Of a stretch of 64,000 nt of DNA, positions 1-64,000 are shown piece after piece. How positions within the stretch are numbered: position 1 is the first letter of the stretch; every line of letters begins with the position of its first letter. The position numbers and the translations under genes were made by a program. Origin of the DNA: Rhodosorus marinus CCMP1338 (taxonomy: Eukaryota > Plantae > Rhodophyta); assembly GCA_029953675.1 (NCBI GenBank), contig JAMWBK010000012.1, positions 1 through 64,000 on the forward strand. The letters run 5' to 3'. The notes under the pieces were generated by a model. It saw nothing but the letters and a program-made list of their open reading frames with translations. It was not told where the DNA came from and did not search any database.

Positions 1-458
1 AGACTAACGTAACCCCAGACTAACGTAACCCCAGACTAACGTAACCCCAGACTAACGTAACCCCAGACTAACGTAACCCCAGACTAACGTAACCCCAGAC
101 TAACGTAACCCCAGACTAACGTAACCCCAGACTAACGTAACCCCAGACTAACGTAACCCCAGACTATCGTAACCCCAGACTAACGTAACCCCAGACTAAC
201 GTAACCCCAGACTAACGTAACCCCAGACTAACGTAACCCCAGACTAACGTAACCCCAGACTAACGTAACCCCAGACTAACGTAACCCCAGACTAACGTAA
301 CCCCAGACTAACGTAACCCCAGACTAACGTAACCCCTAACGTAACCCCAGACTAACGTAACCCCAGACTAACGTAACCCCAGACTAACGTAACCCCAGAC
401 TAACGTAACCCCAGACTAACGTAACCCCAGACTAACGTAACCCCAGACTAACGTAACC
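1..458. repeat. Terminal telomeric array, 16-bp unit CCCCAGACTAACGTAA (~28 copies; C-rich on +, i.e. a left chromosome end)
   Basis: Near-perfect tandem repeat from base 1 with strong C/G strand asymmetry; only two variant units (A>T near 167, AGAC deletion near 337). The same unit recurs as short remnants at retroelement junctions. Confidence 0.93.
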
Positions 459-528
459 GTGAGCTTTATTGGGCAGTCGCCTAATGCGACGTAACACTAA
501 GCCGATTGCTATCTAGGGAATCACTCAC
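459..528 (-). mobile_element. 70-bp 3'-terminal fragment of family B retrotransposon inserted in the telomere
   Basis: Identical to 8073-8142 (3' UTR of the B RLE ORF); flanked by CGTAACC on the left and a telomere unit (527-545) on the right. Confidence 0.9.
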
Positions 529-623
529 CCCAGACTAACGTAACCGCGTACACTTTACTGAAGAACTCCCTATTGGAGCCCATTAAGAAGCAATAAGGAT
601 CCTATTGGTCAGCAAAGAAACCC

Positions 624-1538
624 CTAATGGGTTGTGTGGCTACGTTCTAAGATAGGGACGATGTCATAGTCTGCTTCGTCGACACGACGTGCCTGGGTGG
701 CAAGGATAGCGTTTCCTTTCCACAAAGTGCGGTTCAAGATCGCCCGAGCCTCACTTACTTGCGTTGCCCGCTGATCCAGGTGTATAGTCGCTTCCTTGAG
801 GAACTCACTCGCTTGTTGTCCCATCTGCCCAAATGTTTCCAGGCAGAAGGGGACGAAGATGTCGTCGTTATGTTCTCCGATACTGTCACGGTATTTGGAC
901 TCTTTAAACTTTTCCGCTTTCCGTGCCGCATACCCGGTCTCCCAAGACGCTTTGTGGAGGTGTGTTCTTTGCAAAGGCGAGGTCACCTTCACATCGATCA
1001 CGTAGAGCTTGCCTGTTCGTGGGTGTCGGGCTAGAATGTCAGGCCGAAGCCGACTGCCTTGGTAGTGTCCGGTCGGTTCTATTGTCACTTCTAGTCGCCA
1101 TTGTCTCAGCACTGTCGCCAGGGCGTCCCTGACCATGTTATGCCGAATTGTCCAACTGCCGGTAGAGCTGGTGCAGTGGTGAAGGCGTTGAATGCCTGCA
1201 GCGTCGTGTGGTTGGGAACATATCGTACACGTACCAAGTATTCGTACACCCGGCAGGGGTAATCCCAACAGTTGTCGAAGGCTCAGGTTCAGTTCTCCGC
1301 TACTTAGGCCGCGTCCGTGTTTCCTTGGCAAGTCTCGCAGCCAAGTACCCCCTCCTGATCCCTTGCAGGAGCGTATTCGCGCACGTGCCGTCTCGCTGAT
1401 CTCCGCGTTCTCCACCATTTCCTCGAATGCCCGTCGGTGACTCCAGTTGGAGAGGAGTTTTGGGTTGAACCGATCAAGGGCCTGTCGGGTGGTGTGTGCG
1501 GGTTCTCTGCTTGTTCTTGGCTCTCCAACGATTGCCAT
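624..1538 (-). CDS. Family A ORF2 C-terminal part: CCHC zinc finger + restriction-like (PD-(D/E)xK) endonuclease; out of frame with the RT part
   Basis: CTIC...HHC, RHNMVRD, RPDI...VIDVKV, KESKY, FVPFCLETFG motifs typical of RLE non-LTR elements. Confidence 0.9.
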   Translation of the reverse strand: MAIVGEPRTSREPAHTTRQALDRFNPKLLSNWSHRRAFEEMVENAEISETARARIRSCKGSGGGTWLRDLPRKHGRGLSSGELNLSLRQLLGLPLPGVRILGTCTICSQPHDAAGIQRLHHCTSSTGSWTIRHNMVRDALATVLRQWRLEVTIEPTGHYQGSRLRPDILARHPRTGKLYVIDVKVTSPLQRTHLHKASWETGYAARKAEKFKESKYRDSIGEHNDDIFVPFCLETFGQMGQQASEFLKEATIHLDQRATQVSEARAILNRTLWKGNAILATQARRVDEADYDIVPILERSHTTH

Positions 1539-3775
1539 TCTGTTAGGCGGAGTATGGGGGCCGGTGTTCCTCGTGCCAGGCAGCGTTTTGAGTGGAGGCT
1601 CGCTTCGATTAGTTGTGCTCCAAGTTGATCCGTCGAGTGGAGCAGGGGTCGAATGTGATGGTGCTCGGTCAGGTTCGTCGATGTGCAGGCATCGAGTAGC
1701 GCTCCTAGGTGGCTAGATCCAGTCCAATTGAGCTTCAGAGTCTGTCGCCAACTGCTGAAGAAGGCGAGGGGTTGTATTCGTGTTCTCATCGCTAGGCCTG
1801 CGCCACCCCATCGGCAAGGGAGCTGGATCTGCGCTTCGACCACGTCTTTTGCGGGTCCTGTGAGGCCCTGGCCTTCGAGGAGCGAGCCGCACAGTTTGTC
1901 GAGTTCCAGGAGCGAGATGCGATCGGCTTCGCGTGCGAGATTGGCTCCGTATTGTAGGGCGAGCGTGCGTAGAGCAAAGTCTAGACGCGGTCCTGCGCAG
2001 TAGCGGAATAGGCACAGTTTAATTGGTAGCTCAGTGGTCGGTAGACGGATGACCTCTTGGACGAGTTTTTCATGTTCTCGTTGTAGCTTCCTGTTCGCGT
2101 CTTGGACGTAGGTCCGTGTGCCAATAGGGATGGAATAAAGTTGGATTCCGTCCCGGGTGACATGTACGTCGGGAATTTCCCTGTTGACGAGTCTGGTCGT
2201 CGGCAGTTGGAGTCCAAAAAGCTCGCATTTCGTCCTTTGAAGTTGTGCGCCTATTTCGGGGAGGTGGTGCTCGCTCCAGTGTAGCGCTTCTTTCACGTCC
2301 TTCAGAGGGCCAAGTAAGGTGAGGTCGTCGTGGATTGCGCTAAGGGTGATCCTCGGAAACCGGTCTCGTAGTGCTCGTAGGAGTGGGGAAAGGGCGAGCG
2401 CGTGTAAAGCAGGTCCCAACGGATCGCCTTGTTGGACTCCAGTCCAGGCTCGGAGCTGGAGCCAGTCATCGACATCGCTGTCTCGCCATCCGAATTGGCG
2501 TGGGGCGCTCTCGCCTCGTGGTCCGTAGCTCATTGTCATAAGCGACTTCAATTCGGGGAAAGCTAGCTCGATGATACGGTTTGCGAGGCGTCGGTCGATT
2601 CTGTTGAACGCGTTTGCGAGATCAAGTTTGAGGAGCACGTCATTCGGGCGCGCTGCGAGGTGGGCTTCCGCGAGGTGGATGGCGTGTTCGCAGCCGCCGC
2701 TGACCGAGATGCCGAGTTGTTCCGGGAGCAGAAAGTCGCGAAGGGGCGTGGCGACAGCGCGAAGTGTCCATTGGGTGACGGCCTTCCGCAGTACCTCAGG
2801 AATCCCTAGCGGGCGTAGGCGAAGAGGGTACCCTTGTCTAGCTTCGGCAGACGTTCGCTTGTCTTTCGCGAGGAGTCGGTTGCTGCGCATGGCTTCGAGA
2901 AACACGTCAGGGAAGCTCTCCGGAGTGGTGGCAAGCTTGCGAAGGAAGCGTACAAGTACCGGTTGCGTTGTCATGGTGAGACTTCGCAGATGTTCGGCTT
3001 TGAGTCCACTCGGCCCGGGGGCTGTGGCGTACGGTAGGTGTTCCAGCGTTGACAGGAGGCTCTCGTCAGAGGCCAAAGTCGGGTCCCATATATTGCGTTG
3101 CAGTCCGTTGAGCTTTGCCTGTAGGGCGTCTTCAAGCTCCGAGGAGAGCGTTGCGGCCTCGTACTCAGGGAAGAGCGTAGTCAGAACGCGCCAGGTGGCA
3201 GGAGTCTTCGAGGCAAGATCGGTGGCCAGTAGGAGTTGGCTAGACTGGGACATACGTTGAGCTTTGGCGAGTTGTAGGGCTCGTTTCTGTCGGTGGCGGG
3301 TCTGAGGCGGCGGAGGTACGATACACTTGGTGTCAAGGGTTTTGCTGTGAGCAGTAAGGTGTTCCCACACCGTGGAGAACCTTCCGTCCATAACGGCGAG
3401 CATCTGCGCAGAAGGGGCCAGGTCGCCTGTGTAGCCGAGTGCGAGACTGGGGAGAGCGAAGATGAACAGGCGTGACAGGTTCGGCGCTGACGTATCAAGG
3501 GCAAGTTCCAGGGCTTTCGACATGAGATGGTTCCAGCGTGTTTTCAGGTTATCGGGGACGAATTGGCGAGTAGGCGTCGGAGCCTGAGTTAGCTGCCACC
3601 AGCGGTTGCCATTATCGGTTACGTTGAGAGTGAAGTCGTGCAGAGACGAGAGCCAGGCGTGCGAGTCGGTCTCGAAGAGTGACTGCGTCGAAGTGGGAGG
3701 TCGTTGGCGACGAGCACGAGCACGGCGGGATGAGCGAGAGCGGTTCGGAGTATATTCGTCTGAGGAGCTGCTCAT
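1304..3775 (-). CDS. Family A ORF2: reverse transcriptase (frameshift near 1470-1540 separates it from the RLE part)
   Basis: LRPLGIPEVLRK, QLGISVSGGCE, LDLANAFNRIDR, GVQQGDPLGP, AIHDDL, thumb LPCRWGGAGL. Confidence 0.93.
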   Translation of the reverse strand: MSSSSDEYTPNRSRSSRRARARRQRPPTSTQSLFETDSHAWLSSLHDFTLNVTDNGNRWWQLTQAPTPTRQFVPDNLKTRWNHLMSKALELALDTSAPNLSRLFIFALPSLALGYTGDLAPSAQMLAVMDGRFSTVWEHLTAHSKTLDTKCIVPPPPQTRHRQKRALQLAKAQRMSQSSQLLLATDLASKTPATWRVLTTLFPEYEAATLSSELEDALQAKLNGLQRNIWDPTLASDESLLSTLEHLPYATAPGPSGLKAEHLRSLTMTTQPVLVRFLRKLATTPESFPDVFLEAMRSNRLLAKDKRTSAEARQGYPLRLRPLGIPEVLRKAVTQWTLRAVATPLRDFLLPEQLGISVSGGCEHAIHLAEAHLAARPNDVLLKLDLANAFNRIDRRLANRIIELAFPELKSLMTMSYGPRGESAPRQFGWRDSDVDDWLQLRAWTGVQQGDPLGPALHALALSPLLRALRDRFPRITLSAIHDDLTLLGPLKDVKEALHWSEHHLPEIGAQLQRTKCELFGLQLPTTRLVNREIPDVHVTRDGIQLYSIPIGTRTYVQDANRKLQREHEKLVQEVIRLPTTELPIKLCLFRYCAGPRLDFALRTLALQYGANLAREADRISLLELDKLCGSLLEGQGLTGPAKDVVEAQIQLPCRWGGAGLAMRTRIQPLAFFSSWRQTLKLNWTGSSHLGALLDACTSTNLTEHHHIRPLLHSTDQLGAQLIEASLHSKRCLARGTPAPILRLTEWQSLESQEQAENPHTPPDRPLIGSTQNSSPTGVTDGHSRKWWRTRRSARRHVREYAPARDQEGVLGCETCQGNTDAA

Positions 3776-5292
3776 GATTGAGTCGACGAGAGGGAGTCGG
3801 GCGTGAGGTCGTCGACGGCGTTGGCAGGCTTAGGGCGCTTAGTGGGTGGAGCCACTTGTCTCTTGTCTTGGGCCGTCGAAAGTCCTTGCATCGGCTCTGC
3901 AGGGGTCACTGGTTGATCGCTAGTGGTGGAGGGGTCAGGCTCCGAGTCTAGTGGATCACGGGCTGTCGCGGCAGGCGTCTCAGGCGTGTTGTCCTCCCGA
4001 GCGGCTGGGACTTGGGCAGAATCAGCGCTATGCGTAGTCGCTGCGAGGGGTTCCGCACTCTCCCTCTCCAGTGCCGCCGGTTGAGGGTCAGCTACCCGGG
4101 TTCGGTCCAGAGAGCGTGGCTCTCTGCGCTCGGTTGTTGTCGAGTGCTCTGGAAGCTCAGGGTCGGAGAATGGCACGCGCAGGCAACTGTCGGGTGCTCG
4201 TTGAGCGTGAGCGTGGAGGCTGGCCAGGGTGCGATCGAGCTCGGCCCTGACGTGGCCCAGGAGTGCCTCTCGGTTGTTGGGTGGGAGACTCCTGCGATTG
4301 GTAACAATCCGCTGGATCCGTCGGTAGCGGAGCAGGTTGTGGATCAGTGCAGCGCGGGGATAGTCTGCCGGTTGGTGACGGAGCTTTTCCCTCATGCTCA
4401 GGTATTCGTGTGACGTTGGAGAGAGCTTGACAGCTTGGATACGTTGATCAGGAGGCAGGTGTGCTCCTCTGGTGGGTTCGAAGGCCCCTGCGTTGGTAGC
4501 GTCGCGGAGTAGTTGGAAGGCGGTATGATGAGCGATGACGTGTACATGATGATCAAAGTAGTCCAGCTGGAGCAGCGAATTTTTCTGAAGGCCGGCTAGG
4601 CGCTCGATATCCCAAGCATGATGGGCCTTGCTTCTGGTGGAGTCCCGAGGTCGAGCATTGAGTAGCACAAATGCATCAACGTCCTTCTGGCTCTGGTACT
4701 GCAGCCCATGAATGCTCGCGAAAAACGAGCGATTGGCAGCTGCTGGGGTCTGGTTGGCGCGGACACGTGTCGTCCAGCTCATTGGTTGAGGTTGAGCTCG
4801 AGTCCTTGTCCGTGCTTGCTCATTGGCCGTTGCGAGATCTGGGAATGCATTGGAATCGAGATCACGTGTCTCGGGAGATCGCGGGCGGGCTGCTGCAGTG
4901 GCGTAGTTTGCTGGTTCGTAGACAGGGAGGGGGCGTTGTGCCCTCGGGGCAGCTTTTTGTGGCGTCGTAGTCAGATTGTGAAGGAGTTGAGCCTCGGTGC
5001 CATTGGCGTGTGCCTGGGCTAAGAGACCCATAAACCGCAGCATAAGCCCATTGTAGAGCGGGGTCTTATGCTTGGGCGCGTCGAGATGCAGCTTCAGCGC
5101 TCCGCAGCTCAGGTCAATAGCCAAGGGAGTAGGTACGTCGTTGTCAAGTGCAGATGCAGTTGTAGGCTCAGAAACAGGTACGGGCAGAGGCTCGGGTCCG
5201 TCTGCCCTCAGGCTAACGGCCGGGAGGTCTTCCATCGTTGCGTCTGTGCAAAAGCCCCCCCCATCCGGAGGCACGGGCTCGAGAGTAGTCAT
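3772..5292 (-). CDS. Family A ORF1 (~506 aa from ATG 5292; putative RNA-binding, RRM-like core plus coiled coil)
   Basis: Long ORF whose TGA overlaps the ORF2 ATG (ATGA, 3772-3775); core aligns by eye with B and C ORF1s (xNxRP motif); N-terminal part homologous to 24010-24355. Confidence 0.75.
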   Translation of the reverse strand: MTTLEPVPPDGGGFCTDATMEDLPAVSLRADGPEPLPVPVSEPTTASALDNDVPTPLAIDLSCGALKLHLDAPKHKTPLYNGLMLRFMGLLAQAHANGTEAQLLHNLTTTPQKAAPRAQRPLPVYEPANYATAAARPRSPETRDLDSNAFPDLATANEQARTRTRAQPQPMSWTTRVRANQTPAAANRSFFASIHGLQYQSQKDVDAFVLLNARPRDSTRSKAHHAWDIERLAGLQKNSLLQLDYFDHHVHVIAHHTAFQLLRDATNAGAFEPTRGAHLPPDQRIQAVKLSPTSHEYLSMREKLRHQPADYPRAALIHNLLRYRRIQRIVTNRRSLPPNNREALLGHVRAELDRTLASLHAHAQRAPDSCLRVPFSDPELPEHSTTTERREPRSLDRTRVADPQPAALERESAEPLAATTHSADSAQVPAAREDNTPETPAATARDPLDSEPDPSTTSDQPVTPAEPMQGLSTAQDKRQVAPPTKRPKPANAVDDLTPDSLSSTQS

Positions 5293-5370
5293 ATCACTCG
5301 ATAAGCGTTCGTAGAAAGAATGAAAGTGTAACTTTATCACCACGATAAACTCCAAAGTCCAACCCCAAAT

Positions 5371-5404
5371 CCCAGACTTTTTTAACCCCAGACTAAACCC
5401 CAGA
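5371..5404. repeat. Variant telomere units at the A 5' / B junction
   Basis: cccagact...aaccccagactaaaccccaga. Confidence 0.75.
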
Positions 5405-5421
5405 TCGCAGCGCCCACTGAG

Positions 5422-6387
5422 TTGCCACTTTGCGTAGGACCTCCGGCACGCCTATTGGGCGGATCCCTGCCTTGGCCTGGGAGTTACCCCCCCTGTGCTG
5501 GCTTCGAGAAAGGCAGAAGTCTACTGCTACGCAAGGCTCGTAGCAGAAGGGGTGAGAATCGCCCGGGCGCGGTGGCGAGTTGGCGCAAGACCCGAATCAG
5601 TGCTACCTGAGTCTGTTGGTTCGCCCCTTGCAAATGTTCCGCGCGCATTCCACTCGGTCCAGGGCTCGTCCCTTGAGGTAGTCGTGCCACGATTGAGAGG
5701 AGGCCTTCGTCTGCAGCCGTTTTTGGATCCCACCGCCTCTTCAGTGTGTCGTTGTCCGTCGTGAGTAGGCCTTGGAGGGCTTCCACAATCTCCACCGGTG
5801 AATCCACACTGGCGGGGCTCGGAAAGAGCTGTTGTAGTTGCCGCCAGGTAGCCGCTGTGAAAGGCGCCATTTCGGTGGCCTCGAGTCTTCTTGCAGCATC
5901 CGAGAGGCGGCCGAGTCGTGCTAGTTTAAGTGCTTGTTTGCGGCGGCCATCGACTCGTCGACGAACGTCTTCGGCACCGTGTGGTGTAGGTGGGGGTTTC
6001 ATTGAGGCGGCTTTCTCCTCAAGGGCCCCCCCAGACCCGCTGGAACTCTCCTTCTAGTACATGTGCGACCTGTACCCCTGTGTCGAGGGTGGAGTGGCCC
6101 AGGACCAGACCCGGAAGGCCGACGAGAAGCAGGCTCGCTAATGGAGGTGCTGTCGCGTCCAGAGAAAGCTCGAGGGCAGCCCGAAGAAGCCGGCTCCATG
6201 TAGAAACGTGTGCTCGGGGCACGAAGCGTCGTGTGGGCACCGGGCAATGTGTGATGCGCGTCCAATGCCTCCCCTCCTCCGTGATCTCAGCTACGAAAGC
6301 GTTCCAGCGGCAAATCCAGGCCTCCCGGTCAGAGAAGAACAGAGGCTCTTCTCGTGGGCGTTTACGTCCCCTGCGTCTGGACGGCAT
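5422..6387 (-). pseudogene. Family B ORF2 N-terminal fragment (frameshifted, truncated)
   Basis: RHWTRITHCPVPTRRFVP, ALKLARLGRLSDAARRL, SPGPSG; homologous to 21553-22520. Confidence 0.8.
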
Positions 6388-7970
6388 TATGATTGCTCGT
6401 TGTCCTGCGCTTCCTGCTGAACCGACGGGTTTGTATTGGCTGCAGTTTCAGGTTGTAGTCCATTCTCGCTCGGTGTGGGGTCGAGGGGAGCTGGTGTCAT
6501 TTCTGCATCCGTGCTAGATCCGTTGGAAGACCGGCGCGAGCGCTTAAGTTGAGGAGGTTCCGGCAAGTTGCACGAGAGTTCCGCATGGGGATTGTCCTCT
6601 TCTTCCACATCCTGCGGTACTTGGGATGTTCCACCGGAGTCACCCTGAGTGGCAACAGTCCCACAGGCTGCCTGTGCATCGTCCGGAGACGACGAGGCTT
6701 CAGCGGCTGCGTTTGGTGCGGCTGCAGTCGTTAGGGGTTCCGCGCTCTCCCTGGATACCGCAGGTTGCTGTTGAAGGGCTTGTAACTTTTCAAGCCGTTG
6801 GTCCAGCATCTCGTGCACTCGGGCGAGAGTTGTAAACGAGAGATGTCGACGGCTCAGCCGCGCGCGGATGCGTATGATCTGCTCGATCGCTCGTCTCAGC
6901 GTTTGAGCCCTGACATCTCCGCCGGCGAGTCGTTGCCGCTCGTTGAACCCCAGCAGGTTATCCGCCTCTAAACCGTGCCCGGTGTACAGGCTCACCTGTC
7001 GATCGGGGTGTCGCATGGTAAAGGATCCGAAAATCCCAGTCCGGAACACACCCCGGCTGATTGCGCTTTGGAGAAGAGGAATTGCATCAGGGTGGCACAC
7101 GAGGCTCACGTGTGAAGAGATAAAGTCCAAATGCGCCACATACGAGCCGGGAATGCCCAACGCCCGGCAGAGGACCGTAGTGAAGTCAGAAGCAGCCACC
7201 TCATCCTGTCGTGGGGGACGGATATTTCGGAGGGTAACAAGCACTGGCGTGGTCTCAGGGCCCCAGCTGGCCCCTCCCACTGTGGCGTGTAACTGCTTCA
7301 GGGCGGCATGTTGCGTCTGCGGCCCAGGCCTTCGCATGGTGCGGATGGGTGTCTCTACACCGTTCTCTGGTACTTCTACCGCCGAAACCGCCGCGTAGGT
7401 GGGTCTGGGGGTGTCATTCCCAAGGGCCGGGAAAGCCGTCTCAAACCGGACACCCGCAGGGACACCTGTCCCGACCGGAACTTGATTGAAGCCCGTTCCG
7501 GCCGCAAGTTGATTGACCACCGCCGTCGGCCGGTGATGCGCCGAAGCTCCCGAGGGATTCGAAGTCTGTGCAGAAGCTTGCCACATGTAGGGCTTCTGTG
7601 CAAGTTCCGTGAGGCGGCTGGTGACATTATGTATCTCTGTGGTACTGTTAATTCGCGAGTAGAGATTGAAGACTGCTTTGTAGAAGTTCGCGATGTCCTG
7701 CTCCCCAATTCCGAGGGCGTGATAGCACTGATCGTAGCTTCGAAGTTGGTGGAGGAACGTGTTAGCGGGAGAGGATGACGTAGAAGGCTCTGTCCGACTC
7801 CCCTCCTGGCACGGTTCTTCTGGGCGTAAAGTAGTCGCTTGTAGTCCATCATGTGACCCATGCCCGTCCTCTCGTTCAGCAATTGGAGAGGCAGGCAGCA
7901 TTCCGCTCATTGCACCGGTATTCTTCGAATTCCCCTCCCCAAACGAAGGGGAAGTGCCAGTGTTTGGCAT
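6387..7970 (-). CDS. Family B ORF1 (527 aa; RRM-like core)
   Basis: Open 527-aa frame; TAA overlaps the ORF2 ATG (TAATG, 6385-6389); TYAAV and LVTLRNIRPP motifs; C-terminal half homologous to 20892-21553. Confidence 0.8.
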   Translation of the reverse strand: MPNTGTSPSFGEGNSKNTGAMSGMLPASPIAEREDGHGSHDGLQATTLRPEEPCQEGSRTEPSTSSSPANTFLHQLRSYDQCYHALGIGEQDIANFYKAVFNLYSRINSTTEIHNVTSRLTELAQKPYMWQASAQTSNPSGASAHHRPTAVVNQLAAGTGFNQVPVGTGVPAGVRFETAFPALGNDTPRPTYAAVSAVEVPENGVETPIRTMRRPGPQTQHAALKQLHATVGGASWGPETTPVLVTLRNIRPPRQDEVAASDFTTVLCRALGIPGSYVAHLDFISSHVSLVCHPDAIPLLQSAISRGVFRTGIFGSFTMRHPDRQVSLYTGHGLEADNLLGFNERQRLAGGDVRAQTLRRAIEQIIRIRARLSRRHLSFTTLARVHEMLDQRLEKLQALQQQPAVSRESAEPLTTAAAPNAAAEASSSPDDAQAACGTVATQGDSGGTSQVPQDVEEEDNPHAELSCNLPEPPQLKRSRRSSNGSSTDAEMTPAPLDPTPSENGLQPETAANTNPSVQQEAQDNEQS

Positions 7971-8000
7971 ATTTTACCCCAGGCGAACCAAACCTACAAA

Positions 8001-8067
8001 CTTAATTTCGAACCTTATCCAATAACCCCAGAAACCCTTAATTTCGAACCTTATCCAATAACCCCAG
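8001..8067. repeat. 31-bp direct repeat (period 36) at the 5' end of family B, each copy ending in TAACCCCAG
   Basis: cttaatttcgaaccttatccaataaccccag at 8001-8031 and 8037-8067. Confidence 0.85.
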
Positions 8068-8072
8068 TAACC

Positions 8073-8945
8073 GTGAGCTTTATTGGGCAGTCGCCTAATG
8101 CGACGTAACACTAAGCCGATTGCTATCTAGGGAATCACTCACAACAACCCCGCTACCGGGGTCTCATGCTACGTTCAAAAGAAAAAACAGGAACCAGTGG
8201 GTTCTCCAACTGGTCCGCACGTAGAGCGCCAAGCGCAATCGCCGCGTTGCCCTGCCATAGGATCCTGTTTAACTGGGATCGTGCATCCCTCAGCTCCTCA
8301 TCTCGATGCAACAAGTGTTTACAACTGTCCCGCAAAAAGTCTTGCGTCAACCTCCCGCTCCGCCCAAAGGTCTCTATCGCGATCGGGATGAACTTCTCCT
8401 CGGGCTTTTCCACACTCATCGCCTCTTTATAGTGCGCGAGCTTGTAGTTCTCCGCCAGTTTCGCTGCATACCCGTTTTCTGCACTGCCACGCCTTATGTA
8501 CTTTTCCTGTAGCGGTGAAATCACCGTCACATCGATCGCGTACTTTTGAAAGGTCTTTGGATGGGTCGCCACGATATCTGGTCGCAGCTGGTAATTCTCA
8601 AAATACCTCTGCGGTTCTTGCTGTATGTCAAGAAAATTCCATCGGTTGAGCCATCTCCCTAGCTCCGTACAGAGCTCGTCGTGCCGTCTCTGCCATAGTC
8701 CCGTCGATGTTGGACAGTGTTGAAATCGTTGCACCCCATTTGGGCCATGTTTCCTACGGCAACTGGTGCACTGCTCCGTTGTCCGCAACCCCGGAATCGG
8801 CAGCCCCAGCAGTTGTCGAACATTTACCTGCAATTCCTGTGAGTCCAGCTTTCTCGGCTCTAGCAACGGTAGTTCCCGCAGCCATACCCCGAACCCGAGC
8901 CGGCCGCCGATCGGATTCTTGCACGGTGTTCATGCGAAACGCCCG
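8073..8945 (-). mobile_element. 5'-truncated family B 3' portion (CCHC + RLE, ORF 8153-8866)
   Basis: CTSC...QHC, RRHD, RPDI..YAIDVTV, FIPIAIETFG; flanked by telomere remnants 8060-8072 and 8946-8967. Confidence 0.9.
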
Positions 8946-8967
8946 CTAACCCCAGACTAACGTAACC

Positions 8968-9684
8968 GCGTACACTTTACTGAAGAACTCCCTATTGGAG
9001 CCCATTAAGAAGCAATAAGGATCCTATTGGTCAGCAAAGAAACCCCTAATGGGTTGTGTGGCTACGTTCTAAGATAGGGACGATGTCATAGTCTGCTTCG
9101 TCGACACGACGTGCCTGGGTGGCAAGGATAGCGTTTCCTTTCCACAAAGTGCGGTTCAAGATCGCCCGAGCCTCACTTACTTGCGTTGCCCGCTGATCCA
9201 GGTGTATAGTCGCTTCCTTGAGGAACTCACTCGCTTGTTGTCCCATCTGCCCAAATGTTTCCAGGCAGAAGGGGACGAAGATGTCGTCGTTATGTTCTCC
9301 GATACTGTCACGGTATTTGGACTCTTTAAACTTTTCCGCTTTCCGTGCCGCATACCCGGTCTCCCAAGACGCTTTGTGGAGGTGTGTTCTTTGCAAAGGC
9401 GAGGTCACCTTCACATCGATCACGTAGAGCTTGCCTGTTCGTGGGTGTCGGGCTAGAATGTCAGGCCGAAGCCGACTGCCTTGGTAGTGTCCGGTCGGTT
9501 CTATTGTCACTTCTAGTCGCCATTGTCTCAGCACTGTCGCCAGGGCGTCCCTGACCATGTTATGCCGAATTGTCCAACTCCCGGTAGAGCTGGTGCAGTG
9601 GTGAAGGCGTTGAATGCCTGCAGCGTCGTGTGGTTGGGAACATATCGTACACGTACCAAGTATTCGTACACCCGGCAGGGGTAA
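8968..9684 (-). mobile_element. 5'-truncated family A copy (717 bp, near-identical to 546-1262)
   Basis: Direct match at offset 8422 with one visible substitution; 3' end at CGTAACC|; 5' end fused to a telomere unit through TAA microhomology. Confidence 0.92.
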
Positions 9685-9724
9685 CCCCAGACTAACGTAA
9701 CCGCGTAAACCCCAGACTAACGTA
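9681..9724. repeat. Interstitial telomere units interrupted by a 5-nt family A 3' terminus (GCGTA)
   Basis: gtaaccccagactaacgtaacc-gcgta-aaccccagactaacgta. Confidence 0.8.
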
Positions 9725-10344
9725 TTCCCAGGGCGGTATAGCAGTGGTCGTAGCTCTGCAGTTGGTGGAGAAAGGCGACAGCTGGGTCTGCTGTGGCCTG
9801 CTCCGCTGCACCCTGTTCCGCATTCCTCTCTGCCTCCTGTTCTGCTCCCCTATGCTGGTGCTGTTGCTGCTGCTGCTGCTGCTGCTCTTGTAGCAGCTCT
9901 TTCGCCCTCTCCATTTCGCGGGTACCCGAGGTGTGTGGGCCCGCGATCACAAGAGGCTCGGGGTACGGCCCGCGTACCTCCTTCACAATCATACTTGTAA
10001 CTTTTTATCAGCTTTTTCCGTCGTTTTCAGGGCGGTATAGCAGTGGTCGTAGCTCTGCAGTTGGTGGAGAAAGGCGACAGCTGGGTCTGCTGTGGCCTGC
10101 TCCGCTGCACCCTGTTCCGCATTCCTCTCTGCCTCCTGTTCTGCTCCCCTATGCTGGTGCTGTTGCTGCTGCTGCTGCTGCTGCTCTTGTAGCAGCTCTT
10201 TCGCCCTCTCCATTTCGCGGGTACCCGAGGTGTGTGGGCCCGCGATCACAAGAGGCTCGGGGTACGGCCCGCGTACCTCCTTCACAATCATACTTGTAAC
10301 TTTTTATCAGCTTTTTCCGTCGTTTTCCACAAACAAAGCCGTCC
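9725..10344 (-). mobile_element. Tandem duplication (period 299 bp) of the 5' end / ORF1 start of a B-related element with a (CAG)n polyQ tract
   Basis: FLHQLQSYDHCYTAL matches B ORF1 FLHQLRSYDQCYHAL; two near-identical units start at 9729 and 10028. Confidence 0.8.
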
Positions 10345-10416
10345 TAACCCCAGACTAACCGTCCTGAAAACGCCCCCGAGACTAACGTAACCGTAAGCTT
10401 TACTAACCCCAGACTA
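10345..10416. repeat. Cluster of telomere remnants with a 12-nt B-type 3' terminus (gtaagctttact); inner edge of the dense distal array
   Basis: ctaaccccagactaacc ... gagactaacgtaacc|gtaagctttact|aaccccagacta. Confidence 0.8.
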
Positions 10417-10549
10417 TGTTCAATGCTTCAATCCACAAGTTCACTCAATCAACGAACTGTCAAATCAATCTCCCCAAAACTATATTCTGCGGAATTGAAT
10501 ATTGATCATTTCTGAGCATTGACAGACTGTCACCACAATTTAATGGTTT

Positions 10550-10792
10550 TTCTATATGCACAATGAATTTTTGTTTAATCCGTGGAGACTGAAGGAAAAA
10601 CCAGGAGGGAAAAAAGACTAAGCGCGCCGAAGATCGCGCGCCTCCAACATCAAAGCAGCGGTCACACGCCACAGCCAGAAACTTAAACGGGTAAACAACG
10701 ACGAAAGGCGGTCAGGGCGTTCGCGGTTAATAATTCCCGCAGCCAACGAGAACCAACGGAATCCGTAAACCTGTAGAACCGTTTGAGCCGAT
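10550..10792 (-). mobile_element. 3' remnant of family E RLE element
   Basis: Homologous to 61370-61630, 43330-43670, 12130-12270 and 63715-63870 (DSVGxRWLREL..., 3' UTR ending gattaaac). Confidence 0.65.
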
Positions 10793-10818
10793 GCTTTGTG
10801 TGCACCTTACATGAGGTG

Positions 10819-11397
10819 TTACGCTGCGTTCCCTAATTCGTTACAGAAATTTTCCACGGTGCAGGCATATCGGAACGGTTTGTTCGTGTCTGTTATTCGG
10901 CACGGTTGCGGGGTATCTACGGATGGCGCCAAATACCCCCGTATAGCCTTTCCACGGTCCGTTAATACGGCAAACGCGAGAACTTCAAGAAGCCCACAGC
11001 ACGAGGCTTCCCTTTCAACGACCTGATGGATCCGCTCAGGACAGAGCCGCATTGACGCTTTCCCCACAGTTCCGACCGACTTCCTCCTTGTGAACCTCTC
11101 CTTTCCGGAAGGAAGCTGATTTCCCGCTGTAAAGATTCCGGCTCTGAGCTTTTCAAGCCTCAGAGTAGTCCTCTCCAAAGCAGAAAAAGTCGCCAGGAAG
11201 CAGCGTCTTTTCTTCCCATCTTCAACTGTAAGACTTACCGTCCCCAGCAAAGTACCATTTCTTGCCACGAGGAGAGCACGTAGTTCTTTAGTTTCGTAGG
11301 ATACTTTCTCCAACTGAGCAGCGCACGTTGCCGGCGCGGACCACGCCGTGTCCAAAAGCGCCAGGCTCAACGCAACAAGGATGATAACTCTCATCAT
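10819..11397 (-). CDS. Secreted Cys-containing protein, 192 aa (paralog of the 18373-19517 gene; lacks the C-terminal anchor)
   Basis: Signal peptide MMRVIILVALSLALLDTAWSA; clear homology to the N-terminal ~185 aa of the 19517 ORF. Confidence 0.8.
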   Translation of the reverse strand: MMRVIILVALSLALLDTAWSAPATCAAQLEKVSYETKELRALLVARNGTLLGTVSLTVEDGKKRRCFLATFSALERTTLRLEKLRAGIFTAGNQLPSGKERFTRRKSVGTVGKASMRLCPERIHQVVEREASCCGLLEVLAFAVLTDRGKAIRGYLAPSVDTPQPCRITDTNKPFRYACTVENFCNELGNAA

Positions 11398-11708
11398 ATC
11401 ACGCGCAAGACTCGACGATGCTAATCCGATTCGTGCCTCTGAGTGCTCTGGAATTCGCTACCCTCTCGTCCAAAAGTCTTCCCTCGCAGAAGCTAAACAA
11501 GCTCTCAGCTCCAGCCTAACCGTATTACCTTTCACGGGAGTGAGACCTTGCCCTTCCCCGCCATCTTCCTCCGCAGACAATTACCGTATATGTACTGAAC
11601 GAATGTGTTTGTTGGGAGACTAAGAAAGAACTTCGAGGTGGAAAAAGCCTAATACTGGCCAAATTCACGTGAGTCCGGAAAATACTGGCGTATTCCAAAG
11701 CCACCAAC

Positions 11709-11805
11709 TTTCGGATAGAAAGTTTTTCGGATAGAAAGTTTTTCGGATAGAAAGTTTTTCGGATAGAAAGTTTTTCGGATAGAAAGTTTTTCAGATAGAA
11801 GATTT
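11709..11805. repeat. Minisatellite, 16-bp unit CGGATAGAAAGTTTTT (~6 copies)
   Basis: Direct tandem copies; absent from the paralogous upstream region at 19.6-19.9 kb. Confidence 0.9.
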
Positions 11806-12109
11806 CACATGGGAAATTCCAGGGAGAAGGATAAACAGCCAACGGACAAAAAATTCAGCTCCAACCTAACCGGGTTACCTTTCACACATCTTCCTCCGCA
11901 GACAATTACCGTATATGTACTGAATGAACGTGTTTATTGGGAGACTGAGAAAGAACTTCGAGGGGAAAAAGTCTAATACTGGCCAAATTCAGGAGACTCC
12001 GGAAAATACCGGCGTATGCCAAAACCACCAGCTTAAAGGCGTCCCAAAAACTGGTCCCTGTGGATACGGTGCTTGAAAACTGCAGTCTGCAGTCTGCAGT
12101 CTCTTAGAT

Positions 12110-12270
12110 GGCTTTATTGGCTTTATTGCGCTACGAACGAATGGTTTAATCGGAGGCTGAAAAAAAAACCCCGAGGGGAAAAAAAGACTAAGCGCGGCGA
12201 AGTACTCGCGCCTCCAACATCAAAGCGGCATTCATGCGCCACAGCAGGAAACTTAAGCGGCTAAACAACG
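12110..12270 (-). mobile_element. 3' remnant of family E with an (AATAAAGCC)2-type tail
   Basis: Homology to other E ends; gctttattggctttattg on +. Confidence 0.65.
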
Positions 12271-12288
12271 ATTGAAAACCCCCTGATT

Positions 12289-13071
12289 GCGCTACGCAAG
12301 GCGTGAAAAGGAACTAAGAACTAGGTAGGGAAGCGTGCAAACCCAGGCGCCTAAGGCAAGCATGCTACTCAAATATCGCCACAGAGAGACACTTAAACGC
12401 CGCAAAAGTTCCAAGTATTCCACAGGATGGCTTTATTGGCATAGCCTGAAGCGCTACGCAAGGCGTGAAAAGGAACTAGGAACTAGGTAGCGAAGCGTGC
12501 AAACCCAGGCGCCAATGGCGCGCCTCGGCAAGCATGCTACTCGAATATCGCCACAGATACACACTTAAACGCCGCAAAAGTTCCAAGTATTCAACAGGAT
12601 GCTCAGTAAAACATTTCCGCAACCACTCCAAACCCGATTTCTCCACGTGACCAAAGCTTTCCACAATGAAAGGCTGGAATCGGTGGCAGCGACCCTCAGC
12701 GCGAGGCAGACTGGCTATACTCTCAGCATAGCGTCGTTCCTTCACGCGTCGAAGGGCCGAAACCGCTGCTCCCCGGCGGCGGGCGGCAGCCGTGAGATGG
12801 GCGCTTACCACAGGGCATGTAATCGCCAGGTCAACATATGCCGATCGTCTGGCGGCAGCATCGGAGACGAGGACATCTGCGATGCAACGGGGCGGTGCCC
12901 TATCCGAGACCGATCTGGATAGTTCCGATTCCGCCTCAACCGTATGCCCTACCCGAGTCAAACATTCGCTGAGAATGTACTTGAAGCGAGTGTGACGCCT
13001 CGTACGAAGACCTCTCAACAGTCCGCATGAACCTAAGAAGTGGTAACCACAAGCATCGATCCGACTCTCAC
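12289..13071 (-). mobile_element. Two stacked 5'-truncated family C 3' fragments (RLE ORF 12476-13018)
   Basis: GLRTRRH, CIADVLV, YVDLAIT, FQPFIVESFG; 3' UTR homologous to other C copies. Confidence 0.85.
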
Positions 13072-13129
13072 AGGGGAGTTAGGGGAGGTCGTGCTAACGC
13101 GAATCTCCCCATGGTCAGAAATTAAGCCG

Positions 13130-13800
13130 TCGATAGTCACAGAGGTAGCAAGGCCTCCCAGCAAGGTTTCCAGGTGTTATCTGGTCATGGTATCCGCCTC
13201 CCGTGCCAGGCTGCGGCCGAACGGGTAGGCTAGGCATCGTAGAATAGTGCATTTTGTTGAGTTGCAGGCGGGCCCCAAGTGCAGGGAGCATAGTTCGGCT
13301 CCAGCCTAGTGCTTGCTTCAGTTCCTGGGTCCCACGATGGTAATATCGTCATGGATAGCGACTATCGATAGATCGGAGAACTTTGTTCGCAGAGCCTTTT
13401 TTTTTTTTATAGGAACGGTGCGAGGGCTAGTGCATGTAGCACCGGCCCAAGCGGGTCACCCTGTTGCACTCCCGTAGCTGCTTGGAGCGTCAGTCGTGAG
13501 TACTCCGTTTGGTTCTCTCCAGGTGCAGAGCGCCAGCCGAAAAGCGTCGGCGAGTCCGCTGCGTCGCTTCCGTATCCAAGCCTGTAAACCGCTGCGAGCT
13601 CCGGAAAGTGCTGGTCCACGAGTTTCTTGGCGAGGCGTCGATCAATCCTGTTGAATGCATTCTCGAGGTCAAGCCTAAGGACCACCGCTTCTAGTTCGCA
13701 TGACAGATGGGCTTGGATCGCGTGAAGTGAGCGTTCGCATCCGCCACTGACTCCGATCCTTAGTTGTAATGGCACCATGAGCGTGCGCACCCTGTCGTAA
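13130..13800 (-). pseudogene. Decayed family B-type RT fragment
   Basis: LRLDLENAFNRIDRR, GVQQGDPLGP and IHDD, with internal deletions and a long T run near 13400. Confidence 0.8.
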
Positions 13801-13802
13801 CC

Positions 13803-14400
13803 GTAAGCTTTACTGGGCAACTGCTTAATGCAGCGTAACACTACTGCTAACACTATCTAGGGAAATACTTGCCCGAACCCCGCTACCGGGGTCTCATGCT
13901 ACGTTCAAAAGAAAAAAGAGGGACCAGTGGATTCTCCAACTGGTCCATGCGCAAAGCGCCTAGGGCTATCTCTGCATTACCTCGCCATAATTGCCTGTTG
14001 ATCTGTGATCTTAACATCGCTCAGTTCCTCGCTCCTGTGCAAAAGGTGTTTGCAGCTCTCCCGCAGAAACTCCTGTGCCATCTGTCCCGTCCGCCCAAAT
14101 GTTTCCACCGCAATTGGGATGAACTTGTCATCCGGATGTTCCAGGGTCATCACTTCCTTGTAGTGCGCTTTCTTCCACCTCTCCGCACATCTTGCTGCAT
14201 ATCCATTCTCCGCCTCACTACGCCTCAGATATTTCCCTTGCAGAGGAGACACGACCGTCACGTCTAGAGCATACCGCTGAAATGTCCTCGGATGCGTAGC
14301 AATGATATCCGGTCTTAGTCGGTAGTTCTCGAAGTACCCCTCCGGTTCTTGCTTGATGTCGATGAAATTCCAGCGATTCAGCCATCGCGCCAGCTCCGTA
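13803..14400 (-). mobile_element. 5'-truncated B-subfamily 3' portion (RLE) joined at CGTAACC|
   Basis: FIPIAVETFG; 3' UTR variant gtaagctttactgggcaactgcttaatgcagc. Confidence 0.85.
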
Positions 14401-14427
14401 CAGATTTCGTCATGCCTTCGCTGCCAA

Positions 14428-15742
14428 TTCGGGCTCAGCTCGCTCTACCTTTGCGATTAGGTGGATTTGGTGTTGCAGACCGTGGGCTCGTATGCTCGCC
14501 TGCGGCGATCGCCTCCTGGGCTACCGCGCTTTGTACCTTCGTGAGTTTTCGGATGCGGAGTGCCTGCCTTTTGGCTCGAGCACTGACTAGCGAAGACCCT
14601 GTGACCCTTCCGCCCCCGCTTTTGAATATCTATGATGGTCTGCAACAAGCGTTCAGTAAGTGCAACGCCGTGCCGGACGGGAATCGATCCAGATTTCGCT
14701 CCTGGAAGGAGCTGTTGTGGGGACGAGCGGAGGCGAGCGAGGACTCTCCCATCGACAGAGTACTCGCCGACGAGGGAAGTTAATCCCGGGTCACCGGTTG
14801 CAGAGTACCCGGGTCTGAGCCGATCGTGGAGTTCACGCACTGATGTGATTCAACATAGCCTCACCTGGGGCCAACACAGTGCCGCTCACGCAATCTTGCG
14901 CAACTCTCCCCTCACACCGCCTACCACCGCTGCTCGCCTCCGCGGCATGGGAGTCCATCTATCGCACTTGTGGTTAACCACGATGCCATCGTCACTGGGT
15001 CACCGTCTCGATGCCTTCCAGTTCCGCTCTGCCGCACGGATCTACCTGGGTTTGCCGCGAGCTTCGTGGAACTCTAATCGGCCGTCTTTCTGTCAGGGAT
15101 GTGAGAGTCGGATTGATGCTTGTGGTTACCACTTCTTAGGCTCATGCGGATTGTTGAGAGGTCTTCGTACGAGGCGTCACACTCGCTTCAAATACATTCT
15201 TAGCGAAAGTTTGACTCGGGTAGGGCACACGGTGGAGGTGGAATCGGAGCTGCCCAGATCGGTCTCGGAAACAGCGCCGCCCCGCTGTATCGCAGTTCTT
15301 CTTGTCTCCGACGCTGCCGCCAAACGCTCAACATATGTGAACCTCGCGATTACATGCCCTGTTGCCAGCGCCCATCTCCCTGCTGCCGCCCGCCGCCGGG
15401 GGGCAGCCGCTTCTGCCCTTCGCCGCGTGAAGGAACGACGGTACGCTGAGAGTAGGGCCAGCCTGCCTTGTGCAGAGGGTCGCTCACACCGGTTCCAGCT
15501 TTTCATAGTGGAAAGCTTTGGCCACGTGGAAAAGTCGGGTTTGGAGTGGCTCCGGAAATGTTTTGCTGAGCATCCTGTTGAATATTTGGAACTTTTGCGT
15601 CGTTTAAGCTTCTCTCTGTGGCGCTACTCGAGCAGCATGCTTGCTCAGGCGCGCCATAGGCGCCTGGGTTTGCACGCTTCCCTACCTAGTTCTTAGTCCC
15701 CTTTCACGCCTTGCGTAGCGCTTCAGGCTATGCTAATAAAGC
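14428..15742 (+). mobile_element. 5'-truncated family C copy (thumb, CCHC, RLE; frameshifted)
   Basis: LPLRLGGFG, CQGC...HFLGSC, IVESFG; 3' end GCTATGCT-AATAAAG. Confidence 0.88.
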
Positions 15743-15773
15743 GGTCATCACTAGTTAAGATCAAAGTCTAGCT

Positions 15774-17743
15774 GAGGGGAGAGCCTCCCCTACTTGACAA
15801 CGGAGGGCACAGTTTTTCAAGCACATACTGGCGTCCAACAAGGCGACCCTTGCGGACCTCTTCTTCATGCCTGTGCCCTACAGCTCGTACTTTTACGTCT
15901 TTCGACTGAGGTCTCGGATCTTCGAATCTGCGCGTACCACGATGACGTAACATTGCTGGGCACCCCTGACACCCTGGCTAGGGGACTGACCGCGATCGAA
16001 GCGATTGCACGTCGCGTCGGTTTGACTGTGGAAACAGAAAAATGTCGCTTTCTCCCCCCTAGGGACGTGTCGCTGAATTCTCTGCCACCCACTCTGCGAC
16101 TAATCAGCGAACGTGAAGGGTTCGTCGGCGTCGGATTGGGGACTGACAACTTTGTCCAAGCATCCTGCGAGCGAGTTTTGGCACGGCACAAGCAACTCAC
16201 CGACGCCATTGAGCACCTACCCGACAGCATGCTGCAATCGGCCTGCTTGCTTTCCCGCTTTTGTGCCGGTCCCAGACTCAACTACTGGTTGCGCAGCCTG
16301 CCTCCAGCTTGGGGCTCGTGGATCGCGGCTAAAGCCGACGAAATGACCCTGCAACACTGGGGAACGCTCTTGGATGAGCCCCTCGATCTTGAAGCTGCTC
16401 CCGACAGGGACTTAATTCGTGCACAGATCGCTCTACCGTTGCGATTAGGGGGATTCGGCGTCGCAGACCGTGGGCTGGTATGCTCGCCAGCGGCGGTTGC
16501 CTCCTGGGCTACCGCGCTGCGAACGTTGGTGACCTTCCAGATGCGAAGTGCCTGCCTCTTGGCTCGAGCTTTGACCAACGAGGATCCAGTGAGCCTGCCG
16601 CCCCCGCTTTTGACAATTTATGATGGTCTTCAACACGCGTTCAGGAGGTGCAACGCCGTGCCGGACGCAAATCGGTCCCGCTTTCGTTCCTGGAGGGAGC
16701 TGGTATGGGGACGAGCAGAAGCGATTGAGGATTGTCCCCTCGACCGAGTTCTTGCCGATGACGGAGAGGCTAGCCCCGGGTCACCTGTTGCAGACTACCC
16801 GGGTTTGAGCCGATTGTGGAGCTCCCGCGCTGATGTGATTCAACATAGCCTCACCTGGGGCCAACACAGTGCCGCTCACACAGTCATGCTCAATTCTCCT
16901 CTCACGCCGCCTACCACTGCCGCTCGTCTCCGCGGCATGGGAGGCCACCTCTCGCACTTGTGGTTAACCACTCTACCGTCGTCATTGAGTCATCGTCTCG
17001 ATGCTTTCCAGTTCCGTTCTGCCGCACGGATCTATCTCGGTTTGCCACAGGCTCCGTGGCACTCTAATCGGCCGTCTTTCTGTCAGGGATGTGAGAGCCG
17101 GATTGACGCTAGTGGCTACCACTTCCTGGGTTCCTGCGGACTGTTGCGAGGTCTCCGTACGAGGCGTCACACTCGCCTCAAGTACATCCTCAGCGAATTT
17201 TTGACTCGGATAGGGCATACGGTTGAGGTTGAGTCGGAACTGCCCAGATCCATCTCGGACTCTTCACCGCCCCGTTGTATAGCCGATCTCCTCGTCTCCG
17301 ACGCTGCTGCCAGACGCTGAACACGGACCTTGCGATTACCTGCCCCGTGGCCAGCGCCCACCTCACCGCAGCCGCCCGCCGCCGGGGGGCCGCGGCTTCA
17401 GCCCTTCGAAGAGTTAAGGAACGACGGTATGCTGAGAGCATGGCCAGTCTGCCCTGCGCTGAGGGTCGCTCTCACCGGTTCCAGCCATTCATTGTGGAAA
17501 GCTTTGGTCACGTCGATAAGTCGGGTTTAGAGTGGTTGCGGAAATGTTTTGCTGAGCATCCTACCGAATATTTGGCGCTCTTGAGGCGTTTAAGTGTCTC
17601 CCTTTGGCGATATTCCAGCGACATGCTTTCCGAGGCGCGCCATCGGCGCCTGGGGTTGCATGCTTCCCTCCCTAGTTATTAGTTCATCTTCACGCCTTGC
17701 GTAGCGCTTCAGGCTATGCTAGTAAAGTCCAGTAAAGTCCAGT
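15774..17743 (+). mobile_element. 5'-truncated family C copy (RT-RLE; ORFs 15794-17320 and 17275-17682) with (AGTAAAGTCC)n tail
   Basis: GVQQGDPCGP and AYHDDV; highly similar to 26481-28531 and 47251-49240. Confidence 0.92.
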
Positions 17744-18372
17744 TTAATGTGCCAAAGGTGGGATTAATGTGCCAAAGGTGGGAAGAGATCTCTCTGCTGC
17801 GAGGAGCAAACACTCGTATACTGCATTCTAAATACGTCGAAGTTTTCAAAGGGATATGTGTGGTTATCGAAATAGGGAATCACCCGGAATCATCCTCGTC
17901 CAATTGTAGGTCGCGTCCCGCTTCATTGTAGTTGCTGGACGAGCGAAACTGTTGATCTTCAAACAAATCAGCGGCAAATTGGGGTGGTTTGATGGTACGG
18001 AGATTGCTTTCGTTGCGCTATAGAACTTAGGCTTCGACGCAGACACAAGTTTGGTTGTCCACCGGGGGAAGCGTGAGTTTCGGAACCTGTATCAGAACGC
18101 GTAGAAATAAGGAGGGGCATGAACTTAACTTCACCAGTTTCCTTCCGCGACGGGGTAGGAAACTCTACGCTGAGGCAGCTAATGCTTGACGTCAACAACG
18201 ACGAGAAGATACTTACGGAACCCTCCGGACAATTCGAACAGCCGCTCGCACAAAAACATGCGCCATTTCTTTGCCTCAAGGGGACCTATGCGAGTGGAAA
18301 AGGAGGACATAATGGCTCAATGTGAGCGACTAGATCTCTGTACCAGTCTAGCGGTATGATCGGCTTCTCCCC

Positions 18373-19517
18373 CTACCCATGAGATATTAGGGCATATGGT
18401 GCTCGGCGTGCCACTTGCAACACAGCGATTAATGATATCACCACTAATGCTAACAGTGGCAAAGCAGGTATCAGGCGGGCAGGGGTATTGACATTCACAG
18501 AGCCCGTCGGAATCCTCTCCAAGAACCTGGACAAGAAAACGGCGGTATAAAACATTCTTCTTAGGTCTGTAATGTATTCATTTACCCTTTCTTTCGGCGT
18601 GCTCGTAAGGACCCGGAACGTACTGCAATATCAGAATCTGCACATCTTTCCTTCACTTTTGAAGCACCTTCGATACAGGCATAAAGCCCGTCTACCGGAT
18701 CGATGCACTGCGTTTCTGGGCAGGTAACGCATTCACATGCCTCTGTTACGGAGTTCGCCACAGCAACCTAAGCGGAACACGAGCACAGGGGGCTTACGAT
18801 TCACAAACTGGTCCGCCTTGTTTCGCTTGGAGTCGGCGCGAGAGGAAGCAGAAGAGCAGTTGTACAGACCTGAGGATATGGACAATACTTCGACGTTGCC
18901 GTCCTGGTGGTTACGCAGGTCCCAGAATCTTCCTTGCAGGTGTTCGAGGGACAGTTGTGACAGAAATTTTCCACGGTGCAGACATATCGGAACGGTTTCT
19001 TTTTCTCTGGTATTCGGCAGTTTTGAGTGGTATTTTCGGATGGCGCCAAATACCCACGTACAGCCGTTCCACCGTCATTGAACACGGCAAACGCAAAAAA
19101 CTCAAGTAACCCACAGCACGAGGAGTCCGACTCACCGCGCGGGATCCTGTCAGGACAGATGTCCATTTTCATCCTCAGGACATTTAAGGGCGCAGTTACC
19201 AACTTCCTCTTTGTGAACCTGTTCTTTCCAGTAGGAAGGGGCTCTCCCGCCGTAATGATTCCTGCTCTGAGCTTTCTAAGGCCCACATTAGCTCTCTCCA
19301 CGGTAAATACCGCTCGAAAGCAGCGACTTTCCTTCCTCTCCACAACTGACAAATTTACCGTCCCCAGCATAGTACCGTTTCTTGCCAGGAGGTTAGCATG
19401 TAGTGGTTTAGAATCGTAGAACACACTCTCCAACGCATCAGCGCACGTTGGCGGCGCGGACCACGCCGTGTCCAAAAGCGCCAGGCTCAACGCAACAAGA
19501 ATGATAACTCTCATCAT
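18373..19517 (-). CDS. Predicted 3-exon, 327-aa type I membrane protein (exons 19517-18870, 18767-18586, 18526-18373)
   Basis: Signal peptide; GT-AG introns of 102 and 59 nt keep the frame (phases 0 and 2, checked by hand); exon 2 is Cys-rich; exon 3 holds the hydrophobic helix LIPALPLLALVVISLIAVLQV. Confidence 0.75.
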
Positions 19518-20399
19518 ATTACGCGCAAGACTCGACGATGTTAATCCGATCCGTGCCTCTGACTGCTCTCGAATTCGCTACCCTCTCGTCCAAAATTCTT
19601 CCCTCGTAGAAGCTGAACAAGCTCTCAGCTCCAGCCTAACCGGATTACCTTTCACGGGAGTGGGGCCTTGCCCTCACCTCCCCATCTTCCTCCGCAGACA
19701 ATCACCGCATATGTACTGAATGAATGTGTTTATTGGGAGACTGAGAAAGAACTTCGAGGGTGAAGAAGCCTATACTGGCCAAATTCACGTGACTCCGGAA
19801 AATACTGGAGTATGCCAAAGCCACCAACATACAAAGGCGCCCCAAAATCTGGTCCCTTTGGATACGGTGCTTGAAGACTGCAGTCTGCAGTCTGCAGTCG
19901 TCTCTTCGCTGACGTTCGCAAAGGAATTCCAGCACTCCCAACGGTTTATTTCTACTTCGGTAGCAACATGTTGTGACCGAAAAGCAAGCAATTGCGTCGA
20001 TGATTTCCCAAAGGAATCCGGCGCTCCCAGCGGTTTTCCCAACGGTTTTCTCGTTTTGTTCGTTGGAGGGGTTCGAATAAAGCCAATTGAAGGAGAGAAT
20101 TGGAAAAATAATCAATAAGAAAATCTTGGAATTTGAGGCTTAAAAAATTCCCATTTTTAAGCGCATTTCAATCTGCCAACCGTTTTTTTTTCGGGTTGTG
20201 CCAAGTCGGCCTTTTCGCTGTTTACAACTCAGAAGTTGTAAACCCCGCGAAAACAGGGGGGTTTAGAGGGGGAAAAAGCGAAAAACACGACCCCACTTGG
20301 CACTGGGACAGCCCGAGTTTTTTCGTTTGTTTTGTCTTCAGTCCCGAAATGTACGAAGTCGATCCAATCAAAATGAGGAAAAGCCGTTGGGAGGAGCTT

Positions 20400-20439
20400 G
20401 GGGTTACGTTAGTCCGGGGAAGTTACAGTCAGTCTGGGG
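20400..20439. repeat. Inverted (G-rich on +) degenerate telomere units
   Basis: ggggttacgttagtccgggg...agtctgggg. Confidence 0.75.
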
Positions 20440-20459
20440 CATCTACTGATGATGATGGT

Positions 20460-20887
20460 AGAAGTCTGGGGTTAGAAGCTCTGCGAACAAAGTTCTCCGA
20501 TCTAACGATTGTCGCTATCCATGACGATATTACGATAGTGGGACCGCTGCAGGAACTGAAGCAAGCACTAGCGGTTCTTGTGCCGTTCATATTTGAGACT
20601 TTTGGTCGAATGGGCCAGGCAAGCCTTGAATTTCTTCGAACGGCGAGCGCGCACTTGCATGATCGTGACTCCCATCTATCGTCGGTGAGGGGTCCACTAA
20701 ACCGCATTTTGTGGCAGCACAACGCTGCGCTAGTTGAGCACGCGATCGAGAAAGATCGCGCAGATAGACCGATATTTCCCCTAAGTAGATTTAGATGAGA
20801 CTCCTGGACAGGGAGTCCAGGTTTGGTTAGTGCGTACGTAGTGATCGTGTGATGCGCTACATTAGGTAGCTGCCCAATAAAGGCTAC
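20460..20887 (+). mobile_element. Internally deleted B-related element (RT motif joined to RLE end and 3' UTR)
   Basis: AIHDDITIVGP fused to VPFIFETFG; 3' motif gctac-attag-gtagc-tgccc-aataaag. Confidence 0.75.
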
Positions 20888-20891
20888 TGAG

Positions 20892-23800
20892 TTTTCCGGA
20901 CTGGGATATTCGGATCCTTCACACAACGACACGCCGATAGACAAGTAAGCCTTTACACTGGCCAGGCGCTGGACCCAGACAACCTTCTGGGTTACCTCGA
21001 ACGTCAGACCATCGCTCCCGGGGATATCGCTCCCCACACGCTGAAGCGGGCCATCGAGCAGCTTGTCCGCATTCGTTCGAGGATCCGCAGGCGACAACTC
21101 TCCTTCCACACTCTCGCAGCGCTCTACGAGTTTCTGGAGGCACTACTAGAGCTCCTAAAAGGCAGACAAAATCCGCCTGAGGTACCCGGGGAGTGCGCGG
21201 AACCCCCTGGGCCTGCAGCCGCTTCGAACGCAGACCCTGAAGCCTCGTCCCTTCCAGGGGATGTACAGGCAGACCGTGGGAGAGTTGACGCCCAGGTTGA
21301 GACTAGCGCGACTTCCCAAGTACCTGAGAACGCAGCACACGAGGACAATCCCCATGCGGAGCTCCTCTGCAACCTTCCGGAGCCACCTCAACAGAAGCGC
21401 TCGCGAGTATCCGCCGATGGCACCGGACCGGATACTGAGATGACTCCGGCAGCCGTGGAGACTCCACAGGATACCACTGTGACACAGGTTGCCCTTGACG
21501 GCAACCATCACGCGATGGACACGCAGGAGAGCCAGGAAAACCCAGCGCAATAATGCCGAGCACACGTAGGGGAATCAAACGACGCCGCGACGAGCCTCTG
21601 TTCTTCTCGGATCGTCAAGACTTGATCAGGCGGTGGAGCGTCTTCGTCGACGACGTCACGGAAGGAGGCAGGCAGTGGACGCGCCTTACACACTGCCCGG
21701 TTCCCACACGGCGATTTGTGCCACGCGCCCAGGTTCAAACATGGAGCTGCCTCTTCCGTGCTGCATTAGAGCTCTCTATGGACAGCACCGCACCAACAAA
21801 CGCCAGCCTGCTTCTTGTCGGACTTCCAGGCCTGGTCCTTGGACATTCTACACTTGATGTTGGCATTCAGGTATCGCATGTGCTTGAAGGAGAATTCTCT
21901 ACGGTCTGGAGCGCTCTAGAGGACAAACAAGGCGTCTATGCTGTCGCATACTACCGCACCGCAAGGAGCTGAAGCGGTTCGACGCAAACATCTCGGGCGC
22001 CACAAGCGAGCGCTGAAACTAGCACACCTTGGCCGCCTTTCAGATGCAGCTCGGAGCCTACAGGCCACCGAAATGGCACCTTTTACCGCGGCTACGTGGA
22101 GACAACTACAAGCGCTCTTTCCCAACCCGATGGAAGGTGACTTAACAGACGAGATTGCACACGCCCTGCAATCTTTGCTCGCTCTGAATATCGAAACACT
22201 AAAGCGGCGGTGGGATTCAAGAAAAGATGCCGACGAGGGCCTCATGTCCATCGTGGCACGTCTTCCTCAGGGCAAGAGCCCAGGTCCTAGCGGTCTCCGA
22301 GCGGAACACCTCCAAGGTGCAACTCAACAGACGCAAGTGGCGTTGATTCGTGTATTGCGACAACTGGCGACCGCTCCTGAGAAATTTTTCCCGGCTCTGA
22401 CCCGCGCCCTTCGCAGTAGTCGACTCCTGCCGTTCGCGAAGCCTAACAAGGGTTCAGTGCCGCAGGAGCATCCCGGAGTTCGCCCTATCGGAGTACCAGA
22501 AGTTTTGCGCAAGGTAGCAACGCAATGGACTCTTCACGCGGTTATGGACAGGGTGCGTGAGCTCCTGGTGCCCTTACAACTGGGTATTGGAGTAAGTGGC
22601 GGGTGCGAACGCTCACTTCACGCGATCCAGGCCCATTTGTCATGCGAACCCGATTCGGTGGTCCTTCGGCTAGACCTAGAGAATGCCTTTAATGGCATCG
22701 ACCGACGCCTTGCCAAGCAACTGGTGGACGAACACTTGCCGGAGCTTGCACCAGGGTATAGACTTGGCTATGGAAGCGACAACGCGGACTCACCGACGCT
22801 CTGTGGCTGGCGATCTTCCCCTGGACAGAACGAAACCGACACCTCTCGCCTGACTCTCCAAGCAACTACAGGAGTCCAACAGGGAGATCCACTGGGGCCG
22901 GTGCTACATGCACTATCCCTGGCGCCCTTTCTAAGAGCGTTGCGAGCCAAGTTCCCCAACGAAACGATTGTTGCTATCCACGACGATATCACGATTGTCG
23001 GGTCGCTACAAGCCGTGAAGGCGTCCCTGGCATGGGCAAAAACTGTGCTCCCCTCTCTTGGAGCACGCCTGCAACTCGGCAAGTGCACTGTGTACGCGCG
23101 AACACTGACTACCACGCGAGTGGTCAACGATGAGATTCCTGGAGTGCAAGTGACCAGAGACGGAGTCACCATCCACTCGATACCGATAGGCAGCCGAGAA
23201 TATATCGAACAGGAGTGCCGGGGGCTGCAAAATATGCATGAGAAACTCCTTGAGGAAATTGCCAAGCTCCCACAACCGGAGCTTACGACGCAAATTGCCC
23301 TCTTCAGGTTCTGTGCAGAAACGCGACTAGACTATGTGCTACGATGCCTCGCATACGAGTTTGGAAGAAATCTGGCACGCGAGGCCGACGTGATGACCAG
23401 ATATCACCTGGAAATTCTATTCGGAGGCCTCGCTACGACAGCTGTAGAGGACGATGAGTACGCATAGCTGATCTCGGACCAAATCGCTCTGCCCTGCCGC
23501 TGGGGAGGTTTGGGTTTCGCTACTCGAAAGCGCGTCCAACCCATCGCGTTTTACTCGTCATGGAGAAACACCTTCCGGAACAATGAAGATGAATGGCCAT
23601 ACCTACGGCAGAACGCTCACCAGACACATACGAGCCGATGGATCAACGATGGTCGACTGCACAGCTGGCGGACCAGATCTGTGCATCGTCGCGAGCAATA
23701 CAACGGAGGCTCGGACCAGAAACCCCGCCGCGGATCTTGGCACTGACAACCCTGCAACAACCGCGAGAAACATCTCTTCGAAGCGCCCCGGGCGAGACTG

Positions 23801-23953
23801 CAGCTTGGAATAATGGTTCAATACAACAAACCCTCTCTCGAGAGGCACACCATTGTGCATTCCAAAAGCTGGTCACCAACCGACGAATCTCCCCTGAAAA
23901 CCGAGCTCGAATACGGTCTGCCGCGGGATCCGGGTCGGGAGTCTGACTACGTG
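20892..23953 (+). mobile_element. Family B-subfamily element truncated at both ends (ORF1 C-half, TAATG junction at 21550-21554, RT ORF 21938-23467, decayed downstream)
   Basis: RPIGVPEVLRK, LDLENAFN, GVQQGDPLGP, AIHDDI; in-frame stops and frameshifts after 23467. Confidence 0.9.
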
Positions 23954-23985
23954 AAATACGAACGCTGACACCGAAAAAATTGAGT

Positions 23986-24010
23986 GGTTACGTTAGTCTG
24001 GGGTTACGTT
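23986..24010. repeat. Inverted interstitial telomere (1.5 perfect units, G-rich on +)
   Basis: ggttacgttagtctggggttacgtt. Confidence 0.9.
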
Positions 24011-26058
24011 CCCCAAGCCAAAGCCACGAAGTACAACGCCCTGATGCTGAAATTCATGGAACTTGCTGCACAAGCCCATGCCAGTGGCAACGAGGCTCAG
24101 CTCCTTCACACTCTGACTACAACGCCCCAACGACCTACCCAGACACCGCGCTTCCTAGCTGTCTACGAACCGGCATCCTACGCCAGCACAGCAGCCCGCC
24201 CCAGATCTCCCGACGCGCGCGATCTCGATGCTGATGCATATCCCGATCTCGCAGCAGCCAATGACCGCACACGCCCGACACCTCGACCTAGCAGCCGGCC
24301 AATGAGTTGGACGACACGTGTCCGAGGTAACCAGACCCCGGCAGCCGCGAGCTGACACTACCACACAACAAACCCGCTGGCGGCGCAAACAAGCACTCAA
24401 GCTCGCCCAACAAGGTCGCCTCTCTGACGCTGCATACCGCCTCACAGCCTCTGCAATGGCCAAACAGAACGTTGCCACCTGGAACCAGCTCGAAGACCTC
24501 TTCCCGGACCCGACAGACACCCCTCTCTCTGAGGATCTACAGCAAACCCTGCAGACACTACTTGCACAGGACAACGCCCAACTACGGGTCAGGTGGCTGG
24601 CCGGACAAGCCTCGGATGAGAGTCTACTCGCCAAACTGACCCTGCTGCCGAAAGACAAATGTCCCGGGCCCAGCGGGCTCCGCGCGAACACTTACAGATG
24701 CTAACGCGTGAGGCACACCCGCACCTGGTACGGTTCCTGAGACAGTTGGCCACGGCTCCGGAGCGGCTCCCGGCAGTCCTGACCAGGGCTCTCCGCAGCA
24801 GCAGGCTCCTGCCGTTTGTCAAGTCCTCTACTACTGGGCCCCCACCTGCGCACCCTGCTGTCAGACCTATTGGCGTTCCTGAGGTCCTACGAAAGCTAGC
24901 GACACAGTGGGTACTAGGTCACCTGACCACACGACTTCGGGAGCTCCTCGTCCCCCTGCAACTAGGCCTTGCCGTCAGTGGAGGTTGCGAACGGTCCCTG
25001 CACGCAATACAGGCCCATCTCTACTGTGAACCACAATCGGCAGTTCTACGACTCGACCTGGCGAATGCGTTCAACCGAATTGATCGGAGTATTGCCAAAC
25101 AACTAGTCGACCGCCATTACCCAGAGCTGGCAGCCATCTACCGCCTGGGATATAGAAGCAACTGCGAGGACTCACCTACGCTCCTTGGCTGGCGCCCCAA
25201 AGCTACAGACGGAACACTGCATCCAGATCGACTACACCTACAAGCGCAGACGGGAGTACAACAAGGAGATCCTTTGGGACCTGCCTTACACGCCCTCTCC
25301 CTGGCGCCTTTTCTCGAAGCACTGCGGCAGAAATACCCTGAGCTGACTACTGTCGCCATCCATGACGATATCACGCTCGTGGGCCCCCTGGAGTCCCTGA
25401 AAGATGCCCTACTGTGGAGTCAAAATGCCCTCCCTACCATTGGGGCGGAACTACAGCCTCAAAAGTGCACCCTATTCGGTTACCACATAGCATCCCCTCG
25501 ACTGGTTACCAGATACATGCCGGACCTCAATGTTTCTCGCGAAGGAGTAACCATACACTCCATTCCCATTGGGACGAGAAAATATGTGGAAGAAGCTTTG
25601 AGAACACTACAAAACAAGCATGAAACACTGGGCAAAGAGATAGCCCATCTGCCTCCTGAAGAGCTCAACACACAACTGGCGCTGTTCCGATACTGCTCGG
25701 AAACGAGACTTGACTACACCCTAAGGACAGTGGCTTACCACTACGGCAGAAGTTTAGCACGAGAAGCGGACTACAACACACGACTACAGTTGAAAAGGCT
25801 ACTAGGCTGTCTACAAACAGCCCATGCGGACGACCCTGACGGAACGCACCCGGCTTGGAAGCAGGTAGCACTCCCCTGCCGATGGGGGGGACTGGGATTC
25901 TGCACTAGAAGGCGCATCCAACCTATTTCTTTCCACACAGGGTGGATGCAAACCTTTGCAGCTAACAAGGGCTATTGGCCCCACCTACAAAAATTGTTAG
26001 AACGCACCCAGGAAGCTACACCACAGCTGCTCAACCCCCCGAGGACACTACACCGCTC
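24011..26058 (+). mobile_element. Divergent A-subfamily element: ORF1 fragment, internal deletion, RT (ORF 24659-26119), 3'-truncated
   Basis: ORF1 piece aligns with family A ORF1 (YEPASYA...MSWTTRVR); RT motifs GVQQGDPLGP and AIHDDI. Confidence 0.88.
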
Positions 26059-28531
26059 TACTGGACTTTACTGGACTTTACTGGACTGGACTTTACTGGA
26101 CTTTACTAGCATAGCCTGAAGCGCTACGCAAGGCGTGAAGATGAACTAATAACTAGGGAGGGAAGCATGCAACCCCAGGCGCCGATGGCGCGCCTCGGAA
26201 AGCATGTCGCTGGAATATCGCCAAAGGGAGACACTTAAACGCCTCAAGAGCGCCAAATATTCAGTAGGATGCTCAGCAAAACATTTCCGCAACCACTCTA
26301 AACCCGACTTATCCACGTGACCAAAGCTTTCCACAATGAATGGCTGGAACCGGTGAGAGCGACCCTCAGCGCAAGGCAGACTGGCCATGCTCTCAGCATA
26401 CCGTCGTTCCTTAACTCTTCGAAGGGCTGAAGCCGCGGCCCCCCGGCGGCGGGCGGCTGCGGTGAGGTGGGCAGATGAAACTAGCATAGCCTGAAGCGCT
26501 ACGCAAGGCGTGAAGATGAACTAATAACTAGGGAGGGAAGTATGCAACCCCAGGCGCCGATGGCGCGCCTCGGAAAGCATGTCGCTGGAATATCGCCAAA
26601 GGGAGACACTTAAACGCCTCAAGAGCGCCAAATATTCAGTAGGATGCTCAGCAAAACATTTCCGCAACCACTCTAAACCCGACTTGTCGACGTGACCAAA
26701 GCTTTCCACAATGAATGGCTGGAACCGGTGAGAGCGACCCTCAGCGCAAGGCAGACTGGCCATGCTCTCAGCATACCGTCGTTCCTTAACTCTTCGAAGG
26801 GCTGAAGCCGCGGCCCCCCGGCGGCGGGCGGCTGCGGTGAGGTGGGCGCTGGCCACGGGGCAGGTAATCGCAAGGTCCACATATGTTGAGCGTCTGGCAG
26901 CAGCGTCAGAGACGAGGAGATCGGCTATACAACGGGGCGGTGCAGAGTCCGAGATTGATCTGGGCAGTTCCGACTCAACCTCAACCGTATGCCCTATCCG
27001 AGTCAAAAATTCGCTGAGGATGTACTTGAGGCGAGTGTGACGCCTCGTACGGAGACCTCGCAACAGTCCGCAGGAACCCAGGAAGTGGTAGCCACAAGCG
27101 TCAATCCGGCTCTCACATCCCTGACAGAAAGACGGCCGATTAGAGTGCCACGGAGCCTGTGGCAAACCGAGATAGATCCGTGCGGCAGAACGGAACTGGA
27201 AAGCATCGAGACGATGACTCAATGACGACGGTAGAGTGGTTAACCACAAGTGCGAGAGGTGGCCTCCCATGCCGCGGAGACGAGCGGCAGTGGTAGGCGG
27301 CGTGAGAGGAGAATTGAGCATGACTGTGTGAGCGGCACTGTGTTGGCCCCAGGTGAGGCTATGTTGAATCACATCAGTGCGGGAGCTCCACAATCGGCTC
27401 AAACCCGGGTAGTCTGCAACAGGGGACCCGGGGCTAGCCTCTCCGTCATCGGCAAGAACTCGGTCGAGGGGAGAATCCTCAATCGCTTCAGCTCGTCCCC
27501 ATAACAGCTCCCTCCAGGAACGAAAGCGGGACCGATTTGCGTCCGGCACGGCGTTGCACCTCCTGAACGCGTGTTGAAGACCATCATAAATTGTCAAAAG
27601 CGGGGGCGGCAGGCTCACTGGATCCTCGTTGGTCAAAGCTCGAGCCAAGAGGCAGGCACTTCGCATCTGGAAGGTCACCAACGTTCGCAGCGCGGTAACC
27701 CAGGAGGCAACCGCCGCTGGCGAGCATACCAGCCCACGGTCTGCGACGCCGAATCCCCCTAATCGCAACGGTAGAGCGATCTGTGCATGAATAAAGTCCC
27801 TGTCGGGAGCAGCTTCAAGATCGAGGGGCTCATCCAAGAGCGTTCCCCAGTGTTGCAGGGTCATTTCGTCGGCTTTAGCCGCGATCCACGAGCCCCAAGC
27901 TGGAGGCAGGCTGCGCAACCAGTAGTTGAGTCTGGGACCGGCACAAAAGCGGGAAAGCAAGCAGGCCGATTGCAGCATGCTGTCGGGTAGGTGCTCAAGG
28001 GCGTCGGTGAGTTGCTTCTGCCGTGCCAAAACTCGCTCGCAGGATGCTTGGACAAAGTTTTCAGTCCCCAATCCGACGCCGTGGTGTTCGAACCCTTCAC
28101 GTTCGCTGATTAGTCGCAGAGTGGGTGGCAGAGAGTTCAGCGACACGTCCCTCGGGGGGAGAAAGCGACATTTTTCTGTTTCCACAGTCAAACTGACTCG
28201 ACGTGCAATCGCTTCGATCGCGGTCAGTCCCCTAGCCAGGGTGTCAGGGGTGCCCAGCAATGTTACGTCATCGTGGTACGCGCAGATTCGAAGATCCGAG
28301 ACCTCAGTCGACAGACGTAAAAGTACGAGCTGTAGGGCACAGGCATGAAGAAGAGGTCCGCAAGGGTCGCCTTGTTGGACGCCAGTATGTGCTTGAAAAA
28401 CTGTGCCCTCCGTTGTCAAGTAGGGGAGGCTCTCCCCTCCGTAAATACCCGATAGAAACGGCCACGCCTCCGGAAACACCCGTCGGAGCACCTCTAGCGC
28501 ATGCGTCCGCGACACGCTGTTGAATGCGTTC
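26059..28531 (-). mobile_element. Two stacked family C copies (26059-26480 short; 26481-28531 with ORF 26521-28515) with a long reiterated tail at 26059-26107
   Basis: Open RT-thumb-CCHC-RLE frame of 664 aa; tail (AGTAAAGTCC)n. Confidence 0.92.
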
Positions 28532-28564
28532 AGCTATGCTAGTAAAGTCCAGTCCACTTCAATG
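28532..28564 (+). mobile_element. 33-nt micro-insertion of the family C 3' terminus plus tail, flanked by a 13-bp duplication
   Basis: gttgaatgcgttc (28519-28531) [agctatgctagtaaagtccagtccacttcaatg] gttgaatgcgttc (28565-28577); the uninterrupted site is seen at ~49337-49355. Confidence 0.75.
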
Positions 28565-29345
28565 GTTGAATGCGTTCCGGAAATCAACTACCCAAAGAAC
28601 TAGCATCACGATCTAGAGCAGACCCTTGTGTGACATATCTCGCAATGTATATTTTTCGATTTTTCCGTTGCCGGCCTTCTTAACCATGAATAAAACAATT
28701 TCGGCTTTAATATCCTTTGGTTCAGTACCGCTTCCAGTCGAGTGAACGTGATAATTTCAGGACGATATTTTCCATAGAATGTAGCATTGTGCCCGTTCCG
28801 GGGTCTCCTTAGTCTAGCCTAATTTGCTTTACCGGTGCGTCTCTAGCCTGACAGCTGGTGATGGCTTGGAGCGAACGGTCTTGGTCATCGCTACCCCAGC
28901 AAGTAAATCCACCACAGTGCTTCATGCTACGTAGTAGAACCAAGGGTAGTAGTGAGAATACCACCAGAAGATAGCCCCAAGAAGATTCAGGCGGATAAAA
29001 CTGGTGGTTTGGAGGTTTTACGTTCAGAAGGCGCTTACACTGGACTACGTCAGGAGTGGTAAACCAAGTGCGACTGGGAATGATGACAGCAAGAGACACA
29101 CGCAGCGCAACTCTGCTTTGGGTAGTGAGAAGCGACTACAAATCTTCGTCAAAATAGCCGGGTCAGTTGAGTTATGCTTCAGGTCCGGGTAAGGCTGACT
29201 ACGTCAGAAGCGGGCAAACAAGTGAGACTGAGAATAATTACAAAAAAAAGAAGCTAGAATAATGACAGCATCAGACACATGACGCAGCGCAACTCTGCTT
29301 TAAGTGTTGACAAGCGTCTCCAACTCTTTGGAAAAAATAGCTTCG

Positions 29346-31490
29346 TCAGTCGAGTTGTGCTTCAGGTCCAGGCGAGGTGCCATACGGGTTCTGGACTGGA
29401 CTAATAATTTGAGCACCAAGCTCTTGGTTAGACATTGTCTTCTGGAGTTCCCCACCGCGACCCTCAGCTACCCCGGGAGCGCCGTACCATATGGAGTTGG
29501 ACCAAACGTGTCCGTCGTCGATCGCATACGGAGGAGATTCTGCGTTGCACCCGTAATGTAAACTGTAGTCGGGCACTGCATGTTGAGTTTCCGATAACTG
29601 GAGGTTCTCCAGTACAGGATATAGTGGATCGTCCAGAGTTGGTGCTGTCCCTTGGCTTAAGGGATGGATCAATTGCTGAATCGTACGCTGGCTCATCGAC
29701 TGGTCCATTGGTCTGTTGTTGGTGCGCTGACTCATGGGTCGGGCCATCGTCCGGTTCATAACCTGGCTCATCGGCTTATTCATCGAAAGATTGTTTTGGT
29801 CTGTTCTCGGTTCGCTCATCGATTGGGTAACCGACGGGGTCATCGGCTCGAAGACAGGCTGAGTCATTGACGGGCTCATCTGCTCGGTCACCGGTTGCGT
29901 CCTCGGCTCTGTCATGGGCTGCGCCATAGGCTGGTTGATTAGGTCGCCCATAGACTCAAGCATCGACTGAATAGAACAAGAATTGCTCTGCTGGGAGATC
30001 GGCTCGGTCATCGGCTCGGAGGCGGTGATTGACCGGCTCATTGGCTCAGTCATCGGTTGCGTCCTCGGCTCTGTCATGTGCTGGGCCGTAGGCTGGTTCA
30101 CAAACTCACCCATCGACCTAGGCACCGACTGATTTGTAGAACCAGAACCGCTCTGCTGGGCTACCGGCTGGGACATCGGCTGGGACATCGGCTGGGACAT
30201 CGGCTGGGACATCGGCTGGGACATCGGCTGGGACATCGGCCGAATCATCGGCTGAATCATCGGCTGGGTCATCGGCTGGGTCATCGGCTGGGTCATCGGC
30301 TGGGTCATCCGCTCGGTCATCGGCTGGGTCATCGGCTGGGTCATCGGCTGGGTCATCGGCTGGGTCATCGGCTGGGTCATCGGCTGGGTCATCGGCTGGG
30401 TCATCGGCTGAGTCATCGGCTGGGTCATCGGCTGGGTCATCGGCTGGGTCATCGGCTGGGTCATCGGCTGGGTCATCGGCTGGGTCATCGGCTGGGTCAT
30501 CGGCTGGGTCATCGGCTGGGTCATGGGCTGGGTCATCGGCTGGGTCATCGGCTGGGTCATCGGCTGGGTCATCGGCTGGGTCATCGGCTGGGTCATCGGC
30601 TGGGTCATCGGCTGGGTCATCGGCTGGGTCATCGGCTGGGTCATCGGCTGGGTCATCGGCTGGGTCATCGGCTGGGTCATTCGCTCGGTCATCGGCTGGG
30701 TCATCCGCTGGGTCATCCGCTCGGTCATCGGCTGCATCTCCGTACTACTCGTAGTTTGGTTCAGTGCCTGGACCGTAGACTGGTTCAATGGCTGATCTAC
30801 TACCTGAGCCTTCATGCCGCTCTGTGTATCGCTGTGGGACGAGCTCTCAATCTGAGTTGGAGCCTGCTTGCTTACGGGCTTACTTGCTTCCGACCAAGTC
30901 AGCACGTCACCTCCCTCAGCGGTCACCGATTCCAATCTATTTGTCTGAAAAGTGTCCCCACTTTGCGAAGGAGCTCCGTTCAGTTCGTCATCATCCCCAG
31001 AGTTGGCTGCGTGGCCACTGGTGCTCGATTCAATCTTGGACGTGCTAGTTCTACTACTCGCAGAATTCGATGTCGATGTCGATGATTTCGTCCGCCGAGC
31101 TTTGGTATTCTGGCCAGTGGACGAACTCGAAATAGTTGAAGAGTAGGATTCTGAATCTCGCAATGTATTAAGAGTTTGCTCGATTCGCAATATGTAGTCT
31201 TCGTACTCCTTGATAGCCTGCTTCTTTCTCTTACTGACGAGGTTTCCCGCCAATGACGTAAGCGCAGAGGCACCTTTTTTAGCTCCTCCGCTACCGCCCC
31301 GAGAGGATTCTCGTCCCTTTGTCCATTTGTCGTTCTCATCGTAGAGGGTCAACATTTTTTCCGCCGCAATTCTCTTTTCACGCTGCAATCTTGCAATCAA
31401 TACCTTTCGCTCGTCTTGAGTTTTAAGTTTTCCAGTGATGGTGGGGGTTGCATGCAATCCCCTCTGAAAGCCTTCCACGGTTATTTCCAT
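29346..31490 (-). CDS. Hypothetical ~714-aa protein: N-terminal helical/coiled-coil region, Ser-rich linker, (QPMT/QPMS)n tetrapeptide repeats
   Basis: Long open frame with non-repetitive N- and C-terminal parts; no recognisable domain; upstream exons cannot be excluded. Confidence 0.6.
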   Translation of the reverse strand: MEITVEGFQRGLHATPTITGKLKTQDERKVLIARLQREKRIAAEKMLTLYDENDKWTKGRESSRGGSGGAKKGASALTSLAGNLVSKRKKQAIKEYEDYILRIEQTLNTLRDSESYSSTISSSSTGQNTKARRTKSSTSTSNSASSRTSTSKIESSTSGHAANSGDDDELNGAPSQSGDTFQTNRLESVTAEGGDVLTWSEASKPVSKQAPTQIESSSHSDTQSGMKAQVVDQPLNQSTVQALNQTTSSTEMQPMTERMTQRMTQPMTERMTQPMTQPMTQPMTQPMTQPMTQPMTQPMTQPMTQPMTQPMTQPMTQPMTQPMTQPMTQPMTQPMTQPMTQPMTQPMTQPMTQPMTQPMTQPMTQPMTQPMTQPMTQPMTQPMTQPMTQPMTERMTQPMTQPMTQPMTQPMIQPMIRPMSQPMSQPMSQPMSQPMSQPMSQPVAQQSGSGSTNQSVPRSMGEFVNQPTAQHMTEPRTQPMTEPMSRSITASEPMTEPISQQSNSCSIQSMLESMGDLINQPMAQPMTEPRTQPVTEQMSPSMTQPVFEPMTPSVTQSMSEPRTDQNNLSMNKPMSQVMNRTMARPMSQRTNNRPMDQSMSQRTIQQLIHPLSQGTAPTLDDPLYPVLENLQLSETQHAVPDYSLHYGCNAESPPYAIDDGHVWSNSIWYGAPGVAEGRGGELQKTMSNQELGAQIISPVQNPYGTSPGPEAQLD
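30170..30735. repeat. 12-bp coding minisatellite GGCTGGGTCATC (~45 copies)
   Basis: Direct tandem array inside the 29346-31490 ORF. Confidence 0.95.
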
Positions 31491-32519
31491 CACTTAAAAA
31501 AATCCCCAGGTGATCCTCACCTCGCAAATCCCGCTTCCAAGTTTCCACAAGAGTATACCACGGCCGGCCGGCCCACAAAACCCTAACAAGTCAACAGTTC
31601 CTTAAACCAACACATTCACAGTTCCCTATAGTCGCGCAGCTCGAAGGATGCTCCCAGACCAAGAGACGGCTACTACAAGAATTTGTGGGGACTTTATGGA
31701 CTGTCTCGCTATTGGAATCACTTTACTAGCAATGGAACAATCTTTAGAATATTGTAGTCACAAGCCTTTTGAGAATGCGGTCGCTGGTGGGTCCCAGGGC
31801 TACTTCCACAAGACCTTTTCAACTAGTTGCCACCGTGGTTCGGTTTGAGACTGTGAGGTTTACAATACAAATGCTCTTGGCCGGCATATAGCCTGAAGCG
31901 CTAGCCAAATGTGGAGGGGACCCAGGAGGTCAGTCAAGAAACTCGATACAGTCACGACAGTCCTCCCCGAACAACCCGACGGGGATCCGCTTAAAAAAGA
32001 AGCATACTGTTTACAGAAAACCAGCGAGCGATTCGAAGCCCCAAGGAGAGAATTCAACACCAAAACAGGTTGTACTACACCGATCCCAACCCGCTCCCAA
32101 CTTACCCCCAGCTGCGCACAGCTGAGCAACCCACCAAATATTCTTATTTCCTCCCAACCTCTGACACAAAGACATTCCCTCAGATTCGATCGAATATCAA
32201 GATTCTCCCCGCTTAGTAAATCAAAGCCCACTAAATCAAAAAACACCAGGCTCGTACCAAACTAATATTGACGTGCTATCTATCAATGGGGACCAAAAGA
32301 AAACAAAACCATGGAATATTCTTCTCCTAAGCGCACTTCGCCATGGGCTCTGTAAACAAGCTCCAGACTCATATACAGCAAAGTCGAAGTCCTATCACTG
32401 CCGACCAAAAAACGAATCCGGAGGGAATATTCTTAGCTAATTGTTTTGTTGTTTTTTTCCGGCGAAGGCATTTGTTAGTTGTGTAATCGAACACGATCAA
32501 ATTTGTTTTGTGTCGTTAA

Positions 32520-33357
32520 AGCAGATTTCGAATTCAACTAGCAGTATTTACCGGTTATTAAAGATATTACCGATACCCTCATCAAAAAGCTTCGCAAGCG
32601 TTCATCATATGTTTTTCCCAACCGGATTAGTGCAGATGCTATTGAAACGAATCAATGTAAAGTCCATTGAAACGAATCTGCTTAATTGGAGATGGAAAGA
32701 ACTACCCCCTCTTTTGAGCGGAGAAAAAAAAGATAGATCATAAGCAAGGCGAAGATCTCCTGTGCCTCCTACATTTTAATGGTTTTTTATTAGCATAGCC
32801 TAGTGCGCTACACAAGGCGTGAAAACGAACTAAGGTGAAGCGCGTGCAAACCCAGACGCCTATGCGACGCCACGGTAAGCATGCTGCAAGAGTATCGCCA
32901 CAGAGAGATTCCATGTGTAAAACAAACAACGTGGAGAGATGATGGTCAAGGTCGCTTCCTGGAACAACTCCCGAAAGTTAAATATTGAATGAATATTAGA
33001 AGGGTTGTGCTTATCGGTCTATAGTTGGTTTGGATGATCGGTATATAGTTGGTTTGGATGATCGGTATATCGTTGGTTTGGATGATCGGCATATAGTTGG
33101 TTTGGTTGATTGGTATATAGTTCGTTTGGGTGATCGGTGTATAGTTGGTTTGGATGATCGGTATATAGTTGGTTTGGATGATCGGTATGAACGGTAATTT
33201 GTGAACGCGACGTTAATTTCGGGCTTTCTCGTAAACTTATTGACGGTAATAACGGTAACCACTGTCATAACGGTAATACGGTAATATCGGTAGTACCGGT
33301 AATATCGGTAATATCTTTAATAACCGGTAAATACTGCTATTGAGTTCAAAATCTGCT
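32520..33357. mobile_element. Non-autonomous DNA transposon / MITE-like element with ~55-bp terminal inverted repeats, flanked by TTAA
   Basis: 32520-32575 is the reverse complement of 33303-33357 with few mismatches; TTAA at 32516-32519 and 33358-33361; CGGTAATA-like subterminal motifs; a C 3' fragment is inserted at ~32785-32920. Confidence 0.65.
33013..33188. repeat. 24-bp minisatellite ATCGGTATATAGTTGGTTTGGATG (~7 copies)
   Basis: Tandem degenerate copies without unique spacers. Confidence 0.9.
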
Positions 33358-33954
33358 TTAACGACGACAAAAGGCTGGGAGTGCGAGCCGAGCAACAAGA
33401 ATTGCCGCAATTACGGACCCCCTCCTGATCCTAGCAAAAATCAACTTTTTGCGGCACTTTGGTGAAGTATTCACTGGGATGTTCTACAGACGACCTTCTG
33501 TGAGAAGCCAACTTGAATCTCAAGAGGGTACCACCGTCGTAGGTGACGCGCAAGTTCATCACGAATGCGATTATGTCACCGAGTCCAATTCCCGGAGGAG
33601 TCAGAGCATTGCAATAAGCGTTGAATCCCCACCATCTGCAGCGTGACAAGAAGTATGCAACCAAGTTTTCCTGCGGAGTCAAATTCTGTCGTATTTACTT
33701 CAATTCCGAAACTTCAAAACAAGGTTTTCAATCCACAGACTATCGTAAGCGCAACCACGTCATAGTATCCTTTATTGGAAAGCTGCCTAATGCAGAACAG
33801 TACTCCCGGGCCAATGTCGCAGAGACCCAAGCAACATCCAAAGTCATCTTTCTCTCCTGCGTTGGGGCCAACGCGCCGACTCGAGCTCCCAACGGATCCT
33901 CTCCAAACAGATTGCGTCAGCTAATCTGGTACAACCCAAAAAAGGAAAAATGCT

Positions 33955-35208
33955 CTAGCCTATTCGGTATAAGTTAGACCATGTGCCCACGTAGTAATCG
34001 TCCCCTTCTCCACCAACCAAAATATCGTTTCCCCCACTGGATCCCCGAGGACCCACGAAAATGTCGTTTCCTCGTCCGCCATATATCCTGTCCTGCTGAC
34101 GATCAAAACCTCCGGTACTGAAATAATCGTCTCCATTCTGCCCGTACATGATGTCCCCCTTATGGTGGCTTCCCTCCGACCAGAAGCGATCGTCGCCGTC
34201 ACCTCCCAGACCTTTCCCGGCCATAACAAGAGCATCATCACCATCATCTCCATAGAAAGTATTGTAATCAACGGACCGGTCCAACAAAAAGTCGTCCCCG
34301 TCGCCGCCAACGTGCTTGTCCGCACCAAGTCCACCTAGTATTATATCACCGTCTTTACCTCCATACATTTTATCATTACCGTGTTGGCCCTGTATGTAGT
34401 CTCTACCACTACCTCCTCTGATAGTATCATTGCCGTCCCCACCAAAGATTACGTCATCACCCCCCAGTCCGTCTATCTTGTCGTTTCCTCCCATACCGTA
34501 GATGTAGTCCTTCCAGGGAGTTCCGCGGATCACGTCATCCCCCTCCGTTCCATAAATCACATTCCTACAGATCGTGTTCAAAGAGCATATTCGATCTCCC
34601 CCGCTACGCTTCTTGCACTTTTCTGAGGTAACAGCACGCGCAAGACGTACAACCTCGCTATCGACATCTATCATATCGACCTCTGCCACAAAGCATGGAA
34701 AGCAACAATCACCATGTTGAGTTTTCGGGATGTCTTTCATCTTCAGAGTAAACTTCAACCTGTCTGAGTAGTCAAGCACATTCTCAAACGAGAATTCGTC
34801 GCTGTGGAAGAACTTCCCGGTTCCAAACGGTATCCGCTCACAGTCGGAATGGAAACCGAAACGGTATCCCTTGATCAGGTGGGTGATCTTCGAATAATCC
34901 GCAGGCCTCCTAAGGAATTTACCGTTCACGTCATACCGAGCGTCGAGCTTTACCACGATATCCTTTCCTGAGACCTTTATAGTCACCCTGACAACTCTCT
35001 TGGTGAATCCCTTGAAAGAAAGCACATAGTTCGCATCCGGAAGTCTTTTGACAATATTGTCCTCGTTTACCACCGACTTGCATGTTGCAGGTCTTGCAGC
35101 CAACAGCTCACCCAACTCAGTCCGCTTGTCCGTGGGCACCCCAAGGCCCCTGTGGAAAGCCACAAACACTACCAGGCAGACTAGCAAACACTCAACCTTA
35201 CCAGACAT
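33955..35208 (-). CDS. Secreted protein: Cys-containing N-domain plus hemolysin-type (RTX) Ca-binding GGxGxD repeats, 417 aa
   Basis: Signal peptide; repeated GGxGxDxLxG nonapeptides (GMGGNDKIDG, GGDGNDTIRG, GGLGADKHVG). Confidence 0.88.
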   Translation of the reverse strand: MSGKVECLLVCLVVFVAFHRGLGVPTDKRTELGELLAARPATCKSVVNEDNIVKRLPDANYVLSFKGFTKRVVRVTIKVSGKDIVVKLDARYDVNGKFLRRPADYSKITHLIKGYRFGFHSDCERIPFGTGKFFHSDEFSFENVLDYSDRLKFTLKMKDIPKTQHGDCCFPCFVAEVDMIDVDSEVVRLARAVTSEKCKKRSGGDRICSLNTICRNVIYGTEGDDVIRGTPWKDYIYGMGGNDKIDGLGGDDVIFGGDGNDTIRGGSGRDYIQGQHGNDKMYGGKDGDIILGGLGADKHVGGDGDDFLLDRSVDYNTFYGDDGDDALVMAGKGLGGDGDDRFWSEGSHHKGDIMYGQNGDDYFSTGGFDRQQDRIYGGRGNDIFVGPRGSSGGNDILVGGEGDDYYVGTWSNLYRIG

Positions 35209-36999
35209 CTTGCAATCAAGCGCAAATCAGGAAAACATAAGAAAACGAAGCATACAACAACAAGCCCCTTTCAGCTCATCGCCCGCCCTACTCCACAACA
35301 CAACCTTCCCATATAAGCTCCAGTGCCTCCCGCCTTTTTAAGTACCCTTCACGCCTATCGTAGCGCTTCACGCTATGCTCGTGAAGCCAGTACATTCCAA
35401 AAAATAATCACCGCGATCACCACAAGTATCTTCAGCAACCCGAGTCCCTCATCAACTTCCACAGACGAGGGTAAAAACTCCTCCGACCGTACTCCGACTG
35501 TACTCCTGCAAAACTGGTTTTTACCAAATAGAACCACCAACTGTACTCCGAACGGAGACCAAAAAAAAACAAAAAAAAAACAACCCAAGTAATACATCGC
35601 AACCCGCAAACGTCCCTAGGTAGCTAATCCAAACACGGTTGAAGTGAATGTTTTACATGCAGTACAGCTTGTTTGTAAAAACCATCATCCATAGAGAGTA
35701 TTCTTCTACCCCGCTCTTATACCATTCGTTCGCTCTGAGGTCTCCTTAGTCTATCCCGCTCCTGCTTTCCTTGCCGTCTGACTAGGCTATATTCGCTAGT
35801 TTCGCCGCACTTTGCCTTTTTTTCCCGTCCGAGTTTTTTCTTTCAGCCTCCGATTAAACCATTCGTTCGATTCGGTATTTTGAATATAAACAGAAGCAGT
35901 GAAAACTATCAATCTCATCAGCCACCATAGTCTCCCCCGTAAATGGGTCAACCTATAGTTCGAACGAATCCTGACTATTCGAGTGGTTATTGGCCACAAT
36001 CTCGCACCAGTTAGGATTATCCAATCAAGATTCGAGATTGCGAGTGTCGTCAATGGAGTTCACGCGATAGCGGGTGTACTCCACTGACCACACTGGCGGG
36101 GGGGGGGGGGGGGAATCTCATAGGGTGAATGAATGGGTTAAATGGACGACTGGAAAGCCGGCAATTGGAAAAGAAGGACTAGGTGTAGCGAATCCGCCGT
36201 CCTAATTTACAGGTTGCGTTCGGTGAACTTCAGCAGGAGACGTTTTAGTACGGCTATGTAAATGCGGGCGCGGTGTTTCCTGGTATTTCTAGTAAGATCA
36301 CCAACTAGCCTGCGGGCGATCCATTCCAATGTATCGCGATGACTTCCTTTGGCTTTGTGAGCGGTTGAAACCTTCTCGTCGGGAAGTATTCCGCGAACAC
36401 GCCACACCCGGACCGTCTTCAATCGTTCTTTACCCGACTTGAGTTTCCTGTTGTGGTGTATGAATGCTGTTTTGATATTGAACCGTGTGCGCGATCTTTG
36501 CCGAGGGCGCATTAGTATTCTTCAGACTCCGTATTAATAAACCATTTCGCTTATGGCTGAATGAATGGTTATGCTACAGCAAAATCCCTCCCAAAAAAAA
36601 AATAAAACAAGGGAAAACCAGCGAATAGCAGTTCTTGATTAGATAGTTTCGGCTAAATAATTTCCAACTGTTTCGAGGGAAAAAAAAAAAGAAACGCAGA
36701 GTCGCCGAAGTGTACCAGAGCAGTGGTCGCTGCGGGAGTACACTTGCCGAGCGGATACCGTGGGCGATGGTTGTGCTGGAGATGGGTTGAGGGGATGTTT
36801 CTTTTGTTTTTCTAGGTGGATCTAGACCAAGATGCTGCAGAGATGTCTCCAAAGGGGATTGTACTGGTGCTGGTGTTAAGATCGGTACTTAAGGTCGTAT
36901 GGCGTGATGGAATTTGGGCTAGAGAGGGTGCTGGGGCAGGACAGGCGAGCTGAAGCCTTTTTACTGGAGTAAGGTTTTAGATCTTCTTTTTTTTAGAGT

Positions 37000-38352
37000 A
37001 TGAGCTTGGTTTTCAAGATGCGTGGTAAGGCTGGCTTGATGTTTCTGAGCTTCGTGCTCTTTGCCGCGTGGGGTGGTCTTGGAGCTCCAACGAGAAGGAG
37101 CAGTGGGCTTCCCGGGCTGTTGACCGTGAGGGCAGCCGAAACATGCAATAGTGTTTTGGACAGAACGATTGACGAAGACCTCCCGAAAACGAACTACGAG
37201 CTTTCGTTCAAGGGTTTCAAGAGAACCGTTGTGAACGTGAAGTTGCGTTTATGGAAGTCTAAGGGTGGTAAACTTTGGTTCAAGTGGAATTTGGATGCAC
37301 GTTACGACCGAAGTGGCGACTTCCTTGGAAACAGTAACAATTCGAAAATTGATCACTTGATCAAGGGCTACCGTCTCGGGTTACATTCCGATTGTGAGCG
37401 GATACCGTTTGGAGACGACAAGTTCTCCATGAGCGACGAATTCTCGTATGGGAATGTGGAGAAATACCCTAAATACGTGAAGTTTACTACGACTATGAAA
37501 GACATCCCGGCAACTAGGCATGGTAATTGTTGCTTTCCATGCTTTCTGCTTGAGGTCGACTTGATAGATCGCGACAGCGAGGTTATACGTCCTGTGCGTG
37601 CTGTTACCTCAGAGAAGTGCGAGAAGCGTAGCGGGGGAGATCGAATATGTTCCTTCGACACGATTTGCAAGAACGTGATTTACGGAACGGAGGGCGACGA
37701 CGTAATCCGCGGAACTTCCGGGAAGGACTACATCTACGGTCTGGGAGGAAACGACGTGATAATAGGATTGCAGGGTGACGACGTGATCTTTGGTGGGGAC
37801 GGTGATGATACAATAGAGGGAGGTGATGGTAATGACTACATATACGGCGAGGATGGTGATGATAACTTGGACGGAGAGGATGGGGATGACAAAATTGATG
37901 GTGGAGACGGCAGGGACGAGATGCGCGGCGGATCTGGGAACGACAAAATGTATGGTGGAGCAGATTCAGATTTCGTCCAAGGAGGTGGCGGGGACGATAT
38001 GATATTTGGAGGAGGTGGTCGAGACTTCCTCAGCGGGGACTCCACAGCACACAGTTCCCGTGGCGGCAACGATGTAATATATGGTGGCTCAGGACCTGAT
38101 CAAATCTTCGACACCGCAGGTAATAATCGTCTCTATGGTGAAGAAGGTAACGATCATATCTTTGGAAGACCGGGTGCTTACATGGATGGTGGGGAAGGCA
38201 AAGATCATCTCAGAGAATTTGGCGAAGGGATCAATATGTACGGTGGTCCTGGGGACGATTTTATTCAAGGTATTGGCTCAGATCCTCTGGATCAGGACGG
38301 TTTTGATGTCCATCTGCCTGGCGACCGAACCAAACCGATACAGTTTGGCTAA
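37000..38352 (+). CDS. Secreted RTX-repeat protein, 450 aa; divergently oriented paralog of 33955-35208
   Basis: Shared HSDCERIPFG, HGxCCFPCF and SEKCxKRSGGDRICS blocks; many GGxGxD repeats. Confidence 0.88.
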   Translation: MSLVFKMRGKAGLMFLSFVLFAAWGGLGAPTRRSSGLPGLLTVRAAETCNSVLDRTIDEDLPKTNYELSFKGFKRTVVNVKLRLWKSKGGKLWFKWNLDARYDRSGDFLGNSNNSKIDHLIKGYRLGLHSDCERIPFGDDKFSMSDEFSYGNVEKYPKYVKFTTTMKDIPATRHGNCCFPCFLLEVDLIDRDSEVIRPVRAVTSEKCEKRSGGDRICSFDTICKNVIYGTEGDDVIRGTSGKDYIYGLGGNDVIIGLQGDDVIFGGDGDDTIEGGDGNDYIYGEDGDDNLDGEDGDDKIDGGDGRDEMRGGSGNDKMYGGADSDFVQGGGGDDMIFGGGGRDFLSGDSTAHSSRGGNDVIYGGSGPDQIFDTAGNNRLYGEEGNDHIFGRPGAYMDGGEGKDHLREFGEGINMYGGPGDDFIQGIGSDPLDQDGFDVHLPGDRTKPIQFG

Positions 38353-38861
38353 CAAAGTAATATCTTCTGTCGAGCGAGAGAGTTTCCACGTGCGATGATA
38401 CCAGTTGAAAGTTTTTAATTCCATTTCACGCTAGGGCCATGCGTAGCGCTTTAGGCTATCCCAATAAAAACCACTTGAAAGCTGTGCCTTAAAAACCAGC
38501 TGAAAGCAGGACTAAATGCCAGGAGTTGGAAGTCGAGGCACGAGGTATTGACTGTCGATAACCTGCGTAAAAAGGCTGCCTTCCCGCGCCCGAATTTTTC
38601 CTTGTGTTTTCTCGGATTCTAGTCAACTCTGCGTCTTGACCAGCTTTAGGTGAATTCATGGGAGAGGGGTCCATGCGCTCCAACTTAATCACAAACATAG
38701 GATTAAGACGAATCCGCTAAATAGAAAATATTTTAGTGGGAAATTTTTAACTGCATTACTCCTACCAGAACATGCCTTTAAATTTCGCTCGGATGTATTG
38801 CCTACTTGTTGTTAGGGGGTTTCCTCCAACATTCACTCGGGGTTGGTAGTGCTAGAAGAGC

Positions 38862-41800
38862 CAGGCACAGTGCCGCTCAAGCAATCTTGCTCAACTCCTT
38901 GCGTAGCGCTTCAGGTTATGCGCTCCCACCGGTTCCAGCCTTTCATTGTGGATAGCTTTGGTCACGTGGAGAAGTCCGGTTTGGAGTGTTTGCGGAAATG
39001 TTTGACTGAGCATCCTGTTGAATACTTGGAACTTTTGCGGCGTTTAAGTGTCTCTCTGTGGCGATATTCGGGTAGCATGCTTGCCGAAACGCGCCATAGG
39101 CGCCTGGGTTTGCACGCTTGCCGAAACGCGCCATAGGCGCCTGGGTTTGCACGCTTGCCTGCCTAGTTCTTAGTTCCTTTTCACGCCTTGTGTAGCGCTT
39201 CAGGCTATGCTAATAAAACTCCTGCTAGTAAAGTCCAATAAAACTCCCGGGGGAGTCATCCCGCGAGCCTCGCGGAGTGGCCGGTTGACCAGTTTGGTGC
39301 GGTTAGGAGGCAAGCGCGCGAGTACCGACTCAGGGGAGAAGCACGATTAGCTCCCCGGGCACGGCTGCGAGGTCACAGATAACGGACCTGCAGTCTTATG
39401 TCCTCAAGGAGGGCGGAAACTGGGGCATCTGGAGTTGACTCCGGCGATGGATTTCATTTGGAAGGAGGCTCCCTACCCCTCAGGGGAAGGATTCCCCCTC
39501 TTGTCCTCCCTCGAGGAGAGCTCTCCATGGCTGGGACAATCCTGGATTTTATTCTCCAGAGTCTGGCGCGTAATCAACGGGACGTCGCTATGTGGGGATT
39601 TTTGGGGGGCCCCTGGACAGGGGGTCCAAGTGAGTTTAGAGCGAACGCATAGTAGTGGTATTGCGCTGCGGTAGGTAGCTGCCGAATAAAGGCCACGGGG
39701 TCATGCCGCGCCTGATTCTGGCACCCACTCACACATCGGAGCGCAGATGGCGCGTCCGAGAACGACTGGCCATGTTCCTGAAGGGGGAATTTGAGGTGTG
39801 CAGCAGAGCTACTTAGCGTCATACGAGTCATCCGGCCGGAGGACTCGTGCTGGGACAGCCTCGCCTAGGACGACTCGAGTGCAGAAATTGGTGGCGGTTG
39901 GCGACCTGAGTCGAGCGGAACGGGTCTTGCAGGGTCAGGTGCCTGTACTCCCCTACGACGAGAGCCCCGACCAGACTGTGTCGGCGTTGTTCCCCTCGTC
40001 CGACGTGGACTTGCTCCCCGAAATCTAGGCATTTTTAGACCGTCCAGAGTTGACCGGGTTCCGCATCGACCTGACGCTCCGTGAGTCTGATCTGGAGGAT
40101 TTGCTCCGGATCTCCCGGCGTGGACGCTGCCCTGGACCCTCTGGGCTACAAACGGAATTCCTGCAGGCCTTGAGCAAGTCTGGCCAGAGCGCACTGGTGA
40201 AGATCCTGAATACGCTGTTCCAGGGTGCAGGGGGTGCGTCTGCTCCTTGGGACCATATGCGACGGGCACAGCTTTCTTGCAGCTTTGCTTGCTAACGAAA
40301 CCCGACCACGAGCCGGCACACCCGCGTCTCCGGCCGATCGGCATGGTCGAGAGTCTACGGAAGCTCGCCGGGAGGTGGCTATGCCAGCGCCTACGCCAGC
40401 GAGTCACCGCTTTTATGGCGCAGGTAGGGATGGGATTTTCCAGGGGTTGCGAACTGATCACTCATGCGATCGAGCTCGAGCGAGCCAGTAGGCCGGATTG
40501 GGGCGGTTTGGTGGTTGACTTCCGTAACGCGTTCAACAGCGTCTCGCGGACGCATGCTTTGGAGGTGATTCGAAGGGTATTCCCAGAAGCGTGCGGCCGT
40601 TCCCATCCGGTATTTACGAAGAGGGGAGCCTCCCTTACTTGACAACGCAGGGCTCTGTTTTTGCAGCACGTACTGGCGTTCAACATGGTGATCCGTGTGG
40701 GCCTGTACTTCACGCCTGTGCCTTGCAGCTCGTGCTCCAGCGACTGGCGGCTGAGGTGCCGAAGTTTCGCATCTGTGCCTACCACGACGACGTGACGTTG
40801 CTAGGCACCCCTGAGCACTTGGCTCGAGGATTGACCGAGATCGAAGCCATCGCACGTAGAGTAGGTCTAACCGTGGAACCCAAAAAATGCCGTTCTCTCG
40901 GCCCGCATGAAGTTTCGAGGGGCTCCCTGCCACCTATTCTCCGAGCCTTTGGTGAACATGCGGGGCTCGAGCACCATGGCGTCGGTTTGGGGAGTGACAA
41001 CTTTGTCCAAGACTCTTTAGCACGCCATAAGCAGCTCACCGACGCCATTGAGCGCCTACCGGACAGCATGCTCCAATCGGCTTGCCTGCTCTCCCGTTTT
41101 TGTGCCGGCCCCCAACTGAATTGCTGGCTGCGAAGCCTTCCACCGCACTGGGGCTCGTGGATGGCAGCCAAGGCGGACGAGCCGACGCTGAAGCACTGGG
41201 GAACGCTCTTGGATGAACCCCATGTGGAAGCGGCTCCTGACAAGGGACCTAATTCGTGGCCAGATTGTCCTACCTTTACGATTAGGCGGATTTGGAGTGG
41301 CTGACCGTGGACTCGTATGCTCGGCAGCGGCGGTCGCCTCCTGGGCTACCGCGTTTTGCACGTTGGTGAGTTTTCGGATGCGAAGTGCTTGCCTTTTGGC
41401 TAGAGCACTGACTAGCGAAGACCCCGTGACCCTTCCGCCGCCGCTTTTGAGTATCTATGATGCTCTGCAACAGGCGTTCAGTAAGTGCAACGCCGTGCCG
41501 GATGAGAGCTGATCCAGATTTCGCTCCTGGAAGGAGCTGTTATGGGGACGAACTGAGGCGCTCGAGGACTCTCCCATCGACAGAGTACTCGCCGACGAGG
41601 GGGAAGCTAGCCCCGGGTCACCGGTTGCCGATTACCCGGGTCTGAGCCGATTGTGGAGCTCGCGCACTGATGTGCTTCAACATAGCCACACCTGAGGCCA
41701 ACACAGTGCCGCTCACGCAATCTTGCTCAACTCTCCACTCACACCGCCTACCACCGCCGCTCGCCTCCGGCTTGTGGTTAACGACTCTGCCGTCATCACT

Positions 41801-42642
41801 GTGTCACCGTGTGGATGCCTTCCAGTTTCGCTCTGCCGCACGGATTTACCTGGGTTCGCCACAAGCTCCGTGGCGCTCTAATCGGCCGTCTTTTTGTCAG
41901 GGATGTGAGAGTCGGATCGATGCTTGTGGTTACCATTTCTTAGGTTGATGCGGAATGTTGAGAGCTCTTCGTACGAGGCGTCACACTCGCTTTAAGTACA
42001 TTCTCAGCGAAGGTATGACTCGGGTAGGGCATACGGTTGAGGTGGAATCGGAACTATCCAGATCGGTCTCGGATAGGGCACTGCCCCGCTGTATCGCAGA
42101 TCTCCTCGTCTCCGATGCTGCCGCCAGACGTTCAGCATATGTTGACCTCGCGATTACATGCCATGTGGCAAGCGCCTATCTCACGGCTGCCGCCCGCCGC
42201 GGGGGAGCACCGGCTTCGGCCCTTCGCCGAGTGAAGGAACGACGGTATGCTGAGAGTATGGCCAGTCTGCCTCGAGGGTCGCTCCCACCGGTTCCAACCT
42301 TTCATTGTGCAAAGTTTTGGTCACGTGGAGAAGGCGGGTTTGGAGTGGTTGCGGAAATGCTTCACTGAGCATCCTGTTGAATACTTGGAACTTTTGTGGC
42401 GATATTCGAGCAGCATGCTTGCCGAGGCGCGCCATCGGCGCCTGGGTTTGCACGCTTCCCTACCTAGTTGTTAGTTCCTTTTCACGGTTGCGTAGCGCTT
42501 TAGGCTATGCTAATATTCGGCGCCTGGGGTTGCATGCTTCCCTCCCTAGTTATTAGTTCATCTTCACGCCTTGCGTAGCGCTTCAGGCTATGCTAGTAAA
42601 GTCCAGTAAAGTCCAGTAAAGTCCAATAAAGCCATAAAAACC
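38862..42642 (+). mobile_element. Cluster of decayed family C copies: short 3' fragments 38862-39244, long frameshifted copy ~39245-42515 (ORF1 end + ORF2), short copy with tail 42516-42642
   Basis: GVQHGDPCGP, AYHDDV and RLE motifs; homology to 47251-50560. Confidence 0.88.
39612..39696 (+). mobile_element. ~85-bp B-related 3' end nested in a family C copy at a telomere-like site
   Basis: Similar to 20805-20887; ends gctgc-ggtag-gtagc-tgccg-aataaag-gccac|GGGGTCA; the uninterrupted C site reads TCTGGGGGTCA. Confidence 0.7.
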
Positions 42643-42949
42643 AAGCTCACAGCTTTTAATGAAGTCCTCGCACCTGACAACCTTTTGTGTAGATTGAATT
42701 AGACGATTGCGTAAGTTCAATTATCCAAAAAAATGACTGCACTTTTCCCATGTCAGCCGCCTTATGATATCTGGTTTTATGATATCTCGCATCCTGACAA
42801 ACCATTCGTTCGTTTTCGGTTTTACTGGTTTTAATGGTTAAACTGGTTCTACCTGCAAAGAAAGAAACTCATTCTCAGGTTTTGATCCTGGGACCGCTGG
42901 GGTTATGTGCTCAGAACGCTACCGCTGTGCGACGATGAGCTGGTTTAAC

Positions 42950-43960
42950 TGGTTGGTTTTTGCTGGTTTTTACGAGTATAGCCTAAAGCGCTACGCAAGG
43001 CGTGAAGGGAACGAAGAACTAGGGAGGGAAGCGTGATACCCTAGGCCGCGCCTCGGCAAGTATTCGGCTAGAACATCGCCACATGGCGACACTTAAACCG
43101 TGAAAGAGTTCCAAGTATGCGATAGGATGTAGAATATCGCCACATGGCGGCACTTCAACGGCGTAAGAGCTCCAAGTATTCGATAGCGTGTAGTGTTGAC
43201 GAATAGGCTCTATCTCTCTTAGCAAAAAAGCGAAAAGAGAGTTTGCACTAGACAAGGGAGCTTCCTCGCGATCATGGCTTGTACCCTTCCGAAGAAGGAA
43301 GCCATTTGCGTGGGCCTTTAAGGGAGTATTTCGACAGGTGCGGATATTTTGCAATCTGCGGGACACGAATTGCCGCGGGGTTTTGTCTTCCCCAGGTGTT
43401 CGTGTTTCGGCACTAGCTCATATCTTGGTACCTCTGGTGATCATTGATTGCTTTGGGTTTATTGATTGCGATGGTTCTCTTTGGCGAGAAGAGTTGTTCC
43501 GTGAGCGCCGGACGGTCCCCAAATCGTTGCCTACCAGCTGAAGTTTCTTCCTGCGGCGTATGGACGCCGCGTTGACGTTCGAGGCGCTCGATCTTTGCCG
43601 CGCTTAGTCCGTTTTTTCCCCTCGGGGGTTTTATTTTCAGCCTCCCATTAAACGAATTCATTCAATGTTACGCGCTTCCTCCTGAACGTTCTTCCCTTCC
43701 CACATCCAGGAATTTGGCTGGCAATGGTTCAACCCGCCTAATCCAGGAGTGAGTGAGGATGCCTATGATTTTAACGGTGGTTTTACGTATGCAGAACATC
43801 TGGCGGCTGCGTCCTATACAGGAGATCTGCGATGCATCGAGGTGGCGCGGTGGCAGAGGCTGGGCTGGGCTTTCAAGGCCGTTTAGATCAACTTCAACCG
43901 TGTAGCCAATTCTACTCAAACGTTCGCTCGGGATGTACTTCGGCGGGTTAACGTCTCGTA
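42950..43960. mobile_element. Old RLE remnants: C-like 3' end on minus (42950-43210), family E 3' end on plus (43330-43670), RLE fragment on minus (43668-43960)
   Basis: YLELFHGLSVAMWR; LVPLVIIDCFGF; IGYTVEV. Confidence 0.6.
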
Positions 43961-45474
43961 CGATGAGCTCTCAATAATCCACACAATTCCAGATATTGGT
44001 ACCCGAAACCTTTATTCGGCCCCCCTCCTCCCACAAGCGTATTTCAGCTCTTCACAACGTCCCGAACTAGGGGCAGAAAAAATCAAATTGGTGTTATTGA
44101 CGCGATTTCTGTTTTTACCTTTTTATCTTTATTCCTGCGCACCACAAACTATATGGTACAATTCAACTTTCTTCATATATTTTATTCTTAATTTATACAA
44201 ATATTATGCTCACGAACGCCCAATACCCAATTATTCATCTGCAATATGAACTTGTCGTCGATACCAAAATAGCTTTAATTTTATCCTTTATTTGGTAAAT
44301 AGTTTGAACCAACATCTGGTGTGACGTTGCTTAGCACGAATTGGCTAACATAATCTTATATAATAATACTAAAATGTTTAATATACCTTTAAAAAGAGTA
44401 TAACGATCATTGATTGGATAATATGGAGATGATTACACCAGTTGGGGCGGCGTTCGCTAGTGGCAGCCCATTTTTGATTTTTGGGTGAATTTTCAATCCA
44501 TGGCAAAATTTAAATCTATCTTGGAGAATTTTTAGACGAAACCTCTCTAAATGGAACGTTTAGCCGGTAAAATGTCGTATTTCATTTGGTTTCCTTGTAT
44601 ATTTAGAATAGGAAAATCTAAAATATTGACGGGACGATGGTTGAGGAGAGGCATTGTAACGATTGATTTGGTCTTGGGGGGGGGGGAGGAAGTCAGGATG
44701 GCGAGCACTGATGCTTAAACCATTCATTCATTCGATGCAATGGGGAACTGGGATAGCTCTGCTGGTGGGATCCTATGAAATTCTATTTTTTCCCGAGGCT
44801 CAAACAGACTGAAATAGAAAAAAATTGGCTTAGAGAGCACAAATGAACTCCATAGTTGAGTCCGATCCGAAGCAGCAAGGTTTTCCGTTTAGCGTGGCTA
44901 GGCAACTTGGACTGATGCAAGGTTGATGGGTTGCCGGTCACATCGATAACTATGCGGTTGTCAGGGGTCATCCTTTCTCTTTGCGAAAGAGGACTCTATC
45001 TGTGTGCCATCTCGCGTTGTCCTGAACGGTTTGGAGAGCCGTCCCGGATTGAATTTCTTTGGCTGCCAGGATCCCGAACTGACCGGAACACGGTTCTGGA
45101 ATAAACGGCGAATTACCGCACTCGGGAGACGGCCCAGCTACAGGTTGACGAGATCTTGCTGACGTCCATAGGAGTTTGAATAACATTAAACCACCTCTTA
45201 TGTGCTGGCTAGCCTAGAACGTCTGTCACTGTAGAGCTTACAAACTGAATCCCAGTTCATCTGGCTAAGCTTGCAAATTGAGCACCTAAGGCGGTCGTCA
45301 ATCGCTTTTTCCATCCACGGACAATGATGAACTTGGCCAGCCACAGCTCATGAGCGTTTTTGGCACAGGAAGGGTATAAGAAGGTCACGGTGAGCTTTGA
45401 CGATGGATGTGTTCGGTGACTTGTCATCAACAGAGAAACAAAGAGAGAGAGGCAAAGAGAGAGAAACAGAGAAG

Positions 45475-46866
45475 ATGAAAACAGCAGCGGTAATCATAGT
45501 AATTCTGGCGGCGTTTGTCGTGGGAAGCCAGGCGACTTATGAAGAACGTGAGTTTTGCCTTCCGAGGGCGCCGGCGACGATCGGGATCCAAACCTACCTC
45601 AACTCGATCCACATGTGCCTCGACAACTGGGGACCGTGGAAGGGAATCGCTAATCGCTGGTATAATCCGGACGGAAGTTTCCTTGTCTTCCCCTCTGGAA
45701 AACAGATCCAGCTGAAGGTACTTCCGAGCAAGGCCAAGAAGGTCCCCAACAAGCCTGGCTTCAACCGTTGGTACGAGGCCTACGTCCGGGACGTTTGCAC
45801 TCAGGACATCGACTTCTACCCTTACAAACACCCCAAGATGGGTCAGCTCAACGTGTTGAGGCTTCACATGGAGAGCGCGGGTCCCGAAGTGAAAATCGGA
45901 TGCAGCAACACGCGCACGGATGCTCCCTGCAAGGCGCACTTCCTCAAGCACGACATCTCGCTGGACAACTTCAACATCAGGATCTACTTCAAGCTCCAAT
46001 CCAGCAAGAAGAAGGAAGGGTTTGTCCAAATGGTTCCGAAGTACGTCAAGGTGGACTTTGACATCAAGCCGGACTCCTGGGTGCTCGACAAACTGATCAA
46101 TGTGATGAACTACTTCTACGACTTGAAGGGTTACCTGGTGAAGGAAGTTGAGGAGGCGGTTATGGATGAGCTGGACAGGCCCGACATCCAAGAGCAGCTC
46201 ACCTTCGACCTCAACGAACTGATCACCGACAAAGTCATTGACTTTGTCAAGTCGAGGCTCGGCGATACCAGCGCGGTGTCCAACTGGGTTAAGAACAACA
46301 CCTCCATCAAGAGCTTCAGCGAAAAGAAGACCGAGCTATGCTTTACTGTTAGATACCCCAAGCCGGTACACATCTTCACGACTCAGATTCAGTACTTTAG
46401 AGCAGTCAATCCCGTCGTGAAAAAGATGTGTCCTTTCCAGTTCGGATTTATCAGCAGGGTCAAAGCCGGTGCACCGGTCAGTGGTTATGGGTAAATCCGC
46501 TACTCCGATGGTTCGAAGAGCAAGAACTTCAACTGGGGATTCTCAAAGCCCGGCAGCAGCACCGCCAACTTCTACAAAACTATTAAGGAGCAGGAGTCGG
46601 GTAGGGCCATCCTCTACCTCAAGCACAAGCTGTGGCACGGCGGATGGATCACGAAGAGGTCGGCCCTAGCCATGCGATGGGGAACGTCGTACAGAGGAGA
46701 GTGTGAGCTCGGATTCAAGTTCGAGATGGCGACCTCCAGAGTCCAAGAGGCCGACGTCGCTGATGACTCCGGTTTCGTCCAGGGCGAGTACCACGGTGAG
46801 ACTGATCCGAACGAGAGCAATGAGGACTTTGAGCAAGAATTCGACCAGCTAAAGGATGAGCAGTAA
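45475..46866 (+). CDS. Secreted protein (~463 aa) interrupted by one in-frame TAA at 46492-46494 (pseudogene, readthrough or sequence error)
   Basis: Signal peptide MKTAAVIIVILAAFVVGSQA; the same frame continues after TAA as IRYSDGSKSKNFNWG...FDQLKDEQ with the same C/G-ending codon usage. Confidence 0.65.
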
Positions 46867-47337
46867 AGGGATGGTGCTATTTCCCGCTTCATCGGAAGGA
46901 ATAGTCGCCCTGAAATCGTACAGAGATCCAAGTCTTTGTTCATATCTGTCATTGGTCACGTTGTTCGCTAAAAGTTGATTCTATTCTGGAAGACACTCAC
47001 GGACCTCGAAGGAACCTCATCCCGTTTGTTTTTAAGGACAGCTTTTGCAATGGCCTTCCAGTTCCAAAAGATCATCCGGCAGAACTCGTCGAGCATGGCC
47101 AGGTATCTGCCTCGCGAAGAGTACTCATCTCCTGCGTAGAAAGCCACTTGGTTTCTAGTCCTTTTGCGTCCGTTTAGTGTCCGTTGAATGGCAACACTCG
47201 CACAATACACTCTGCTTTCAGAGACTGCCCACCGCTATCCTAGCTTACGCTGGTTTTTATTGGATTTATTCGCTTTATTGGACTTTACTGGACTTTACTA
47301 GCATAGCCTGAAGCGCTACGCAAGGCGTGAAGATGAA

Positions 47338-50300
47338 CTAATAACTAGGGAGGGAAGCATGCAACCCCAGGCGCCGATGGCGCGCCTCGGAAAGTATGTC
47401 GCTGGAATATCGCCAAAGGGAGACACTTAAACGCCTCAAGATCGCCAAATATTCAGTAGGATGCTCAGCAAAACATTTCCGCAACCACTCTAAACCCGAC
47501 TTATCCACGTGACCAAAGCTTTCCACAATGAATGGCTGGAACCGGTGAGAGCGACCCTCAGCGCAAGGCAGACTGGCCATGCTCTCAGCATACCGTCGTT
47601 CCTTAACTCTTCGAAGGGCTGAAGCCGCGGCCCCCCGGCGGCGGGCGGCTGCGGTGAGGTGGGCGCTGGCCACGGGGCAGGTAATCGCAAGGTCCACATA
47701 TGTTGAGCGTCTGGCAGCAGCGTCGGAGACGAGGAGATCGGCTATACAACGGGGCGGTGCAGAGTCCGAGATGGATCTGGGCAGTTCCGACTCAACCTCA
47801 ACCGTATGCCCTATCCGAGTCAAAGATTCGCTGAGGATGTACTTGAGGCGAGTGTGACGCCTCGTACGGAGACCTCGCAACAGTCCGCAGGAACCCAGGA
47901 AGTGGTAGCCACAAGCGTCAATCCGGCTCTCACATCCCTGACAGAAAGACGGCCGATTAGAGTGCCACGGAGCCTGTGGCAAACCGAGATAGATCCGTGC
48001 GGCAGAACGGAACTGGAAAGCATCGAGACGATGACTCAATGACGACGGTAGAGTGGTTAACCACAAGTGCGAGAGGTGGCCTCCCATGCCGCGGAGACGA
48101 GCGGCAGTGGTAGGCGGCGTGAGAGGAGAATTGAGCATGACTGTGTGAGCGGCACTGTGTTGGCCCCAGGTGAGGCTATGTTGAATCACATCAGTGCGGG
48201 AGCTCCACAATCGGCTCAAACCCGGGTAGTCTGCAACAGGGGACCCGGGGCTAGCCTCTCCGTCATCGGCAAGAACTCGGTCGAGGGGAGAATCCTCAAT
48301 CGCTTCAGCTCGTCCCCATAACAGCTCCCTCCAGGAACGAAAGCGGGACCGATTTGCGTCCGGCACGGCGTTGCACCTCCTGACCGCGTGTTGAAGACCA
48401 TCATAAATTGTCAAAAGCGGGGGCTGCAGGGTCACTGGATCCTCGTTGGTCAAAGCTCGAGCCAAGAGGCAGGCACTTCGCATCCGGAAGGTCACCAACG
48501 TTCGCAGCGCGGTAGCCCAGAAGGCAACCGCCGCTGGCGAGCATACCAGCCCACGGTCTGCGACGCCGAATCCCCCTAATCGCAACGGTAGAGCGATCTT
48601 TGCACGAATAAAGTCCCTGTCGGGAGCAGCTTCAAGATCGAGGGGCTCATCCAAGAGCGTTCCCCAGTGTTGCAGGGTCATTTCGTCGGCTTTAGCCGCG
48701 ATCCACGAGCCCCAAGCTGGAGGCAGGCTGCGCAACCAGTAGTTGAGTCTGGGACCGGCACAAAAGCGGGAAAGCAAGCAGGCCGATTGCAGCATGCTGT
48801 CGGGTAGGTGCTCAATGGCGTCGGTGAGTTGCTTGTGCCGTGCCAAAACTCGCTCGCAGGATGCTTGGACAAAGTTGTCAGTCCCCAATCCGACGCCGTG
48901 GTGTTCGAACCCTTCACGTTCGCTGATTAGTCGCAGAGTGGGTGGCAGAGAGTTCAGCGACACGTCCCTCGCGGGGAGAAAGCGACATTTTTCTGTTTCC
49001 ACAGTCAAACCGACGCGACGTGCAATCGCTTCGATCGCGGTCAGTCCCCTAGCCAGGGTGTCAGGGGTGCCCAGCAATGTTACGTCATCGTGGTACGCGC
49101 AGATTCGAAGATCCGAGACCTCAGTCGAAAGACGTAAAAGTACGAGCTGTAGGGCACAGGCATGAAGAAGAGGTCCGCAAGGGTCGCCTTGTTGGACGCC
49201 AGTATGTGCTTGAAAAACAGTGCCCTCCGTTGTCAAGTAGGGGAGGCTCTCCCCTCCGTAAATACCCGATAGAAACGGTCACGCCTCCGGAAACACCCGT
49301 CGGAGCACCTCTAGCGCATGCGTCCGCGACACGCTGTTGAATGCGTTCCGGAAATCAACCACCAAGACTCCCCACTCCGGCCTACTGGCGCGTTCTAGCT
49401 CGATCCCATGGGTGAACAGTTCGCAACCCCCCCAGAAAATCCCACCCCTACTTGCAAGGGCGCCATAAAAGCTGTGACGCGCTGGCGAAGGCGCTGGCAT
49501 AGCCACCTCCCGGCTAACTTCCGTAGGCTCTCCACCATCCCGATCGGCCGGAGACGCGGGTGGGCCGGCTGGTGGTCAGGTTTCGTGAGCAAGCAAAGCT
49601 GTGCCTGCCGGAGATGTTCCCATGGCGCGGACGCACCCGATACGCCCTGGAACAACTTTTTAAGGATCCTCAGAAGCGCGCTCTGGCCAGGCTGGCTCAG
49701 GGCCTGCAATAGCTCTGTTCTTAGTCCGGAGGGTCCAGGACAGCGTCCCCGACGCGAGGTACGAAGCAAATCCTCCAGGTCAGACTCACTGAGCGTCAGA
49801 TCGATGCGAAACCTGGCCAATTCCGGACGGTCCAAGAATACCTCGAATTCAGGGGACAAATCCACGTCGGACTCAGGGAACAAAGACGACACCGTCTGGG
49901 CGAGACTATCATCGTAGGGGAGGACAGGCGCCTGGCCCTCCAAAACCCGCGCCGCTCGACTTAAATCGCCCACTGCTACCAATTTCTGTACTCGAGCTGG
50001 CACGGGCGACACTGTGCCATGCCGAGTCCGACGGGCGGATGGTGCTGACGACGCCAAATAGCTGCGCTGTAGTACTTCGAAGTCTCCCTTCAAGAACAGG
50101 GCCAGTCGGTCTCGTACTCGCCATCTGCGCTCCGATGTGTGAATGGGGGCCAGAATCAGGCGCGGCATGACCCCCAGAAAAACCCAAATGACTGTGTCCC
50201 GAATGTTGCGAGCCAGGCTCGTGAAGATGAAATCGAGAATGGTTCCAGCTACCAGAAGGTCTCCACGAGGAAGGACGACTGGGGGAATGCCCCCACGGAG

Positions 50301-50411
50301 GGGAAGCGAGCCTCCTTCCAAAGAAATCCACCGCCGGAGCCAACTCCGAAAACGCGTACGCCAAATGCCCCAGTCTCCGCCCTCCTTCAGGACATAAGAC
50401 TGTAGATCCAT
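47338..50411 (-). pseudogene. Family C ORF2 (RT-CCHC-RLE, ~1020 aa when repaired)
   Basis: RPIGMVESLRK, VDFRNAFNSVSR, GVQQGDPCGP, AYHDDV, CQGC..HFLGSC, IVESFG; the intact TGG codon is seen in the 28.4 kb copy. Confidence 0.9.
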
Positions 50412-50442
50412 AGGCTGCGACCTCGCAGCCGTGCCTGGAGCG

Positions 50443-51927
50443 CTAATCGTGCTTCTCCCCCTTAGACCCGGGGGAGTCGGTCCTCGCTCTCTTACCTCCT
50501 ATCCGCACCAAAGTCGTGAGCCTCCCACTCCGCGAGGCTCGCGGAACGGATCCCGCGGGCTTCAGCAAAGTAACCTGGGCGTCCTCCACAGCCATGCCCT
50601 CAGTCTGCTCCCCTGCCTCACCACTCTCGCTGGAAGTAGTGCTGGAAGCAGAGCCCTCCAAAATCCCCACCCGCTGCAGCTCTGTCTTGTAGCGCGAAGT
50701 CAGCACAAGTCGCCTCTCCAGATCGAAGAAACTGGAAACCGCCATGCGCAGGTGACGAGGGCCCGACCGGAACCGCGCCAACAAGATCCTCTCAAGGCGC
50801 TGAATCCGTAGCCAATGGATCGCTGCCGCCTTCACGCTGCTCTCATGCTCAGAGAGCCCTGCCGTTTCTCCCGGAGACAGGAAATTGCCCGAGAAACGGT
50901 CAAAATCGAAGTGCAAAACCACCTGCGGGTTGCAGCGCAGCCACCGGGCGCTCTCAGGCCACTGCTCGGTAGGCTTCGCCAGCAAGGCCTCCAGGTACTT
51001 GGCGGCGGTTGCGGAGACCAAAAACAGCACATCGCGGCCCTCATAGTTTGCGAAGAAGAAATCACCCCGGCTGCACCCTAACGATTCCGCAAAAGTGTCC
51101 CGGAAGTCTCGCATAGACGGAACCTGTCCTCGTGTAGTCTGGGGCCGGACATTTCGCACCCACAGAAATTGGAGAGTGGTCTCCACAGGTCCATCCTGAG
51201 GCTCGCGAGATGGTATGAAACGGAGCATAGCCGCCGTACGTGTGGCAGTGGTGCCCTTCCGCAAGACTGATGCGTACGAAGCGCCCCCCTTGCGGCCACC
51301 ACGTGCCCCCGAAGTAGCCGGGAGCTGGTGACGACCTGAGGGCTGGTCCAAGAGAGGGAAGTCCACAGCTGCAGTCTCCTCCACACCGGTTGCCGCACAG
51401 TCACCACCACCATTGCCTCGAGTCCCCGAGCGCTGAAGCGCGTTTTGGCCCGGCCTGCCGCTCCCCAACGTCGTACTGTCCCGCGCAGAAGCAACAGCCC
51501 TCGCCTGTCCCGGGACAGGTTCATGTTGATTGACCGGATGTGGACTGCCTTCAGCCAACGCTGCCACTCTGGGGCAATTCAAATTCTCGTCCGAATTTGA
51601 ATTTGACCTGGCCAGCAATCCCGATTCCAGCCCACCTAGCTTCTGGGTGAGCTGAGGGAGCACTCCACGATCACTCGCAGCCGTGATCAGGCTGGTGACA
51701 GCGGAGATAAGTGAACGCGCCTGCGTGCCAGAAGCGCCTTCCAAGTCAACCTCGGAAGAAAACGTGCCGCAGCTGAGGCGAACACGGAGTCCCCCACCTG
51801 GCAGTGCCTCCTTGGGAGGAGGCTCCGTCGAGTGCGGAGATATCCCTACCATCCTGAGGGAATCCGCCAAGGAAACGTTGCACCACCAATATGAAACCGC
51901 ACCGAGAGAATAATCGACCAAACCCAA
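50443..51927 (-). CDS. Family C ORF1 (494 aa; RRM-like core)
   Basis: ASYASVLRK and ETTLQFLWVRNVRPQ resemble B ORF1 ETTPVLVTLRNIRPP. Confidence 0.75.
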   Translation of the reverse strand: MGLVDYSLGAVSYWWCNVSLADSLRMVGISPHSTEPPPKEALPGGGLRVRLSCGTFSSEVDLEGASGTQARSLISAVTSLITAASDRGVLPQLTQKLGGLESGLLARSNSNSDENLNCPRVAALAEGSPHPVNQHEPVPGQARAVASARDSTTLGSGRPGQNALQRSGTRGNGGGDCAATGVEETAAVDFPLLDQPSGRHQLPATSGARGGRKGGASYASVLRKGTTATRTAAMLRFIPSREPQDGPVETTLQFLWVRNVRPQTTRGQVPSMRDFRDTFAESLGCSRGDFFFANYEGRDVLFLVSATAAKYLEALLAKPTEQWPESARWLRCNPQVVLHFDFDRFSGNFLSPGETAGLSEHESSVKAAAIHWLRIQRLERILLARFRSGPRHLRMAVSSFFDLERRLVLTSRYKTELQRVGILEGSASSTTSSESGEAGEQTEGMAVEDAQVTLLKPAGSVPRASRSGRLTTLVRIGGKRARTDSPGSKGEKHD

Positions 51928-52102
51928 CCCAAATAGGAAAGGCCCCGCAACTCACCCACCCGGAAGACAGAAGTAGTTGCAAATGCAAACGACGCCCCGC
52001 GGAAAATCGAGGGGAAGGCGTACCAGAGGAAGCGCTTCCCGTAAACGAACACGCTCGCGACCGAAAAAGAAACAAAACCCCAATCCTCGACAGGGGATTG
52101 GG

Positions 52103-53790
52103 CTTTACTAGCATAGCCTGAAGCGCTACGCAAGGCGTGAAGATGAACTAATAACTAGGGAGGGAAGCATGCAACCCCAGGCGCCGATGGCGCGCCTCGG
52201 AAAGCATGTGGCTGGAATATCGCCAAAGGGAGACACTTAAACGCCTCAAGAGCGCCAAATATTCAGTAGGATGCTCAGCAAAACATTTCCGCAACCACTC
52301 TAAACCCGACTTATCCACGTGACCAAAGCTTTCCACAATGAATGGCTGGAACCGGTGAGAGCGACCCTCAGCGCAAGGCAGACTGGCCATGCTCTCAGCA
52401 TACCGTCGTTCCTTAACTTTCGCTTTATTAGCATTGGATTTATTAGCATAGCCTGAAGCGCTACGCCATGAAAAGGAACTAAGAACTATGTAGGCAAGCG
52501 TGCAAACCCAGGCGCCTATGGCGCGCTTCGGCAAGCATGCTACTCGAATATCCGATTTTATTAGCCTGAAGCGCTACACAAGCCGTGAAATTTTTATTAG
52601 CATAGCCTACAGCGCTACGCAAGGCGTGAAAAGGAACTAGGAGCTAGGTAGGGAAGCATGCAAAACCAGGCGCAGCGATAATACTGGCTTTATTAGCATA
52701 GCCTAAAGCGCCACGCAAACCGAGAAAAGGAACTAAGAACTAGGTAGGCAAGCGTGCAAACCCAGGCGCCTATGGCGCGCTTCGGCAAGCATGCTACTCG
52801 AATATCGCCACAGAGAGACACTTAAACGCCGCAAAAGTTCCAAGTATTCAACAGGATGCTCAGTGAAACATTTCCTCAACCACTCCAAACCTGACTTCTC
52901 CACGTGACCAAAGCTTTCCACAATGAAAGGTTGGAACCGGTGGGAGCGACCCTCAGCGCGAGGCAGACTGGCCATACTCTCAGTATACCGTCGTTCCTTC
53001 ACGCGGCGAAGGGCCGAAGCAGCTGCTCCCCGGCGGCGGGCGGCAGCCGTGAGATGGGCGCTTGCCACAGGGCATGTAATCGCGAGGTCAACATATACTG
53101 AGCGTCTGGCGGTTGCATCGGAGACGAGGAGATCTGCGATACAGCGGGGCGGTGCCGTGTCCGATTTATTTAGCCTGAAGCGCTACGCAAGGCGTGAAAA
53201 TTTTATTAGCATAGCCTACAGCGCTACGCAAGGCGTGAAAAGGAACTAGGAACTAGGTAGGGAAGCATGCAAACCCAGGCGCAGCGATATTACTGGCTTT
53301 ATTAGCATAGCCTAAAGCGCTACGCAAACCATGAAAAGGAACTAAGAACTAGGTAGGCAAGCGTGCAAACCCAGGCGGGGTGGCGCTCCTCGGCAAGCAT
53401 GCTGCTCGAATATCGCTGAGAGACACTTAAACGCCTAACGTAACCGCAAAAGTTCCAAGTATTCAACAGGATGCTCAGTGAAACTTTTCCGCACCCACTC
53501 CAAACCCGACTTCTCCACTTGACCAAAGCTTTCCACAATGAAAGGCTGGAACCGTAAGCTAAAATGAATGTTCCGGTGGGAGCGACCCTCAGCGCGAGGC
53601 AGACTGGCCATACTCTCAGTATACCGTCGTTCCTTCACGCGGCGAAGGGCTGAAGCAGCTGCTCCCCGGCGGCGGGCGGCAGCCGTGAGATGGGAGCTTG
53701 CCACAGGGCATGTAATCGTGAGGTCAACATATGCTGAGCGTCTGGCGCTAGCATCTGTTAAGCCAGCGCGCAAGCTCAGTGCAGATCTCC
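52103..53790 (-). mobile_element. Head-to-tail stack of about nine 5'-truncated family C 3' ends, including a ~610-bp compound unit duplicated in tandem (52552-53160 / 53161-53760)
   Basis: Repeated TAGCATAGCCT..GCGCTACGC 3' termini separated by 40-400 bp of C sequence. Confidence 0.88.
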
Positions 53791-53791
53791 G

Positions 53792-53900
53792 CTAACCCCA
53801 GACGAACGTAGCTATAGACTTTACTGGGCAACTGCAGCGCATCACTAGTTCTATCACTATCTAGGGAAGATTGTTGGGTAGCCCCAGACTAACGTAACCC
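53792..53900. repeat. Innermost telomere remnants (53792-53810, 53882-53900) bracketing a B-type 3' fragment (53811-53878)
   Basis: ctaaccccagacgaacgta ... ctttactgggcaactgcagc...ctatctagggaa ... ccccagactaacgtaaccc. Confidence 0.8.
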
Positions 53901-53969
53901 TATCTACTAACTACCTACGACACTGCTCTACTACCGCAGTACCACGCAGAGATGATCCCGAATGGCCTT

Positions 53970-54041
53970 TTAGAAAGCCGTTACGTAATGTTGGCAGGGA
54001 AGAGGTTACTTCCCTGCCAACATTAAGTAACGGCTTTCTAA
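53970..54041. other. Near-perfect palindrome / hairpin, 33-bp stem (1 mismatch) with 6-nt loop
   Basis: ttagaaagccgttacgtaatgttggcagggaag-aggtta-cttccctgccaacattaagtaacggctttctaa. Confidence 0.9.
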
Positions 54042-55132
54042 ACACAAGATTCTACGTAATTCTATAATGTTTTCTCAAAATATGGTCCACTGCTGCTTTC
54101 TTGTCTCGGTTTTTCTTTATCGGGCTACAACAAGGGGTACTCTTACAAAAGAACAAGCGAAAGCTCTGGGTGGCTAGAGGGTCGCGGGGGGGTGCGGTGG
54201 GGTATAGCTTGATTGCGAGTGCTTTGGCGTCCAAAATTAAAATGGGACATCGGCAATCAAATATGAAATAAAATTTAAATACTTTTTTACTGGTTGTTTT
54301 GAGTGTCCGGCTGTGGGCTGTTCTTTTGGAGTTTGAAAGCACTCTCGTGCATTAAATGGGTTTAACCCACGGTCTGACCCTAAGATGCTGGATCCTGACA
54401 TCGAGTGAGAGGAAGACACCCGAGGGGGAGAAGGGGTGGCGATCTGACAACATCATTGGAGTAACCGAGGGTGAGCAAAGCTGAGCAGTTTTGGGTGACG
54501 ATGATGATGATAATGAGCCGGCCCATAACCTGTTCTTTTCCTGCACATACACGTTTCTTGTCTTGAAAATCTCCTTTCCATCGCAGGAAGTTTTGTTAGG
54601 TGAGCGAAGCTGAGTAGAAGAGGATACGGCTCTCGTATTTCGTCCATCAGCAACCCAGGAATCAAGCCTCGAAGATTTTATACTGGGACTCCGCTACATA
54701 CTCGCAAGTGGCCAACGCTACACGCCTAACTACTGAGTGGGACAATAAAGACAAATATATGCAATAAATTTAATTAAATGCCCAATTGCCTTTTTCGGTA
54801 GGATCACCAAGGCAACTTCGCGTTCCAAAATCGCCGGAGGAGGGTTCGACACAAACAATTCCGCTTTCGTGAAACTCCTTCCCGCTAACCGTCTAAGCGA
54901 TTCGATGGTGAAGCTCACACCCATGCGCAACAGATACAATCCACTTAAGCACTCACCGGTCTCAAGAATTTCAACTTTTTGCCTTTTCCTGCAAATCTCT
55001 CTCTTTCCCCCCTCTTCTATTCCCACTATCGCTACTCGAACTTGGGATATTAACCGAGTCCATTCGCTAATGATGCATCATGCACATAGAAAAACCATTA
55101 AATCGAGAATGACAGTCTGCAGCACCCGGAAA

Positions 55133-55758
55133 TGCCTTGATTCCCAGATCCTTGTACCCAAGATCATCCACCAGCATCAAGATCACATTCGGCTGCGGCA
55201 TACTCGCAACCAAACCCCATACCCCAATCCACACCGCACAGTAAAATAAAAAAAAACCATGAATACACCACCCTCAACAACCCGTTCTCTCACCCTCCAC
55301 CCTATCTTCTCCGCTCCCCCCTCCTCCAACAACCCAAACTCCCCGCCCCAACGACGAGCCTCGATAAACCCTCCCAAAAGCGGCGACCGGCAATCCGCCT
55401 CTCCTGAAAATCATCTCATCCTTTACCCGGCCCTGCAGAACACAAATTGCCTAAGAAAAAGGCCAGACAAGCACCGACTTTTTCGCGGCTAATGTTCTGC
55501 TGCCCCATGCTGATCAGTGCAAGAGAAAACTTGCTTGCATGACAAACTCCGGAAATGCCATCAAACTGTTGCGCAAGGTCTTGACAAAAGGCGTCTCCAG
55601 CCGCAAGATTCTACGGAAAACATGCGCAAATTTTGAGATTGTTTCACCTAAATGAAAAATCCTGGAGAATTTTAAATACATGAAATCATAGCTGTGCATA
55701 TTAATTACCAAAAACAGCACCAGATATAGTCCAAATATTAAGCTTTTCTTCACAAGTC
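55133..55758 (-). pseudogene. Inverted duplicate of the sulfatase promoter and first ~45 codons (left arm of a fold-back duplication)
   Basis: Reverse complement matches 56095-56180 plus 58290-58859; encodes ...GLVASMPQPNVILMLVDDLGYKDLG, then breaks off. Confidence 0.85.
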
Positions 55759-55769
55759 ATAACATACTA

Positions 55770-56086
55770 CAATTGTGTTACGCGACATGTTGGAATTCGG
55801 AGTCAGAATTCCAACATTTACTTGTGGTCAAAATGCAACACTCAGTCCGCAAGTTGAAATGATTGAGAATTGTATCAATTAGAAGCTGTTTTTCCAAAAC
55901 TTTAATAGGGATCAGCGTTCACGGCTTGACGCCTTAAACAAAACTTTTGTCCCAACTCTTTTCTGCGTAGGACGAATTGGCTGATCTTGTTCCCCCCCTT
56001 GGACGACATGGCTGACAGCAAACGCAGGACTTTGTAACCTACCCCTTAAGAGCAAACTTTTCGTCACAAGTCGCGTAACACAATTG
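55770..56086. mobile_element. 317-bp Tc1/mariner-type MITE (17-bp TIR CAATTGTGTTACGCGAC, TA duplication)
   Basis: TA at 55768-55769 and 56087-56088; perfect 17-bp inverted termini; internal 12-bp hairpin near 55787-55820. Confidence 0.6.
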
Positions 56087-56180
56087 TACGCTGCGACTTG
56101 TGAAGAAAAGCTTAATATTTGGACTATATCTGGTGTTGTTTTGGTAATTAATATGCACAGCTATAGTTTCATATATTTAT

Positions 56181-58284
56181 TGTTGGAACGGTCACGCGGT
56201 CAGCGGGGACCGTACGCGCTCAGCGTCAGCATGCAGAAGGATGGGATTCGCACATCGAAATGCATACGGTAGGACCGATGTGCGAACGGTATACGGTAGA
56301 AAAACTTTATAGAGGTTCAAACGTTTGAAATAGTTTGAACGGTACAAGGCATCGACTACCACCGCAGTATAGTAGCTTACTTCAAGTGCGAGATATCGAC
56401 CCCAATGGTCAGGGAAACAATGAAGAAACCATCCAAGTTTGGCTGACGGGACTTTGATCAAGCTTGGACAACCCCGAAAAACACAACATGGTCTCATCGC
56501 TTGGTGCGATTTAAGACGTTGCTTGGTGCAACTTAAGGATATTGCCTGGTGCGATTCAGAGAGAGAAGTGTTTATTCTTTAAGGATTGGTTTTTAAAGAT
56601 TGGTTTTTAAAGATTGGGTTTTTCAGAGTATGGCGGCGAGGGCCAGGGGGAGCGCTAGCGAACATGACGCGCGCGTGAAGGACTTCGCGCTACCGTCAGT
56701 GTTTACCGGGGATCAGGATTCGTATGGATCCTTCCGGAATTGGAGACACCAGGTAGAATGCTACCTGACGGTCAAAGGTCTCAGGGATGTACTCGACAAC
56801 CCCGTAGACGCGACCGAAGCTGAGAAACAGTATGTTTCAGCTGTGTTCTCCAAATTGCTGGATGGGCCAGCACTGGACACTGCGTTCGCCTCTTCGAGAG
56901 AGGCTGCGCCGGATACACCCTGCCGAAGCCCCTCGGTCTCTGGTCAACTGGTTGGAAAATCAGTTTGCGGAGATTCGAGAGATAACGGGCATACCACCCA
57001 CGGAGGACGAGAAACGACGCGTCCTCATCAAGATTCTGGAGGAACGACGCGAGTACTCGGAGTTCCTGTATCAAGCATACAAGGAACCCAATACGAATTG
57101 GATCGGTCTGTGCAAAGACGTCGAAGAGTTGCACAGACTGAGAGGATACAACGTAGAGAGGTCTGACGAGTCTACGAAGTCAGAGCCTGATGTGAAGACA
57201 GAACCTGACGTGAAGCAAGAGCCCGAAGAGAATCGCGTTGGAACGATGACTACAATAAGGAAGACGAAGAAGAACTCCAGGGGAGTTTTGTGTTAGGGGT
57301 GTAAAAAGCAACAAGCTAGTAAGCAAGAAGGTTCAGAACGAAGTGCAAGAATCGAAAGGAAACATCCGAGTCTCCTGCAGAGTGAAGCCAGGGATGCGTG
57401 AATACGAGGGGAGTTCAGGGGTGACAAAGTATTCAACGACCTGGAGGCTAAGTTCGGAGCTCTTGGTGCAGACCTTGAAAGCGAAAAGGGGAAGGTACAA
57501 GCTCCAGAACACGAGAGAAGTCATCGAGAAGAAATCCAGGAGCACGGAAGCCGCTGACTACAAGAAACATGCGGTTTCTTTGGAGACACAGATGGTTGAT
57601 GCCAAGGTCGGTGTCGCGAAGGATTTCCTGGGGGTAGGAGTCGAAAGGGACAGAGAAGAGCGTGAGAAATACTTGATCCGGGAGGACTGCACTAAGAGGG
57701 TCGTATCAACGTTCGTGATGAAGCGCGGTCGCCCCGTAGCAACACCAATGGCCATCGAAGCAAGTACGAAGGGAGCTGTGAAGGTGGTGACACCAATACT
57801 CTGTCAGGAACTAACCGGATCGCTCCTGTTCCTGCGCCAGAACCCCGATGTAAGTTTTGCAGTCGTTTGGTAGCACGACAAATGGTAGCGGACTTACTGA
57901 CGAAGGCCCTAACGAAGGAAAGGACGAGGGTCCTAAGGACTGACCTGGAGTGGGGTGGTAGATCGACCTTCTACTATGGCATGAGACCGAGGGGGAGTGT
58001 TGGAACGGTCACGCGGTCAGCGGTGACCGTACGCTCTCAGCATGTAGAACGTCGCACATCGTCATCCATACGGTAGAACCGATGTGCGAACGGTATACGG
58101 TAGAAAAACTTTATAGAGGTTGAAATAGTTTGAACGGTACAAGGCATCGACTATCACCACAGTATAGTAGGTTACTTAAGTGCGAGATATCGACCCCAAT
58201 GGACAGGGAAACAATGAAGAAACCATCGAAGTTTGGCTGACGGGACTTTGATCAAAAGCTTGGACAACCCCGAAAAACACAACA
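56181..58284 (+). mobile_element. Internally deleted Ty1/copia LTR retrotransposon (LTRs 56181-56488 and 57998-58284, TSD TTTAT)
   Basis: TG...CA LTRs; PBS-like TGG at 56489; polypurine tract GAGGGGGAG before the 3' LTR; gag remnant FRNWRHQVECYLTVKGL; RT remnant LTGSLLFL..PDVSFAV; RNase H end MVADLLTKAL. Confidence 0.9.
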
Positions 58285-58723
58285 TTTATACTGCTCCGAG
58301 CTCTAGGATTTCTCAATTAGGTGAAACAACCTCAAAATTTGCGCATGTGTTCCTTAGAATCTTGCGGCTGGAGACGCCTTTTGTCAAGACCTTGAGCGAC
58401 ATTTTGATGGCGTTTCGCGAGTTTGTCATCCAAGCAAGTTGTCTCTTGTACTGATCAGCATTGAGCAGCAGAACATTAGCCGCGAAAAAGTCGGTGCTTG
58501 TCTGGCCTTTTTCTTAGGCAATTTGTGTTCTGCAGGGCCGGGTAAAGCATGAGATGATTTTCAGGAGACGCGGATTGCCGGTCGCCGCATTTGGGAGGGT
58601 TTATCAAGGCTCGTCGATATGGGGCGGGAGTTGGGGTTGGAGGAGGAGGGTTGGCGGAGAAGATAGGGTGGAGGGTGAGAGAACGGGGTGTTGAGGGTGG
58701 TGTGTATTCATGGCTTTGTGAAG

Positions 58724-60394
58724 ATGGTTTTTTTTTCGTTTTTATTTTACTGTGCGGTGTGGATTGGGGTATGGGGTTTGGTTGCGAGTTTACCGCAGCC
58801 GAATGTGATCTTGATACTGGTGGATGATCTTGGGTACAAGGATCTGGGAATTCAAGGCAGCGAGGACGTCAAGTCTCCCAATATCGATAAATTAGCAACT
58901 GATGGGGTGAGATTTACGGATGGGTATGCCCCACACCACTTCTGTGGACCATCCCGATCGGGTCTTCTCTCTGGTATTGGCCCGTTCAGATATGGCGCAT
59001 CCTTGAACGCACCAAAGAGTTACTGGGATAAGACGATTGGACTTCCGTTGGACCTTGAGATCATGCCGGAAACCGTGAAGAAAGCAGGCTACCGGACTTA
59101 CTGCATAGGAAAATGGCACCTGGGACACACTGCGGGACACCATCCGAAGAACCGTGGCTTTGATAAGTTCTTCGGCTTTCTAAAGGGCTCCTGGAACTAC
59201 AAGGTCTCTAAAATGTACGACCCACAGCTCAAGGATTATGATTACATCTACAGGGAGTTCAACAAGGTTAACAACATCTCGTACGTGACGGACGACTTCA
59301 CGGACGCGGCCTTGGCATACATCAATAATGCCAAGCGGAAGAAACAACCCTTTTTCATGTACCTCTCGTACAATGCCCCGCATGGGCCCTTCCTTACGTT
59401 GAAAGAGGACCTGGACCCCAACGTCCCTGAAGATCGAAGGACGCATGTAGCAATGATCAAATCACTCGACAGGGGAGTTGGGAAGATCCGCAACTACCTT
59501 ATAGAACAGGGAATGGAGAAAGATACGGTCTTCTTCTTCAGCAACGACAACGGTGGCCACAAAAAAGGCGCGATCAACGACCCGCTGAACAATTACAAAG
59601 GTTCGTACAGAGAGGGTGGCATGAGGGTGCCTTGGTTCATGACCTGGCCCGGAACAATCGCGCAAGGACAGGTTGTGAGTAAAATAGTCAGCCACCTGGA
59701 CATCTACCCTACGCTGGAGAGTCTTGCCCAAGTGCCCGCGGAGCACCGGAATCCTGACCTCGAGGGGAAAAATATTCTGCCCTACATTAAGTTCGTAGGC
59801 CAGGATGCCCCCGAGAAGAACGGGGAGATCCACCCATATCTGGCCTTCGGTGGTCCTCACAAGGACGGTACGGATCGGGGCATGATTCGTTCGGGCATGT
59901 GGAAACTGATTGTGAACAATGCTACCGAATCGAGGATACAGCTGTACAACTTGATGGACGACATAGGGGAGTCAACCAATATCGCAAACGAACACCCGAA
60001 CAGGGTCGAAAGTATGCTGAGGACCTGGAATACGTGGAACGTGCGTAATGTTCCACCCAGCTACCCGAAAACTCGTGAACCAAGCCCGCTTCGACTTGAA
60101 CTTTCCGTCGTGGGCGACGTTCGGGAGACGACGACGGGCTCTCCAGTCTCCTTCGAGGCTTCCGGGACACACAAGGATGGAGGGGTTATAAAGTACTTGT
60201 GGGAGGCGTTTATCCCCAGCCAGGTTGATAAGGCCCTTTTCCGCGACGTGTGGCGAGGAGGAGTCGAGAGCACCAGTCGAGAAGAGAGCTCCATAACCAT
60301 AACTTTCAAAGACCCTGGCAGTTACACCGTTCGAGTGAACGTTGAGACCGAGCGATGGGTGGAGTGGGAGGATGTCGAGATCAATGTGACATAG
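58724..60394 (+). CDS. Secreted formylglycine-dependent (S1) sulfatase with C-terminal PKD/Ig-like domain
   Basis: Signal peptide; NVILILVDDLG, CGPSRSGLLSG (CxPxR), IGKWHLG, FSNDNGG, KGSYREGGMRVP; C-terminal FKDPGSYTVRVNV; intronless. Confidence 0.93.
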   Translation: MVFFSFLFYCAVWIGVWGLVASLPQPNVILILVDDLGYKDLGIQGSEDVKSPNIDKLATDGVRFTDGYAPHHFCGPSRSGLLSGIGPFRYGASLNAPKSYWDKTIGLPLDLEIMPETVKKAGYRTYCIGKWHLGHTAGHHPKNRGFDKFFGFLKGSWNYKVSKMYDPQLKDYDYIYREFNKVNNISYVTDDFTDAALAYINNAKRKKQPFFMYLSYNAPHGPFLTLKEDLDPNVPEDRRTHVAMIKSLDRGVGKIRNYLIEQGMEKDTVFFFSNDNGGHKKGAINDPLNNYKGSYREGGMRVPWFMTWPGTIAQGQVVSKIVSHLDIYPTLESLAQVPAEHRNPDLEGKNILPYIKFVGQDAPEKNGEIHPYLAFGGPHKDGTDRGMIRSGMWKLIVNNATESRIQLYNLMDDIGESTNIANEHPNRVESMLRTWNTWNVRNVPPSYPKTREPSPLRLELSVVGDVRETTTGSPVSFEASGTHKDGGVIKYLWEAFIPSQVDKALFRDVWRGGVESTSREESSITITFKDPGSYTVRVNVETERWVEWEDVEINVT

Positions 60395-60829
60395 CTCTGC
60401 TTGCTAGCAACGAGCGGGAGCTACTACTAGCTCGCTTTTAGGGAGCTCTGGAAACAAGCAACAACAACGGCGATCTAGGAAGCGCGGCAGTCAAAACTCG
60501 CCTTGTCAGCCTCCAAAGGCCATTGGTGCGCTCACCGGGCAAAAGCTTGATAAACTATCTACCCCGCAGCAATGACATTTCGTACTGTTTATTTTTTTGT
60601 TGGTTGCGTGTGCCCAATTGTTCTTGCCCTGCGAAAACACCGAGTACAGTTGTTGCGTGTCTCAGAGACCCGAGGAATCTGACATTGTTTAGTTGGCTTT
60701 TGGAGTGTTTTTGGATAAATTCTCAAGAGCGTACCACACCAAATTGGAGTCTCACCCTTCTCCCCCCTCCGCCGCCCTTGGTCTCATCTTCCCGAGATCC
60801 GCCCGCCTGCGTAGTCTTGGGGGGTGTAC

Positions 60830-61630
60830 TAGCTCTCAGTGGCTCATGACCGTCGCCGCTTTCCGCCACTCACACTCACCGATTTCGAAGTGCGCACTTC
60901 TCTGCGCTTATACCTCGGTTTGTATCAGCCGCCTTGGCCTTCGTTCGGCCTTCCCAGCTGGGTTCGCGTCGCCTCTTTGCTCTCAGAACGAAGACACCGC
61001 GGATTTCGACGCCCGCCTGTTCGCCAGCTGCCCCGCTGTGAAAGGCGCCCGAAACCGACTACATACGCGGATCTTGAACCTGTTATACCGCGAACTACCG
61101 CCTATCGTACAGTAAGCCGGTCTTGAAATTAAACGTGAGAAGCCCCTGCCTGTGGGCGGACTCCCAAAATGATGAACGCGCGTGGCTGACCTCGTGGTCA
61201 CCTGTGACAATAGCCGCGGTACGACGTACGTTGATCTTGCTGTTCCTAATCCTCAGGCTGGTCGTTATTTGGCGGCTGCGGGAGAGCGCCGTGGATTTGT
61301 CGCTGCCAGTATTAGACGTTGTAAAGCGTTGAAATATGCGGGGGGTTTGTCTTCCGCAAGCATTCGTGCTTCGGCTCTAGCTCATCGCCTGGTACCTCTG
61401 GTCATTGAGTGCTTCGGGTTTATGGATTCCGTTGGTTGTCGGTGGCTTCGGGAATTGTTCCGCGAACGCCGTGATCGTCTGTCCTGGTGTACCCGGTCGG
61501 GTTAAGTTTCTTGCTGTGGCGTAAGATGCTGCCGTGATGTTGGAGCCGCGCGATCTTCGCCTCGCTTAGTCTTGTTTTTTCCCCACGGGTTTTTTGCTTT
61601 CAGCCTCTGATTAAACAAATTCATTCGTTA
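60830..61630 (+). mobile_element. Decayed 5'-truncated family E element (zinc finger + RLE + 3' UTR)
   Basis: EVRTSLRLYLGL; MADLVV..TYVDLAV; LVPLVIECFGFMD. Confidence 0.8.
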
Positions 61631-62071
61631 AATCGCAGCATTAGATCCATCATTAAGCGTCACACACCCTCTTCTAGGCACGAACCAATTACGTTGGTGG
61701 TGGTGGTGGTGGATTTATTTCAGTTTCATTAGCTGCGGTCATGCTACTAACGGGTATCTACCTTAGCGCGAGCTCCACGGCCGGTGCGCTGCTGTGATCC
61801 TTCCATGGCAGTTGATCACCCCGTCCAGCAGAAATATCTCCATGGTCTATCCCGTCTGATAGGGCGAGATACACCGGGCACCATCGCGAGCGTACGACCA
61901 TTCCAAGCCCGGCATCCTCTGGATGTGTTTTTCATGGAAGCATCTCGATGATGGTTTTGAAATTTTTACCAAGCTGGTGTGGAAAAAAGAACAATTGTTG
62001 GGTTGGGTCGCATACCAGCGACTCATTTCGGAAAAATCGATGGAGTTCGGGTTGGGGGCAAACCCACCCAA

Positions 62072-62893
62072 TCAATCTCCCTCCTTGGAAACGGCGATCA
62101 TCACTGGCGGATCAATAATACGGAAATAAATCAGGAAAATTGAAAGCAAGTCCATCCCGCTCCACTGGAACCGGAATTTGAAGTGCATGAAGTTGATCTG
62201 AGCTCCTGGGAACACTTCTTCCACAAACGGCTCGATCTCTTTTCGGGCGATCCCCCACGGCATCGGTGGAAAGGTGTAGTTCTTGTTTTTCCACAATCCT
62301 CTCACGGTCATATCCGAGAACCACCTCGGAATCACATCGAAAACTAGAGTGGCGTTTGGGTATTTGGCCAAGATCGTTGGAAATAGTTGCCTGACGTCCT
62401 CTTCGCGGAAGTACATTAGCAATCCTTGCATGCTAATAAATGCCTTGCCGTCCTTCCCATCTGGGACGTCGTCGAGCCATGTGCAGTCCAGCGCGCTTTT
62501 CCCTATGTTTACAAGCCTTTCGTGCGCCGGAATATATTTTTCTCTGAAGGCTATAGCTTCCGGAAGATCGACGGCATACCAGCGGGTTCGGTCATCTGGT
62601 ATCCTGTAAAACTGTGTCTCCAGGCCAGCTCCAAGCTCTATAACAATTCCCCCATCGTTTCGGTCGATCCATTCCCTCAACCGCTCGTCCACCCGACTTG
62701 ATCTCCATCCGTGCGTAGAATTAGGCTGTCCAAAGTTTCTAACGTAGTCATAACTAATCGACTCATAAATACTCACACACATATCATCCTTTACGAACCC
62801 ATCAGTCCTCCGAGCTTCGGCAGCTCGATTATGAAGCGTCCACAGCATCGTCTCAGGAACCCCCGTCAGCTTCACCAAACCCTTTTCCGCCAT
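62072..62893 (-). CDS. Class I SAM-dependent methyltransferase, LCM / TcmP-like O-methyltransferase family
   Basis: LTGVPETMLWTLHNRAAEA, VIELGAGLETQFYR, WYAVDLPE, ISMQGLLMYF, VFD; likely start ATG 62893; intronless. Confidence 0.88.
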   Translation of the reverse strand: MAEKGLVKLTGVPETMLWTLHNRAAEARRTDGFVKDDMCVSIYESISYDYVRNFGQPNSTHGWRSSRVDERLREWIDRNDGGIVIELGAGLETQFYRIPDDRTRWYAVDLPEAIAFREKYIPAHERLVNIGKSALDCTWLDDVPDGKDGKAFISMQGLLMYFREEDVRQLFPTILAKYPNATLVFDVIPRWFSDMTVRGLWKNKNYTFPPMPWGIARKEIEPFVEEVFPGAQINFMHFKFRFQWSGMDLLSIFLIYFRIIDPPVMIAVSKEGD

Positions 62894-63714
62894 CCCTACT
62901 AAAAAAAACAAATCAACCATCAGACTTACTGTAAAATTCACCGTCAGATTTTCAAGTTCAAAGAATTCCTCGGCCCTGATTATCTAGTATTTTAACCAGC
63001 TTCGTACCTACAGACTCCCGATCCCCTTCCCATCCTCCCTCTCCCTCGGGTTCTTCTTCCATGCTCCCGTCACGAACCCATCCGATACCTCTACCGTAAA
63101 TATACTCATTTCAGACGACACGTGCGATATTGACTGATTCTCTTCGCAGCTCTTGCTGGTTCGTACGGATTCGTCGGAATGGTTTTTAGAACGCGGAATT
63201 CGATTACCGTTTAGTACCCATATAAACACTATTTTGTTCTATATAAAACAATCGTTTTTTTAAAGTCCTTTTTTTGTTTGCTTAATTACCACAATTGCAG
63301 CTACGCTCATTGTCTATTTTTAGGTTTAATACCTCCAAATTGATATTTTACACTTGTTGTAATAGCTGTCCTTGACCTTATGGCGTTCCAACGCGGCTTT
63401 ATTGTTCGACGCGCGTCATCAGCGTCTTGTTTCTCGCTTCTCAGGGTAGTTAGGCTCTGAGAAACAGATGATGATGTGATAATAAGGTTCTTTCTCATCT
63501 ACAACTATATAAATACCGAACCTCAAGTATTTTTGGATCCGCATCCACCAGCTTTTCTTTATTAGTGGACTTCTCTGGGTGGATCCGCATCCAATAGCTT
63601 TGCTCTATTTCTAGGCCTCTCCGCGTGTTGCCAGGGCCCCAATAAAATTCGTAAGTTGTACGACTATGAAATGTGAATGACTGGTTTCTTCGTAGACTGC
63701 TAAAAGAACCCACC

Positions 63715-63895
63715 ACCCCGAGGGCAAAAAAAGGACGAATGAGGGCGAAGATCATGCGCCTCCAATATCAACGCCCTGCGGGGGAAACTTAGAACGGGTA
63801 AACGAGGAGAGCAGGTCTGAGCGCTCTCGGAATTCGTAAAGCCACGGGAACCGGCAGAATCCAAAGGCCAAGACGAACGAATGGTTTAATCACAG
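63715..63895 (-). mobile_element. Family E 3' remnant(s)
   Basis: Homologous to 10590-10790 and 61420-61600; followed by the E terminus gacgaacgaatggtttaatc. Confidence 0.6.
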
Positions 63896-64000
63896 TGAAT
63901 CAAAGTAGAAATTATTCTAAAAACAATCTGCCTGACTGCTGGCCGATACAAGGTCCCCGTCGTTGATTGAGGAATTTAGGACGTCAATCTTTCGTGATCG

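Follow-up and report, generated by a model that had tools for sequence, protein, structure and literature searches.

Telomere-targeted retrotransposons and the Rhodosorus marinus chromosome end

Non-LTR retrotransposons that target telomeres have been described before, in fungi and insects (MoTeR, FoTeR, Cnl1 and SART/TRAS). MoTeR1 and MoTeR2 of Magnaporthe/Pyricularia oryzae and the FoTeRs of Fusarium oxysporum are telomere-targeted members of the CRE/SLACS group that carry a restriction-like endonuclease (RLE), and they share with the elements described here a reverse transcriptase followed by the RLE, insertion into telomerase-made repeats, the lack of poly(A), head-to-tail arrays with short repeat tracts between the copies, 5' ends with partial telomere-like repeats, and relics inside chromosomes (PMC7367193, PMC12857005). 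However, the 5' end of a MoTeR is its outermost part and TAACCC comes after the 3' ends of FoTeRs, whereas in the red alga R. marinus the sense strand leads into the G strand; this opposite orientation implies that the other strand primes in the fungal elements. The fungal target is TTAGGG, whereas here it is a 16-nt unit in a red alga, in which several lineages of 40-50% protein identity coexist. Cnl1 of Cryptococcus, which forms a clade with MoTeR1, SLACS and CRE according to the FoTeR authors, and GilM/GilT of Giardia are also telomere-associated non-LTR elements; we liken them by description, and their hosts and telomere repeats differ.

Two further systems are instructive. SART1 and TRAS1 of Bombyx mori (R1-clade) likewise have two ORFs, a precise position in the telomere unit and a fixed orientation, with several families in one telomere beside telomerase-type repeats, and because SART is inserted in the opposite direction to TRAS, either strand is evidently usable (PMC7265360). 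Their AP-type endonuclease is N-terminal to the reverse transcriptase and they require a poly(A) tail for accurate initiation, whereas in the R. marinus elements the RLE is C-terminal and poly(A) is absent. R2 (8GH6, 9DOU, 9NL3) is the best structural match to the linker-CCHC-RLE part of the R. marinus protein, and both would use site-specific target-primed reverse transcription (TPRT) with a target-derived RNA tail; unlike R2, which has a single ORF, N-terminal zinc-finger/Myb DNA-binding domains and a 28S rDNA target, the R. marinus elements have two ORFs, no recognisable zinc-finger/Myb domain and a telomere target.

The window analysed here is the 64,000-nucleotide start of contig JAMWBK010000012.1 (assembly GCA_029953675.1). 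We consider it likely, at a probability of roughly 80%, that its terminal elements are telomere-repeat-specific, RLE-bearing non-LTR retrotransposons of the group that includes R2, CRE, SLACS and NeSL. The sequence-only reading did not recognise this combination as described; RLE-type telomere targeting is in fact known from MoTeR, FoTeR and Cnl1, but the R. marinus genome paper, in which LINE/CRE (CRE/SLACS-type LINEs) accounts for 9.04% of the genome in the RepeatMasker table, does not mention telomere targeting.

A layered array of elements and telomere repeats

The features of the window are listed in Table 1. Read from the tip inward, the terminal array shows the C-rich strand, the G strand being TTACGTTAGTCTGGGG, and its strand polarity is that of a canonical telomere. 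Its imperfections are a variant base at 166 and a shortened unit of 12 nt at about 335-346, and 37 matches to the 18-mer repeat unit were found against 0.02 expected from shuffles. Repeats in other registers cap not only the 3'-truncated elements C and E, where the variety of registers is what healing by telomerase after breakage would produce, but also unique DNA (10404-10416; 10230-10270 in L007, another chromosome end from this assembly). The near-perfect 458 nt and these off-register caps support a telomere that is still maintained, in agreement with the earlier claim. It is very unlikely that the array is instead a 3' tail repeat made by the elements' own reverse transcriptase. Short tandem tails are common on non-LTR elements, and the 3' end of family D, a related family in the same window, carries tails of (TAAAGTCCAG)n; however, the D tail repeats its own last bases, whereas the termini of A and B have no sequence in common with the 16-nt unit, and both the capping of truncated copies and unique DNA and the strand polarity of the array argue against such an origin.

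Table 1. Telomere repeats and retrotransposon copies in the window (slash, joint between element and repeat)
Feature	Position	Strand	Details
Terminal telomere array	1-458	+	28.9 copies of the 16-nt unit AGACTAACGTAACCCC
A1 3' fragment, 69 nt, 5'-truncated	459-527	-	3' end at 459 meets GGTTACG; 100% identical to 8073-8141
Single telomere unit, 18 nt, between A1 and B	528-545	+	
Family B, apparently full length, about 4.84 kb	546-5383	-	ORF1 3772-5355, stop overlapping ORF2 start (ATGA, 3772-3775); ORF2 reverse transcriptase 1304-3775, CCHC+RLE part 624-1538; 5' UTR with partial units resembling GTCTGGG/GGGGTT
Irregular telomere-like tract (TCTGGGGTT TAGTCTGGGGTT)	5384-5404	-	Caps 3'-truncated C; register unlike natural 3' junctions
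Family C, 5' end complete, 3'-truncated	5405-8059	-	ORF1 6387-7970, ATGA overlap at 6387 as in B; ORF2 N-terminal part 5484-6387, interrupted by stops; first 23 nt of 5' UTR duplicated with a partial telomere unit (36-bp repeat, 8001-8072)
Shortened telomere unit between A1 and C 5' end	8060-8072	+	GGTTA-CTGGGGTT in sense
A1 copy, 874 bp, 5'-truncated	8073-8946	-	ORF2 RLE part, ORF 8153-8866, 42% identical to B
Telomere unit, 21 nt, between B and A1	8947-8967	+	
B copy, about 720 bp, 5'-truncated	8968-9689	-	99.6% identical to 546-1267; truncation point within 8-10 nt of microhomology (GGTAACCCCA) to the repeat
5 nt, TACGC (sense)	9703-9707	-	Identical to B 3' terminus; in-register repeats on both sides
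Element E, 5' end and first ~100 codons of C-related ORF1, 3'-truncated	9725-10344	-	Perfect 299-bp tandem duplication; off-register joint (GGGAA/TACGTTAG), consistent with healing
Innermost junction zone	10345-10416	-	Partial telomere units, 16-nt filler, A2-type 3' fragment (11 nt, 10393-10403) meeting GGTTACG, last partial unit; unique subtelomeric DNA from 10417
Interior relic, A2 and C-like reverse transcriptase fragment	13198-14426	-	A2 copy 13803-14426 (RLE part and 3' UTR, 74% nucleotide identity to A1) meets GGTTACG (13796-13802); 5'-truncated C-like fragment 13198-13795
Inverted interior relic array, G strand on +	20402-26002	+	Degenerate units 20402-20473, then 5'-truncated RT/RLE fragment; C' (ORF1 C-terminus 20891-21541, ORF2 21553-23985, 3'-truncated); telomere tract 23986-24010; B' (5'-truncated ORF1 24011-24352, ORF2 24369-26002)
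Old relic	53796-53899	-	A3 3' fragment 53813-53881 between degenerate and intact telomere units; register and orientation as at the tip

The claim of two-ORF families holds for B, which is apparently full length with ORF1 and ORF2, while A is represented by 3' parts only and may belong to C. The anatomy first proposed also needed amendment, as 5405-8059 is a third lineage, C, and 9725-10344 holds the 5' part of another element, E. The divergence of the lineages was borne out: the endonuclease parts of B and A are 42% identical in protein and the ORF2 proteins of B and C/C'/B' 38-49%, and at least three diverged lineages (B, B' and C/C') coexist. The copies have variable 5' truncations, an invariant 3' end and no LTRs. 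The near-identity of the two B copies is evidence for what would be recent activity of this element. B ORF2 contains one frameshift (about 1488-1520), which counts against our explanation and may be a sequencing error, since the assembly is Nanopore-based.

One register at the junctions

The natural element 3' ends found at the two chromosome ends surveyed, nine in total (eight in the window and one in L007), all join the repeat in one register, element/GGTTACG, that is, C strand ...TAACC/element. The junctions at 458/459 and 8072/8073 are 3' ends of A1 (sense ...CCCAATAAAGCTCAC, closing an 80-nt 3' UTR in the 874-bp copy), those at 545/546 and 8967/8968 are 3' ends of B (sense ...CAGTAAAGTGTACGC, closing a 78-nt 3' UTR), 10392/10393 consists of 11 nt (GTAAAGCTTAC) matching subfamily A2, whose full 3' end lies at 13803, and 9702/9703 has merely 5 nt matching the B terminus, possibly, on slight grounds, an abortive insertion. 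The same register recurs beyond this region at 13802/13803 (A2), at 53812/53813 (diverged A3) and in L007 at 10342/10343, so that families A1, A2, A3 and B are all covered. If each of the 16 registers were equally probable, agreement of at least six clearly independent events would have p <= 1e-6. The six coordinates and the common position given by the sequence-only reading are thus correct, and no variation of the junction within the repeat was seen; its flank CGTAACC needs correction only at 8072/8073, which reads CAGTAACC in a unit 7 nt short, with the last five bases, TAACC, identical. No poly(A) tail was found at the 3' end of any copy, as had been stated. Against our explanation counts the 3'-truncated C', which (end 23985) joins the repeat in the register of true 3' ends.

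The 5' junctions are also confined. In 12 of 14 cases the upstream flank ends in GGGG, GGGGTT or GGGGTTA (...GTCTGGGG(TT(A))), a 4-position range of the 16-nt unit (binomial p about 3e-6), which gives a target duplication of 2-5 bp and agrees with the 5' joints and short duplication described before. The sense strand is continuous with the G strand in all 14 fragments, the inverted interior relics included, and every copy in 459-10416 is coded on the minus strand with its 3' end tipward, as the earlier reading had it. This orientation contradicts attachment to free chromosome ends in the style of HeT-A/TART or of endonuclease-deficient Penelope-like elements, with telomerase adding repeats on top. 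Such attachment would suit elements at the very chromosome end, where telomerase healing occurs, but priming from the G-strand 3' overhang would place element 3' ends centromere-ward, and the constant 3' ends with variable 5' truncations and the intact, conserved endonuclease domain also make it highly improbable.

We also considered that the elements have no target specificity and gather in gene-poor subtelomeres, with the repeated junctions arising by segmental duplication. The window is rich in duplicated blocks and the A1-unit-B arrangement occurs twice. However, the distal pair (A1 of 69 nt and full B) and the proximal pair (A1 of 874 bp and B of 720 bp) cannot be derived from each other by truncation and are thus separate events, the junction is common to different families and truncation points, and it recurs at the second chromosome end. 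Family D copies in the same subtelomere have no telomere flanks, so location alone does not create them, and the probability of this explanation is close to negligible.

The ORF2 nuclease and a model of insertion

ORF2 encodes a reverse transcriptase and, C-terminal to it, a CCHC motif and a PD-(D/E)xK RLE. It matches RVT_1 in Pfam (E 4.7e-13), and the best PDB sequence match of its reverse transcriptase is R2 (E 0.004). The CCHC, RPD and D-V-K motifs are conserved in an alignment of the C-terminus, and in a Foldseek search with the AlphaFold model of this region (pTM 0.70) the seven highest-ranked structures were of R2 (E 4e-7 to 1.5e-5), with other PD-(D/E)xK nucleases below; strong matches were R2 proteins only, which sustains the RLE assignment made earlier. 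A search for a zinc-finger/Myb domain in the ORF2 N-terminus gave no match (model pLDDT 48), which counts against our explanation. Related transcripts are present in MMETSP and JGI data, and the 114 homologues found include no fungal protein.

We infer site-specific TPRT from a C-strand nick as the best explanation. Within one 16-bp unit, the ORF2 protein would nick the C-rich strand between ...ACGTAACC and CCAGAC..., and the freed ...TAACC-3'OH would prime reverse transcription of the element RNA from its 3' end; orientation and constant 3' register fit the C-strand nicking suggested before. The cut in the G-rich strand would fall at a distance of 2-5 nt, behind GGGG, GGGGTT or GGGGTTA, so that 2-5 bp (GG to GGTTA) would be duplicated, the sense strand would continue into the G strand and the 3' end would lie tipward. 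All families carry a polyadenylation-like signal, A(A/G)TAAAG, 6-8 nt before the 3' end, so the element RNA probably runs into the first downstream telomere unit, and its GGUUACG... tail could pair with the nicked C strand; such pairing would set where synthesis begins and account for the missing poly(A).

The same signal also suits a nuclease without register specificity, in which case any C-strand 3' end of the array would pair with the read-through tail and the junction would be copied from parent to daughter. Transcripts should then enter the downstream unit, and R2-type elements do use co-transcribed target sequence. The 3' constancy could in part be owed to this base-pairing rather than to the nuclease, and the constant junction could be inherited from parent copies if the RNA carries downstream telomere sequence. 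As a full account this is unlikely: the register is common to lineages only about 42% identical in protein, and the 5' junctions, which are independent of RNA pairing, are still confined to GGGG-GGGGTTA; RNA-tail pairing more likely adds precision than replaces site-specific cutting. In three transcripts (L001, L003 and L004), relatives that have the family A 3' terminus continue into AGTCTCCCCCGAGG instead of the repeat, which counts against the site-specific TPRT model.

In this TPRT model, telomerase would maintain the tip, erosion or breakage into an element would be healed with repeats in any register, and new insertions would follow; repeated cycles would stack B, C, A and E copies in layers, and older arrays would survive as relics that now lie as far as 54 kb from the tip. 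What is new here is the red-algal host, the 16-nt target, and an orientation opposite to that of MoTeR and FoTeR.

Terminal repeat and subtelomere structure

The terminal array at positions 1-458 consists of 28.9 copies of AGACTAACGTAACCCC with a 97% match, and its G strand reads (TTACGTTAGTCTGGGG)n. Because the C-rich strand runs 5' to 3' from the contig end inward, the array has the polarity of a true telomere, and the 16-nt TTACGTTAGTCTGGGG is a candidate for the telomere motif of a mesophilic red alga. An 18-mer of the repeat unit was counted 37 times in the window, where 0.02 were expected, and isolated units reach 53.9 kb into it. Red-algal telomere sequences have been described as 'mostly missing or fragmentary' (PMC7046594), and neither standard probes nor TRAP assays succeeded in the mesophilic red algae Porphyridium and Rhodella (PMC3622300). 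The window represents the outermost 64 kb of a chromosome-scale contig of R. marinus, a member of the Stylonematophyceae. In this assembly, built by Lee et al. (2023) from Nanopore data, the telomere is reached by twelve contigs, with no telomere motif stated and telomeric transposons unmentioned (PMC10250338); this genome paper was the only one retrieved from the literature for 'Rhodosorus' and 'telomere'. A literature search using 10-mers from all rotations of the repeat, in either strand, found no relevant paper, and metagenome scans with a telomere 22-mer, and with the 3' end of family A followed by GGTTACG, both gave 0 matches.

Between the array and unique DNA, telomere-flanked retrotransposons (families A to C and the element E) alternate with short telomere tracts, and every element in 459-10416 lies on the minus strand (table). 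The 5' end of E contains a perfect (100%) 299-bp tandem duplication, which is either real or an artefact of the Nanopore assembly. Farther inside, at 20-26 kb, an older element/telomere array relic is inverted, with its G strand on the plus strand, which suggests a past inversion, inverted duplication or end-fusion event. Fragments of about 70 nt from the A-type 3' end recur three times, twice in the window and once at L007, a locus on a second chromosome end, and their recurrence may point to a preferred site of template switching or to a short derivative that is non-autonomous. The sequence of L007, at 5-26 kb from the right end of contig JAMWBK010000007.1, passes from housekeeping genes through degenerate units to an A-like 3' fragment, then AGTTACGTTAGTCTGGGG, and finally a C-like element that is truncated at its 5' end, points to the contig end and is interrupted by a full-length copy of D, a further non-LTR family. 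At these two chromosome ends, every A-, B- or C-type copy is flanked by a telomere unit.

The window also holds features of other kinds. Shortly beyond the innermost telomere relic, on its inner side, is a near-perfect 74-nt palindrome (89% self-complementary). The inverted pair of ORFs for RTX calcium-binding nonapeptides matches Pfam HemolysinCabind (E 1e-19 and 9e-38) and shares about 540 nt at 81% identity; the RTX nonapeptide domain is typical of bacteria and unusual for an algal subtelomere. In addition, a 12-nt repeat, CGGCTGGGTCAT, is present in 47.5 copies within a 715-codon ORF that has no Pfam match.

Coordinates of elements, telomere tracts and other features (window positions unless stated)
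Feature	Position	Strand
A1 fragment, 69 nt (first from tip)	459-527	-
Single telomere unit	528-545	
B, apparently full length	546-5383	-
Irregular telomere-like tract, 21 nt	5384-5404	
C, 5' end complete, cut off within ORF2	5405-8059	-
Shortened telomere unit	8060-8072	
A1, 874 bp	8073-8946	-
Telomere unit	8947-8967	
B, ~720 bp	8968-9689	-
Unit, five bases as B terminus (9703-9707), unit	between 9689 and 9725	
E, 5' end and ~100 codons of ORF1, 3' side cut off	9725-10344	-
Tandem duplication in E, 299 bp	9729-10327	
Short zone of partial units with 11-nt A2-type terminus (10393-10403)	to 10416	
Unique DNA	from 10417	
Inverted array relic	20402-26002	G strand on +
Further relics	13198-14426; about 33510-33790; 53796-53899	
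Examples of tracts between elements	528-545; 8947-8967; 9682-9702; 13796-13802; 23986-24010; L007 10343-10360	
A-type 3' fragments, ~70 nt	459-527; 53813-53881; L007 10270-10342	
D copies	12431-17741; 26101-28531; 40526-42631; 47256-52077; 52100-53755; L007 13172-18550	
Palindrome, 74 nt	53969-54042	
RTX ORF	33955-35208	-
RTX ORF	37000-38352	+
ORF, 715 codons	29346-31493	-
12-nt repeat within this ORF	30165-30734	
Sulfatase ORF, at identical coordinates on contig JAMWBK010000012.1	58724-60394	
Proteins NDN08_004843 and NDN08_004844 (NCBI names, Rhodosorus marinus)	second contig of GCA_029953675.1	

Junction register and proposed insertion mechanism

The sequence-only reading had proposed that several families join the repeat at a single position, with their 3' ends facing the tip and without poly(A), and the junctions bear this out. 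All nine natural 3' ends (two of A1, two of A2, one of A3, two of B, a 5-nt piece and the A-like copy on L007) are in one register, element|GGTTACGTTAGTCTGGGG (|GGTTACG), with single mismatches in two old copies. The orientation relative to the repeat is the same in 14 of 14 fragments, the inverted relics included, with the sense strand continuous with the G strand, and no A-run is found at any 3' end. Where an element begins, at its 5' end or at a truncation point, the upstream flank ends in GGGG, GGGGTT or GGGGTTA for 12 of the 14 junctions, and in TTACG and TTACGTT for the other two. Taken together, the two junctions imply a target duplication of 2-5 bp (GG to GGTTA). Exact 3' ends are common to the A1 copies (69 and 874 nt) and to the B copies (720 nt and 4.8 kb), while the 5' truncation varies, with microhomology at some truncation points of up to 8-10 nt (720-bp B copy); no terminal direct repeats (LTRs) were found around B in a self-comparison. 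Since truncation cannot convert the distal pair (A1 of 69 nt and full-length B) into the proximal pair (A1 of 874 bp and B of 720 bp) or the reverse, the two pairs represent independent insertions.

Family D, of about 4.8 kb, is an abundant inhabitant of the same subtelomere and never adjoins telomere units, so the junctions of the other families are not produced by location alone. In ORF2 it has about 32% identity to B, and the RLE (restriction-like endonuclease) region of the copy examined is without the PD motif. The 3' end ...GGCTATGCTA(A/G)TAAAG is common to D copies and often leads into a 10-nt (TAAAGTCCAG)n tail, and short D 3' fragments stack in tandem behind other D 3' ends. The 3'-truncated C and E meet the repeats off register (C, GCGA|TCTGGGG; E, GGGAA|TACGTTAG), as predicted for breakage or erosion followed by telomerase healing. 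One exception, without explanation, is the 3'-truncated C' at 23985, which shares the target-primed reverse transcription (TPRT) register.

We propose that the C strand would be nicked after ...TAACC, that TPRT would start from this nick, and that the G strand would be cleaved 2-5 nt away. In all families, the 3' end lies 6-8 nt past A(A/G)TAAAG, so the element RNA should run into the first downstream unit. By analogy with R2, this telomeric RNA tail may base-pair to the C strand at the nick; initiation would then be held to one point, and the lack of poly(A) would be accounted for. Part of the 3' constancy could thus be templated rather than determined by the nuclease; the constrained 5' junctions argue for register-specific cleavage itself. 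Folding yields hairpins in the 3' UTR of A as well as in that of B, and an Rfam search of 1-14500 for ribozymes and other RNAs gave two chance-level matches only. Transcripts of related lineages are present in MMETSP and JGI data; in one of them (L001, likewise L003 and L004), a stretch 96% identical to the final 28 nt of A1 is followed by other, non-telomeric sequence.

Two other routes of insertion were considered and rejected. Priming from a G-strand overhang, as in HeT-A/TART and Athena-type Penelope-like elements, predicts 3' ends toward the centromere and a dispensable endonuclease, but the observed 3' ends face the tip and the RLE is conserved. An end-primed model with an antisense template predicts constant 5' and variable 3' ends, and the reverse was observed.

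The tracts between two elements, of which there are at least 13, measure only 7-25 nt (1.6 units or fewer), compared with 458 nt at the tip. They may stem from preferential insertion into the innermost unit, collapse or instability of long interstitial tracts, target deletion, or proximal G-strand cleavage; in MoTeR arrays, long interstitial tracts are reported to be unstable. A broader reading, to which we give roughly one chance in ten, is that the retrotransposons and the telomere repeat co-evolve, either in an arms race or in a partnership that helps to cap or rebuild chromosome ends, with insertion into the innermost unit. Under this co-evolution reading, a shift of Rhodosorus to an unusually long, 16-nt telomerase repeat would have been accompanied by a radiation of lineages all cutting TAACC^CC, and the innermost unit, at the telomere/subtelomere boundary, would be the target, given tracts of at most 25 nt against 458 nt.

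Encoded proteins and lineages

B codes for ORF1 (~500 aa) and ORF2. The stop of ORF1 overlaps the start of ORF2 as ATGA in both B (3772-3775) and C (6387), which suggests that ORF2 is translated by termination-reinitiation. ORF2 contains a reverse transcriptase of the non-LTR type (Pfam RVT_1, E 4.7e-13, residues 320-520), whose best matches among PDB sequences are R2 proteins, followed by L1 ORF2p. Besides RVT_1 there was no Pfam match, and thus no sign of an AP endonuclease ahead of the reverse transcriptase. ORF2 showed neither a zinc-finger nor a Myb motif, and its modelled N-terminus (first 330 residues, pLDDT 48) was of too low a quality to be used in a fold search. In B, the C-terminal region continues after a single frameshift near 1488-1520, which may be an error since the assembly is Nanopore-based.

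In the ORF2 C-terminus, CCHC (C-x2-C...H-x-C), RH, E, RPD and D-V-K are conserved in six of seven aligned sequences. Searches with the RLE part by sequence found no match in Pfam or the PDB, and the earlier RLE call is confirmed by structure: the top matches of an AlphaFold model built for this region (pLDDT 68, pTM 0.70) are seven R2 retrotransposon structures (E 4e-7 to 1.5e-5), and the remaining matches (E 0.06 or above) are mostly other PD-(D/E)xK nucleases. In a related protein, P0118, the reverse transcriptase thumb and the RLE lie within one reading frame. This RT-RLE protein, 54% identical to B, comes from the 2.1-kb contig L005 (GCA_039819145.1, JBCBSL010000655.1), which is binned as 'Cyanobacteria bacterium J06638_22' and is probably red-algal DNA mis-binned in a bacterial genome assembled from a metagenome. 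Neither ORF1 had a Pfam match, and a search for ORF1 homologues gave a single match, in the same genome. By exact look-up, B ORF2 and C ORF1 are annotated nowhere, and P0003 has no record.

Several protein-divergent lineages had been claimed, and the sequence comparisons point to at least three (B, B' and C/C'), in addition to the A subfamilies A1, A2 and A3. Identity to B is 42% for A1 in the RLE part and, in ORF2, 38-49% for C, C' and B', and the ORF1s of B and C are 26% identical over 92 residues only. A is known from 3' parts only and C from 5' parts only; the two are linked through a transcript protein, P0121, by a 24-residue overlap only (62% identity), and A and C may be one lineage.

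Relation to known telomeric retrotransposons

With a reverse transcriptase, a CCHC motif plus RLE and the TPRT signature, these elements belong to the RLE-bearing non-LTR group (R2/CRE/NeSL), and with one insertion position in one orientation at the two chromosome ends they appear telomere-repeat-specific. Membership in CRE/SLACS is putative, its only basis being an automated RepeatModeler label. In the supplementary RepeatMasker table of the genome paper, LINEs make up 9.26% of the genome and the CRE/SLACS label 9.04% (PMC10250338). A Diplonema protein annotated as 'SLACS reverse transcriptase' gave a weak match (E 9e-10).

The kind is therefore already known and not a new category; what differs from the fungal RLE elements is the red-algal host and the strand polarity. 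The fungal telomere-targeted RLE-type elements MoTeR1/2, FoTeR and Cnl1 have been placed by their authors with CRE/SLACS. In MoTeR, the 5' end is nearest the chromosome end, and in FoTeR the 3' end is followed by TAACCC, whereas the Rhodosorus elements are opposite (PMC7367193, PMC12857005). At the 5' terminus, MoTeR and FoTeR bear variant telomere-like repeats in a run. The 5' ends of B and C have one to three partial units (GTCTGGGGTT, GTCTGGGATTTGGGGTT) rather than a long run, C with a 36-bp duplication. SART and TRAS of Bombyx insert in opposite orientations to each other and have an AP endonuclease and poly(A) (PMC7265360), neither of which was found in the Rhodosorus elements.

Telomere-specific retrotransposons have been found in insects, Giardia, Chlorella, a lizard, rotifers and a few fungi, and a 2023 survey gives no red-algal example (PMC10088271). 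The elements described here widen this host range to red algae, and the window supplies a candidate 16-nt telomere motif for a group in which, according to reviews, such motifs are largely unknown. Because the unit is 16 nt long, both junctions can be read to the nucleotide, as can the duplicated target and the sites of healing, which is impossible with repeats of 5-7 nt; the target duplications of FoTeR could not be defined by its authors since the repeat units are short. With the strand choice opposite to that of the fungal elements, RLE elements appear to use both orientations, like the AP-endonuclease pair SART and TRAS. An endonuclease with a possibly long recognition site might also attract interest for tools that insert DNA at specific sites.

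Follow-up and report, generated by a model that had tools for sequence, protein, structure and literature searches.

MoTeR1 of Magnaporthe oryzae and Cnl1 of Cryptococcus are telomere-targeted RLE elements of the CRE clade. The trypanosomatid CRE-clade elements SLACS and CZAR are RLE elements with two ORFs, and they are the principal exception known to this single-ORF organization of RLE elements; to our knowledge, no RRM has been reported for their ORF1. In SART1, a UAAUG stop/start overlap serves the translation of ORF2. The RLE group (R2, R4, NeSL, CRE, Hero) is described as single-ORF (PMC5678591), the target of SLACS/CZAR is the spliced-leader gene (PMC5814959), and the telomere targeting of MoTeR is given in a work cited by PMC4640811 (ref. 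15 therein).

We analyzed a stretch of 64,000 nucleotides of Rhodosorus marinus CCMP1338 (contig JAMWBK010000012.1, positions 1 to 64,000), which is referred to as the window. In the reading that we prefer, and to which we assign a probability of roughly 0.55, the window is a chromosome end with stacked RLE-class non-LTR retrotransposons that insert into a 16-nt telomere repeat; these elements would be bicistronic, with an ORF1 protein (ORF1p) that acts as an RNA chaperone with an RRM-like domain and basic helices, and an ORF2 protein (ORF2p) that nicks the telomere. The features of the window are as follows.

1..458, plus strand: 29 tandem copies of the 16-bp repeat AGACTAACGTAACCCC (G-strand GGGGTTACGTTAGTCT), detected with TRF
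548..5355, minus strand: element A (ORF2, ORF1 and 3' junction), 3' end towards the telomere
624-3775, minus strand: A ORF2, RT then CCHC/RLE, interrupted by a frameshift within the overlap at 1304-1538
3772..3775, minus strand: ATGA overlap of the A ORF1 stop TGA (3774-3772) and the ORF2 start ATG (3775-3773)
3772..5355, minus strand: A ORF1, 527 aa from a TTG, 506 aa from the first ATG (5292)
4201-4383, minus strand: A ORF1 basic helical segment, about aa 325-385
4426-4758, minus strand: A ORF1 core domain, about aa 200-310
5356..5401, minus strand: telomere-like repeats in degenerate form (GGGGTTTAGTCTGGGGTTAAAAAAGTCTGGGATTTGGGGTTGG...), flanked by the truncated B ORF2 and the A 5' end
5402..6387, minus strand: 5' third of B ORF2, aligning to aa 31-340 of A ORF2 (tblastn) and ending where A begins
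6385..6389, minus strand: TAATG, in which the B ORF1 stop codon TAA (6389-6387) and the ORF2 start codon ATG (6387-6385) overlap
6387..7970, minus strand: B ORF1, 527 aa, ATG start
6768..6920, minus strand: B ORF1 basic segment, two long predicted helices at aa 351-372 and 379-401 (AlphaFold2 model 1, pLDDT ~60; charge profile)
6966..7325, minus strand: B ORF1 core domain, aa 216-335 (AlphaFold2 model 2, Foldseek)
7971..8072, minus strand: B 5' UTR, a 36-bp unit present twice, each terminating in telomere-like AACCCCAG
20891..21541, plus strand: second, B-like ORF1 (C-terminal 40%, 56% identical), then its ORF2 (21559-23584)
24011..24352, plus strand: second, A-like ORF1 fragment (aa 94-208, 63% identical), then its ORF2 (24369-26002)
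47338..50411, minus strand: C ORF2 (RT, CCHC, RLE), broken near 49236-49395
50443..51927, minus strand: C ORF1, 494 aa from a TTG, 469 aa from the first ATG (51852)
50893-51225, minus strand: C ORF1 core, about aa 235-345

Because of its position and its strand polarity (from the start of the window, it is the C-rich strand that reads inward), we infer that the repeat array at 1..458 is probably the true telomere. A pattern search of the window yielded 36 matches to the 16-bp repeat, compared with 0.05 expected, and at least eight internal single units were located at element junctions. Families A, D and others meet the repeat at one fixed register, ...AC/GGTTACGTTAGTCT (the slash marks the junction), and the 3' junction of element A reads ...GTGTACGC/GGTTACGTTAGTCT. 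The defined insertion position, the single orientation and the terminal arrays are those of telomere-specific elements, and the same stacked, outward-pointing layout was found 5-25 kb from the end of another R. marinus contig, JAMWBK010000007.1. The next element, of family D (8072-8953), adjoins the B 5' UTR with its 3' end. The family C copies in the window terminate in (AGTAAAGTCC)n and stack on one another, not on telomere units. None of the three copies A, B and C in the window is intact: the ORF2 of A carries a frameshift, that of B is cut off at the start of A, which makes B a 3'-truncated element, and that of C is broken.

The RLE-type assignment made in the earlier note was borne out by the analysis of ORF2. 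Pfam RVT_1 was matched with E values of 4.7e-13 (A) and 1.5e-08 (C), the nearest PDB sequences and solved relatives were R2 proteins, and the C-terminal CCHC and PD-(D/E)XK region could be aligned to R2. In C, an alignment with the R2 endonuclease region (E 1.5e-4 for the whole ORF) matches the motifs CQGCx8HFLGSC, RRH, E, ADL and VDL; in A, CTICx..HHC, RHN, E, RPD and DVK were recognized by inspection, and the endonuclease domain of A alone had no match in the PDB. With regard to an APE, no Exo_endo_phos match was obtained with any of the ORF2 pieces at E ≤ 1, or with the N-terminal 160 aa at E ≤ 10. The ORF2 N-terminus had no zinc-finger or Myb match in Pfam and no zinc finger was seen; three Trp residues about 20 aa apart are conserved there in A, B and L002, with a spacing that is Myb-like as judged by eye. 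A separate ORF1 was present in all families, in contrast to the single-ORF organization of the RLE group. This extra ORF1 is a point of difference, and no reason to exclude the elements from the RLE class.

In A, B, C, L001 and the independent sample L002, ORF1 immediately precedes ORF2. L002 is 30% identical to A in ORF1 and 44% in the ORF2 N-terminus, and its two ORFs overlap by 11 nt; in C, ORF2 begins 31 nt downstream of ORF1. The ORF1s of about 500 aa that had been reported for A, B and C exist, and the core strings quoted in the earlier note are found in them and can be aligned. The C ORF1 lies outside the interval 3772-7970 covered by the earlier note. The description of the three proteins was also accurate in that they lack CCHC knuckles (neither CX2CX4HX4C nor a looser Cys/His cluster was found in A, B or C), that they carry a YAxV/A-type motif (ANYATAAA in A, PTYAAVSA in B, ASYASVLR in C), and that the core is followed by a basic helical segment, with a net charge of +6 to +8 per 40 aa. 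Further features are an FPxL motif, an invariant N-x-R-P after strand 1, an acidic N-terminal part, an acidic tail and a terminal K/R cluster, with KRPK at aa 506 in A and KRAR at aa 479 in C. The basic helical segment is conserved in A, B, C and P0006, as is the K/R cluster.

Homology among the three ORF1s was detected with both BLASTP and hhalign. In BLASTP comparisons, A matched B with E=4e-6 (26% over 92 aa), B matched C with E=0.07, and A matched C with E=0.048 in the helical segment only. Profile comparisons with hhalign, for which relatives were added, yielded E=1.4e-12 for the B family versus the A family (prob 97.7, 127 columns) and E=4e-8 for the A family versus the C family (prob 95, 146 columns, core and basic helices), but only E=0.003 for B versus C directly. 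The homology is therefore real but transitive via A. ORF1 is older than the split of families A, B and C. In an exhaustive profile search, members of the ORF1 family came from Rhodosorus-type data only (13 of 1.84 billion proteins), the sole relatives found were other copies from the same element group, and no similarity to the ORF1 of SLACS/CZAR was detected. The B ORF1 is 65% identical to R. marinus NDN08_004843, and a copy of the C ORF1 with 96.8% identity is present in contig JAMWBK010000007.1.

The data support that ORF1 is a separate, selected and transcribed gene of the element. Between diverged ORF1 subfamily copies, dN/dS values of 0.18, 0.35 (the B-like ORF1 at 20891..21541) and 0.29 (the A-like ORF1 at 24011..24352) revealed purifying selection. 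The recent C copies were approximately neutral (dN/dS ~0.9), which is the behaviour expected of dead copies. ORF1 fragments were found in the MMETSP/EukProt transcriptomes of R. marinus.

The fold of the ORF1 core was predicted with AlphaFold2 from an alignment of 16 sequences, which is shallow and represents one narrow lineage. Two runs agreed on a βαββαβ order, placed exactly on the conserved blocks. For B, the predicted elements are α0 217-231, β1 243-248, α1 260-271, β2 278-284, β3 287-292, α2 296-305 and β4 327-333; the mean pLDDT of model 2 was 72.9, with 86-91 in the core blocks, and the other whole-model value was 54.5. The β-α-β-β-α segments that had been proposed by eye coincide with this secondary structure, and the prediction adds a fourth strand, so that the ferredoxin/RRM topology (β1-α1-β2-β3-α2-β4) is completed as an order of strands and helices.

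In Foldseek searches of the PDB with the ORF1 core, no match reached the significance threshold of E ≤ 1e-3. The best match in both runs was to the RRM-like RNA-binding domains of DbpA/YxiN (E 0.02-0.04, prob 0.98-1.00, rmsd 3.3-3.7 Å over ~90 columns), with a TM score of 0.65 normalized to the 75-aa target, but only 0.41-0.44 when normalized to the ORF1 query. The list also contained the RRM-like domain of CsdA, RBM30 RRM1 and the DDX21 GUCT domain; the top RRM-like matches had E values of 0.02-0.13, and IS200/IS608 TnpA, ACT and other ferredoxin-like folds scored similarly. At the sequence level, none of the 16 ORF1 members matched Pfam RRM_1 or DbpA at E ≤ 10, a PDB sequence-profile search with ORF1 yielded no match, the RNP1/RNP2 consensus was absent from the core, and hhalign against 11 canonical RRMs gave E 0.098 over 9 columns. 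The only, faint resemblance to RNP2 is in the N-[VIA]-R-P that is conserved after β1. Of the RRM-like fold that had been claimed for ORF1, the topology and the RRM-like top matches were thus recovered, while a significant structural match and an RRM sequence signal were not. Therefore, a non-canonical fold of the RRM/ferredoxin type is moderately supported by the prediction.

It is rather unlikely, in our estimation, that the fold is unreliable or generically ferredoxin-like, and that ORF1p is a lineage-specific accessory protein, e.g. a scaffold, an oligomerization factor or a host-factor adaptor, and not a nucleic-acid chaperone. This reading would fit the shallow alignment, the moderate whole-model pLDDT (54.5 and 72.9), the non-significance of all structural and sequence matches, and the acidic to neutral pI of the whole proteins (6.6 for A, 5.7 for B). 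However, the same strand/helix order was obtained on conserved blocks in two independent runs, both searches ranked RRM-like RNA-binding domains top, and in every family the domain is followed by a strongly basic helical segment.

If ORF1p is indeed the RNA chaperone of a bicistronic element, it would be translated first from the element RNA, and ORF2 would be translated by termination-reinitiation at the overlapping stop and start codons (ATGA, TAATG). With its RRM-like domain and basic helices, ORF1p would coat or chaperone the element RNA; the helices may also serve its oligomerization, and the K/R cluster may allow its entry into the nucleus. The role of ORF1p in the RLE element would be the counterpart of that of ORF1p in APE-type LINEs. 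ORF2p would nick the C-rich telomere strand at the fixed register and prime reverse transcription there.

The earlier note had suggested a possible telomere-localizing role of ORF1p, like the one proposed for HeT-A Gag or SART1 ORF1p. As a targeting or tethering factor, ORF1p would carry the RNP to the chromosome ends, with its RRM-like domain bound either to a telomere protein or to the G-rich telomere repeat in single-stranded form. Binding of single-stranded telomeric DNA is common among RRM folds, the elements occur in strict association with telomeres and are joined to the repeat at one register, telomere-like repeats are found at the element 5' ends, and the Pof8 xRRM appeared weakly in the Foldseek list. 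We nevertheless consider the suggestion improbable: it is a speculation, the target of the site-specific LINEs studied is set by ORF2 (zinc finger/Myb and RLE in R2, APE in TRAS/SART), and the family C ORF1 is homologous, yet C copies end in (AGTAAAGTCC)n. More doubtful still is that ORF1p is a Gag-like telomere-homing protein with an RRM-like domain that reads either the G-strand of the 16-nt repeat or, at the 5' end of the element RNA, the repeats resembling telomere units, and that the elements are part of chromosome-end maintenance in this red alga. If true, telomeric retrotransposition guided by ORF1 would have been invented independently a third time, in addition to Drosophila and Bombyx, and here in the "early-branching" LINE class; RRM-type ORF1 proteins would also be older than the RLE/APE divide, or would have been recruited recurrently across it.

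It is highly improbable that the ORF1s contribute nothing to the element and are chance ORFs, decayed ORFs or fragments captured from host genes. The ORF1s have no homologues of known function and the window copies sit in defective elements, but this explanation is refuted for practical purposes by dN/dS values of 0.18-0.35 across subfamilies, by intact frames of about 500 aa that persist in four families at 20-30% identity, by the conserved position and stop/start overlap with ORF2, and by transcription. The least probable reading, in which the core would be a single-strand nuclease domain of the HUH type, like that of IS200/IS608 TnpA, could draw on TnpA structures among the Foldseek matches (E 0.04-0.3) and on the H-V-H on strand 3 of A (HHVHVIAHH), but is disfavoured because the motif is not conserved, the second His being missing in B (HVS), C (DVL), P0006 (HVY), P0004 (HAQ) and P0008 (HAC), and further by the lack of a conserved Tyr seen on the following helix and by TnpA alignments with an rmsd >8 Å.

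Returning to the bicistronic elements with a chaperone-like ORF1p, a separate ORF1 with a predicted RRM/ferredoxin-type core is unusual for the normally single-gene RLE class. The elements share with the R2/RLE group the order of RT, CCHC and C-terminal PD-(D/E)XK endonuclease, the lack of an APE, site-specific insertion in a repeated target and 5'-truncated copies. They differ in having a separate ORF1 of about 500 aa ahead of ORF2, and in that RT motif C is [IY]HDD, whereas Y/F-A-DD is usual.

The C-terminal domain of the bacterial DEAD-box helicases DbpA/YxiN likewise has an RRM fold lacking the RNP consensus; with 6-10% sequence identity and an unrelated context, the resemblance is at the fold level only. 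L1 ORF1p (type II, coiled coil - non-canonical RRM - CTD) is an RNA-packaging chaperone, to which the Rhodosorus ORF1p is likened by predicted fold and layout: both combine an RRM without classic RNP motifs with long helices and are encoded upstream of the RT. However, the helices precede the RRM in L1 and follow it in Rhodosorus, Pfam Transposase_22 was not matched by the Rhodosorus ORF1, and the L1 structure 2ykp was found by Foldseek only with E 0.35 at rank 42.

SART1/TRAS1 of Bombyx and HeT-A/TART of Drosophila are similar in being telomere-specific, bicistronic and ORF1p-dependent, and the UAAUG of SART1 is the same arrangement as the TAATG of B. In contrast to the RLE-type Rhodosorus elements, they are of the APE type or without endonuclease. 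Their type I ORF1p has one or more RRMs and CCHC knuckles (PMC4120745), whereas the Rhodosorus ORF1 is without knuckles and would be placed under "type V, unclassified" in that scheme. Compared by description, MoTeR1 and Cnl1 are fungal, single-ORF elements with a TTAGGG-type target, whereas the Rhodosorus elements are red-algal, with a 16-nt target and an extra ORF1; both belong to the RLE class and lie in one orientation in telomere repeats, with arrays at the chromosome ends and variant repeats of telomere-like sequence at the element 5' end.

In each of the three elements, ORF2 lies directly downstream of ORF1. The ORF1 genes and the sequence that joins families A and B are arranged as follows.

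ORF1 genes and the A/B junction (window coordinates)
3772-5355, minus strand: ORF1 of family A, 527 aa as listed
5356-5401: degenerate telomere-like tract of 46 nt between the A ORF1 and the B ORF2 piece
5402-6387: first third of the B ORF2, ending where A starts
6387-7970, minus strand: ORF1 of family B, 527 aa as listed
50443-51927, minus strand: ORF1 of family C, the third ORF1 named by the earlier reader

Comparison of sequence and charge revealed that the order of parts within ORF1 is collinear across A, B and C. The N-terminus is acidic and carries an 'LSCGxF...LD' block, YAxV and FPxL motifs are present (in reversed order in the A family), and N-x-R-P is invariant in the core, the central ORF1 domain. 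A basic helical segment with a net charge of +6 to +8 per 40 aa follows the core, and it is succeeded by an acidic, Pro-rich tail and by a K/R cluster 15-50 aa from the protein end. This segment and the lack of CCHC knuckles had both been noticed by eye in the earlier note, and both were borne out; no Cys/His cluster of any kind is present in the ORF1s.

The stop and start codons of ORF1 and ORF2 overlap in A (ATGA, 3772-3775) and in B (TAATG, 6385-6389), and a 31-nt spacer separates the two ORFs in C. An independent contig (L002, Logan SRR22824298) contains a full-length A-like ORF1 (protein P0006, 30% identical), which overlaps by 11 nt (L002 1557-1567) with an ORF2 that is 44% identical to that of A. 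The three overlaps suggest that ORF2 is translated by termination-reinitiation or by frameshifting. Among diverged subfamily copies, the dN/dS values of ORF1 were 0.18, 0.35 and 0.29. Near-identical C copies were uninformative as a test of selection, because a dN/dS of about 0.9 for ORF1 and ORF2 alike (0.93) is expected of dead insertions. Based on the dN/dS values, the overlaps with ORF2, the independent copy on L002 and the relatives in R. marinus transcriptomes (below), ORF1 is a conserved, selected and transcribed component of the element. The copies in the window are not intact: the ORF2 of A has a frameshift within the 1304-1538 overlap, B is 3'-truncated, and the ORF2 of C is broken near 49236-49395.

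BLASTP aligned A with B over the core (E 4e-6), B with C at E 0.07, and A with C at E 0.048 in the helical segment only. For profile-profile comparisons with hhalign, family profiles were built from the A, B and C ORF1s and their relatives from a HMMER search. The B family matched the A family with E 1.4e-12 (probability 97.7), the A family matched the C family with E 4e-8 (probability 95) across the core and the basic helices, and B against C yielded E 0.003. The strong A-B and A-C matches establish, at the level of sequence profiles, that all three ORF1s are homologous, with A as the link, and the relationship previously proposed from an alignment by eye was thereby upheld.

When 1.84 billion representative proteins were searched exhaustively with a HMMER profile, only 13 relatives were retrieved, from EukProt/MMETSP transcriptomes of R. 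marinus and short Logan and JGI contigs; one locus (JGI 3300016967) was left out due to its chimeric look. A word-indexed homologue search with the B ORF1 gave one match, R. marinus NDN08_004843 (65% identity), its sole named homologue, and the same searches with the A and C ORF1s gave no match. The ORF1 family is limited to one narrow lineage, and it is older than the split of families whose ORF2s are just 32-50% identical. The HMMER search found no relatives outside the element group that could show whether ORF1 was 'acquired'.

The ORF2s contain a Pfam RVT_1 domain (E 4.7e-13 in A and 1.5e-08 in C), and the Pfam search recognized no other domain in them. Their C-termini carry CX2C...HX4C followed by RRH/RHN, E, (P)D and D(V/L)K/A motifs, which in C can be aligned with the CCHC/endonuclease region of R2 proteins of solved structure; for the RT part, the PDB contained no relatives other than R2 proteins. 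An apurinic endonuclease domain was not detectable in the ORF2s. Judged from these sequence features, A, B and C are non-LTR retrotransposons of the restriction-like endonuclease (RLE) class, in agreement with the earlier note. RT motif C reads A[IY]HDD[LVI]T[LI][LV]G in all families (A ORF2 about 2300-2330, C about 49000, and other copies), with His at a position that is usually Ala in non-LTR RTs (Y/F-A-DD). The ORF2 N-termini contain three conserved Trp about 20 aa apart (AW...(R)W...(R/P)W; A 3530-3680, ORF2 aa 35-85; B 6150-6330; L002 1590-1760). This segment had no Pfam match; its Trp spacing is Myb-like, and it could be a reader of the telomere repeat.

The sense strands of the elements are directed to the window start, which consists of tandem copies of a 16-bp unit. 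Single units recur at element boundaries, with 36 matches versus 0.05 expected. The 3' ends of several different elements meet the repeat at one position, ...AC|GGTTACGTTAGTCT on the G-rich strand, and variant telomere-like repeats are found at element 5' ends.

Repeat units and junctions (window coordinates)
1-458: array of 29 copies of AGACTAACGTAACCCC, G-strand unit GGGGTTACGTTAGTCT
532, 8954, 9689, 9714, 10379, 20400, 23984 and 53886: single 16-bp units
445-470, 532-560, 8050-8075, 8954-8985, 9689-9705, 10379-10400, 23984 and 53886: fixed-register junctions

The common register across families implies that the C-strand is nicked sequence-specifically or that the 3' end of the RNA (...UAC) pairs with the repeat. 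The NDN08_004843 locus, which is 5-25 kb away from the end of a contig of 2.2 Mb, likewise contains stacked, outward-pointing elements, including a C element with an ORF1 that is 96.8% identical to that of the window's C. We concluded that telomere-repeat-specific retrotransposons occupy a chromosome end of the R. marinus type in the window, and from position and strand polarity we infer that the 16-mer is the telomere itself. The usual eukaryotic telomere unit has 6-8 nt, and the putative 16-nt repeat is far longer. For the published R. marinus assembly, telomere-to-telomere contigs were reported and telomeres were mentioned; the genome paper describes neither the telomere repeat sequence nor these elements.

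Several further arrangements were observed in these arrays. At two different chromosome ends (window 5402-7970 and 10362-13211 of a stretch of contig JAMWBK010000007.1), a B-family element is cut off within ORF2 and the intact 5' end of another element follows outward, an arrangement more consistent with erosion of the end and a subsequent new insertion or addition of repeats than with internal insertion. A perfect 299-bp tandem duplication, flanked by telomere units, lies at 9729-10327. It includes a (TGC)11 tract and a fragment similar to B ORF1 aa 65-91, and probably represents the 5' end of a further B-like element. Family C forms head-to-tail arrays of 5'-truncated 3' ends (52100-53880, minus strand, directly upstream of the full-length C element; also 26105-26847), each ending ...GGCTATGCTAATAAA. 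Because the C copies in the window end in (AGTAAAGTCC)n and are stacked on each other, not on telomere units, family C may prime on its own tail.

Other genes were also noted in the window. A 715-aa ORF without a Pfam match (29346-31493, minus strand) contains a 12-bp unit encoding (MTQP)n that is repeated in tandem about 47 times (30165-30734). Two paralogous genes in divergent orientation (33955-35208, minus strand; 37000-38352, plus strand) code for proteins that have a signal peptide and calcium-binding nonapeptide repeats of the RTX type (Pfam HemolysinCabind E 1e-19 and 9e-38). Repeats of this type are mostly bacterial; these lie in subtelomeric DNA of a red alga. Inward of the element arrays, the first gene that is clearly an ordinary host gene encodes a sulfatase with a C-terminal PKD domain (58688-60394, plus strand; Pfam Sulfatase E 2.7e-57).

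The fold of the ORF1 core was predicted with AlphaFold2. A first run (B aa 185-420, four sequences) was weak (pLDDT 54.5) and gave the order β-α-β-β-α-(α)-β followed by two long helices. A second run (B aa 211-345) used 16 sequences, all from one narrow lineage, and reached a pLDDT of 72.9 and a pTM of 0.64, with 86-91 in 10-residue core blocks.

Elements predicted in the second run (B ORF1 aa)
217-231: α0
243-248: β1
260-271: α1
278-284: β2
287-292: β3
296-305: α2
327-333: β4

The β-α-β-β-α segments that the earlier note had assigned by eye match these elements, and the model adds a closing fourth strand. The predicted order corresponds to the ferredoxin/RRM topology, and the core is likely a ferredoxin-like βαββαβ domain, an assignment that rests on a predicted structure of moderate confidence.

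The narrower label, RRM-like, was retained in part. A Foldseek search of the PDB with both models gave nothing at E ≤ 1e-3. The best matches in both runs were to the RRM-like RNA-binding domain of DbpA/YxiN (E 0.02-0.04, probability 0.98-1.00; rmsd 3.3-3.7 Å over about 90 columns; TM 0.65 by the 75-aa target and 0.41-0.44 by the query), and the list also contained the CsdA RRM-like domain, RBM30 RRM1 and the DDX21 GUCT domain. IS200/IS608 TnpA, ACT domains and others had E-values similar to those of the RRM-like matches. A Pfam search of all 16 aligned members and the whole ORF1s at E ≤ 10 gave no meaningful match to an RRM or any other family, and an xRRM match (E 0.24) was disregarded. A PDB sequence-profile search with the core alignment found nothing, and hhalign of the core against 11 canonical RRMs (approximate sequences) found no signal (E 0.098 over 9 columns); our own by-eye equation of 'LxVxNVRP...DFxxxFxxxLG' with RNP2/α1 of RRMs was not recovered in that comparison and was set aside. 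In these searches, the sequences showed no RRM signal. RRM-like is the top-ranked but non-exclusive label for the modelled fold, and, if correct, would denote a non-canonical RRM as in DEAD-box helicase tails or L1 ORF1p. Kinship with L1 ORF1p itself was not retained (structural match at rank 42, E 0.35), and a HUH nuclease, suggested by the TnpA matches, is out, as H-x-H on β3 occurs only in A. In BFVD (predicted viral structures), the B aa 211-345 model retrieved baculovirus FP25K ('few polyhedra') proteins as 7 of the top 40 and among the best viral matches (best E 0.011, not significant); no paper linking FP25K and ORF1p was found.

In LINE ORF1 proteins, RRMs occur together with accessory modules of basic, CCHC or coiled-coil type (PMC4120745). 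The anatomy, selection, linkage and junction register of the present elements were observed, and by analogy with LINE ORF1 proteins a mechanism can be inferred in which ORF1p would bind and chaperone the element RNA via its core and basic helices. The helices may also mediate multimerization, and the terminal K/R cluster may serve nuclear import. The overlapping stop/start would allow translation of ORF2 by termination-reinitiation; SART1 uses UAAUG in this way. Next, ORF2p would introduce a nick at a fixed register into the C-strand of the telomere repeat and use it to prime reverse transcription. Alternatively, ORF1p could be the telomere-targeting factor. This is possible but less likely, because ORF2 picks the target in R2 and TRAS/SART, and because family C retains ORF1 although its copies in the window are not on telomere units.

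The RLE group was described as single-ORF (PMC5678591), and RRM-bearing ORF1s were catalogued for APE-type (apurinic/apyrimidinic endonuclease) clades only (PMC4120745). Full-text literature searches found no paper joining RLE, ORF1 and RRM in one element, and no telomere-specific non-LTR element of red algae. RLE-type LINEs are regarded as simple single-protein ancestors of two-protein APE-type LINEs, and RRM-fold ORF1 RNA-binding proteins as an APE-type feature. If the ORF1 of a bicistronic RLE lineage does have an RRM-type fold, an ORF1 chaperone was either useful enough to be recruited independently or is older than thought. The elements would then also provide a compact model, based on a defined 16-nt target nicked at a fixed register, for studying the contribution of ORF1p to R2-like integration. 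The results extend telomere-specific retrotransposons to red algae and document an unusually long putative telomere unit there. Of the known near neighbours, MoTeR1 and Cnl1 are telomere-targeted RLE elements with a single ORF; the A/B/C elements are likewise RLE-class and telomere-linked, but have two ORFs. SLACS/CZAR are RLE elements that also have two ORFs, but their target is the spliced leader, whereas here it is the telomere repeat. The A/B/C elements thus appear to join features of MoTeR1/Cnl1 and SLACS/CZAR, together with a predicted RRM-type fold, rather than to form a new category.
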